Source: the human T2T-CHM13v2.0 reference genome, Homo sapiens
Length of the DNA stretch: 64,000 nt
Direction: 5' to 3' (one strand)
Assembly (NCBI RefSeq): GCF_009914755.1
Contig: NC_060939.1
Both the position numbers and the translations under genes were made by a program. The notes under the pieces were generated by a model. It made no database searches. It was not told where the DNA came from and saw only the letters and a list, made by a program, of their open reading frames with translations. The stretch's first letter is position 1. The number at the start of each line of letters is the position of its first letter. Below are positions 1 to 64,000 of the stretch, in pieces.

Positions 1-3000
1 TTATTTTCTCTGATCTGTCTGGAAACTGTTCTTGTAGATTCTGCAAAGGGATATTTGTGAGTACTTTGAGGCCTATGGTGAAAAAGGAAATATCTTCACA
101 TAAAAATTAGAGAGAGGTTTTCTGAGAAACCTCTTTGTGATGTGGGCACTCATCTCACAAAGTTGAAACTTACTTTTGATTGAGCAGTATGGAAACCATC
201 TGTTTGTGGAATCTGCAAAGGGATATTTATGAGAGCTTTGAGGCCAATTGTGAAAAAGGAAATATATTTATATAAAAGGTATAAAGAAGGTTTCTTAGAA
301 ACAGCTTTGTGGTGTGTGCATTGATCTCAGAGAGGTAAACGTTTATTTTCTATGATCAGTCTGGAAACTGTTCTTGTAGAATCTGCAAAGGGATATTTGT
401 GAGTGCTTTGAGGCCTATGATGAAAAAGGAAATATCTTCACATAAAAACTAGACAGAAGTTTTCTTAGTGGCTTCTTTGTGATGTGTGCAATCATCTCAC
501 AGATTTGAACCATTCTTTTGATTGAGCAGTCTGGAAACAGTCTTTTTGTAGAATCTGCAAGGGATATTTGTCACGACTTGGAGTGCTATGGTGAAAAAGG
601 AAATATCTTCACATAAAAAATGGACAGAAGATATCTGAGAAACCTCTTTGGGATGTGTGCATCCATCTCACAGAGTTCAACCATTTATTTGATTGAGAAG
701 TTGGGAAGCAGTCTTTTTGCAGAATCTACAAAGGGATATTGCTGAGCAATTTGATGCCTGAGTTGAAAAAGGAAATACTTCACATAAAAACTATAAAGAA
801 GGTTTCTGAGAAACTTTTTTGTGATGTATGCATTCATCTTACAGAGTTGAACTATTCTTTTGATTGAGTACTTTGGAAACAATCTTTTTGTAGAATCTGC
901 AAAGGGATATTTTTGAGTGCTTTGAGTCCTAGGGAGAAAAAAGAAACATCATCACATAAAAAGTATAAAGAAAGTTTCTGAGAAAAAGTTTTATGATGTG
1001 TGTATTCATCTCACAGACAAAAACGTTTGTTTTGTTTGATCAGTCTGGAAATTCTGTTCTTGTAGAATCTGCTAAGGGATATTTGTGAGCAGATGGAGGC
1101 CTATGGTGAAAAAGGAAATGACTTCATATAAAAATTAGACAGAAGCCTCCTGCAAAACTTCTTAGTGATGTGTGCATTCATCTCACAGAGTAGAAACTTT
1201 TTTTTCATTGAGCCGTTTGGAAACAGTCTTTTTGTAGACTCTGCAAATGGAAATTTGAGCACTTTGAGGCCTATGGTGAAAAATGAAATAGATTCACATA
1301 AAAACCAGACTGAAACTTTCTGAGAAGCTTCTTTGAGATGTGTGCATTCATCTCACAAAGTTCAATAATTCTTTATATTGAGTAGTTTGGAACAATCTTT
1401 TTGTAGAATCTGCAAAGAGATATTTGTGAGGGCTTTGAGGCCTATGGTGAAAAAGGAAATATCTTCACAGAGAAGCTATAAAGAAGGTTTCTGATAAACT
1501 TCTTTGTGATGTGTGCATTCATCTCACACAGTTCAAACTTTCTTTTGATTGAGCAGTTTGGGAACAGTCTTTTTAAATATTCTTCAAGTGGATACTTGTG
1601 AGCACCTTGAGGCTCATGGGGAAAAAGGAAACATTCACATAAAAACTTAATAGAAGCTTTCTGAGAAACCACTTTTTGACGTGTGCATTCATCTCACAGA
1701 GTTGAATCTTTCTTTGAATGAGCAGTGTGGAAACAATCTTTTTGTAGAATCTGCAAAGGGACAATTTTGAGCACTTTGCATCCTGTGGTGGAAAAGGAGA
1801 TACCTTCACATAAAAACTAGACAGAATGTTTCTCAGAAACTGCTTTGAGATATGTGCATTCATCTCCCAGATGTGTCTGTTTCTTTTCATTGAGAAGATT
1901 GGAAACTCTTTTCTTGTAAGATCTGCAAAGGGATATTTGTGAGCCCTTTGAGGTGTATGGTGAAAAAGGAAATATCTTCACATGAAAACTACACAGAAGC
2001 TTTCTGAGAAACATTCTGGTGATGTGAGAATTCACCTCACAGAGTTGAAACATTCTTTTGATTGAGCAATGTGTAAAGAGTCTTTTCATAGAATCTGCAA
2101 AGGGATATTTGTGAATGCTTTGAGGCTTATGGTGAAAAAGGAAATATCTTCACATAAAAACTAGAGAGAAGCTTTCTGAGAAATCTCTTTGTGGTGTGCA
2201 TACATCTCACAGAGTTGAACCTTTCTTTTGATTGAGCAATTTGGAAGAAGTATTTTTGTAGAATCTGTAAAGGGATATTTGTGAGCATTTTGAGGCCTAT
2301 GGTGAAAAACTAGAAAGAAGTATTCTGAGAAACTGCTTCATGATGTGTGCATTCATCACACAGAGTTGAACCTTTGTTTTGATTGAGCCATTTGGAAACA
2401 GTCTTTTTGTAGACTCTGCAAATGGATATTTGGAGCACTTTGAGGCCTATCGTGAAAAAGGAAATATATTCACATAAAAACTAGACTGAAGGATTCTGAG
2501 AAACTTCTTTGAGCTGTGTGCATTCATCTGACAGTGTTCAATAACTCTTTTTAATGAGCGGTTTGGAAACAGTTTTTTGGTAGAATCTGCAAAGGGATAT
2601 TTGTGAGGGCTTTGAGGCCTATGTTGAAAAAGGAAATATCTTCACAGAAAAACCATAAAGAAAGTTTCTGAGAAACTTCTTTGTAAGTGTGCATTCATCA
2701 CACAGAGTTGAAACATTCTTTGGATTGAGCAGTTTGCAAACAGTCTTTTTGTAGAATCTGCAGAGGGATATCTGTAGCGCTTTGAGGCCTATGGTGAATA
2801 AGGAAATATCTTCACATAAAAACTAGACAAAGTTTTCTGAGAAAATTTTGTGATGTGTGCATTTATCTCATAGAGTTTAACATTTGTTTTGATTGAGCAG
2901 TTTGGAAACAGTCTTTTTGTAGAATCTGAAAAGGGATATTTAGGAGCAAGTTGAGGCCTATGGTGGAAAAGGAAATATCTTCACATAAAACCTAGAAAGA

Positions 3001-3590
3001 AGCATTCTGAGAAGCTGCTTTAAGATATGTGTATTCATCTCACAGAAGTAAACATTTCTTTTCATTGAGCAGTTTGTAAACTCTGTTATTCTAGAGTCTG
3101 CCAAGGTACATTTTTGAGTGCTTTGAGACCCATCTTGAAAAGGGAACTATCTTCACATAAAAACTAGTGAGAAGCTTGCTGAGAAACTACTTTCTGATGT
3201 GTGCATTCATCTAACAGAGTTGAAACTTTCTTTTGATTGAACACTTTGGAAACAGTCTTTTTGTAGATTCTGCAAAGGTATATTTGGGAGTGCATTGAGG
3301 CCTATGTTCAACAAGGAAATATCTTCACATAAAACTGAGAAGGAAATTTTCTGAGAAACTTCTTTGTGATGTGCACGTTCGTCTCACAGGGTTGAACCAT
3401 TCTGTTTATTGTGCAGTTTGGAAACAGTCTTTTTGTAGAATCTGCAAAGGGATATCTGCGAGCGCATTGAGGCATATGGTGAAAAAGGAAATATCTTCAC
3501 ATTAAAAGTAGAAAGAAGTTTTCTGAGTAACTCCTTTGTGACATGTGCATTTATCAAAGAGAAGTAAAAATTTCTTCCCATTGAGCAGTT
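1..3590 (+). repeat. Alpha satellite (ALR), divergent monomeric, A-box type; layer 1
   Basis: ~171-bp periodic motif ttctgagaaacttctttgtgatgtgtgcattcatctcacagagttgaa...gaatctgcaaagggatatttgtgag...ggcctatggtgaaaaaggaaatatcttcacataaaaactag. No CENP-B box seen; neighbouring monomers clearly divergent. Confidence 0.97.
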
Positions 3591-5772
3591 AGTTTTTATG
3601 TGAAGATATTTCCGTTTTCACCATAGACCTCAAACTGCCTACATATATCCCTTTGCAGATTCTACAAAAAGACTGTTTCCAAACTGCTCAATCAAAGAAA
3701 GCTTCCACTCTGCGAGATGAATGCACACATCACACAGAAGTTTCTCAAAAAGTTTCTGTCTAGTTTCTATTTGTTGATACTCCCTTTTTCACTATAGGCC
3801 TCAAACTGCTCATGAATAACCCTTTGCAGATTCTACAAAAAGACTGTTTACAAACTACTCAATCAAAAGAAAGCTTCAATTCTGTGAGGTGATTGCACAC
3901 GTCACAAAGAAGTTTCTCAGAAAGCTTCTGTCTAGTTTTTATTTGAAGATGTTTCCTTTTTCAATATAGGCCTCAAAGTGCTCACAAATGTCCCTTTACA
4001 GATTTTACAAAAAGACTGTTACCAAACTGCTCAACTGAAACAAAGCTTCAACTCTTTGAGATGAATGCACACATCACAAAGAAGTTTCTCAGAAAGCTTC
4101 CATCCAGTTTTTATGTGAAGATATTTCCTTTTTCACCATAAGTCTCAAAGCATTCAAATTATCACTTTGCAGATTCTGCAAAAAGACATTTTCTAACCTG
4201 CTCTATCTAAAGAAAGGTTTAACTCTGTGAGAAGAATGCACACATCAAAAATAAGTTTCTCAGAATGCTTCTGTCTAGTTTTTATCTGAAGACATTACCT
4301 TTTTCACCATAGACCAAAAAGGGATCCCAAATATCCCTTTGTACATTCTACAAAGGACTGTTTCAAAACTGCTCAACCCAAAGACAGGTTCAAATTTTGG
4401 GATGAATGTACACATCACAATGAAGTTTCTCAGAAAGCTTCTGTCTCGTTTTTGTGTGAAGATATTTCTTTTTTCACCATAGGCTTCAAAGGGCTCACAA
4501 ATATCGCAAAGCAGATTCTACAAAAAGACTCTATCCAAACTGGTCAAGGAAACGAACACTTCAAATCTGTGAGATGAATGTGCACATCTCAAAGAATTTT
4601 CTCAGAAAGCTTCTGTCTAGTTTTTATGTGAAGATATTTCCATTTTCACCATAGACCTGAAACCGCCTATATATAACCCTTTGCAGATTCTACAAAAACA
4701 CTGTTTCCAAACTGCTCAATCAAAGAAAGCTTCTACTCTGTGAGATGAATGCACACATCACAGAGAAGTTTCTCAGAAAGTTTCTGTCTAGTTTTTGTCG
4801 ATACTCCCTTTTTCACCATAGGCCTCAAACCGCTCATGAATAACCCTTTGCAGATTCTACAAAAGGACTATTTCCAAACTGCTCAATCAAATGAAAGTTC
4901 AGCAGTGTGAGTTTCTCAGAACGTTTCTGTCTAGTTTTTATGTGAAGATACTTCTTTTTCACCATAAGCCTCAAAGCGTTCCCAAATTTTCCTTTGCAGA
5001 TTCTATGAAAAGACTGTTTCCAAACTGCTCAATCAAAAGAAAGGTTCAATTCTGTGTGATGAATGCACACATCACAACGAAGTTTTTCAGAAGGCTTCTG
5101 TCTAGATTTTATTTGGGATATTTCCTTTTTCACAGTAGGCCTCAGAAAGCTCACAAATATCCCTTTGCATGTTCTACAAAAAGACAGTTTCCAATCTGCT
5201 CATTGAAAGAAAATTCAACTCTGTGAGATGAATGCATGCATCACAAAGTGGTTTCTCAGAATGCTTCTGTCTAGTTTTTATATGAAGATATTTCGTTTTT
5301 CATCGCATGCCTCAAACCACTCAAAAACATCCCTTTGCAGATTCTCCAAAAAGACTGTTTCCAATCTGCTCAATCAAAAGAAAGATTCAAGTCTTTGAGA
5401 TGCATAAACTCATCACAAAGAAGTTTCCCAGAAAACGTGAGTCTAGTTTTCATGTGAAGATATTTCCTTTTTCACCATAAGCCTCAAAGCATTCACAAAT
5501 ATCACTTTGCAGGATCTATGAAAAGACTGTTTCCAAACTGGTCAATCAAAGGAAGTTTCAACCCTGTGAGGTGAATGCACACATCACAAAGAAGTTCTTC
5601 AGAAAGCTGCTGTCTACATTTTATTTTTCAATATTTCCTTTTTCACCATTGGATTCAAACCACTGAAACATATCACTGTGCAGATTCTACAAAAAGACTG
5701 TTTCCAAACTGCCCAATCAAAAGAAAGATTCAACTCTGTGAGATGAATGCACACATCACAAAGAAGTTTCAC

Positions 5773-5775
<3 letters not shown>
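3591..5775 (-). repeat. Alpha satellite, layer 1, inverted orientation
   Basis: Reverse-complement monomers (agtttttatgtgaagatatttcctttttcaccataggcctcaaa...atccctttgcagattctac) begin abruptly at 3591. Confidence 0.97.
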
Positions 5776-7350
<1,575 letters not shown>

Positions 7351-10300
7351 GAAAGTACACATCACAAAGAAGTTTCTCAGAAAGTTTCTTTCTAGTTTTT
7401 ATGTGAAGATATTTCCTTTTTCACCATTGTCCACAAAGTGCACCAAATATCTTTTGCAGATTGTACAAAAAGAGTTTTTCCAAACTGCTCAATCAAAAGA
7501 AAGTTTCAACTCTGTGAGATGAAAGCACAAATCACAAAGAAGTTACTCAGAATGCTTCCATCTAGTTTTTAAGTGAAGGTATTTCCTGTTACACCATAGG
7601 CCTCAAAGGGCTCACAAATATCCTTTTGCAGATTCTACAAAAAGACTGTTACAGAACTGCTCAATGAAAAGTAAGTTTCAACTCTGTGAGATGAATTCAC
7701 ACCTAAAAAAGTAGTATATCAGAATGCTTCTGTCTAGTTTATATGTGAAGATATTTCTTTGTCACCATAGACCTCAAACCGCTCAGAAATATCCCTATGC
7801 AGATGTTACAAAATGACTGTTTCCAGAATGCTCAATGAAAAGAAAGATTCTACTCTGTGAGATGAAAACACATATCACAAAGAATTTTCTCAGAAAGTTT
7901 TTTTCTAGCTTATATGTGAAGATATTTCCTCTTTCACCATAGGCCTCAATGGGCTCAAAAATATCTCTTTTCAGATACTACAAAAGGCCTCTTTCCAAAC
8001 TGCTCAATCAAAAGAAAGTTTCAACTCTGTGAGATGAAAGCACACATCACAAATAAGTTTCTCAGAATGTTTGTCTAGTTTTTATGTGAAGATATTTCCT
8101 GTTTCACCATAGGTCATAAAGGTCTCACAAATATCCCTTTGCAGACTCTACAAAAAGACAGTTTCCAAACAGCTCAATCCAAAACAAAGGTTCAACTATA
8201 TGAGATGAATGGACACATCACAAGGAAGTTTCTCAGAAAGCTTCTGCCTAGTTTTTATGTGAAGATATGTCTTTTTCACCATAGGCCTCAAATGGCTAAG
8301 AAATATCCCTTTGCAGATTGTACAAAAAGACTGTTTCCAAATTGCTCAATCAAAAGACAGGTTCAACTCTGTGAGATGAATGCGCATATCATAAAGAAGT
8401 TTCTCAGAAAGCTTCTGTCTAGTTTTTATGTGAAGATATTTCCTTTTTCACCATAGGCCTTAAACGGCTCCCAAATATCCCTCTGCAGATACTACAAAAA
8501 GACTGCTGGAAAACTGTTCAATCAAAGGAAACCTTCATCTCTGTGAAATGAATGCACACATCACAAAGAAGTTTCTCAGAATGCTTCTGTCTAGTTTTGT
8601 GTGAAGATATTTCCTTTTTCACAACAGGCATCAAAGTGCTCCAAATATCCATTTGCAGATTCTACAAAAAGTCTATTTCCAAACAGCTACATGAAAAGAA
8701 AGGTTCAACACTGTGAGATAAATGCACACATGAAAAAGAAGTTTCTCAGAATGCTTCTGTCTAGTTTTTATCTGACATATTTATTTTTCACCATAGGCCT
8801 CAAACCGTTCAGAAATATCCCTTTGCATATTGTACAAAAAGACTGTTTCCAAACTGTCAAATGCAAGGAAAGTTTCAACTCTGTGAGATGAATACAAACA
8901 TCACAAAGAAGTTTCTCAGAAAGTTTCTGTCTAGTTTTTATGTGAAGATAATTCCTTCTTCACAATAGGCCTCAAAGTGCTCCAAATACCCATTTGCAGA
9001 TTCCACAAAAAGACTGTTTCCAAAACGACTCAATCACAAAAAAAGGTTCAACTTTGTGAGATGAATGTGCACATCATAAAGAAGTTTCTCAGAATGCTTC
9101 TGTCTAGTTTTTATGTGAATATATTTCCTTTTTCACCATAGGCCTTAAACGGCTCCCAAATATCCCTCTGCAGATACTACAAAAAGGCTGCTTAAAAACT
9201 GTTCAATCAAAGGAAACCTTCATCTTTGTGAGATGAAACCACACATCACAAAGAAGTTCCTCATAATGCTTCTGTCTGGTTTTTATGTGAAGATATTTCA
9301 TATTTCACCATAGGCCTCAAAGAGCTCACAAATATCCCTTTGCAGACTCTACAAAAGGACTGTTTTCAAACTGCTCCATGCAAAGAAAGGTTCAACTCTG
9401 TGAGACGAATGCACACATAAAAAAGAAGTTTCTCACAATGCTTCTGTCTAGTTTTTATGTGAAGATATTCCTTTTTCACCATAGGCACCAAACCGTTCAG
9501 AAATATCCCTTTGTAGATGTACAAAAAGACTGTTTCCAAACTGCTCAATCAAAAGAAATTTTCAAACCTGTGAGATGAAAGCACACATCACAAGGAAGTT
9601 TCTCAGAATGCTTCTGTCTAGTTTTTATGTGAAGATATTTCCTTTTTCACCATAGGGCTTAAACGGCTCCCAAATATGCCTTTGCAGATTGTAGATAAAG
9701 ACTGTTTCCTAACTGCTCAATCAAAAGAACAGTTCAACTCTGTGAGATGAAACCACACATCACAAAGAAGTTTCTCAGAAATCTTCTGTCTAGTTTTTAT
9801 GTGAAGATATTTCCCTTCTAACGATAGGCCTCAAAGCAATCCAATTATCGATTTGCAGATTCTACAAAATACTGTTTCCAAACTGCTTAATCAAAAGAAA
9901 TTTTCAACTCTGTGAGATGAAAGCACACATCACAAAGAAGTTCTTCAGAAAGTTTCTCACTAGATTTTATGTGAAGATATTTAGTTTTTCACCACAAGCC
10001 ACAAAGTGCTCCAAATATCCATTTGCAGATACTTCAAAAAGAGTTTTTCCAAACTGCTCAATCAAAAGAAAGTTTCAACTCTGTGAGATGAATGCAAACT
10101 CACAAAGAAGTTTCTCAGAATGCTTCTGTCTAGTTTTCCTGTGAAGATATTTCCCATTTCACCATGGGCCTCAGTGGGCTCACATATATCCTTTTCCAAA
10201 TTCTATAAAAAGACTGTTTCTGAATTTTTCAATGGAAAGAAAGATTCAACTCTGGGAGATGAATGCACACATGAATAAGAAGTTTCTCAGAATGTCTCTG

Positions 10301-13300
10301 TCTAGTTTTTGTGTTAAGATATTTGTTTTTCACCATAGGCCTCAAACAGCTCAGAAATATCCCTTTGCAGATTGTACAAAAAGATGGTTTCCAAACTGCT
10401 CAATGAAAACAAAGGTTCAACACTGTGACATGAATACTCCCATCACAGAGAAGTTTTTCAGAAAGCTTCTGTTTAGTTTTTAAGTGAAAATATTTCCTTT
10501 TTCACCATAGGCCTCAAAGCAATCCAAATATCCTATTGCAAACTCTACAAAAAGAGAGTTTCCAAACTGTTCAATTAAAAGAAAGATTCAAATCTGTGAG
10601 AAGAAAGCACACATCATGAAGAAGTTTCTCATAATGCTTCTGTCTACTTTTTTTGTAAAGATATTTCCTATATCACCATAGGCCTCAAAGGTCTCAAAAA
10701 TATCCCTTTGCAGACTCTACAAAAAGACAGTTTTAGAACTGCTAAATGAAAAGAAAGGTTCAACTCTGTGAGACGAAAGCACACATAATAAATTAGTTTA
10801 TCATAATGCTTCTGTCTAGTTTTTATGTGAAGATATTTCTTTTTCACCATAGGCATCAAACCGTTCAGAAATATCCCTTTGTAGATTGTACAAAAAGACT
10901 GTTTCCAAACTGCTCAATCAAAAGAAAGGTTCAAACCGGTGAGATGAATGCACACATAAGAGAGGAGTTTCTCAGAAATCTTCTGTCTTGTTTTTATGTG
11001 AAGATATTACCTTTCTCAACATAGGCCTCAAAGCAATCGAAACATCCATTTGCAGATTCTACAAACAGACTGTTTCCAAACTGATCAATCAAAACAAATT
11101 TTTACCTCTCTGACATGAAAGCACACATCACAAAAATGTTACTCAAACAGCTTCTCTCTAGTATGTATGTGAAGATACTTCCTATTTCACCTGAGGCCAT
11201 AAAGGGCTCACAAATATCCCTTTGAAGGTTTTACAAAAAGACTGTTTCCAAACTGCTCAATCAAAAAGCCTCTTTCCAACCTGCTCAATCTAAAGAAAGT
11301 TTCAACTCTGTGAGATGAATGCACACATCACAAGGAAGTTTCTCAGAAAACTTCTGTTTAGTTTTTATGTGAAGATATTTAGTTTTCCACCATGGGCCTC
11401 AAAAGCTCTCCAAATATCCATTTGCAGATTTTATAAAAAGAGTGTTTCCAAACTCCTCAATCAAAAGAAAGTTTTAATTCTGTGAGATGAAAGCACACAT
11501 CACAAAGAAGTTTCTTGGAAAGCTTCTGTCTAGTTTTTATGTGAAGATACTTCACATTGCACCATAGTACTCAACGCGCTCAGAAATATCCCTTTGCAGA
11601 TTCTACAAAAGGACTGTTTCAAAACTGCTCAATCCAAAGAAAGTTTCAACTATGTGAGATGAATGCACACATCACAAAGAAGTTCCTCAGAATGCTTCTG
11701 TCTAGTTTATATGTGAAGAAAATTCCTATTTCACCATAGGCAATAAAGGGCTCACAAATATTTTTGGCAGATTCTACAAAAATACTATATCCAAACTGTT
11801 AAATAAAAAGAAAGTTTCAACTCTGTTAGATTAATGGACACATCAAAAAGTAGTTTCTCAGAAAACTTCTGTTTAGTTTTTACATGAAGATATTTCCTTT
11901 GTCACCATTGGCCTCAAAGCACTCCTAATATCCATTTACAGATTTCACAAAAAGAGTGTTTCCAAACTGCTCAATCAAAAGAGAGTTTTAACTCTGTGAG
12001 ATGAAAGCACACATCTCAAAGAAGTTCCTCAGAAAGCTTTGGTCTAGTTTTCATGTGAAGCTATTTCCAGTTTCACGATAGGCCTCAAAGGACTAAGAAA
12101 TATCCTTTTCCAGATTCTAAAAGATGACCATTTCCATACTGCTCAATCAAAAGAAAGGTTAAATTCTGTGAGGTGAATGCACACATCAGAATGAAGTTTC
12201 TCAGAATTCTCCTGTCTAGTTTTTATGTGAAGATATTTACTATTTCACTATAGGCTTCAAATGTCTCAAAAATATCCCTTTGCAGGTTCTACAAAAATAT
12301 GGTTTCCAAAGTGCTGAATTAAAAGAAACCTTCAACTCTGTCAGATGAATGGAGACATCACAAAGAAGTTCCTCAGAATGCTTCTGTCTAGTTTAAATGT
12401 GAAGATATTTCTTTTTCACCATAGACCTCAAATGGCTCAGAAATATACCTTTGCAGAATGCAGAAAAAGACTGTTTCTAAACTGCTCAAACGAAATAGTT
12501 TCAACACTGTGAGATGAATGTGCACATCACAAAGAAGTTTCTCAGAAAGCTTCTGTCTAGTTTTTATGTGAAGATATTTCCTTTTTCACCATAGGCCTTA
12601 AACCACTCACAAATATCCTTCTGCTGATACTGTAAAAAGACTGTTTCCAAACTGCTCCATCAAAAGAAAAGTTCAAGTCTCTGAGATCAATGCACACATC
12701 ACAAAGAAGTTTCTCAGAAATCTTCTGTCTAGTTTTTATGTGAAGATATTTCCCTTCTAACGATAGGCCTCAAAGCGCTCCAATTATCAATTTGCAGATT
12801 CTACAAAATACTGTTTCCAAACTGCTCAATCAAAAGAAATTTTCAACTCTGTGAGACGAAAGCACACATCACAAAGAAGTTTCTCAGAAATCTTCTGACT
12901 AGTTTTTATGTGAAGATATTTCCTATTTCACCATAGGCCTCAATGGGCTCACAAATATCCCTTTGCTGATTTTACAAAAGGACTGTTTTGAAGCTGCTCA
13001 ATCAGAAGAAAGGTTAAACTCTGTGAGATGAATGCATACATCCCAAAGAAGTTTCTCAGAATGCTTCTTTCTAGTTTTCAGGTGAAGATATTTCTTTTTT
13101 CACCATAGGCCTCAAAGCACTCCAAATATCCATTTGCATATTCTACAAAAAGGCTGTTTCCAAACTCCTCAATCAAAAGAGAGGTTCAACTCTGTTTAAT
13201 GAAAGCACACTTCATGAAGAAGTTTCTCAGAATGCCTCTGTCTAGTTTTTATGTGAAGATATTTCCTATTTCACCTTAGGCCATAAAGGGCTCACAAATA

Positions 13301-14217
13301 TCCCTCTGCAGATTCTAGAAAAGAACTCTTTTCAAACTGCTAAATAAAAAGAAAGGTTCAACTCTGTGAGATGAATGCATACATTGCAAAGAAGTTTTCT
13401 GAAAGCTTCTGTCCACTTTTTATGTGAAGATATTTCCCTTTTCACCATACCTATCAAAGCGCTCAAAATGTCCCTTTGCAAATTCTCTGAAAAGACTGTT
13501 TCCAAACTTCTCAATCAAAAGAGTGGTTCATCTCTGTGAGATGAATGCACGTATCACAAAGAAGTTTCTCTGAAATCTTCAGTGTAGTTTTTATGTGAGG
13601 ATATTTCCTTTTTCACCATAGATCTCAAGCCACTCACAAATATCCCTTTGCAGATTTTACAAGAACAGAGTTTCCAGACTCATCAAAGAATAGAAACTTT
13701 TTTCTCTCTGAGATGAGTGCACACCTTGCAAAACAGCTTCTCAGAAACATTCTTTATAGTTTTTATTGAAGAGATTTCCTTTTTCACCATAGGTCTCATA
13801 GAGCTGACAAATATCACTTTGCAGATTCTACAAAAAGTCTGTTTACAAACTGCTCAATCAAAAGAATGCTTCAACTCTGCGAGATGAATGCCCACATCAC
13901 AAAGAGGTTTCTCCAAAATCTTCTGTCTAGTTTTTACATGAAGATATTTCCTTTCTCACCATAGGCCTCAAAGGGCTCACAAATATCCCTTTGCAGATTC
14001 TACAAATTGACAGTTTTCAAACTGTTCAGTCAAAAGACTGTTTCAACTCTGTGAGATGAATGCACACATGACAGGGAGGTTTCTCAGAGAACTTCTGTCT
14101 ATTTATTATGTGAAGGTATTTCCTTTTTCACCAAAGGCCTCAAAGTGCTCACAAATATCTCCTTGCAGGTTCTACAATAACAGAGTATCCAAACTGATTA
14201 ATCAAAAGAATGCTTCA
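7351..14217 (-). repeat. Alpha satellite, layer 1, inverted orientation
   Basis: Continuous ~171-bp monomers with ctcacaaatatccctttgcag and tttttcaccataggcc signatures. Confidence 0.97.
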
Positions 14218-15385
14218 CATAAAATCTCTAGAAAAAAACCTAGGCAATACCATTCAGGACATAGGCATGGGCAAGGACTTCATGTCTAAAACACCTAAAG
14301 CAATGGCAACAAAAGCCACAATTGACAAATGGGATCTAATTAAACTAAGGAGCTTCTGCACAGCAAAAGAAACCACCATCAGAGTGAAAAGGAATCCTAC
14401 AGAATGGGAGAATATTTTTGCAACCTACTCATCTGACAAAGGGCTAATATGAGGAATCCACAATGAACCCAGACTAATTTACAGGAAAAAAAACAACCCA
14501 ATCAAAAAGTGGGAGAAGGATATGAACAGACATTTCTCAAAAGAAGACATTTATGCAGCCAATGAACAAATGAAAAAATGCTCATCTTCACTGGCCATCA
14601 GAGAAATGCAAGTCAAAATCACAATGAGATACCATCTCACAACAGTTAGAATGGTGATCATTAAAAAGTCAGGAAAAAACAGGTGCTGGAGAGGATGTGA
14701 GAAATAGGAACACTTTTGCACTGTTGGTGGGACTGTAAACTAGTTCAACCACTGTGGAAGTCGGTATGGTGATTCCTCAGGGATCTAGAACTAGAAATAC
14801 CATTTGACCTAGCCATCCCCTTACTGGGTATATACCCAAAGGATTATAAATCATGCTGCTATAAAGACACATGCACACGTATGTTTATAGTGGCACTATT
14901 CACAGTAGCAAAGACTTGGAACCAATGTAAATGTCCAACAACTATAGACTGAATGAAGAAAATGTGGCACATATACATCATGGAACACTATGTGGCCATA
15001 AAAAATGATGAGTTCATGTCCTTTGTAGGGACATAGATGAAGCTGGAAACCATCATTCTCAGCGAACTATTGCAAGGACAAAAAATCAAACACCACATGT
15101 TCTCACTCATAGTTGGGAATTGATCAAAGAGAACACATGGACACAGAAAGGGAACCATCACACACCACACACCAGGGACTGTAGTCCGGTATGGGGAGGG
15201 GGAGGGATAGACTTAGGAGATATACCTAATGCTAAATGATGAGTTCATGGGTGCAGCACACAAACATGACACATGTATACATACGTAACAAACCTGCACG
15301 TTGTACACGTTCCCTAAAACATAAAGTATAATAATAATAAAAGTAAATAAATAATTTATTAAACCGAGAGCTCCAAAATAAAAAT
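14218..15385 (+). mobile_element. 5'-truncated L1PA4-like element (~1.15 kb) with extended double A-rich tail
   Basis: ORF2 fragments [21 protein letters not shown].. and [14 protein letters not shown]..; 3' UTR with gaagctggaaaccatc and aacaaacctgcacgttgt. TSD aagaatg(c/g)ttca at 14206-14217 and 15386-15397. Confidence 0.93.
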
Positions 15386-16156
15386 AAGAATGGTTCAACT
15401 CTATGAGATGAATGCACACATCACAAATAAGTTTCTCAGAAAGTTTCTGTCTACATTTTCTATGAAGATATTTCCTTTTTCACCATAGGCCTCAAAGTAC
15501 TCACAAATATCCCTTTGCAGATTCTACAAAAAAAGAATTTCCCATCTGCTCAATGAAAAGAAATGTTTACCTCTGTGAGATGAATGCACACATTACAAAG
15601 CAGTTCCTCAGAAGCCTTCTGTATAGTTTTTATGTGAAGATATTTACTTTTTCCCCATAGGCCTCAAAGCACTCACAAATATCCCTTGCTGATTCTACAA
15701 AAAGACTGTTTCCAAACAGCTCAATCAAAAGAATGGTTCAACTGATTCAGATGAGTGCACACATAACACAGAAGTGTCCCAGAAAGCTTCCATCTAGTTT
15801 TCATGTGAACATATTTCCTTTTCCACCACTGGTCCACAAGTGTTCACAAATAATCCTTCGCAGATTCTACAAAAAGACGGTTTCCAATACACTCAATCAA
15901 TACAAAGGTTCAATTCTGTGAGATGAATTCACACATCAAAAAGCAGTTTCTCAGAAACCTTCTTTCTAGCTTTTCTGTGAAGATATTTCCTTTTTCACCA
16001 TAGGCTTCAAAGCGCTCACAAATATCTTTTTGCAGATACTACAAAAAGACTGTGACCAAACTGCTCAATCAATAGAATGGTTCAACTATGTGAGATGAAT
16101 GCACACACCACAAAAAAGTTTCCCAGAAAGTTTCTGTCTAGTTTTCATGTGAAGAT
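15386..16156 (-). repeat. Alpha satellite, layer 1, inverted orientation
   Basis: About 4.5 monomers, ending at ...gttttcatgtgaagat where the pentamer satellite starts. Confidence 0.96.
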
Positions 16157-17585
16157 CGGATTGCAGTGAAATGGAATGGAATGGAATGGAATGGAATGGA
16201 ATGGAATGGAGTGGAATGGAATGGAATGGAATGGAATGGAGTGGAATGGAATGGAATGGAATGGAATGGAGTGGAACGGAATGGAAGGGAATGGAATGGA
16301 TTGGAGAGGTAAAGAATGGAATGGAATGGAGTGGAGTGGAGTGGAGTGAATTGGATTGGACTGGAGTGCAGTGGAGAGGAGTGGAATGGAATGGAGTGGA
16401 TTTGAAAGGAATGGAATGGAATGCGGTGGAGTGGAATGGAATGGAGAGGAATGGAAAGGAGTGGAGTGGAATGGAATGGAGTGGAGTGGAGTGGAATGGA
16501 ATGGAATGGAGTGGAGTGGAGTGGATTGGAGTGGAGTGGAGTTGAAAGGAGTGGAATGGTATGGAATGGAATTGAATGGAATGGAGTGGAACGGAATGGA
16601 ATGGAGTGGAGTAGAGTGGAGAGGAGAAGAGTGGAATGGAGTGGAATGGAGTGAAATGGAGTGGAGTGGAATCGAGTGGAGTGGAATTAAATGGAGTAGA
16701 AAGGAACAGAACGGAATGGAACTGAATGGAATGGAATGGAACGCAGTGGAATGGAGTGGAGTGCAGTGGAGTTGAGTAGAGTGGATTGCAATGCAGTGGA
16801 ATGGAATGGAATGGAATGGAGTGGAGTGCAGTGGATTAGAGTGGAGTGCAGTGGAGAGGAATGGAGTGGAATGTCATAGAGTGGAGTAGAATGGAATGGA
16901 ATGGAACGGAATGGAATGGAAGGGTAAGGAATGGAATGCAATGGTACAGAACAGAAAGAAGTACAGTGGAGTGGAGTTGAGTGGAGAGGATCGGAGTGCA
17001 GTGGAATGGAATGGAGTAGAGTGCAATGGAGTGGACTGGAGTGGAATGGAATGGAATGGAGTGGAATGGAATGGAATGGAATTGAGTGGAGTGGAATGGA
17101 ATGGAGTGGAACGGAGTGGAAAAGAGTGGAATGGAATGGAGTGGAGTGGAATAGAGTGGAGTGGAGTGAAATAGAATGGATTAGAATGGAATGGAAGGGT
17201 GTGGAGAGGAGTGGAGTGGATTGGAGTGAGGTGGAATGCAATGGAGTAGAATGGAATGGAGTGGAGTGGAGTTGAGTGGAGTGGATCGGAGTGCAGTGGA
17301 AAGGAATGGAATGGAGTGGAGTGGAGAGGAATTTAATGGAATGGAGTGGATTGGAATGCAGTGGATTGGAAAGGAACGGAATGGAAAAGAAAGGAATGGA
17401 ATGGCATGTAATGGAATGGAATGGAATGGAACGGAATGGAGTGGAGAGGAGTGCAGTGGAGTTGAGTCAATTGGATATGAGAGCAGTGGAATGGAATGCA
17501 GTGGAATAGAATGGAATTGAATGGAATGGAATGGAATGGAGTTGAATGGCATGGAATGGAATGGAATGGAATGGTGAAATGAAAT

Positions 17586-20500
17586 GTAAGCTAAGATTAT
17601 GCCACTGCACTCCAGTCTGGGTGACAGAGTGAGATCCATTTGAAATAAATGAATGGAATGGAATGTAGTAGAATGGAATGGAATGGAGTGGAGTGGAGTG
17701 CAATGGAGTGGAGTGGAACGGAGGGGAATGGAATGCAGTGGAGTGGAATGGAATGGAATGCAATGGAATAGAATGGAACATAATGGAATGGAATGGAACG
17801 GAATGAAGTGGAATGGAGTGGAGTACAGTTGAGTGGAGTGAATCGGAGTGGAGTGGAATGGAATGGAATGAAATGGAATGGCAAGGAATAGAGTGGAGTG
17901 GAATGGAATGGATTGGAGTGGAGTGGAGTGGAGTGGAATGGAAAGGAATGGAATGGAATGCAATGGAATGGAATGGAATGGTGAAATGTAATGTGAGCTA
18001 AGATTGTGTCACTGCACTACAGTCTGCGTGACAGAGTGACATCCAATAGAAATAAAGGAATGAAATGTAATAGAGTAGAGTGGAATGGAATGGAGTGCAG
18101 TGGAATGGAATGGAGTGGAATGGAGAGGAGTGGAGTGGAATGGAGTGCAGTGGAATGGAGTGGAGTGGAAAGGAGTGGAATGCAATGAAATGGAATAGAG
18201 AGGAATTGAATGGAATGGAATGAAGTGGAATGGAGGATAATAGAGTAGAGTGGAGTAGAATGGAGTGGAGTGGAATGGAGTGTAGTGGAATGGAGTGGAA
18301 TGGAATGGAAAGGAATGGAATGGAATGGAGTGAAATGGAGTGGAATGGAGTGGAGTGGAATGGAATGGGGAGGAATGGAACGGAATGGTACAGAACGGAA
18401 TGCAATGGAATGGAATGGAGTGTAGTGTAGTATAGTGGAGTTGAGAGGAGTGGATCGGAGTGCAGTGGAATGGAATGGAATTGAGTGGAGTGGAGTGGAG
18501 CGGAGTGGAATGGAGTAGAATAGAGTGGAGTGGAATGGAGAGGAATGGAATGGAATGGAATTCAACTGAATGGAAGGGAAAGGAGTGGAGAGGAGAGGAG
18601 TGGAGTGGAGTTGAGTGGAGTGGATCGGAGTGCAGTGGAATGGAGTGGAGTGGAGTGGAATGGAATGGAGTGGAATGGAATGGAGTGGAGTAGAGTGGAG
18701 TGGAGTGGATCGGAGTGCAGTGGAATGGAATGGAATGGGATGGAAGGGAGTAGAGTGGAATGGAATGGAGTGGAGTGTAATGGAATGGAGCGGAAGGGAA
18801 TGGAGTGGAGTGGAGTGGAGTGAAGTAGATCAGAGTGCAGTGGAAGGGAATGGAATGGAGTGGAGTGGAGGGGAGTGGAATGGAGTGGAATGGAATGTTT
18901 TGAAATGGAATGGAACGAAATGTAATGGAACGGAATGGAAAGGAGTGGAGTGGAGTGTAGGTGAGTGGAGTGGATCGGAGAGCACTGGACTGGAATGGAA
19001 TGGAATAGAATGGAGTGGAATGGAATGGAATTTAATAGAATGGAGTGGATTGGAGAGGAGTGGACTTTAGTGGAGTGCAGTGGAATGGAATGGAGTGGAG
19101 TGAAGTGGAGCGGAGGGGCGTGGAGTTGAGTGGAATGGAATGAAATGGAGTGCAGTGGAGTGGAGTGGAATGGAATGGAATGGAATGGAATGCAGTGGGA
19201 TGGAATGGAATGGAATGGTGAAATGAAATGTGATCTAAGATTGTGCCACTGCACTCCAGTCTGGGTGACAGAGTGAGATCCAGTCGAAATAAAGGAATGG
19301 AATGGAATGGAGTAAAATGGAATGGAATGAAGTGGAATGAAGTGGAATGAAATGGAATGGAGTGGAATGGAGTGGAGTGGAGTGGAATAGATTAGAGTGG
19401 AATGGAGTGGAGTGGAATGGCGTGGAGTGGAACGGAATAGTATGGAATGGAATGAAGTGGAATGGAGTGCAGTGGAGTGGAATGGAGTTTATTGGAATGG
19501 AGTGCAGTGCAATGGAATGGAATGGAGTCGAATGGAATAGAATGCAATAGAGAGGAATGTATTGGAGTGGAATGGAGAGGAGTGGAATGGAATGGAGTAG
19601 AATGCAATGGAATGGGACAGAAGGGAACAGAACAGCATAGACCGGAGTGGAGCAGAGTGGAGTGGAGAGGAGTGGAATTGACTTGGGTGGATCACAGTGC
19701 AGTGGAATTGAATGGAATGTAATGTAATGGTATGGAATGAAGTGGAGAGGAGTGGAGTGGATATGGGTGGAGTGGATGGCACTGCAGTGGAATGGACTGC
19801 AATGGAATGGAGTGGAATGGAGTGGAGTGGAGTGGAGTGGAGGGGAATGGATTGGAATGGGGTGGAATGGAATGTACAGGAGTGGAATGGAATGGAATGG
19901 AACAGCATGGAATGGAAGGGAACGGAATGGAATTGAATGGATCAGAGTGGAGTGGAATGGAGTGGAGTGGAGTTGAGTGGAGTGGATCGGAGTGCAGTGA
20001 AATAATGTAATGTAATGTAATGTAATGTAATGTAATGTAATGTAATGTAATGTAGTGTAGTGTAGTGTAGTGTAGTGTAGTGGAGGGGAGTGGAGTGGAA
20101 AGGAATGGAATGGAGTGGAGTAGAGTGGAGAGGAATGGAGTGGAATTAAGTGAAATGGAGTGGGATGGAGTGGAGTGGAGTGGAATGGAATGGAGTGGAA
20201 TGGAACAAACTCGAAAGGAACGGAAAGAAATGGAACGGACTGGAGTGGAGTGGAGTGAAGTGGAGTTCAGTGGAGTGGACAGGAGAGGAGTGGAGTGGAA
20301 TGGAGTGGAATTGAATGAAGTGGAATGGAATGGAGTGGAGTGGAATGGAATGGAATGGAACGGTATGCAATGGAATGGAACAGAATGGAATGGAACAGAA
20401 TGGAACAGAGTGGATTGGAGTGGAGTGGAAAAGAATGGACTGGAATGGAATGGTGAAATGAAATGTGAGCTACTAATGTGCCACTGCACTCCTGTCTGTC

Positions 20501-23500
20501 TGACAGAGTGAGATCCAGTCAAAATAAAGGAATGGAATGGAAAGGATTAGAATGGAATGGAATGGACTGAAATGGAATGGGGTGGAATGAAGTGGAGTGG
20601 AGTGGCACGAAGTGAAGTGGAATAGAGTGCAGTGGGATGGATTGGAATGGAATGGAGAGGAATGGAATGGAGTGGAAAGGAATGGAGTGGAATGGAAGAG
20701 AACGGAATGGAACAAAAAGGAATGGAACAGAACGGAGTGGAGTGGAGTGGAATTGAGTGGAGTATATTGGACTGTAGTGGAATGGAATGGAATGGAGTGG
20801 AGTAGAGGGAAGTGGAGTGGAGTGGAAGGGATTGGAGTGGAGTGGAGTGGAGTGGAAGGGATTGGAGTGGAGTGTAGTGGAGTGGAATATAGTGGAATGG
20901 AATGGAGTGGAGTGGAATGGAATTGAATGGACTGCAATGGAATGGAAAAGAACAGAGTGGAGTGGAGTGGAGTGGGGTGGAGTGGAGTGGAGTGGACTGG
21001 GGTAGAGTGGAGTGGATCGGATTGCCATGGAATGGAATGGAAAGGAATGAAACGGAATGGAATGTTAAGGTGTGTAGTGAAATGGAGTGGAGGGGAGTGG
21101 AGTGGAATGGAGTTGAGCGGAGTGGAGTGGAGTGGACTGGAGTGGAATGGTATGGAATGGAATGGAATGGTGAAATGTAATGTGAGCTAAGATTGTGCCA
21201 CTGCACTACAGTCTGGGTGACAGAGTGACACCCAATTGAAATAAAGGAATGGAATGGAGTGGAGTACAGTGGAATGAAATGGAGTGGAGAGGAATGGAAT
21301 GCAGTGGAATGGAGTGGAGTGGAGTGGAATGGAGTGTAGTTCAATGGACTGAAAAGGAATGGAGTGGAATGGAGTGGAAAGGAATGAAATGGAATGGAGT
21401 GGAATGGAATGGAATGGAATGAAGTGGAATGGAGGATAATGTAGTGGAGTGGAGTAGAATGGAGTGCAGTGGAATGGAGTGTAGTGGAATGGAATGGAAA
21501 GGAAGGGAGTGGAATGGAATGGAATGGAGTAAAATGGAGTGGAATTGAGTGGAATGAAATGGAATGGAATGAAGTGGAATGGAGGATAATGGAGCAGAGT
21601 GGAGTAGAATAGAGTGGAATGGAACGGAGTGTAGTGGAATGGAACAGAGTGTAGTGGAATAGAGTGGAGTGGAATGGAACAGAAAGGAATGGAGTGGAAT
21701 GGAATGGAATGGAATGGAATGGAGTGGAATGAAATGAAGTGGAATGGAATGGAATGGCATAGAATGGAATGCAATGGAATGGAATGTAGTGTAGTGTAGT
21801 GTAGTGTAATGGAGTTGAGTGGAGTGGACCGGAGTGCAGTGGAATGGAATGGAATGGAATGGAATGGAGTGCAGTAGAGTGGAGTGGAATGGAGTAGAAT
21901 GGAGTGGAATGGAACGGAATGGAGTGGAATGGAGAGGAATGGAATGGAATGGAATTCAATGGAACGGAAGGGAATGGAGTGGAGTGGAGAGCAGTGGAGT
22001 GGAGTTGAGTGGAGTGGATCGGAGTACAGTGGAATGGAGTGGAATGGAAAGGAATGGAATGGAATGGAATTTAGTGGAGTGGAATGGAATGGAATGGAAT
22101 GGAATAGAGTGGAGTGGACTGGAATGGAGTTGAGTGGAGTGGAATGGAATGGAGTGGAGTGGAATTGAGTGGAATGGAATGGATTGGAGTGGAGTGGAGT
22201 GGATCAGAGTGCAGTGGAATGGAATGGAATGGAATGGAATGGAAGGGAGTGGAGTGGAGTAGAATTGAGTGTAGTGGAGTGGAATGGAATGTAGTGGAGA
22301 GTAATGGAATGGAGTGGAATGTAATGGAGTGGAGTGGAGTGGAGTTGAGTGGAGTGGAGTAGATCGGAGTGCAGTGGAATGGAATGGAGTAGAGTGGAAT
22401 GGAGTGGAATTGAATGGAATGGAACGTATTGGAATGGAGTGGAATTGAATGGAATGGAACGTATTGGAATGGAATGGAACGAGATGGAATGGAAAGGAGT
22501 GGAGTGGAGTGTAGGTGAGTGGAGTGGAGTGTAGGTGAGTGGAGTGGAGTGTAGGTGAGTGGAGTGGATTGGAGTGCACTGGACTGGAATGGAATGGAAT
22601 GGAATGGAATGGAATTGAATGGAATGGAGTGGAATGGAATGGAATTTAATGGAATGGAGTGGATTGGAGAGGAGTGGACTTTAGTGGATTGGAAGGGAAT
22701 GGAGTGCAGTGGAATGGAATGGAGTGGAGTGGAGAGGAGCAGAGGGGATTGGAGTTGAGTGGTATGGAATGAAGTGGAGTGGAGTGGAATGGAATGGAAT
22801 GGAATGGAATGGAATGGATTGGAATGGAATGGTGAAATGAAATGTGATCTAAGATTGTGCCACTGCACTCCAGTCTGGGTGACAATGTGAGATCCAGTCG
22901 AAATAAAGGGATGGAATGGAATGGAGTAAAATGGAATGGAATAAAGTGGAGTGAAATGGAATGGAGTGGAATGTAGTGGAGTGGAGTGGAATGGAGTGGA
23001 GCGGAGTGGAATGGAGTAGAGTGGAATGGAGTGGAGTGGAATGGAGTGGAGTGGAATTGAGTGGAGTAGAATGGAATAATATGGAATGGAATGAAGTGGA
23101 ATGGAATGCAGTGGAGTGGAATGGAGTTTATTCGAATGGAGTGCAGTGCAATGGAATGGAATGGAGTCCAATGGAATTGAATGGAATGGAGAGGAAAGTA
23201 TTGGAGTGAAATGAAGAAGAGTGGAATGGAATGGATTGGAATGCAATGGAATGGGATGGAAGGGAACAGAACGGAATAGACCGGAGTGGAGCAGAGTGGA
23301 GTGGAGAGGAGTGGAGTTGATTTGAGTGGATCAGAGTGCAGTGGAATGGAATGGAATGGAATGAAGGGGAGAGGAGTGGAGTGGAGTGGATTTGAGTGGA
23401 GAGGATCACACTGCAGTGGAATTGAATGGAATGGAGTTGAATGGAGTGGACTGGAGAGGAGTGGTGTGGAATGGATTGGAATGAAGTGGAATGGAATGTA

Positions 23501-26500
23501 TAGGAGTGGAATGGAATGGAATGGCATGGAATGGAAGGGAATGGAATGGAATGGAACGGTTCGGAGTGGAGTGGAATGGAGTGGAGTGGAGTGGAGTTGA
23601 GTGGATAGGATAGGAATGCAGTGGAATGGAATGGAAAGGAATGGAATGGAATTGAGTGAAGTGGAATGGAATGGAATGGAATAGAATGCAGTGGAGTGGA
23701 GTGGAGTGGAATGGAGTAGAAGAAAGAGAAATGGAGGGGGTGGATTGGAGTGGAGTGGAATGGAATGGAGTGGAATGGAACAAACTCGAAAGGAACCAAA
23801 TGAAATGGAATGGAATGGAGTGGAGTGGAGTGCAGTGGAGTTTAGTGGAGTGGTGTGGAAAGGAGAGGAGTGGAGTGGTGTGGCCTGCAGTGGAGTGGAG
23901 TGCAATTGAGTGGAATGGAGTGGAATTGAATGGAGTGGAATGGAATGGAGTGGAGTGGAATGGAATGGAATGGAAAAGAATGCAATGGAATGGAAAAGAA
24001 TGCAATGGAATGGAAAAGAATGGAATGGAACAGAATGGAACAGAGTGTACTGGAGTGGAGTGGAGTTGAGTGTAAAGGAATGGAATGGAACGGAATGGTG
24101 AAATGTAATATGAGCTAAGAATGTGCCACTACACTCCTGTCTGGGTGACAGAGTGAGATCCAGTCAAAATAAAGGAATGGAATGGAATGGATTAGAATGT
24201 AATGGAATGCAATGGACTGAAATGGAATGGAGTGGAATGAATTGGAGTGGAGTGGAATGGAGTGGAGTGGATCGGAGTGGAATGGAGTGGAGTGGATTGG
24301 ACTGGAATGGAGTTTAGTAGAACGGATGGGAATGGAGTGGAGAGGAATGGAATGGAGTGGAAAGGAATGGAGTGGAATGGAACAGAAGGGAATGGAACTG
24401 AATGGAGTGGAGTGGAGTGGAATTGAGTGGAGTGGATTGGACTGCAGTGGAATGGAATGGAATGGAATGGAATGGAATGGAAAGGAATGGAATGGAATGG
24501 AGTGTAGTAGAGAGGAGGGGAGTGGAGTGGAGTGGAAGTGATTGGAGTGGAGTGGAGTGGACTGGGGTGGAGTGCAATATAGTGGAATGAAATGGAGTGG
24601 AGTGGAATGGAACGGAATGGAAAGGAATAGAGTGGAGTGGAGTTGAGTGGAGTGGAGTGGATCGGATTGCCGTGGAATGGAATGGAATGGAATGAAACGG
24701 AATGGAGTGTTATGCAGTGTAGTGAAATGGAGTGGAGTGGAATTGAGTTGAGTGCAGTGGAGTGGTGTGGAATGGATTGGAGTGGAGTGGAATGGAATGA
24801 AGTAGAATGGAATGGAACAACAGAGAATGGAATGGAACGGAATGCAATGGAGTGGAGGGGAGTGGAGTGGAGTTGCATGGAGTGGATCGGACTGCAGTGG
24901 AATGGAATGGAATGGAGTGGAGTGGAGTGGATTGGAGTTTAGTGGAGTGGAGTGTAATGGAGTGGAGTGGAGTGGAGTAGAGTGGAATGGAGTGGAGTGG
25001 AGTGGAGTGGAATGGAATAGAATGGAACCTAACGGAATGGAGTGGAGCAGAGTGGAGTGGAGTGGTGTTGAGTAGAATGGATCGGATTTTCGTGGAATGG
25101 AATGGAATGAAATGGAATGGAACGGAATGGAATAGAAAGGAGAGTAGTGGAATGGAAAGGAGTGGAGTGCAGTAGAGTGCACTAGAGTGGAATGTAAAGG
25201 AATAGAATGGAATGGTATGGAATGGTGAAATGAAGTGTGAGCTAAGATTGTGCCACTGCACTCCAGTCTGGGTGACAGAGTGAGGTCCAGTCAAAATAAA
25301 GGAATGCAATGAAATGGAGTAGAATGGATGGAATGGAATGGAGAGGAATGGAATGGAGGGGAATGGAGTGGAGTGAAGTGGAATGAAGTGGAGTGGACTG
25401 GAATGGAGTGGAATGGAGTGAAATTGAACGGAGTTCAGTGGAGTTGAGAGGAGAGGAGTGGAATGGAGTGAATTGGAGTGAAATGGAGTGGAGTGGAGTT
25501 GAGTCGAATGGAATGGAATGGAGCAGAGTGGAACGGAATGGAACGGAATGGAATGGAATGGAACGGAGTGGAGTGGAGTGGGGTTGAGTGGAGTGTATCA
25601 GAGTGCAGTGGAATGGAAAGGAATGGAATGGAATGGAACAGAGTGGAGTGGAGTGAAGTGGAGTTGAGTAGAGTGGATCTGAGTGCAGTGGAATGGAATG
25701 GAATGGAATGGAATGGAATGGAATGGAATGGAGTTAAATGGAATGGAATGGAGTGGAGTGGAGTGAAGTGGAATGGAATGGAGTGGAGTTGAATGGAATG
25801 GAATGGAATAGAATGGTGAAATGTAATGTGTGCTAAGATAGTGCCACTGCACTCCAGTCTGGTTGACAGACTGAGATTCAGATGAAATAAAGGAAATGAA
25901 TGGAATGGAGAAGAATGGAATGGAATGGAGTGGAGTGCAGTGGGATGCAGTGGAATGAAGTGGAATGGAATGGAGTAGAGTGGAACAGAATGGAGTGGAA
26001 TGGAAAGGAATGGAATGGAGCAGGATGGAATGGAACAGGAAAGAACGGAGTGGCGTGGAGTGCAGGTGAATGGAGTGGATTGGAGTGGAGTGGAATGGAA
26101 TGAAATGGCATGGAAGAGAGCAGAGTGGAATGGAGTGGAGTGGAGTGGAATGGAGTGGAATGGAATGGAGTGGAGTGGAGTGGAGTGGAATGGAGTGGAA
26201 TGGAGTGGAATGGAATGGAATGGAATAGAATGCAATGGAATGGAATGGTGAAATGCAATGAGAGCTAAGATTGTGCCACTGCACTACAGTCTGGGGGACA
26301 GAGTGACATCCAATCGACATTGATGAATGCAATGGAATGAAGTGAAATGGAATGGAGTGGAGTTGAATAGAAATGAGTGGAATGGAGTGGAGTGGAGTGG
26401 AAGGGAGTGGAGTGGAATGGAGTGCAGTGGAGTAGAAGGGAGTGGAGTGGAATGGAGTGGAGTGGAATGGAGTGGAACGGAATGAAATGAAATGGAGTGG

Positions 26501-29500
26501 AATGGAATAGACTGGAGAGGAATAAAGTGGAATGGATAATGGAGTACAGTGGAGTGGAATGGAGTGGAGTGGAATGGAGTGGAGTGGAAGGCAGTGGAAT
26601 TGAGTGGAATGGAACGGAATGGAATGGAGTGGAATGGAATGTAATGATATTGAGTGGAATGGATTGGAGAAGAGTGGAGTGGAATGGAGTGGAATGGAGC
26701 GAAAAGTGGTGGAATGGAATGGAGTAGAGTGGAATGGAATGGAGTGGAGTTGCATGGAATGGAGTAGAGTGGAATGGAATGGAGTGGAGTTGCATGGAAT
26801 GGAGAGGAGTGGAGTGGAATGGAGTGGAGTGGAATAGAGTGGAATGGAGTGGAATGGAATGAAATGGAATAGAGTAGAATTGAATGGAATGGAATGCAAT
26901 GGAATGAAGTGGAATGGTGGATAATGGAGTGGAGTAGAGTGGAATTTAGTGGAGTGGAGTATAGTAGAATGGAGTGGAATGGAACGGAACAGAATGAAAC
27001 GGAATGGAATGGAATGGAGCAGAGGGGAGTGGAGTGGAATGGAGTTGCGGGGAGTGGATCGGACTGCAGTGGAATGGAATGGAATGGAGTGGAGCGGAGT
27101 GGATTGGAATTTAGTGGAGTGGAGTGGAATGGAGTGGATGGCAGTGGAGTGGAGTGGAATAGAGTGGAATGGAGAGGAATGGAATGGAGTGGATTGGAAT
27201 GGAATGAAATGGAATGGAATGCAATAGAATTGAACGGAGTGGAATGCAATAGAACACTATGGAGTGGAGTGGAGAGGAGTGGGGTGGAATGGAAGGGAGT
27301 GAAATGGAGAGAAGTGGAGTCGAGTGGAATGGAGTGGAGTTGAATGGAATGGTGGGGAATGGAACGGAACGGAAAGGAATGGAAGGGAACGGAATTGAAC
27401 TTACTGGATTGTAGTGGAGTGGAGTTGAGTGGAGTGGATCGGCGTGCAGTGGACTGGAATGGAATGGAATGCTATTGAATGGAATGGAATGGAATGGTGA
27501 AATGAAATGTGAGCTAAGATTGTGCCACTGCACTCCAGTCCGGGTGACAGAGTGAGATCCAGTCGAAATAAAGGAAAGGAATGGAATGGAGTAGAAAGGA
27601 ACGGAATGGAGTGGAGTGGGGTGTAATGGAGTGTAGTGGAGTGGAATAGAGTGGAGTGGATTGGGGTGGAATGGATTGGAATAGAATGGAATGGAATGGA
27701 AAGGAGTGGAGTGGATTGGGATGGAGTGGAATGGAATGCAGTGAAGGGGAATGGCGTGGAATGAAGTGGAATGGAATGGAATAGAATGGAATGCAATGAA
27801 GTGGATTGGAGTGGAGTGGAGTGGAGCAGAGCAGAGTGGAATGTAGTGGAATGGATTGAAATGGAGTGGAATTGAAACCAGTGGAGGGGAACGGAATGGA
27901 GTGTAATGGAATGGAATGGAAAGGATTGGAACAGAATTGAACAGAATACAGTGGAGTGGAATTGAATGGAATGGAATAGAGGGGAGTACAGTGGAAAATA
28001 ATGGAATGGAATGAAGTGGAGTGGAATGGAATGGAATGGAAATTAATGGAATGAAATGGAGTGGAATGGAATGGAATGGAAGGGAATGGAACAGAATGGA
28101 ATGGAATGGAATGGAATGGAATGGAATGGAATGGAATGGAATGGAATGGAATGGAATGTATTGGAACGGAGTGGAGTGGAGTGGAGTGGTGTTGAGTAGA
28201 ATGGATTGGATGGCCGTGGAATGGAATGGAATGGAATGGAATGAAATGGAATGGAGTGTAGTGGAATGGAGTGGAGAGTAATGTAAAGGAATGGAATAGA
28301 ATGGAATGGAATTGTGAAATGAAATATGAGCTAAGACTGTGCACCAGCACTTCTGTCTGCGTGACAGAATGAGATCCAGTCGAAATAAAGGAATGCAATG
28401 GAATGGAGTAGAATCTAATGGAATGGAGTGGAGAGGAATGGAATGGAGTTGAATGGAGAGGAGTGGAGTGGAATGGAATGGATTGCAATGGAGTGGAGTG
28501 GAATGGATTGGAATGGAGTGAAATGCAATGGAGTTTACTGTACTTGAGTTGAGTGGAGTGGAATGGAGTGAAATAGAGTGGAGTGGAATGGAGGGGATTG
28601 GAATGGAATGGAACGGAATGGGATGGAATGGAACGGAGTGGAGTGGAGTGGAGAGAAGTTGAGTGGAGTGTATCGGAGTGCAGTGGAATGGAATGGAAAG
28701 GAATGGAACGGAACAGAGTGGAGGGGAGTGAATTGGAGTTGAGTCGAGTTGATCTGAGTGCAGTGAAATGGAATGGAATGGAATGGAATGGAGTGGAGTT
28801 GAATGGATTGGAATGCAGTGGAGTGGAGTGGAATGGAATGGAATGGAGTTGAATGGAATGGAATGGAATGGTGAAATGAAATGTGTGCTAAGATTGTACA
28901 GCTGCACTCCAATCTGGGTGAAAGAGTGAGATTCAGTTGAAATAAAGGAATCGAATGGAATGGAGTAGAATGGAATGGAGTAGAGTGGAGTGGAGTGGAG
29001 TGCAGTGGAGTGGAGTGGAATGAAGTGGAATGGAATGGAGTGGAGTGGCAAGGAATGGAGTGGAAAGGAATGGAATGGAATGGAACACGATGGAATGGAA
29101 TGGAACGGAACGGAGTGGAGTGGAGTGCAGGTGAGTGCAGTGGATCAGAGTGGAGTGGAATGAAATGGAATGACATGGAATGGAATGGCATGGAATGGAG
29201 TGAAGTGGAATGGAATGGAGTGGAGTGCAGTGGAGTGGAATGGAATGGAATGGAATGGAATGGAATGGAATGGAATGGAATGGAATGGTGAAATGAAATG
29301 TGAGCTAAGAACATGCCATTGCACTCCTCTCAGGGTGACAGAGTGAGATCCAGTTGAAATAAAGGAATGGAATGGAATGGATTAGAATGGAATGGAATGG
29401 AGTGGACTGGAATGGAATGGAGTGCAATGGAGTGGAGTGGAATGGAGTGGAGTGGAATGGAGTGGAATGGAGTGGAGTGGAATGTAATGGAATGGAATGG

Positions 29501-31657
29501 AGTGGAACGGAATGGAGTGGAATGGAGTGGAATGGAGTGGAGTGGAACAGAATGGAATGGAGTGGAATGGAATGGAGTGGAATGCAACAGAATGGAATGA
29601 AACAGAACGGAATGAAACGGAATGGAGTGGAATGGAGTTGAGTGGAGTGTATAGGACTGCAGTGGAATGGAATAGAATGGAATGGAATGGAGTGGAGTGG
29701 AGTGGAGTGGAATGGATTAGAGTGGAGTGGAGTGGAATGGAGTGGAATATAGAGGAAAGGAATGGAGTGGAGTGGAATAGAAGGGAATGGAAAGGAGCGG
29801 GATGGAAAGTTAAGGAGTGTCATGGAGTGGAGTTGAGTGGAGTGGATCGGATTGCCATGGAATGGAATGGAATGGAATGGAATGGAATGGAACAGAATGG
29901 AAAGTTAAGGAGTGTAGTGGAATGGAGTGGAGTAGAGTGGAGTGGAGTGAAATGGAGTGGAGTGGAATGGAGTGGAATAGAGTGGAGTGGAATGGAATGG
30001 ATTGGAATGGGATGGAATGGAACAGAATGGAATGGAACAGAATGGAAGGGAGCGAAGGGGAGTGCAGTGGAATGGAGTTGCGTGGAGTGGATCAGACTGC
30101 AGAGGAATGGAATAGAATGGAATAGAAGGGAATGGAGTGGAGTGAAGTGGATTGGGGCTCAGTGGAGTGCAGTGGAATGGAGTGGAATGGAGTGGAATGT
30201 AATGGAGTGGATTGGAAGTGAATGAAATGGAATGGAATGCAATGAAATTCAACGGAGTGGAATGGAACGGAATGGAATGGAGTGGAGTTGAGTGCTATGG
30301 AGTGGAGTGGAGTGGAATGGAATGGAGTGGAGTAGAATGGAGTGGAGTGGAGTGGAATGGAATGGAGTGGAATGGAATGGAATGGAACGGAACAGAATGA
30401 AATGGAACAGAGTGGAGTGGAGTGCAGTGGATTGGAGTTCTTTGGAGTGGATGGTAGTGCAGTAGAATGGAAAGGAATGGAATGGAGTGGAGAGGAGTGG
30501 AGTGGAGTGAAGTCGAGTGGAATGGAGTGGAACGGAATGGAGTGGAGTGGAATGGAATGGAATGGAATGGAATGGAACGGAACAGAATGGAATGGAATGG
30601 AACGTAATGGAGTGGAGTGGATTTGAGTGGAGTGCATTGGAGTGCAGTGGAATGCTATTGAATGGAATGGAATGGAATGGAATGGAATGGAATGGAATGG
30701 AATGGAATGGAACAGAATGGAGTGGAGCAGAGTGGAGTTGAGTGGTGTTGAATTGAATGGATCAGATTGCTGTGGAATGGAATGGAGTGTAGTGGAATGG
30801 AGAGGAGTGGAGTGCAGTGTAGTGGAGTGGAGTGGAATGTAAAGGAGTGGAATGGAATGGAATAGTGAAATGAAATGTGATCTAAAATTGTGCCACTGCA
30901 CTCCAGTCTGGATGTAAGAGTGAGATCCAGTCGAAATAAAGGAATGCAACGGAATGGAGTAGAATGGAATGGAATGGATTGGAGTGGAATGGAATGGAGT
31001 GTAATGGAGTGGAGTGCAGTGGAATGGAATGGAGTGGAATGGAGTGGAGTGGAATGGAGTGGAATGGAGTGAAATGGAATGGAGTTTAGTGGAGTGGAGT
31101 GGAGAGGAGTGAAATGGAGTAAAATGGAGTGGAGTGGAGTGGAATGGAATGGAGTGGAATGGAGTGGAATGGAGTGAAATGGAATGGAGTTTAGTGGAGT
31201 GGAGTGGAGAGGAGTGGAATGGAGTAAAATGGAGTGGAGTGGAGTGGAATGGAATGGAGTGGAATGGAATGGAACAGAACGTAACAGAATGGAACGGACT
31301 GGAGTGGAGTGTAGTTGAGTGGAGTGTATTGGAGTGCAGTGGAATGGAATGGATTGGAATGGAATGGAATGGAGTGGACTGGACTGGAGTGGAGTGGAAT
31401 AGAGTATAGTGGAGTGGAATGGAATGGACTGGAGTGGAATGGAGTGGTACGGACTGGAATGGAATGGAACGGAATACAATGCAATTGAAACGAATGGAAT
31501 GGAACGGAATGGAACGGAGTTGAGTGGATTGGAGTGGAGTTGAGTGTAGTGGAGTGGAATGAAATGGAATGGAAAGGAATGGTAAAATGAAATTTGAGCT
31601 AAAATTGTGCCACTGCACTCCTGTCTGGGTGACAGAGTGAAACCCAGTCGAAATAAA
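17586..31657 (+). mobile_element. 16 interspersed copies of a ~65-bp Alu 3'-end cassette, derived variant (ctaag / cagtctgg / atccagtcgaaataaagg)
   Basis: Starts at 17586, 17993, 19230, 20465, 21182, 22844, 24110, 25237, 25828, 26260, 27509, 28326, 28883, 29300, 30877, 31594. Sequence gtgagctaagattgtgccactgcactccagtctgggtgacagagtgagatcc matches the Alu right-arm end. Confidence 0.9.
20003..20082 (+). repeat. Compound perfect STR (TAATG)10(TAGTG)6 inside the pentamer satellite
   Basis: Read directly at 20003-20052 and 20053-20082. Confidence 0.95.
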
Positions 31658-32485
31658 GGAGTGGAAAGGAATGGAGTAGAATGGAATGGAATGGAGTGGA
31701 GTGGAATGGAATGGAGTGGAATCGAGTGAAGTAGAGTGGAATGGAGTGGAGTTGAGTGGAATAGACAGGAGTGGAATGGAACGGAATGGCAAGGAATTGA
31801 GTGGAATGGAGTGGAGTGGAATGGAGTGGAGTGTAATCGAGTAGAATGAAATGAAATGGAATGGAATGGACTGGAGTGGAGTGGAGTAGAGTGGAATAGA
31901 ATGGAATGGAATGGAGTGCAATGGAATGGAATGGAGTTGAATGGAAGGTAATGGAATGGAGTGGAATGGAATGGATTGGAGTGGAATGGAATGGAATGGA
32001 GTGGAGTGGAGAGGAGTGGAGTGGTGTGGAGTGGAATGGAGTGAAATGAAGTGGAATGGAAGGGAGTGGAATGGAGTGGAGTTCAATGGAATGAAAAGGA
32101 ATGGAATGGAATGGAATGGAATGGAACGGAATGGTGTGTAATAGAATGGAATGGAATAGAGTGGAGTGGAATGGAATGAAGTGGAGTGGACTGAAGTGGA
32201 GTGGAGGGGAAAGGAGGGGAATGGAATGGGATGGAATTGAATGGATTGGAGTGGAGTGGAGTGGAGTGGAGTGGAATGGAGTGAAATGGAATGGGATGGA
32301 ATGGAGTGGAGTGGAGTGGTGTGGAGTGGAATGGAGTGGAATGGAATGGAAAGCAATGGAGTGGAATGGAATGGAGTGGAGTGGAATGCAATGGAATGGA
32401 ATTGAAAGGAATGGAATGGAATGGAATGGAATGCAATGGAATGGAATGAAATGGAATGCAATGGAATGGAATGGTGAAATGAAAA

Positions 32486-34310
32486 GTGAGTTGAGATTTT
32501 GCCACTGCACAGCAGCCTGGGTGACGAGTGAGATAATGTCAAAGGAAAGGTAAGGAATGCAATGGAGTGGAATGGAATGGAATTGAATTGAATGGAATGA
32601 AATGGAATGGAATGGAACGTAGTGTAGTGTAGTGGAGTTGATTGGAGTGGAGTGGAGTGCAGTGGAGTGGAATGGAGTGTAATGAAATGGGATATAATCT
32701 AATAGAATGGAGTGGAGTGGAGTGGACTGGAATGGTGTGGAATGACATGGGATGCAATGGAGTGGAGTGGAGTGGAGTGGAGTGGAGTGGAGTGGAGTGG
32801 AATGAAAGGAATGTAGTGGAGTGGAGTGGAGTGGAATGGAATGAAATAGAATAGAATGGAATGGAATGGTGAAATGAAATGTGAGCTGAGATTGTGCCAC
32901 TGCACTCCAGCCTGTGTGACAGAGTGAGATCCTGTCGAAAGAAAGGTATGGAATAAAATGGAATGGAATGAAATGGAATGGAGTGGATGGGAATGAAGTT
33001 TAGTGGAATGTTGTGGAATGGAATGGGATGGAATGGAATGGAATAGAGTGGAGTAGAGTGGATTGGAGTGGAGTGGAGTGGAATGGAGTGGAATAGAATG
33101 GGATTCAAGGGAATGGAGTGGAGTGGAGTAGAGTGGACTGGAATGGAGTGGAATGGAACGGAAAGGAACAGAATGGAATGGAATGGAATGGAGTGGAATG
33201 GAATGGAATGGAATGGAATGGAATGGAATGGTGAAATGAAATGTGAGCTGAGATACTGCCGCTGCACTCCTGCCTGGGTGACACAGTGAGATCCTGTCAA
33301 AAGAAAGGAATGGAATGGAATGGAGTGGAATGGAATGGAATTGAGTGGAGTGGATTGGAGTGGAGAGGAATGGAGCGGAATATGATGGGATGGATTGGAG
33401 TGGAATGAAGTGGAGTGGACTGGACTGGACTGGAGTGGATTGGAGTGGAATCGAGTGGAATGTAATGGGATGGTTTCGGATGGAGTGGAGTGGACTGGAG
33501 GGGATTGTAGTGGAATGGAGTGGATGGAATGGAATGGAGTTGAGTGGAGTGGAGTGGAGTGCAGTGGAATGTTATGGAATGGAATGGAATGGAATGGAAT
33601 GCTGAAGTGAAATGTCAGCTGAGATTGCTCCACTGCGCTCCAGCCTGGGTGACAGGGTGAGATCCTGTTGAAAGAAAGGAATGGAATGGAATGGAGTGGT
33701 GTGGTATGGAATGGAATGGAAGGGAGTGTAGTGTAGTGTACTGTACTGTAGTGGAGTGGAGTGGAGTTGAATGCAATGGGATGGAATGGAAGGGAGTGGA
33801 GTGGAGTGGAGTGGAATGGAATGCAGTGTACTGGAATGGAGTGGGATTGATTGAAATGGAGTGGAGTGCAGTGGAGTGTAGTGAAATGGAATGGAATGGA
33901 GTGGAATGGAACTGAATGGAATGCAATGGAATGGAATGTAGTGGAATGGATTAGAATGGAATGTTGAAATGTAATGTGAGCTGAGATTGTGTCACTTCAC
34001 TCCAGGCTTGTTGACAGGGTGAGATACTGTCAAATGAAGGGAGTAGAATGGAGTGGAGTTGAATGCAATGGGATGGAATAGAATGGAGGGAAGTGGAGTC
34101 GAGTGAAGTGGATTGGAGTGGAGTGGAATGGAGAGAAATGGAATCCAATGGAATGGAATGGAGTGGAGTGAAGTGGAGTGGAGTGGAATGGAATAGAATG
34201 GAAGGGAATGGAATGCAATGGAATGAAACGGAATGGTGAAATGAAATGTGAGCTGAGATTGTGCCACTGCACTGCAGCCTGGGTTCCATAGTGAGATCCT
34301 GTCAAAAGAA
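32486..34310 (+). mobile_element. 6 interspersed copies of the Alu 3'-end cassette, ancestral-like variant (ctgag / cagcctgg / atcctgtcaaaagaaagg)
   Basis: Starts at 32486, 32881, 33243, 33614, 33976, 34248; closer to the Alu consensus than the left-hand copies. Confidence 0.9.
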
Positions 34311-34424
34311 TTGAATGGAATGGAATGGAGTGGAATGGAATGGAACGGAATGGAATGGAGTGGGGTGGAGTGCAGTGGGATGGAATGGAATGGAATGGGA
34401 CAGAATGGAATGCATTGGAGTGGA

Positions 34425-37400
34425 TTGGAGCACTTTGAGGCCTATGGTGGAAAAGTAAATATCTTTACATAAACCTAGAAAGAAGCATTCTGAGAAACTT
34501 CTTTGTGATGTGCGCGTTCTTCTCACGAGTTGAATCTTTCTTTTTATTGAGCAGTTTGGAAACACTCTTTTTATAGAATTTGTAAGTGGACATTTGGAGC
34601 GATTTGAGGCATATTTAAAAAAAAATCTTCACATGAAAACTAGATAGAAGCTTTCTGACAAACTTCTTTGTGATATGTGCATTCATCTCAAAGAGTTGAA
34701 ACTTTCTTTTGATTCAGCAGTTTTGAGACACCCTTTTTGTACTATCTGCAAGTGGACATTTGGCGTGCTTTGAGGCCTATGATGGAAAAGGAAATATCTT
34801 CACAAAAACTAGACAGAAGCGTTCTGACAAATTTCTTTGTGATGTGGGTATTCATCTCACAGGTTTGAACCTTCCATTTGATTGAACATCTTTGAAACAC
34901 TTTGTACAATCTGCATGTGGAAATTGGGAGCGCTTCGAAGCCTATGGTGGAAAAGGAAGTATCTTCTTATAAAAACTATACAGAAACATTCTGACAAACT
35001 TCTTTGTGATGTGTTCATTCATCTCACAGATTTGAACCTTTCTTTTCATTGAGCAGTTTTGAAACACGTTTTTGTAGAATCTGCAATTGTATATTTGGAG
35101 AGTTTTCAGGCCTACGGTGGAAAAGGAAATATCTTCACATAAAAACTAAACAGAAGCATTCTGAGAAACTTCTTCGTGATGTGTGCATTCACCTCACATA
35201 GTTGAAATTTTCTTTTGATTGAGCAGTTTGGAAAAACTCTTTTTGCAGAATCTGCAGGTGGACATTTTGAGTACTGTGAGGCCTAGTGTGGAAAAGGAAA
35301 CATCTTCACACTAAAGCTAGACAGAATCATTCTGACAAACTTCTTTGGGATGTGTGCATTCACCTGACAGAGTTGAAACTTTCTTTTGATTGATCAGCTT
35401 TGAAACACATTTTGTAGAATTTGCAAGAGGACATTTGGAGGGCTTTGAGGCCTATGGTGGAAAAGAAAATATCTTCACTTAAGTGCTAGACAGAAGCATT
35501 CTGAAAACCTTCTTTGTGATGTGTGCATTCATCTCAGAGAAGTGAACCTTACTTTTGATTGAACTGTTTTGAAACCCTCTTGTTGTAGAATCTACAATAG
35601 GACATTTGGAGCCCTTTGTGGACTATGGTGGAAAAGGAAATATCTTCACATAAAAACTAGTCAGAAGATTTCTGACAAACTTCTTTGGGAGGTGTGCATT
35701 CATCTCACAGAGTTGAACGTTACGTTCAATTGAGCAGTTTTGAAACACATTTTTTGTAGAATTTGCAGGTGGACATCTGGAGTGCTTTGAGACCTAAGTT
35801 GGAAAATGAGATATCTTCACATAATAAATAGAAGCATTCTGAGAAACTACTTTGTGATGTGTGCATTTATCTCACAGAGTTGAAACTTTATTTTGATTGA
35901 GTAGCTTTGAAACACTCTTTTGGTAGACCCTGCAAGTGGACATTTGGAGTGCTATGAAGTCTATGGTGGAAAAGAAGTACATATCTTAACATAAAATCTC
36001 TACAGAAACATTCTGAGAAACTTCTTTGTGATGTGTGCATTCATCTCACAAAGCTGAAACTTTCTTTTGATTGAGCATTTTTGGAACACTCTTTTTGTAG
36101 TATCTGAAAGTGTACATTTGGATCGCTTTGGGGCCTATGGTGGAAAAGGAAATATCTTCACAAAAAAACTAGACATAATCATTCTGAGAAAATTCTTTGT
36201 GATAGTTGCATTCATCTTAGAGAGTTGAACCTTTCTTTCGATTGAGCAGTTTTGAAAAACTCATTTGTAGAATCTGCAATTGGTCATTTGGAACGCTTAG
36301 AGGTCTATGGTGGAAAAGGAAATATCTTCCAATAAAAACTAGACAGAAGCATTCTGAGAAACTTCTTTATGATGTGTGCACTCATCTCACAGACTCGCAA
36401 CTTTCTTTTGATTGAGCAGTTTGGAAACACTCTTTTTGTAGAATCTGCAAGTGGACATTTGGAGTGTCATACTGCCTATAGTGGAAAAGGAAATATCTTC
36501 ACATAAAAACTAGACAAACATTCTCAGCAACTCCTTTGTCGTGTGTGCATTCACGTGACAGAGTTGAAATTTTCTTATGTTGAGCAGTTTTGAAACATTC
36601 TTTTTTAGAATCTGCAAGTGGATACTTGGAGTGCTTTGAGGTCTTTTTTGGAAAAGGAAATATCTTCACATAAAAACTAGACAGAAGCATTCTGAGAAAA
36701 TTCTTTGTGATGTATCCATGCATCTCACAGAGTTGGAGATTTTTCGATTGAGCAGTTTTGAAATACTCCTTTTGTAGAATCTACAAGTGGTCATTTTGAG
36801 AGCTTTAAGGCCTATGGTAGAAAAGGAAATATCTTCACATAAAATCTAGACAGAAGCAAACTGAGAAACTTCTTTGTGATGTGTGCATTCATCTCACATA
36901 GTTAAAACTTCCTTTTATTGAGCAGTTCGGAAACACACTATTGGTAGAATCTGCAAGTGGACATTTGGAGCGTTTTGAGGCCTATGGTGGAAAAGAAAAT
37001 ATCTTCACATAAAATCTAGAGAGAAGCAATCTGAGAAACTTCTTTGTGATGTGTGCATTCATCTCAGAGAGTGAAACCTTTCTTTTGATTGAGCAGTTCT
37101 GAAACTCTTTTTGTTGAATCTTCAATAGGAAATTGGGAGTGCTTTGAGGCCTATGGTGGAAAAGGAAATATCTTACCATAAAAACAAGACAGAAGAAATC
37201 TGAGAAACTTTTTGGTGATGTGTGCATTCATCTCACAGAGTTGAACCTTTCTTTTGATTGAGCAGTTTTCAAACACTCCTTTTGTAGAATTGCAAGTGGA
37301 CATTTGGAGCGCTTTGCAGCCTATGGTAACAAAGGAAATATCTTCACATAAAATCGAGACAGAAGCAATCTGAGAAACTTCTTTGTTATGTGTGCATTCA

Positions 37401-40400
37401 CCTCACAGAGTTAAATATTTCTTTTGATGAAGCAGTTTTGAAACTCTCTTTTCGTAGATCCTGCAACTGGACATTTGGAGTGATTTGAGGTCTATAGTGG
37501 AAAAGGAAATACCTTCACATGAAAACTAGACAGAAGAATTCTGAGAAACTTCTTTGTGACTCATACGTTCATCATACAGAGTTGAACCTTTCTTTTGATG
37601 GAGCAGTTCTGAAACTCTCTTTTTGTAGGATCTGCAAGTGGACTTTTGGAGCACTTTGAAGCCTATGGTGTAAAAAGAAATATCTTCAAATAAAAACCAG
37701 GTAGAGGCTTTCTGAGAAACTTCCTTGTGATATGTGCATTCATCTCCCTGAGTTGAGCATTTCTTTCGAAGGACCAGTTTTGTAATACTCTTTTTGTATA
37801 ATCTGCAAGTGGACATTTCAAGCGTCTTGGGGCCTATGGTGAAAAAGAAAATATCTTCACATAAAAACTGGACAGAAGCATTCTGAGAAACCTCTTTGTG
37901 ATGTGTGCATTCATATCTCAAAGTTGAATCTTTCTTTTGAAGGACCACTTTTGAAATCCTCTTTTTGAAGAATCTGCAAGCAGACATTTTGTGCGCCTTG
38001 AGGCCTATGCTGCAAAAGGAAATATCTTCACATAAAATCTAGACAGAAGCAATCTGAGAAACTTCCTTGTGATGTGTTCATTTATCTCACAGAGTTAAAC
38101 CTTTCTTTTTGTTGAGCAGTTTTGAAACTCTCTTTTTGTAGAATCTGTAAGTGGACATTTGGTGCGATTTGAAGCCTATGGTGGAAAAGGAAATATCTTC
38201 ACATAAATACCAGATAGAAATATTCTGAGAAACTTCTTTGTAATGTGTGCATTCATCTCAAGAGTTGGACCAGTTTTGAAATACTCCTTTTGTAGAATCT
38301 GCAAGTGGACATTTCAAGCGCCTTGAGGCCTATGGTGGAAAAGAAAATATCTTCATATAAAAACCAGACAGAAGAATTCTGATAAACTTCTTTGTTATGT
38401 GTGCATTCATCTTACAGAGTTGAACCTTTCTTTTCAATGAGCAGTTTGGAAACATTACATTTTTAGAAACTGCAAGTGGAGATTTGGAGTGCTTTGTGGC
38501 CTATGGTAGAAAAGGAAATAACTTCACATAAAATCTAGACAGAAGAAATCTGAGAAACCTTTTCATGGTGTGTGCATTCATCTCCCAGAATTTAAGCTTT
38601 CCTTTGATGGATCAGTTTTGGAATACTCTTTTTGTAGAATCTGCAAGTGGACATTTCGAGAACCTTGAGGCCTATAGAGGGAAAAGAAATACTTTCACAT
38701 TAAAACGAGACAGAAGAATTTTGAGAAACATCTTTGTGATTCGTGCATTCATAACACAGAGTTGAAGCTTTCTTTTGATTGTGCAGTTTGGAAACTCTCT
38801 TTTTGTAGGATCTGCCAGTGGACATTTGGTGCGCTTTGCGGCCTATGGTAGAAAAGGAAATCTCTTCACAGAAATCTAGACAGAAGCAATCTGAGAAACT
38901 TTTTTGTGATGTGTGCATTCATCTCACACAGTGAAACCTTTCTTTTGATGGAGTAGTTTTGAAATTTTCTTTTCGTGGAATCTGCAAATTGACATTAGGA
39001 GCGCTTTGAGGCCTTAGGAGGTAAAGGAAATATGTTCACATAAAAACTAGACTGAAAAATTCTGAGAACCTGCTTTGTGATGTGTGCATTCATCTAACAG
39101 AGTTGAACCTTTCTTTTAATGGACCAGTTTTGAAATACTCTTTTTGTAGAATCTGCAAGGGGACATTTCGTGCACCTTGAGGCCTGTAGAGGGAAAAGAA
39201 ATACTTTCACATTAAAACGAGACGGAAGGATTTTGAGAAACTTCTTTGTGATTTGTGCTTTCATATCACAAATTTGAAACTTTCTTTTGATTGTGCAGTT
39301 TGGAAACTCTCTTTTTGTAGGACCTGCAAGGGGACATTTGGAGCGCTTTGAGGCCTATGATGGAAAAGGAAATATCTTCACATAAAAACAAGATTGAAGC
39401 ATTCAGAGAAACTTCTTTGGATGTGTGCATTCATCTCCAAGGTTTGAAACTTCCTTTTGATGTACGAGTTTTGAAATACTCTTTTTGTAGTATCTGCAAG
39501 TGGACATTTGGAGTGCCTTGGGGCCTATGGTAGAAAAGGATATATCTTCACTTAAAATCTAGACAGAAGTAATCTGAGAAACTTCTTTGTGATGTGTGCA
39601 TTCATCTCCAAGAGTTAAAACTTCCTTTTGATTTACCAGTTTTGAAATACTCTTTTTGTAGGGTCTGCAAGTGGACATTTGGAGCACCTTGGAGGCTATA
39701 GTAGAAAAGGATATATCTTCATTTAAAATCTAGACAAAAGCAATCTGAGAAACTTCTTTGTGATGTGTGCATTCATGTCACAGAGTTAAAACTTTCTTTT
39801 GATTCAGCAGTTTTGAAACACTCTTTTGTAGAATCTGCAAGTGGAGATTAAGAGCCCTTTGAGGCCTACGGTGGAAAACAAAATATCGTCACATATAAAC
39901 TAGTCAGAAGAATTCTGAGTAACTTCTTGTGAAGCATGCATTCATCTCACAGAGTTGAACCTTTCTTTTGATTGAGCAGTTTAGAGACACCCTTTTGTAA
40001 AATCTCCCAGTGGACATTGGGAGCACTTTGCGGCCTATGGTAGAAAAGGAAATATCTTCACATAAATTTTTGACAGAAGAAGTCTGAGAAACTTCTTTGT
40101 GATGTGTGCATTCATCTCAAAGAGTGAAACCTTTCTTTTGATGGAGTAGTTTTGAAATTTCTTTTTTGTGGAATCTGCAATTTCACATTGGGAGCTCTTT
40201 GAGGCTTAAGGTGGAAAAGGAAATGTGTTCACATAAAAACTAGACAGAAGAATTCTGAGAAACTTCTTTGTGATATGTGCATTTATCTCACAGAATTAAA
40301 CCTTTCTTTTGATTGAGCACTTTTAATACTCTCTTTTTGTAGGGTCTGCAAGTGGATATTTGGAGCACTTTGAGGCCTGAAGTGGAAAAGGAAATATGTT

Positions 40401-43400
40401 CACATAAAAACTAGACAGAAGAATGCTGAGAACCTTCTTTGTGATATGTGCATTTATCTCACAGATATAAACCTTTTTTTTGGTTGAGCAGTTTTAAAAC
40501 TCTCTTTTTGTAGGATCTGCAAGTGGACATTTGGAGTGCTTTGAGGCCTAAGGTGGAAAAGGGAATATGTTCACATAAAAACTAGACAAAATAATTCTGA
40601 GAAACTTCTTTGTGATGTGTGCGTTCATCTCACAGAGTTGAACCTTTCTTTTGATTGAGCAGTTTGTAAACACATTTCTTGTACAATCTGCATGTGGACA
40701 TTTGGAGCGATTTGAGGCCTATGGCACAAAAGGAAATATCTTCACATAAAATCTAGACACAAGCAATCTGAGAAACTTCTTTGTGATGTGTGCATTCATG
40801 TCACAGAGTTAAACCTTTCTTTTGATTGAGCAGTTTTGAAACACTCTTTTGTAGAATCTACAAGTGCAGATTAAGAAACCTTTGTGGCCTATTGTGAAAA
40901 ACGAAATACCTTCACATAAAAACTAGACAAAAGAATTCTGAGTAACTTCTTTGTGAAGCATGCATTCATCTCACAGAGTTGAACCTTTCTTTTGATTGAG
41001 CAGTTTAGAGACACCCTTTTGTAAAATCTCCCAGTGGACATTGGAGCACTTTGCGGCCTATGGTAGAAAAGGAAATACCTTCACGTAAAGTCTTGACAGA
41101 AGTCTGAGAAACTTCTTTGTGATGTGTGCATTCATCTCAAAGAGTGAAACCTTTCTTTTGATGGAGTAGTTTTGAAATTTTCTTTTTGTGGAATCTGCAT
41201 TTTCACATTGGGAGCGCTTTGAGGCCTAAGGTGGAAAAGGAAATATGTTCACATAAGAACTAGACAGAAGAATTCTGAGAAACTTCTTTGTGATATGTGC
41301 ATCTATCTCACAGAGTTAAACCTTTCTTTTGCTTGAGCACTTTTGAAAGTCTCTTTCTATAGGATCTGCAAGTGGATATTTGGAGTACTTTGAGGCCCAT
41401 GGTGGAAAAGGAAATATCTTAAAATAAAAAATAGGCAGAAGAATTCTGAGAAACTTCTTTGTGATGTGTGTGCTCATCTTACAAAGTTGAACCTTTCCTT
41501 CGATTGGGCAGTTTGGAATCACTCTTTTTGTAGAATCTGCAATTGGACGTTTGGAGGGCTTTGCGGCCTATGGTAGAAAAGGGAAAATCTTCACAGAAAA
41601 TCTAGCAGAAGCAATCTGAGAAACTCCTTGGAGATGTGTGCATTCATCCCACAGAGATAAAACTTTCTTTTGATTGAGCAGTTTTGAAACTCTCTTTTTG
41701 TAGAATCTGCAAGTGGTCATTTGGAGTTCTTGGAGGCCTATGGTGGAAAAGGAAATATCTTCACATAAAATCTAGACAAAAGCAATCTGGGAAACTACTT
41801 TGTGATGTGTGCATTCATCTCACAGAGTTAAACTTTTCTTTTCATTGAGCAATTTTGAAATTCTCTTTCTGTAGAATCTGCAAGTGGACATTTGGAGCGC
41901 TTTCAGGTCTATGGTGGAAAAGGATATATCTTCACATAAATACTAGACAGAAGAATTCTGAGAAACTTCTTGGTGATGTGTGCATTCATCTCACAGAGTA
42001 GAACCTTTCTTTTGACTGAGCAGCTTGGAAACACTCTTTTTGTAGAATCTGCACTTGGACATTTGGAGCTCTTTGCAGCCTATGGTAGTAAAAAAAAATC
42101 TTCACATAAAATCTAGACAGAAGCAATCTGATAAACTTCTTTGAGATGTGTGCATTCAACTCACAGAGTTAAACTTTTTTTTTTTTGATTGAGCAGTTTG
42201 GAAACTCTCTTTTTGTAGAATCTGCAAGCAGACATTTGGAGTAGTTTGAGGCCTATGGTTGAAAAGGAAATATCTTCACATAAAAACAAGACAGAAGAAT
42301 TATGAGAAACCGCTTTGTGATGTGTGAATTCCTCTCATGTAGTTGCAACTTTCTTTTGATTTAGCAGTATGGAGACACTCTTTTTGTAGAATCTGCAAGT
42401 GGATATTTGAAGCGCTTTGAGGCCCATGGTGGAAAAGGAAATATCTTAAAATAAAAAATAGGCAGAAGAATTCTGAGAAACTTCTTTGTGATGTGTGCGT
42501 TCATCTCACAAAGTTGAACCTTTCCTTCGATTGAGCAGTTTGGAAACACTCTTTTTGTAGAATCTGCAAGTGGACGTTTGGAGCGCTTTGTGGCCTATGG
42601 TAGAAAAGGAAAAATCTTCACGTAAAATCTAGACAGAAGCAATCTGAGAAACTTCTTTGAGATGTGTGCATTCATCCCACAGAGTGAAAACTTTCTTTTG
42701 ATTGAGCAGTTTTGAAACTCTCTTTTTGTAGAATCTGCAAGTGGACATTTGGAGTACTTGGAGGCCTACGGTGGAAAAGGAAATATCTTCACAAAAAAAC
42801 TAGATAGAAGAATTCTGAGAAACCTCTTTGTGATGTGTGCATTTATCTCACAGAGTTGAACCTTTCTTTTGATTGAGCAGAATTGAAACAATGTTTTTGT
42901 AGAATCTACAAATGCATATTTGGAGTGTTTGGGGCCAATGGCCGAAAAGGAAATATCTTCACATAAAATCTAGACAAAAGCAATCTGGGAAACTTCTTTT
43001 TGATGTGTGCATTCATCTCACAGAGTTAAACCTTTCTTTTGATTGAGCAGTTTTGGAATTCTCTTTCTGAAGAATGTGCAAGTGGACATTTGGAGTGCTT
43101 TGAGGTCTATGGTGGAAAAGAAAATATCTTCACATAAATACTAGACAGAAGAATTCTGAGAAACTTCTTTGTGTTGTGTGCGTTTATCTCACAGAGTTGA
43201 ACCTTTCTTTTGATAGAGCAGTTTGGAAACACTTTTTTTGTAGAATCTGCAAGTGGACATTTGGTTCACCTTTTGGCCTGGGTTAGAAAATGAAATACCT
43301 TCACATAAAATCTAGACAGAAGCAATCTGAGAAACTACTTTGTGGTGTGTGCATTCATCTCACAGTGTTAAATATTTCTTTTCATTGAGGAGTTTTCAGG

Positions 43401-44323
43401 CTCCCTTTCTGTAGAATATGCAAGTGGACATTTGAGGTGCTTTGTGGAATACGGTGGAAAACGAAATATCTTCACATAAAAACTAGATAGAAGAATTCTG
43501 AGAAACTTCCCTGTTATGTTTAGGTACATCTCACCGAGTTGAACCTTTGTTTTGATTCAGCATTTTGGAAACAATCTTTTAGTAGATTCTGCAAGTGGAC
43601 ATTTGGAGCGCTTTGTGGCCTATGTCAGAAAAGGTAAGATCCTCACATAAAATCTAGACAGAAGCAATCTGAGAAACTCCTTTGTGATGTGTGCATTAAC
43701 CTCAAAGAGTTAAAACTTTCCTTTGATTGAGGAGATTCAAAGCTCTCTTTTTGTAGAGTCTGCAAGTTTACATTTGGAGCACTTTGAGGACCATGGTGGA
43801 AAAGGAAATAACATAAAAACTAGGCAGAAGAATTCTGAGAAACTTCTTGGTGATGTGTGCATTCATCTCGCAGAGTAGAATCTTTCCTTTGACTGAGCAG
43901 TTTGGAAACACTCTTTTTGTAGAATCTGCTATTGGACATTTGGAGCGCTTTGCAGCCTATGGTAGTAAAAAAGAAAATCTTCACAAAAAATCTAGACAGA
44001 AGCAATCTGATAAACTTCTTTGAGATGTGTGCATTCAATTCACAGAATTAAACCTTTTTTGTGATTGTGCATCTTGGAAACTCTCTTTTTGTAGAAGCCG
44101 CAAGCAGACATTTGGAGTACTTTGAGGCATATGATGAAAAAGGAAATATCTTCACATAAAAAAAAGACAGAAGAATTCTGAGAAACAGCTTTGTGATGTG
44201 TGCATTCCTCTCACGGATTTGAAACTTTCTTTTTATTGAGCAGTATGGTGACACTGTTTTTGTAGAATATGTAAGTGGACATTTGGAGCACTTTGAGGTC
44301 CATGGTGGAAAAGAAAATATCTT
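34425..44323 (+). repeat. Alpha satellite, divergent A-box type; layer 2
   Basis: Signature ctgcaagtggacatttggagc...ggtggaaaagg. From ~36.8 kb, monomers largely alternate aaaactagacagaagaattc and aaatctagacagaagcaatc. Confidence 0.97.
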
Positions 44324-44772
44324 TTTTTCTTTTATTATACTTTAAGTTTTAAGGTACATGTGCACATTGTGCAGGTTAGTTACATATGTATACATGTGCC
44401 ATGCTGGTGCACTGCACTCACTAACTCGTCATCTAGCATTAGGTATATCTCCCAATGCTATCCCTCCCCACTCCCCCAACCCCACCACAGTCCCCAGAGT
44501 GTGATATTCCCCTTCCTGTGTCCATGTGACCTCATTGTTCAGTTCCCACCTATGAGTGAGAATATGCAGTGTTAGGTTTTTTGTTCTTGCGATAGTTTAC
44601 TGAGAATGATGATTTCCAATTTCATCCATGTCCCTACAAAGGACATGAACTCATCATTTTTCATGGCTGCATAGTATTCCATGGTGTATATGTGCCACAT
44701 TTTCTTAATCCAGTCTATCATTGTTGGACATTTGGGTTGGTTCCAAGTCTTTGCTATTGTGAATAATGCCAC
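44324..44772 (-). mobile_element. L1PA2-like 3' end (~450 bp), 5'-truncated
   Basis: Poly-T, then ttatactttaagtttt..gtacatgtgcacattgtgcaggttagttac...ctaactcgtcatctagcattagg (= gctagatgacgagttag on the sense strand). Encodes ALFTIAKTWNQPKCPTMIDWIKKMWHIYTMEYYAA. Confidence 0.94.
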
Positions 44773-44926
44773 CCCTTCCTCCCTCACCGCTCCATGTGCA
44801 TCCCTCCTGAAGCTGTGCACTCGGTCGAAGAGGATGACCATCCCCAATAGAAGAGGACCGGTCTTCAGTCAAAGGTATACGAGTAGCTGAGCTCCCCTGG
44901 TAGAACCTCCAAACAAGTTCTCAAGG
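44772..44926 (+). pseudogene. RN7SK: 7SK snRNA retropseudogene fragment (RN7SK nt ~87-241; 5'- and 3'-truncated, tailless)
   Basis: ccccttcctccctcaccgctccatgtgc.tccctcc.gaagctg.gc.ctcggtcgaagagga.gaccatcccc.atag..gaggaccggtcttc.gtcaa.ggtatacgagtagctg.gctcccctg.tagaacctccaaacaag.tctcaagg aligns without gaps to 7SK as I recall it: 12 mismatches in 155 nt, 7 of them CpG transitions. Confidence 0.95.
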
Positions 44927-47328
44927 AAATATTTAAAATAAAAAATAGGCAGAAGAATTCTGAGAAACTTGTTTGTGACGTGTGCATTCATCTCACAAAG
45001 TTCAACCTTTCCTTTGATTGAGCAGTTTAGAAACACTCTTTTTGTAGAATCTGCAATTGGACATTTGGAGCGCTTTGCAGCCTATGGTATAAAAGGAAAA
45101 ACCTTCACATAAAATCCAGACAGAAGCAATCTGAGAAACTTTTTTAAGATGTGTGCATTCATCCCACAGAGTTAAACCTTTCTTTTGATTGAGCAGTTTT
45201 GAAACTCTCTTTTTGTAGAATCTGCAAGTGGCCATTTGGAGTACTTGGAGGCCTATGGTGGAAAAGGAAATATCTTCACATAAAAACTAGAGAGAAGAAT
45301 TCTGAGAAACCTGTTTGTGATGTGTGCATTTATCTCATGGAGTTGAATCTTTCTTTTGATTGAGAAGCATGGGGACACTGTTTTTGTAGAATCTGCAAGT
45401 GGACATTTGTAACACTTTGCATCCTATGGCGGAATAGGAAATGTCTTCACCTAAAATCTAGACAAAAGCAATCTGAGAAAATTTTGTGATGTGTGCATTC
45501 ATCTCACAGAGTTAAAATTTTCTTTTGATCGAGCAGTTCTGAAACTCTCTTTTTGTAGAATCTGCAAGTGGCCATTTGGAGTACTTTGAGGCCTATGGTG
45601 GAAAAGGAAATATCTTCACATAAAAAATAGGCAGAAGAATTCTTAGAAACTTCTTTGTGATGTGTGCATTCATCCCACAAAGTTGAACCTTTATTTTCTT
45701 GAGCAGTATGGAAACAGTATTTTTGTCAAAGCTGCTAGTGGATTTTGGAGAGCTTTGCAGTTCATTGAATAAAAAAAAGTATCTTCACATTAAATCAAGA
45801 CAGAAGCAATCTGAGAAAGTACTTTGTGATGTGTGCATTCATCTCACAGAGTTATAATTGTCTTTTCATTGAGCAATTTTGAAACTCTCTCCTTGAAGAA
45901 TCAGTAAGTGGACGTTTGGAGTGCCTTGAGGCCTATGATGGAAAAGGAAATATCTTCACATAAACACTAGACAGTAGATTTCTGAGAAACTTCTTTCTGA
46001 TGTGTGCATTCACCTCAAAAATTTAAACATTTCTTTTGATTGGGAGTTTTGAAACTCTCTTTTTGTAGAATCTGCAAATGGACATTTGGAGAGCTTGGAT
46101 GCTTATGATGGTAAAGAATATATCTTCAAATAAAAACTAGGTAGAAGAATCCTGAGAAACTTCTTTGTGGTGCGTGCGATCGTTTTTAGGCCTATGGTGG
46201 AAAAGGAAATATCTTCACATAAAAACTAGACAGAAGATTTCTGAAAAACTTCTTTGTGATGCTGGCGTTCATCTCACACAGTTGAATCTTTCCTTTGATT
46301 TAGCAGTTTGGAAACACTCTTTTTGTAGATTCTGCAAGTGGACATTTGGAGCACCTTCCAGCCTAAGATAGAAAACGAAATATCTTTACATAAAATCTAG
46401 ACAGAAGCAATATGAGAAACTTCTTAGTGAAGTGTTCATTCACCTCAAGGAGTTAAACCTTCTTTTTATTGAGGAGGTTTGAAACTCTCCTTTCATAGAA
46501 TCTTCAAGTGGACATTTGGAGGGCTTTGAGGACCATTGTGGAAAGGAAATATCTTCACATAAAAACTAGACAGAAGAATTCTGAAAAACTTCTTTGTGAT
46601 GTGTGCATTCATCTCACAGAGTTAAACATTTCTTTTGATTGAGGAATTTTGAAACTCTCTTTTTGTAGATCTGAAATTGGATATTTTGAACACTTTGAGG
46701 CCTATAGTGGGAAAGGAAATATCTTCACATAAAAACTAGACAGAAGAATTCTGAGAAACTTCTTTGTGATGTGTGCATTCATCTCACAGAGTTGAACCTT
46801 CCTTTTGATTGAGCAGTTTGGAAATACTCTTTTTGTAGAACCTGCAAGTGGACATTTTGTGTGCTTTGCAGCCTATGTTATAAGAAAAATATCTTCACAT
46901 AAAATCTAGACTGAAGCAATCTGACAAAATACTTTGTAATGTGTGCATTCGTCTCACAGAGTTAAACCTTTCTTTTGATTGAGCAGTTTTGAAACTCTCT
47001 TTTTGTAGAATCTGCAAGTGGACATTTGGAGTCCTTTGAAGCCTATGGTGGAAAAAGAACTATCTTCACATAAAAACTAGACAGAAGAATTCTGAGAAAC
47101 TTCTCTTTGATGCGTGCATTCATCTCACTGAGTTGATCCTTTCTTTTGATTCAGCAGTTTGGAAACACTCTTTTTGTAGAATCTGTATGTGGACATTTGG
47201 AAGGCTTTGCTGCCTATCTTAGAAAAGGAAATATCTTCACATAGAATGTAGACAGAAGCAATCTGAGAAACTTCTTTGTGATGTGTGCATTCATCTCACA
47301 GAGTTAAACCTCTCATTTGTTTGAGCAG
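44923..47328 (+). repeat. Alpha satellite, layer 2 continued
   Basis: Resumes in register at aaggaaatatttaaaataaaaaataggcagaag and ends at ttgagcag (47328). Confidence 0.96.
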
Positions 47329-47338
47329 GCTCTCCCCA

Positions 47339-50300
47339 GTGAGTTGAATGCACACACCACAAAGAAGTTTCTCAGAATGTTTCTGTGTAGTTTTTATTTG
47401 AAGATATTTCCTTTTCCACAATAGGCCTCAAAGCTCTCCAAATATCCACTTGCTAATTCTTCAAAAAGATTGCTTCAACACTGCTCTATAAAAAGGAAGT
47501 TTCAACTCCATTAGATGACTGCACACATCACAAAGAAGTTTCTCAGAATGGCTCTGCGTAGTTTTTATATGAAGATATTTCCTTTTCCACAATAGGCTTC
47601 AAAGGGCTCCAATTACCTACTTGCAGAATCTTCAAAAAGAGTGTTTCAGAAGTGCTCAATCAAAAGAAAAGTTAAAATCCGTGAGATGAATGCATACATC
47701 ACAAAGAAGCTTCTCAGAATACTTCTGTCTTGTTTTTATGTGAAGATATTTGATTCTCCACTGTAGGCAACAAGGCACTCCACATATCCACTTTCAGATT
47801 CTATAAAAAGGTGTTTTGAAACTGCTCAATCATAAGATAGGTTCAACCTTGTGAGATGAATGCACACATCACAAAGTAGTTTCTCAGAATGTTTTTATGT
47901 AGTTTTTATTTGAAGATATTTCCTTTCCCACCATTGGCCACAAAAAGCTCCAAACTTCCACTTGCAGATTCTACAAAAAGAGAGATTCAAAACTGTTCAA
48001 TCAAAAGATAGTTTCAACTCTGCGTGTTGAATGCACACATCACAAAGAAGCTTCTGTGTTGTGTTTGTTTATGTGAAGATATTTGCTTTTCCACTACAGG
48101 GCGAAATAGGGCTCCAAATATCCACCTGCAGATTCTGCAAAAAGGGAGATTCAAAACTGCGCAATCAAAAGATATGTTCAACTATGTGAGTTGAATGCAC
48201 ACAAAACGAAGTTTCTCAGAATGCCTCTGTGTAGCTTTTATGTGAAGATATTTGATTTTCCACAGTAGGCCTCAAAGGGCTCCAAATATCCACTTTCAGA
48301 TTCTGAAATAAGAGAGATTCAAAACTGCTCAATCAAATAATAGGTTCAACTCTGTGAGTTGAATGCACACCTCACAAATAAGTTTCTCATAAAGTTTCTG
48401 TGTAGTTTTTATGTGAAGATATCTCCTTCTCCAAAATAGGCCTCAAAGACCTCCAAATGTGCACTTCCAGATTCTATGAAAAGAGTGTTTCAAAACTGCT
48501 CAATCCAAAGAAATATTCAACACTGTGTGGTGAATGCACTCATCACAAAGAAGTTTCTCTGAATGCTTCTGTGTATTTTGTATTTGAAGATATTTCCTTT
48601 TCCACCATAGGGCTCATAGGGCTCCAAATATCCACTTGCAGATTCTATAAAAAGAAAGATTCTAAACTGCTCTATCAAAAGATAGTTTCAGCTCTGAGTT
48701 GAATGCACACTTCACAAAGAAGTTTCTCAGAATGCTTCTGTGTAGTTTTTAGGGGAAGATATTTCCGTTTCCACTATAGGCCTCAAATAGCTCCAAATAT
48801 CCACTTGAACAATCTACAAAAAGAGTGTTTCAAAACTGCTTAATCAAAAGAAACGTTCAACACTTTGAGATGAATGCACACGTCACAAAGAAGTTTCTCA
48901 GAATGTTTCTGTGTAGTTTTTATGTTAAGATATTTGCTTTTCCACGGAAGGCCTCAAAGTGCTCCAAATATCCACTTGCAGATTCTACAAAAACAGTGTT
49001 CCAAAACTGCTCAATCAAAAGAAACGTCCAACACTGTGAGATGAATGCACACATCACAAAGTAGTTTCTCAGAACCCTTCTGTGTAGTTTTTATGTGAAG
49101 ATATTTGCTTTTCCATGGAAGGTCTCAAAGCGCTCCAAATATCCACTTGCAGATTCTACAAAATGAGTGTTTCAAAACTGCTCAATCATTAGATAGGTTC
49201 AACCCTGTGAGAAGAATGCACACATAACAAAGTAGTTTTTCAGAATGCTTCTATGTAGTTTTTATTTGAAGGTATTTCCTTTTCCACCATAGGTCGCAAG
49301 GGGCTCCAAATATCCACTTGCAGATTCTACAAAAAGAGAGATTCTAAACTGCACAATCAACAGATAGGTTCAACTCTGTGAGTTGAATGCACACATCACA
49401 AAGTAATTTCTCAGAATGGTTCTGTTTAGTTTTTATGTGAAGATATTTGCTTTTCCATAGTAAGCCTCAAAGGTCTCCAAATATCCACTTGGAGAATCTG
49501 CAAAAAGAGAGTTTCAAAACTCCTCATTCAAAAGATAAGTTCAACTCTGTGAGTTGAATGCACACATCACAAAATAGTTTCTCAGGATGCTTCTGTGTAG
49601 TTTTTATGTGAAGATATTTGATTTTCCACATTAGGCCTCAAAGTGCTCCAAATATCCACTTGCAGATTCTGCAAAAAGAGAGATTAAAAACTGCTCAGTC
49701 CAAAGATTGGTTCAGCTCTGTGAGATAAATGCACACCTTTCAAAGAAGTTTCTCAGAATGCTTCTGTGTAGTTTTTATGTGAAGATATCTCCTTCTCCAA
49801 AATAGGCCTCAAATGCTCCAAATATCCACTTCCAGATTCTATGAAAAGAGTGATTCAAAACTGTTCTCTCCAAAGAAAGTTTCAACTCTGTGTGATGAAT
49901 GCACTCATAACAAAGAAGTTTCTCTGTATCTTTTGTGTATTTTTTATTTAAAGATATTTCCTTTTCCACCATAGGGCTCATATGGCTCAAAATATCCACT
50001 TGCAGATTCTGCAAAAACAGGGATTCTAAACAGCTCAATCAAAAGAGAGGTTCAACACTGTCAGTTGAATGCACACATCACAAAGAAGTTTTCAGAATGC
50101 TTCTGTATAGTTTTTATGTGAACATATATCCTTTTCCACCATAGGCCTCAAATGGTTCCAAATATCCCGTTGCAGTTTCTACAAAAAGAGAGCTTCAAAC
50201 CAGCTCCATCGAAAGATATGTTCAACTCTGTGAGTTGAATGCACACATCACAAAGAAGTTTCTCAGAATGTTTCTGTGGAGTTTTTATTTGAAGATATTT

Positions 50301-53300
50301 TCTTTTCCACAATAGGCCTCAAATCTCTCCAAATATCCACTCACAGATTCTGCACAAAGAGAGATTCAAAACTGCTCAATCAAAAGATATGTCCAACACT
50401 TTGAGTTGAATGCACACCTCACAAAGAAGTTTCTCATAATTCTTCTGTGTAGTTTTTATGTGAAGATATCTCCTCCTCCAAAATAGGCCTCAAAGCCCTC
50501 CAAATATCCACTTCCACATTCTACAAAGAGTGTTTAAAAGCTTCTCAATCCAAGGAAAGGTTCAACTCTGTGAGTTGAATGCACACATAACCAAGAAGTT
50601 TCTCAGAATGCTTCTGTGTGGTTTTTATCTGAAAATATTTGCTTTTCCATGGTAGGCCTCAAAGCCAAATATCCACTAGCTGATTATTCAAAGAGTGTTT
50701 TAAAACTGCTCAATCATAAGATAGGTTCAACCCTGAGAGATGAATGCACACATCAAAAAGATGTTTCTCAGAATGCTTCTGTATAGCTTTTAGTTGAGGA
50801 TATTTCCTTTTCCACCATAGGCCACAAAGGTCTCCAAATATCCACTTTCAGATTCTACAAAAAGAGAGATTAAAAACTGCTCAATCAAAAGATAAGTTCA
50901 ACTCTGTGAGTTGAATGCACACATCACACAGAAGTTTCTAAGAAGGCTTCCATGGAGTGTTTACGTGAAGATATTTGCTTTTCCACAGTAGGCCTCAAAC
51001 GGCTCCAAATATCCACTTGCAGATTCTGCAAAAAGAGAGATTCAAAACTGCTCAATTAAAACATAGGCTCAACTCTGTGAGTTAAACGCACACATGACAA
51101 AGCACATTCTCAGAATACTTCTGTGAAGTTTTTAGGTGAAGATATTTTCTTTTCAAAAATAGACCACAAATCCCTCCAAATATCTACTTCCAGATTCTAC
51201 AAAAAGAGTGTTTCAAAACTGCTGAATCAATGAAAGGTTCCACTCTGTTTGATGAATGCACTCTTCACAAAGAAGTTTCTCTGAATGATTCTGTGTAGTT
51301 TTTATTTGAAGATATTTCCTTTTCCACCATAGGGCACAAAAGGCTCCAAATACCCACTTGCAGATTCTACAAAAAGAGAGATTCAAAACTGCTCAATCAA
51401 AAGATAGGTTCAACTGTGTGAGTTGAATGCACACATCACAGAGTAGTTTCTCAGAATGCTTTTGTGTAGTTTTTATGTGAAGATTCTACGTTTTCCACAG
51501 TAGGCATCAAATCGCTCTAGATATAGACTTACAGATTCTTAAAAAAGAGTGTTTCAAAACTGCTCAATCAAAAGAAAGTTTCAACTGTGTCAGATGAATG
51601 CACACATCACAAAGGAGTTTCTAAGAATGTTTCCGTGTAGTGTTTATGTGAAGATATTTGCTTTTCCACTGTAGGCCTCAAAGCGCTCCAAATATCCACT
51701 TGCAGATTCTACAAAAATAGTGTTTCAAAACTGCTCAATCAAAAGAAAGGTTCAACTCTGTGGGATGAATGCACACATCACAAAGCAGTTTCTCAGAATG
51801 CTTCTGTGTAGTTTTTATGTGAAGATATTTCCTTTTCCACGGTAGGCCCCAATGTGCTGCAAATATACACTTGCATATTCTACAAAAAGAGTGGTTCTAA
51901 ACTGCTAAATCATAAGATAGGTTCAACCCTGTGAGATGAATGCACACATCACAAAGATGTTTCTCAGAATGCTTCTGTGTAGTTTTTATGTGAAGATTTT
52001 TTTCCATGATAGGCCTCCTTGCGCTCTGAATATCCACTTGCAGATTCTACAAAAAGAGAGATTCAAAACTGCTCAATCAAAAAATAGGTTCAACTCTGTG
52101 AATTGAATGCACACATCACAAAGAAGTTTCTCAGAATGCTTCTGTGTAGTTTTTATTTGAAGATATTTTCTTTTCCACAATAGGCCTCAAAGCTCTCCAA
52201 ATATCCACTTGCAGATTCTACAAAAAGAGAGATTCAAAACTGCTCAATGAAAAGATACATTCAACTCTGTGAGTTGAATGCACACCTCACAAAGAAGTTT
52301 CTCAGAATGCTTCTGTGTAGTTTTCATGTGAAGACATTTCGTTTTCCACACTAGGCCTCAAAGCTCTAAAATATCCCCTTGCAGATTCTGCAAAATGAGT
52401 GTTTCAAAACTGCTCAATCAAACGAACAGTTCAACTCTGCGTGATGAATGCACTCACCACAAGGGAGTTTCTCTGAATGCTTCTGTGTATTATTTATATG
52501 AAAATATTTCCTTTTCCACCATGATCCGCAAAGGGCTCCAAATATCCACTTGCAGATTCTACAAAAAGAGAGTTTCAAAACTGCTCTATCAAGGCACATG
52601 TTCAAATCTCTGATATGAAAGCACACATCACAAAGAAATTTCTCAGAATGCCTCTTTGTAGTTTTTATGTGAAGATATTTCCTTTTACGCAATAGATCTC
52701 AAAGCGCTCCATGTATCCACTTGCAGATACTACAAAAAGAGTGTTTCCAAACTGCTCAATCAAAAGAGAGATTTCACTCTGTGAGATGAATGCACACATC
52801 ACAAAGAAGATTCACAGAATGTCTCTGTGTAGTTTTTATGTGAAGATATTTCCTTTTCCACTGTAGGCCTCAAAGCGCTTCACATATCCACTTGCAGGTT
52901 CTACAAAAAGAGTGTTTCAAAACTGCTCAATAAAAAGAAAGGTTCAACTCTGTGAGATGAATGCACACATCACAAAGAAGTTTCTCAGAATGCTTCTGTG
53001 TAGTTTTTATGCTGAAGATATTTCCTTTTCCACAATAGGCCTCAAAGCTCTCCAAGTATCCACTTGCAGATTTTAATAAAGTAGAGTTTCCAAACTGCTC
53101 AATCAAAAGAGAGGTTCAGATCTGTGAGATGAATGCCCACATCACAAAGAAGTTTCTCAGAATGCTTCTGTGTAGTTTTTATGAGATGATATTTCCTTTT
53201 CCAACATGAGCCACAAAGGGCTCCAAATGTCCACTTGCAGATCCTACATAAAAAGAGTATCAAAACTGCTCAATAAAAGGAAAGGTTCAACTCTGTGAGA

Positions 53301-56300
53301 TGAACGCACACATAACAAAGAAGTTTCTGAGAATGCATCCTTGTAGTTTTTATGGGAAGATATCTCCTTTTCCACCATCGGCCACTTATGGCTCAAAGTA
53401 TCCACTTTGAGATTCTATGAAAAGAGTGTTTCAAAACATTACAATCTAATGCAATATTCAAAACTGTGAGATGAATGCACACATTAGAAAGAAGTTTCTC
53501 AGAATGCTTCTGTGTAGTTTTTAGGTGAAGATATTTCCTTTTCCACCATAGGCAACAAAGGGCTCCAATTTTGCACTTGGAGATTCTACATAAAGAGAGT
53601 TTCAAAACTGCTCTATGAAAAGATGGGTTCAGCTCTGTGAGTTGAATGCACACATCACAAAGAAGTTTCTCAGAATGCTTCTGTGTATTTTTTGTGTGAA
53701 GATATTTCCTTTTCCACAATGGACCTCGAAGTGCTCCAAATATCCACTTGTAGAATCTACAAAAGAGTGTTTCAAAACTGCTCAATAAATTGAAATGTTC
53801 AAGTCTGTCAGGTAAATGCACACATCAGTAAGAAGTTTCTCAGAATGCATCTGTGTAGTTTTTATGGGAAGATATTTTATTTTTCACAATCAGCCACAAA
53901 TGGCTCCAAATAACCACCTGCAGTTTCTACAAAAAGAGAGTTTCAAAACTGCTCTATCAAAAGATAAGTTAAACTCGGCGAGTTGAATGCACACATCACA
54001 AAGAAGTTTCACAGAATGCTTCTGTGTAGTTTTTATGGGAAGATATTTCCTTTTCCACCATAAGCCTCAAAGCACTCCAAATATCCACTTGGAGAATAAA
54101 ATAAAAAAGAGTGTTTCACAACTGATCAATGAATTGCAAGGTTCAACTCTGTGAGATGAATACACACATCACAAAGAAGTTACTTCTAATGCTTCTGGGT
54201 CGTTTTTATGGAAAGATATTTCGTTCTCCACCACTGGCCACAAAGAGCTCCAAATAACCAATTGCAGATTCAACAAAAAGAGAGTTTCAAAACTGCTCTA
54301 TCAAAAGAAATATTCAACTTTGCGAGTTGAATGCACACATCACAAAGAAGATTCTCAGAATGCTTCTGTGTAGTTTTTATGTGAAAATATTAGTTTTTCC
54401 GGGTTTCAAAACTGCTCTATGAATAGATAGGTTCAACTCTCTTAGATGAATGCACACATCAGGAAGAAGTTTCTCAGAATTCTTCCGTGTAGTTTTTTTG
54501 TGAAGATATTTTTTATTCCACTGCAGGCCTCAAAGCACTCCAAATATCCACTTGCAGTTTCTACAAAAAGAGTGTCTAAAAACTGCTCAATCAAGAGAAA
54601 ATTTCAAATGTGTGAGATGCATGCACACATCACAAAGAAGTTTCTAAGAATGCTTCTGTTTAGTTTTTATGTGAAGATATTTCCTTTTACACCAGATGCC
54701 TCAATGCACTCCAAATATTCACTTGCAGATTCTACAAAAAGAGTGTTTCCAAACTGCTCAAACAATAGAAAGGTACAACTCTGTCAGATTAATGCACACA
54801 TCACATAGATGTTTCTCAGAATGCTTCTGTGTAGTTTTTATGTGAAGATATTTCCTTTTCCACAATAGGCCACCAAGGGCTCCAAATATCCACTTGCAGA
54901 TTCTACTAAAAGTGTGTTTCTAAACTGCTCTATCAAAAGAAAGGTTCAACTCTGTGTGATGAATGCATACAACTCAAACAAGTTTCTCAGAATGCTTCTC
55001 TGTAGTTTTTATGTGAAGATATTTCCTTTTCCACCATAGGTCTCAAATCGCTCCAAATATCCACTTGCAGATTCCATAAAAAATGTGTTTCAAAGCTACT
55101 CAATCAATAGAAACGTGCAACTCTGAGTGATGAATGCACACATCACAAAGATGTTTGTCAGAATGTTTCTGTGTAGTTTTTATGTGAAGATATTTCCTTT
55201 TCCAGTATAGGCCGCAAATGCCTCCGAATATCCACTTGCAGACTCTACACCAAGAGAGTTTCAAAATTGGTCTATGAAAAGATAGGTTCAACTCTGTGAG
55301 TTTAATGCACACATCACAAAGTAGTTTCTCAGAATGCTTCTGTGTAGTTTTTAAGTGAAGATATTTCCTTTTCCACAATAGGCCACAAAGTTCTCCAAAT
55401 GTCCTCTTGCAGATTCTACAAAAATTTAGTTTCAAAACTGCTCTCTCAAAAGATAGGTTCAACTCTGTGAGATGAATGCAGACATCACAAAGAAGTTTCT
55501 CAGAATGCCTCTGTGTACTTTTTCTGTGAAGATATTTCCTTTTCCAGTTTAGGTCTCAAAGCCCTCCAAATATCCACTTGCAGATTCTACGTAAAGGTTT
55601 TTTCAAAACAGCTCAATCTATTGAAAGTTTCAACACTGTGAGATGAATGCAAACATCACAAAGAAGTTTCTCAGTATGCTTTTGTGTAATTTTTATAGGA
55701 AGATATTTCCTTTTCCTCCATCGGCCACAAAGGCCTCCCAATATCCACTTGCAGATTCTACAAAAAGAGAGTTTCAAAACTGCTCTATCTAAAGATATTT
55801 TCAACTCTGAAAGTTCAATGCAGACAACACAAAGAAGTTTCTCAGACTGCTTCTGTGTAGATTTTATGTGAAGATATTTCCTTTACCACCATAGGACCCA
55901 AAGTGCTCCACATAGCCACTTGCAGATTCTACAAAAAGAGAGATTCTAAACCACTCTAACAAAAAATAGGTTCAACTCTGTGAGTTGAATGTATACATCA
56001 CAAAGAAGTTTCTCAGAATGCTTCTGTGTAGTTGTTATGTGAAGATATTCCGCTTTCCACCATAATCCTCAAAGCGCTTCAAATATCCACTTGTAGATTC
56101 TTCAAAAAGAGGGATTCCAAACTGCTCAATCAAAAGAAATGTTCAACACTCTGAGATGAAAGCACACATCAAAAAGAAGTTTATCAGAATGTTTCTGTGC
56201 AGCTTTTATGTGAAGATATTTCCTTTTCCACAAAAGGGCGTAAAGGGCTCCAAATATCCACTTTCAGATCCTACAAAATGGGAGTTTCAAAACTGCTTCA

Positions 56301-59300
56301 CCAAAAGATAGCTTCAACTCTGTGAGTTGAAGGCACACATCATAAAGAAGTTTCTCAGAATGCTTCTGTGTTGTTTTTATGTGAAGATATTGCCTTTTCC
56401 ACAATAGGACTCAAAGCGCTCCAAATATCCACTTGCAGATTCTACAAAAAGAGTGTTTCAAAACTGGTCTATCAAGAGACTGGTTCAACACTGTGAGTTG
56501 AATGCAAACATCACAAAAAAGTTCTCAGAATGCTTCTATGTGGTTTTTATGTGAAGATATTTTTTTTCCACCTTAGGCCACAAATGGCTTCAAATATCTA
56601 CTTGAAGATTCTACAAAAAGAGAGTCTCAAAACTGCTGTATCGAAAGGTACGATCAACACTGTGAATTGAATGCACACATCACAAAAAAGTTTCTCAGAA
56701 TGCTTCTGTGTAGTTTTTATGTGAAGATATTTCCTTTTCCACCATTGGCCACAAATGGCTCCAAATATCCAGTTGCGGATTCTACAAAAAGAGAGTTTCA
56801 AAACTGCTCTATCAAAAGATAGGTTCAACTATGTGAGTTCAATTCACACTTCACTAAGAAGTTTCTCAGAAAGCTTCTGTGTAGTTTTTAGGGGAAGATA
56901 TTTCTTTTTCCACAATAGGACTCAAAACGCTCCAAATATCCAATTGCAGATTCTACAAAAAGAGTGTCTCAATACTGCTCAATTAAAACAAAGGTTCTAC
57001 TCTGAGAGGAATGGACACATCACAGAGAAGTTTCTCAGAATGCTTCTGTGTAATTTTTATGTGAAGATATTTCTTTTTCCACAAGAGGCCTCAAAGTGCT
57101 CCAAATATCCACTTACAGATTGTACAAAAAGATTTTTTCAAAGCTGCTCAATCAAAGGAAAGATTCAACTCTGTGAGATGAACGCAAACATCATAAAGAA
57201 GTGTTTCAGAATGTTTCTGTGTAGTTTGTTTGTGACGATATTTCCTTTCCCACTGCAAGCCACAAAGGGATCCAAATATCCACTTGCAGACTCTACAAAA
57301 AGAGATTTTCAAAACTGCTCATTCTAAGATAGATTCAACTCTGTGATTTGAATGCACTCAGCAATAAGAACTTTCTCAGAATGCTTCTGTGTAGTTTTTA
57401 TGTGCAGATATTTCCTTTTCCACATTACACCTCTTAGCGCTCCAAATATCCACTTGCAGATTCTAAAAAAAGAGTGGTTCAAAACTGCTGGATCAAAAGA
57501 AAAGTTTAACTCTGTGAGATGAGTGAAACTTCTCAAAAAGTTTTCTCAGAATGCTTCTGCGTAGTTTTTATGTGAAGATATTTCCTTTTCCACAATAGGC
57601 CTCAAAGCGCTCCAAATATACACTTGCAGATACTACAAAAAGTGTGTTTCAAAACTGCTCAATCAAAAGAAATGTTCAAATCTGTGTGATGAATGCACAC
57701 ATCACAGGAAACCTCTCAGAATGCTTTTGTGTAGTTTTTATGTGAATATATTTCCTTTTCTACAACAGGCCTCAAAGTGCTCCAAATATCCACTTGCAGA
57801 TTCTACAGAAAGAGTGTTTCAAAGCTCCTCAATCAAAAGAAAGCTTCAACTCTATGAGTCGATGTCTGATGCACACATCACAAAGAAGGTTCTCAGAATG
57901 CTTCTGTGTAGTTTTTATGTGGATATATTTCCTCTTCCACCTTAGGCCACAAAGGGCAACAAATATCCACTTGCAGATTCTACAAAAAGAGAGTTTCAAA
58001 TATGCTCATTCAAAAGATGGGATCAACTCTGTGACTTGAATGCACACATCACAAAGAAATGCCTCTGAATGCTTCTATGTAGTTTTTATGTGAAGATATT
58101 TGATTTTCCATAATAGGCCACAAAACACTCCAAATATCCATTTCAATATTCTACAAAAAGTGTGTTTCCAAATTGCTGAATACAAAGGAAGGTTCATCTC
58201 TGTGAGATGAATGCACACATCACAAAGCAGTTTCTCAGAATGCTTCTGTGAAGTTTTTATGGGAGGATATTTCCTTTTCCAAAATAGGCCTCAAAGCACT
58301 CCAAATGTCCTCTTGCAGATTCTACAAAAAGAGGGTTTCAAGGCTGCTCAATCAAGTGAAAGGTTCACAGCTGTGAGATGAATGCACACATCACAAATGA
58401 GTTTCTCAGAAAGTTTCTGTGTAGTTTTTATGTGAAGATATTTCCTTTTCCACCATAGGACGCAAAGGGCTCCCAATATCCACTTGCAGATTCGACATAA
58501 AGAGAGTATCGAAACTGCTCTACCAAAAGATAAGTTCAACTCTGTGAGTTGAATGCACACACCACAAAGAAGTTTCTCAGAATGCTTCTGTAGAGTTTTT
58601 ATATGAAGATGTTTCCTTTTCCACCATAGGCTGCAAAGGAATCCAAATATCCACTTGCAGATTCAACAAAAAGAGGGTTTCCAAACTGCTCAATCAAAAG
58701 AAAAGTTCAACTCTGTGAGATGAATGCACACATCACAAAGAAGTTTCTCAGAATGCTTCTGTGAAGTTTTTGTGTGAAGATATTTCCTTTTCCACCATAA
58801 GCCTCAAAGTGCTCCAAATATCCACCTGCAGATTCTACAAAAAGGGTGTTTCAAAACTCCTAAATCCAAAGAAGGCTTCAACTCTGTCAGTTGAACGCAC
58901 ACATCACAAAGAAGCTTCTCAGAATGCTTCTGTGTAGATTTATGTGAAGACATTTCCTTTTCCATAATAGGCCTCAAAGTGCTCCAAATATCCACTTGCA
59001 GATTCTGCAAAAAGAGTGTTTCCGAACTGCCCAATCAAAACAAAGTTTCAACTCTGTGAGATGAATGCACACATCATAACGGAGATTCTCAGAATGCTTC
59101 TGTGCAGTTGTTAGGTGAAGATATTTCCTTTTCCAACATAGGCCTCAAAGCGCTGCCACTATCCACGTGCAGATTCTACGAAAGTGAGTTTCAAAACTGC
59201 TCTATCAAAAGATATGTTCAAATGTAAGAGTTGAATTCACGCATCACAAAGAAGTTTCTCAGAATGCTTCTGTGCAGTTTTTATGTGAAGATGTTTCCTT

Positions 59301-59453
59301 TTCCACCATAGGCCTCAAAGCGCTCCTAATATCCACTTGCAGATAGTACAAAAAGATTGTTTCAAAACTGCTCATTCAAATGAAAGTTTCAACTCTGTGA
59401 GATGAATGCATGCATCACAAAGAAATTTCTCAGAATGCTTCTGTGTAGTTTTT
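47339..59453 (-). repeat. Alpha satellite, divergent A-box type; layer 3, inverted orientation
   Basis: Signature cttctgtgtagtttttatgtgaag and ctccaaatatccacttgcag; mixed aagataggttc..gagttgaatgc and aagaaaggttc..gagatgaatgc monomers. Confidence 0.97.
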
Positions 59454-60831
59454 TTACTTTATTATTATTATACTTCAAATTTTAGGGTACATTTCCCCAA
59501 ATTGCAGGTTAGTTACATATGTATACATGTGCCGTGTTGGCGTGCTGCATCCATTAACTCGTCACTTAGCATTAGGTATATCTCCTAAAGCTATCGCTCA
59601 CCTCTCCCCCTACCCCACAACAGTCCCCAGAGTGTGATGTTCCCCTTCCTGTGTCCATGTGTTCTCATTGTTCAATTCCCTCCTATAAGTGAGAATATGC
59701 GGTGTTTGGTTTTTTATTCTTGTGATAGTTTACTGAGGATGATGATTTCCAATTTCATCCATGTTCCTACAAAGGACATGAAGTCATCATTTTTTAAGGC
59801 TGCATAGTATTCCATGGTGTATATGTGCCACATTTTCTTAATCCAGTCTATCATTGTTGGACATTTGTGTTGGTTCCAAGTCTTTCCTATTGTGCATAGT
59901 GCCACAATAAACATACACGTGCATGTGTCTTTATAGCAAGATGATTTATAGCCTTTTGGGTATATACCCAGTAATGGAATGGCTGGGTCAAATGGTATTT
60001 CTTAGTCTAGATCCCTGAGGAATAGCCACACTGACTTCCACAATGGATGACCTAGTTTACAGTCCCACCAACAGTATAAAATTGTTCCCATTTCTCCACA
60101 TCCTCTCCAGCACCTGTTGTTTCCTGACATTTTAATGATTGCCATTCTAACTGGTGTGAGATGGTATCTCATTGTGGTTTTGATTTGCATTTCTCTGATA
60201 GCCAGTGATGGTGAGCATTTTTTCATGTGTTTTTTGGCTGCATGAATGTCTTCTTTTGAGAAGTGTCTGTTCATGTCCTTCACCCACTTTTTGATAGGGC
60301 TGTTTATCTTTTCCTCTAAATTTGTTTGAGTTCATTGCAGATTCTGGATATTATCCCTTTGTCAGATGAGTAAGTTGCCAAAATTTTCTCCATTTTGTAG
60401 GTTGTTTGTTCACTCTGCTGGTAGTTTATTTTGCTGTGCAGAAGCTCTTTAGTTTAATTATATCCCATTTGTCAATTTTGGCTTTTGTTGCCATTGCTTT
60501 TGATGTTTTAGACATGAAGTCTTTGGCCATGAATATGTCCAGAATGGTAATGCCTACGTTTTCTTCTATGGTTTTATGTCTAATGTTTAAATCTTTAATA
60601 CATCTTGAATTAATTTTTGTATAAGGTGTAAGGAAGAGATCCAGTTTCAGCTTTCCACATATGGCTAGCCAGTTTTCTCAGCACCATTAGTTGAATAGGG
60701 AATCCTGTCCCTATTGCTTGTTTTTCTCAGGTTTGTCAAAGAGCAGATAGTTATAGATATGTGGCATTATTTCTGAGGGCCCTATTCTGTTCCATTGATC
60801 TATACCTCTGTTTTGGTATCAGTACGATGCT
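59454..60831 (-). mobile_element. 5'-truncated L1PA3-like element (~1.38 kb)
   Basis: Poly-T/ttattattatac start; ORF2 pieces [23 protein letters not shown].. and MF..ALCTI.KTWNQ.KCPTMIDWIKKMW. TSD tgtgtagttttt at 59442-59453 and 60834-60845; cut site TTTT/A. Confidence 0.94.
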
Positions 60832-63800
60832 CTTGTGTAGTTTTTATGCGAAGATATTACCTTTCCCACCTTAGGCTTCAAATGGCTCCAAATATCCACA
60901 TGCAGATGCTACAAAAAGAGAGTTTCAAAACTGCTCTATCAAAAGATAGGTCCAATTTGACAGTTGAATGCACACATCAAAAGAAGTTTCTCAGAATGCT
61001 TCTGTGAAATTTTTATGTGAAGATAGTTCATTTTCCAACATAGGCCTCAAAGCGCTTCAAATATCCACTTGCAGCTTCTACAAAGAGTATTTCAAAACTG
61101 TGCAATCAAGTCAAAGGTTCAATTCTGTGAGATGAATGCACACATAACAAAGACGTTTCTCAGAATACTTCTGTGTTGTTTTTATGTGAAGATATTTCCT
61201 TTCCATGATAGGCTGCAAAGGGACCAAAACATCCACTTGCAGATTCTACAAAAAGAGAGTTTAAAAACTGCTCTATCAAAAGATAGGTTCACCTCTGTGA
61301 GTTGAATACACATATCACAAAGTACTTTCTCAGAATGCTTCTGTGTAGTTTTTATGTGAAGATATTTCCTTTTCTACCTTAGGCCAAAAAGCGCTCAAAA
61401 TATCCATTTTCATACTCTACAAAAAGAGTGTTTCAAAACTGCTAAATCAAAATAAAGGTTCAACTCTGTGAGATGAATGCACACATCACAAGAAATTTCT
61501 CAAAATGTTTCTGTGTAATTTTTTTGTGGAGATAATTCCTTTTCCATAATAGTCCTCAAAGCGCTCCAAATATCCACCCGCAGGTTCTACAAAATGACTG
61601 TTTCAAAACTGCTCAATCAAAAGAGAGGTTCAACTGTGTGATATGAATGCAACCATCACACAGAAGTTTCTCAGAGTGCTTCTCCATAGTTTTTATGTGA
61701 AAATATTTCCTTTTCCACAATAGGCCTCAAAACACTTCAAATATCCATTTGCAGATGCCTTACAAAGAGTGTTTCAAAACTGCTGTCTCAAAAGGTAGGT
61801 TCAACACTTTGAGTTGAATGTTCACATGACAAAGAAGTTTCTCAGAATGCTTCTGTGTAGTTTTAATTAGAAGATATTTCCTTTTGCCCAAAAGGCTGCA
61901 AAGGGCTCCAAATATCCACTTGCAGATTCTACAAAAAGAGAGTTTCAAAACTGCTCTATCAAAAGATAGGTTCAACTCTGTGAGATGAATGCACACATCA
62001 CAAAGAAGTGTCTTAGAATGCTTCTGTGTAGTTTTTATGTGAAGATATTTCCGTTTCCACCGTAGGCTGCAAAGGGCTCCAAATATCCACTTGCAGATTC
62101 TACAAAAAGAGAGTTTCAAAACTGCTCAATCAAATGAAGCTTCTTCTCTGTGAAATGAAGGCACACATCACAAAGAAGTTTCTCAGAATGCTTCTGGGTA
62201 GTTTTTATGTGAAGATATTTCCTTTTCCACAATAGGCCACTAAGTGCTCCAAATATTGACTTAAAGTTTCCACAAAAAGAAAGTTTCAAAACTGCTCTAT
62301 CAAAAGATAGGTTCAACTCTGTGAGTTGAATGCAAACATCACAAAGAAGTTTCTCAGAATGCTTCTGTATAGTTTTTATGTTAAGATATTTCCTTTTCCA
62401 CCATAGGCCACAAAGGAATCCAAATATCCACTTGCAAATTGTACAAAAAGAGAGTTTCAAAACTGCTCAATCAAAAGATAGGTTCAATTCTGAATGTTGA
62501 ATGCACACATCACAAAGAACTTTCTTATAATGCTGCTGTGTAGTTTTTATGTGTAGATATTACCTTTTCCACCATAATCCTCAAAGCGCTCCAAATATCC
62601 ACTTGCAGATTCTACAGAAAGAGTGTTTCAAAACTGCTTAATTCAAGGAAAGTTTCAACTCTGTTAGGTGAATGCACACATCACTATGAAGTTTCTCAGA
62701 ATGTTTTTGCGTAGTTTTTATGTGAAGATATTTCCTTTTCCACAATAGGCCCCCAAGGGCTGCAAATATCCACTTGCAGATACTACTAAAAGAGTGTTTC
62801 AAAACTGATCAATCAAATGAAAGTTTCAACTCTGTAGATAAAGGCACACATCACAAAGAAGTTTCTGAGAATGCTTCTATGTAGTTTTTATGGGAAGATA
62901 TTTTCTTTTCCACAATAGGCTTCAAAGTGCTGCAAATATCCACTTACAGATTTTACAGAAAGAGTGTTTAAAACTGCTCAATCACAGGAAATGTTCAACT
63001 CTGCGAAATGAATGTACACATTACAAAAAAGTTTGTCAGAATGCTTCTGTGTAGTTTTTATGTGAAGGTACTTTCTTTTCCACAACAGGCCTCATGCACT
63101 CCATATATCCACTTGTAGATTCTACAAAAAGAGTGTGTACAAACTGCTTAAAACACGGAAGGGTTCAACTTTGTGAGATGAATGCACACATCACAAACAA
63201 GTTTCTCAGAATGATACTGTGCAGTTTTTATGTGAATTTAATTCCTTTTCCACCATAGGCCACTAAGGGCTCCAAATATCCACTTGCAGATTCTACAAAA
63301 AGAGAGTTTCAAAAGTGCCCTATCAAAAGATAGATTAATCTCTGTGAGATGAAAACACACATCGTAAAGAAGTTTCTCATAATGCTTCTGTGTAGTTTTT
63401 ATGTGAAGGTAGTTCCTTTTCCACCATAGGCCTCAATGCGCTCCCAATATCCACCTGCAGATTCTGCAAAAAGAGTGTTTAAAAACCGCTCTATCAAATG
63501 AAAGATTTAACTATGTGAGATGAGTGCACACATCACAAAGTAGTTTCTCAGAATGCTTCGGTGTAGTTTTTATGTGAGGATATATCCTTTTCCACCATAG
63601 GCTGCAAAGGGCTCCAAATATCCATTTGCAGATTCTACAAAAAGACATTTTCAATACTGCTATATAAAAAGATAGGATAAACACTGTGAGACGTATGCAC
63701 ACATCACAAAGAAGTTTCTCAGAATGCTTCTGTGTAGTTTTTATGAGAAGATATTTAATTTTCCACCATAGGCCGCAAAGGGTTCCAAATATCCACTTGC

Positions 63801-64000
63801 AGATTCTACAAAAAGAGAGTTTAAAAACTGCTCTATCAAAAGATAGGTTCTGCTCTATGAGTTGAATGCACACATCACAAAGTAGTTTCTCAAAATGCTT
63901 CTGTGTAGTTTTAATGGAAAGATATTTCCTTTTCCACTATAGGATTCAAAACGCTCCAAATGTCCACTTCCAGATTCTACAAAAAGAGATGTTAAAAATT
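60832..64000 (-). repeat. Alpha satellite, layer 3 continued
   Basis: Same monomer signatures through the end of the window. Confidence 0.97.

What the first reader, a model, noticed from the sequence alone, without database searches (positions are those of the whole stretch)
44311..44934. Head-to-head L1/7SK chimera inside one TSD: apparent twin priming in trans on two different RNAs
Seen: alpha...aagaaaatatctt | polyT + L1PA2-like 3' end (minus strand) | 7SK nt ~87-241 (plus strand) | aaggaaatat-tt aaaata...alpha. One ~13-bp TSD (44311-44323 / 44923-44934) brackets both pieces. The empty site (paralogs near 41405 and 42430: ggaaaaggaaatatctt/aaaata) has an L1-endonuclease-type TCTT/AA cut exactly where the poly-T starts. 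The 7SK 3' end (..CTCAAGG) overlaps the TSD start by 4 nt (AAGG), there is no 7SK tail, and the two 5'-truncated ends meet with 1 nt of overlap. Established: typical small-RNA/L1 chimeras (e.g. U6-L1) are co-oriented, twin priming yields inverted 5' segments from the same L1 RNA, and tailless retropseudogenes are primed internally by target microhomology. Inference: the first nick primed on the L1 poly(A), the second nick (3' end ..CCTT) primed internally on a 7SK molecule, and the two cDNAs were then joined. That implies 7SK was physically present at the L1 RNP during integration.
Basis: partly seen in the sequence, partly recalled or inferred. Interest (0 to 1): 0.85.

Follow-up and report, generated by a model that had tools for sequence, protein, structure and literature searches.

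The report
Inverted 7SK–L1 chimeric retrocopy in satellite
A single retrotransposition event put an L1 tail and a backwards piece of 7SK RNA into alpha satellite, a tidy example of a kind of chimera that was catalogued and explained in print in 2025–2026.

Summary
Window 44324-44771/2 is an L1 3' end on the minus strand: ORF2p residues 1200-1264, the 3'UTR and a ~10-nt A tail. Window 44772-44926 is RN7SK nt 87-241 on the plus strand. One 13-bp duplication, AAGGAAATATCTT, brackets both pieces. Three uninterrupted paralogous alpha-satellite sites (two in the window, one on chr20) read ...AAGGAAATATCTT|AAAATA. That gives a canonical TCTT/AAAA nick at the L1 tail.

The 7SK end lies in the apical hairpin loop, and 4 nt of it (AAGG) overlap the duplication. 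In a sample of 38 other 7SK copies in this genome, 36 end at nt 237-246. This is the known internal-priming site of tailless 7SK retrocopies. Both pieces show equal decay, and all three junctions were unique among the scored matches.

A single event with priming from both nicks on two different RNAs is the best reading (about 0.75).

It is not new as a kind. Law & Burns (Cell Genomics 2026; preprint 2025) list four 7SK/LINE-1 chimeras, three of them antisense and ending at nt 235-238. They propose twin priming for antisense RNA/LINE-1 chimeras in general. The presence of 7SK in L1 particles was shown in 2013. This chr15 locus is absent from their hg38-based list. Verdict: a new, clean member of a known kind, of low interest.

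The parts
44311..44323 (+). Left copy of the 13-bp target-site duplication (AAGAAAATATCTT). It has one substitution relative to the paralogous empty sites.
44324..44333 (-). Short L1 poly(A) tail (AAAAGAAAAA on the minus strand). It starts exactly at the TCTT/AAAA nick of the reconstructed empty site.
   Evidence: The genomic L1 copies align up to this point.
44334..44771 (-). 5'-truncated L1 3' end: the last ~77 codons of ORF2 (residues about 1199-1275) plus the 3'UTR.
   Evidence: 97-98% identity to 29 genomic copies. Differs at 10 of 442 positions from their majority. ORF2p residues 1200-1264, E 1.5e-38.
44772..44772 (.). Inner junction: one base that could belong to either L1 or 7SK nt 87 (1-nt microhomology).
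44772..44926 (+). 7SK RNA nt 87-241, antisense to the L1 and truncated at both ends. It has no tail.
   Evidence: Rfam RF00100, 110.9 bits. 143/155 identity to the RN7SK gene. 8 of the 12 differences fall in CpG positions.
44923..44926 (+). AAGG shared by 7SK nt 238-241 (apical hairpin loop in the Rfam consensus structure) and the first 4 nt of the right TSD copy. This is the inferred annealing site of the second-nick 3' end (...CCTT-3' on the minus strand).
   Evidence: The endpoint hotspot is shown.
44923..44934 (+). Right copy of the target-site duplication (AAGGAAATAT-TT). It has a 1-bp deletion relative to the empty sites.
42435..42447 (+). Paralogous uninterrupted target (AAGGAAATATCTT followed by AAAATA) in the neighbouring alpha-satellite unit. 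A second one lies at 41408-41420.

Best explanation
This is one L1 target-primed reverse-transcription event in an alpha-satellite monomer that used two RNA templates.

Step 1. The L1 endonuclease nicked the plus strand at ATATCTT/AAAATA. The freed T-rich 3' end primed on the poly(A) of an L1 mRNA and copied about 447 nt.

Step 2. The second nick fell 13 bp away on the minus strand and left a 3' end ...TTCCTT-3'. That end paired with AAGG (nt 238-241) in the single-stranded apical loop of a 7SK RNA in the same particle. It was extended back to nt 87.

Step 3. The two cDNA ends were joined at a 1-nt overlap, and gap filling produced the 13-bp duplication.

Shown directly: the anatomy, the empty site, the endonuclease-type nick, the microhomologies, the uniqueness of the junctions in this assembly, the equal decay of both pieces, and the match of the 7SK endpoint to the general 7SK priming hotspot.

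Inferred: the order of the nicks, that ORF2p itself extended the second primer, and how the two cDNAs were joined.
For: Anatomy.

Empty site. Three uninterrupted paralogs place the two flanks 13 bp overlapping and read AAGGAAATATCTT|AAAATA.

Geometry. Next to the TSD on the L1's 5' side lies antisense 7SK running from nt 241 down to nt 87, followed by sense L1. This is the twin-priming arrangement described in Kojima 2010 (passages) and in Law & Burns Figure 7 legend.

Endpoint hotspot. I took 38 other 7SK copies chosen only for similarity to nt 87-241. Of these, 36 end at nt 237-246 (25 at 239-240). 29 of 38 have an exact direct repeat of 8 bp or more starting at the 7SK end. The 7SK end here is thus the usual target-primed initiation site, not a random breakpoint.

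Structure. Rfam's consensus puts AAGG in a hairpin loop.

Equal age. Non-CpG differences are 7/432 in L1 and 4/129 in 7SK (Fisher p 0.29). Differences in CpG positions are 3/10 and 8/26 (p 1.0).

Source of the 7SK piece. No 7SK pseudogene matches it better than the gene itself, 92% against 91% or less.

Uniqueness. The inner junction and both outer junctions were found only at this locus among scored candidates.

Precedent. Three of the four published 7SK/LINE-1 chimeras are antisense with 7SK ends at nt 235-238. I re-located one of them in this assembly; it ends at nt 239.
Against: It is a single old locus, so the intermediates cannot be observed.

The 1-nt inner overlap is no better than chance.

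A 4-nt overlap is also what microhomology-mediated end joining of a 5'-truncated cDNA would give.

The two TSD copies differ at 2 of 13 positions. That is more than the roughly 2% decay of the L1 piece predicts (about 0.5 differences expected, my estimate). The paralogs show each copy carries one private change.

The genome searches scored only 40 of 222, 1335, 1566 and 1608 candidates, so uniqueness is a strong but not exhaustive result.

No orthologous or polymorphic empty allele could be examined, because no other primate or human assembly was available.
Confidence: 0.75

Rival explanations
1. End-joining capture. L1 TPRT proceeded normally from the first nick. A pre-made 7SK cDNA fragment, primed elsewhere, was then ligated as filler between the truncated L1 cDNA and the other chromosome end by (alt-)NHEJ.
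For: The short overlaps at both joints (1 nt and 4 nt) are typical of end joining. Orientation would be arbitrary under this model.
Against: The 7SK end next to the TSD sits at the site where 36 of 38 independent retrocopies were target-primed. It also overlaps the target by 4 nt. A free cDNA primed at that loop would have needed another primer, and no primer sequence is present.
Confidence: 0.12
2. Retrotransposition in cis of a pre-existing chimeric transcript. A 5'-truncated L1 lying next to an antisense 7SK retrocopy elsewhere was transcribed through. It was copied from its poly(A) and 5'-truncated at 7SK nt 241 by microhomology.
For: 5'-truncation with microhomology is common. A tailless 7SK retrocopy would naturally end near nt 240.
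Against: No other locus in the assembly carries the 7SK(nt 87)/L1 junction. The 7SK piece is closest to the RN7SK gene, not to any pseudogene. The truncation would have to coincide by chance with the pseudogene's end.
Confidence: 0.06
3. Two sequential insertions. A tailless 7SK retrocopy inserted first with the 13-bp TSD. Later an L1 inserted exactly at the left TSD/7SK boundary and deleted 7SK nt 1-86.
For: Standalone tailless 7SK retrocopies with TSDs starting AAG... are common.
Against: The L1 tail would have to land exactly on the older TSD boundary, at a TCTT/GG site, with an 86-bp deletion and no TSD of its own. The first 7SK nick (CCTT/TT) would be a poor endonuclease site, whereas the L1 side is canonical in the empty-site reconstruction. 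Decay of the two pieces is indistinguishable.
Confidence: 0.04
4. Template switch during first-strand synthesis. The enzyme jumped from L1 RNA onto an antisense 7SK-containing RNA (a transcript running backwards through a 7SK pseudogene) or onto a 7SK cDNA.
For: Template switching by ORF2p is the accepted route to co-oriented U6/L1 chimeras.
Against: It needs a rare antisense template. The piece matches the gene better than any pseudogene. It does not explain why the copy stops at nt 241 with a 4-nt match to the target.
Confidence: 0.03

Closest known systems
Antisense small-RNA/LINE-1 chimeric insertions, including 7SK/LINE-1 (Law & Burns, Cell Genomics 2026, PMC13174262; Table S3)
   Same: A small-RNA fragment directly abuts the 5' end of a truncated L1 in the opposite orientation inside one TSD. 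The 7SK 3' end is near nt 235-241. The proposed mechanism is twin priming on a second RNA.
   Different: This locus is not among their four hg38 7SK loci. It lies in chr15 pericentromeric alpha satellite of the T2T assembly. The 7SK piece is shorter (nt 87-241 against about 10-238). Its hallmarks are cleaner than those of the published chr2 example, which they score as lacking the endonuclease motif. In this assembly, by my reading of the sequence, that example's L1 does not end in a poly(A).
Classical twin priming / L1 5' inversion (Ostertag & Kazazian 2001, cited from Kojima 2010 and Law & Burns; the original paper was not read)
   Same: An inverted segment sits next to the 5' TSD. There is microhomology between the second-nick end and the RNA, and the two cDNAs are joined at a short overlap.
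   Different: The inverted segment comes from a different RNA (7SK), not from the same L1 RNA.
Tailless 7SK retropseudogenes (Schmitz 2004 as cited; Kojima 2010 PMC2912911; Noll 2015 PMC5322556)
   Same: 3' truncation occurs in a single-stranded loop, there is no A tail, and the target site is complementary to the last nucleotides of the RNA. The endpoint matches that of 36 of 38 copies sampled here.
   Different: Those are standalone, start at nt 1 (37 of 38 sampled start at nt 1-3) and are primed at the first nick. Here the copy is 5'-truncated, fused to an L1, and placed at the second nick.
U6/L1 chimeras (template switch or RtcB RNA ligation)
   Same: A small nuclear RNA and a 5'-truncated L1 lie in one TSD.
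   Different: U6 is full-length and co-oriented with the L1. Here the orientation is opposite, so neither ligation nor a simple template switch applies.

Membership tests
L1 endonuclease-dependent TPRT insertion | Target-site duplication of 7-20 bp flanking the whole insert | tested here: met
   13 bp. The overlap of the flanks is confirmed on three uninterrupted paralogs.
L1 endonuclease-dependent TPRT insertion | Nick at a TTTT/AA-like site where the poly(A) begins | tested here: met
   The empty site reads ATATCTT/AAAATA. The consensus motif is taken from Noll 2015 and Law & Burns.
L1 endonuclease-dependent TPRT insertion | Poly(A) tail at the 3' end of the L1 | tested here: met
   The tail is short, AAAAGAAAAA at 44324-44333.
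Twin priming (classical, one L1 RNA) | Inverted segment adjacent to the 5' TSD, its TSD-proximal end corresponding to the more 3' RNA position | tested here: met
   Antisense 7SK runs from nt 241 down to nt 87, counted from the TSD.
Twin priming (classical, one L1 RNA) | Both segments derive from the same L1 RNA | tested here: not met
   The inverted segment is 7SK. This is therefore the two-template variant.
Twin priming (classical, one L1 RNA) | Microhomology at the second priming site and at the inversion junction | tested here: inconclusive
   There are 4 nt at the priming site, which is informative. There is 1 nt at the inner junction, which is not above chance.
Antisense RNA-repeat/LINE-1 chimera (Law & Burns 2026) | [quoted passage not shown] | tested here: met
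   0 bp gap, 13-bp TSD, TCTT/AAAA. The criteria are from the Table S3 legend.
Antisense RNA-repeat/LINE-1 chimera (Law & Burns 2026) | Contemporaneous arrival of both parts shown by a multi-species alignment | not testable with these tools
   No other primate assembly was available. The substitutes were equal decay of the two pieces and paralogous empty sites.
Tailless 7SK retropseudogene | 3' end in a single-stranded region, no A tail, target complementary to the RNA's last nucleotides | tested here: met
   Nt 241 lies in the hairpin loop. There is an AAGG overlap with the TSD. The endpoint matches 36 of 38 sampled copies.
Tailless 7SK retropseudogene | Standalone copy bounded on both sides by its own TSD | tested here: not met
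   The 5' side abuts L1 at nt 87, and the TSD encloses both pieces.
U6/L1-type co-oriented chimera | Small RNA in the same orientation as the L1 | tested here: not met
   7SK is on the plus strand and L1 on the minus strand.

The most novel reading that the evidence does not exclude
The apical-loop UCAAGG of 7SK may be a preferred landing pad for any pyrimidine-rich DNA 3' end made by ORF2p, at the second nick as well as the first. This could arise because the 7SK snRNP is held on the ORF2p endonuclease domain; HEXIM1 bound ORF2p EN in the two-hybrid screen of Goodier 2013. If so, antisense 7SK/L1 chimeras would record that ORF2p, or a second ORF2p, performs second-nick priming while non-L1 RNAs remain docked. 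Their frequency relative to standalone tailless 7SK copies would then measure how often the second nick is used as a primer.
Probability: 0.12. Interest if true: 0.5.

Novelty: new member of a known kind. Interest (0 to 1): 0.2.

Why it matters
It adds one well-preserved example to a very small published set: four 7SK/LINE-1 chimeras, three of them antisense. The locus lies in T2T-only satellite sequence. It has all the hallmarks: a 13-bp TSD, a canonical nick, a tail, and 4-nt primer/loop complementarity.

The side result may be more useful. In this genome 36 of 38 sampled 7SK retrocopies end at nt 237-246, the same loop where the antisense chimeras end. This ties the chimeras to target-primed initiation rather than to random breakage.

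It does not open a new question. The mechanism, the RNA partner and the presence of 7SK in L1 particles are all already in print.

Tried and rejected
1. Pfam on the 65-aa ORF2 piece gave no family. A neighbouring copy's upstream frame gave only a sub-threshold RVT_1 tail (21 bits against a 29.6 cut-off). L1 identity was settled instead by the match to solved ORF2p structures.

2. Rfam search of the genome returned only forced full-length alignments, which are useless for endpoints. I replaced it with BLAST of 38 fetched loci.

A 30-nt pattern search (177 matches, first 100 listed) located only the chr2:7.16 Mb locus. The chr2:22.9 Mb and chr12:57.9 Mb loci were not located or checked.

4. Literature search failed on a too-short term and was not repeated.

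6. Subfamily naming (L1PA2 against PA3 or PA4) was not attempted, because no repeat library was available.

7. I considered and rejected the idea that the 'TSD' is merely a periodic alpha-satellite phase overlap. The best paralogs of both flanks are consecutive and overlap by exactly 13 bp at three independent sites.
Full report
WHAT IS THERE

The plus strand of window 44311-44934 reads, in order:
- alpha satellite ending ...GGTGGAAAAGAAAATATCTT;
- a short T run;
- antisense L1;
- sense 7SK;
- AAGGAAATATTT AAAATAAAAAATAGG... alpha satellite.

7SK piece. Rfam's 7SK model matches at 110.9 bits, E 2e-29. The RN7SK gene of the same assembly lies at C6:52835189-52835519 (403.5 bits). Against it, window 44772-44926 aligns without gaps to nt 87-241 at 143/155 identity.

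L1 piece. The minus strand of 44324-44770 matches 39 other scored genomic places at 97-98% identity, out of 1335 first-look candidates. Its reading frame gives LINE-1 ORF2p residues 1200-1264, 62 of 65 identical by my count from the printed alignment, E 1.5e-38 against solved ORF2p structures. The piece is therefore the last ~77 codons of ORF2, the 3'UTR and a ~10-nt A tail.

Inner junction. The 29 fetched copies read ...TTGCGGCATT where the window reads ...GGGGTGGCATT. L1 thus extends to 44771, with one CpG decay. Base 44772 could belong to either piece, giving a 1-nt overlap.

IS THE TSD REAL IN A PERIODIC SATELLITE?

Yes. The 524 bp left of the insert has its best paralog at window 41918-42447 (89.9%). 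The 528 bp right of it has its best paralog at 42435-42962 (90.7%). These are adjacent stretches that overlap by exactly 13 bp.

A closer paralog on C20:31717700-31718700 behaves the same way. The left flank is 94.8% identical to positions 25-527 and the right flank 93.5% to positions 515-1001.

All three uninterrupted sites read GGTGGAAAAGGAAATATCTT|AAAATAAAAAATAGG. The target was AAGGAAATATCTT. The left copy has since taken a G-to-A change and the right copy has lost the C. The plus-strand nick, ATATCTT/AAAATA, is a good L1 endonuclease site and lies exactly where the L1 tail starts.

ONE EVENT OR TWO?

Neither piece has a TSD of its own.

Decay is the same in both pieces. Against the majority of its 29 nearest copies, the L1 piece has 7 differences in 432 non-CpG positions and 3 in 10 CpG positions. 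Against the gene, the 7SK piece has 4 in 129 and 8 in 26. Fisher p values are 0.29 and 1.0.

The inner junction and both outer junctions were found only at this locus. The searches scored 40 of 222, 40 of 1335, 40 of 1566 and 40 of 1608 candidates. No paralog carries one piece alone, and no source locus carries the same chimera, within those limits.

No 7SK pseudogene matches the piece better than the gene does, 92% against 91% or less. The template was therefore bona fide 7SK RNA, or a source since lost.

THE 7SK ENDPOINT

The 38 non-self, non-gene hits were selected only on nt 87-241, so they are unbiased as to what follows. I fetched all of them and aligned the full gene to each.
- 36 of 38 end at nt 237-246. 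The counts are 237:1, 238:2, 239:11, 240:14, 241:3, 242:1, 243:1, 245:2, 246:1. The other two end at nt 270 and nt 327.
- 37 of 38 start at nt 1-3.
- 29 of 38 have an exact direct repeat of 8 bp or more that begins at the 7SK end. The repeat often overlaps the UCAAG of the RNA.

In Rfam's consensus structure these nucleotides lie in a 13-nt hairpin loop.

This is the class of tailless, internally primed retropseudogenes. Noll et al. 2015 report 139 tailless 7SK copies truncated at defined single-stranded positions (abstract and passages; their supplementary table was not seen). Kojima 2010 reports tailless 7SK copies (passages).

So the end of the 7SK piece at nt 241, with AAGG shared with the TSD, is the ordinary target-primed start site of 7SK cDNA. 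What differs is that the primer here is the second-nick end (minus strand ...CCTT-3'). The first-nick end was used by the L1 poly(A). The alternative order, 7SK first, would need a CCTT/TT nick, which is a poor endonuclease site.

MECHANISM

In L1 orientation the order is TSD, antisense 7SK from nt 241 down to nt 87, sense L1, A tail, TSD. This is exactly the twin-priming arrangement with the inverted segment taken from another RNA. I put this at about 0.75.

The rivals are:
- end-joining capture of a free 7SK cDNA (0.12);
- retrotransposition of a pre-existing chimeric transcript (0.06);
- two sequential insertions (0.04);
- a template switch onto an antisense template (0.03).

The reasons for and against each are given in the Rival explanations section. 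The main reservations on the best reading are as follows. The 1-nt inner overlap is uninformative. The 4-nt overlap is also compatible with microhomology-mediated joining. The TSD copies differ at 2 of 13 positions. No orthologous empty allele could be examined.

WHAT IS KNOWN

A full-text search for 'twin priming' plus '7SK' found four papers and listed two.

Law & Burns (Cell Genomics 2026, PMC13174262; bioRxiv 2025). I read the abstract, passages, sections 11 and 18, and part 1 of 3 of Table S3.
- They report 7SK RNA among five newly found partners of LINE-1 chimeras.
- They find that 5S, U5, tRNA and some mRNA partners are mostly antisense.
- They propose that antisense chimeras arise by twin priming, with two reverse-transcription reactions from the two ends of the break (Figure 7 legend).
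- Their 7SK sheet lists four hg38 loci. Three are antisense to the L1: 7SK:15-238 with L1PA7, 10-235 with L1MA3, and 12-238 with L1PA7. One is co-oriented, 185-243, with an SVA.
- The chr15 locus is not listed. Their pipeline uses hg38 and the 470-way alignment, and the text does not mention T2T, centromeres or satellites (0 occurrences each).

I located their first locus in this assembly at C2:7162858-7163080. There the 7SK is antisense and covers nt 16-239 at 199/224 identity. By my reading of the sequence (not a tool result), the L1 there stops before its normal end and has no poly(A). This agrees with their 'EN motif: No'. The chr15 copy is therefore a cleaner specimen.

Goodier et al. 2013 (PMC3753637, passages).
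- They recovered 7SK RNA, HEXIM1, MEPCE and CCNT1 with L1 particles.
- They found HEXIM1 as the strongest two-hybrid partner of the ORF2p endonuclease domain.
- They mention 160 7SK pseudogenes with TSDs.

VERDICT

The mechanistic reading is sound and is somewhat strengthened by the endpoint survey. The kind of element and its explanation are already published. It is a new, well-preserved member of a known kind, and the interest is low (0.2).

The most novel reading still open is that the 7SK loop is a specific landing pad because the 7SK snRNP is tethered to the ORF2p endonuclease domain. I put this at about 0.12.

Noticed in passing
window 41406-42962: The alpha satellite here has a three-monomer (about 513-515 bp) higher-order periodicity. 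Successive units at 41406-41932, 41918-42447 and 42433-42959 are 84-91% identical to the flanks of the insert.
   Followed up: partly
L073 (G000:C20:31717700-31718700): A chr20 pericentromeric alpha-satellite stretch is closer to the insert's flanks (93.5-94.8%) than any paralog inside the window (91% or less). This suggests an interchromosomal duplication of this satellite block that predates, or escaped, the insertion. Similar 91-94% matches lie on C13, C14, C21 and C22 short-arm/pericentromeric coordinates.
   Followed up: partly
window 6887-7334 (-), 14890-15342 (-), 59465-59905 (+): Three further L1 3' ends lie in the window. They are older relatives of the one studied (90.9%, 82.9% and 89.8% identity to it).
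   Followed up: no
window about 48900-62400: Paralogs of the flanks match on the minus strand from about 48.9 kb onward and on the plus strand before about 47.2 kb. The alpha-satellite array therefore changes orientation between those points.
   Followed up: no
L071/L072 (G000:C2:7162700-7163250 and 7164050-7164350): This is the published chr2 7SK/L1PA7 chimera. 7SK nt 16-239 lies antisense and directly abuts the L1. By eye, the L1 homology stops at ...CCTAATGCTA with no poly(A), so its TPRT hallmarks are weaker than those of the chr15 locus.
   Followed up: partly
L052 and L053 (G000:C22:21958384-21959535 and C22:21802323-21803474): Two 7SK retrocopies have identical endpoints, identical flanks and equal identity to the gene (91.6%). 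They are one insertion copied by a chr22 segmental duplication, so the 38-copy survey holds 37 independent events.
   Followed up: no
L036 (G000:C11:30385567-30389012): An unrelated L1 copy is 5'-truncated within about 3 nt of the truncation point seen in the window (...CTTTTGCGGCATT). This is probably coincidence.
   Followed up: no
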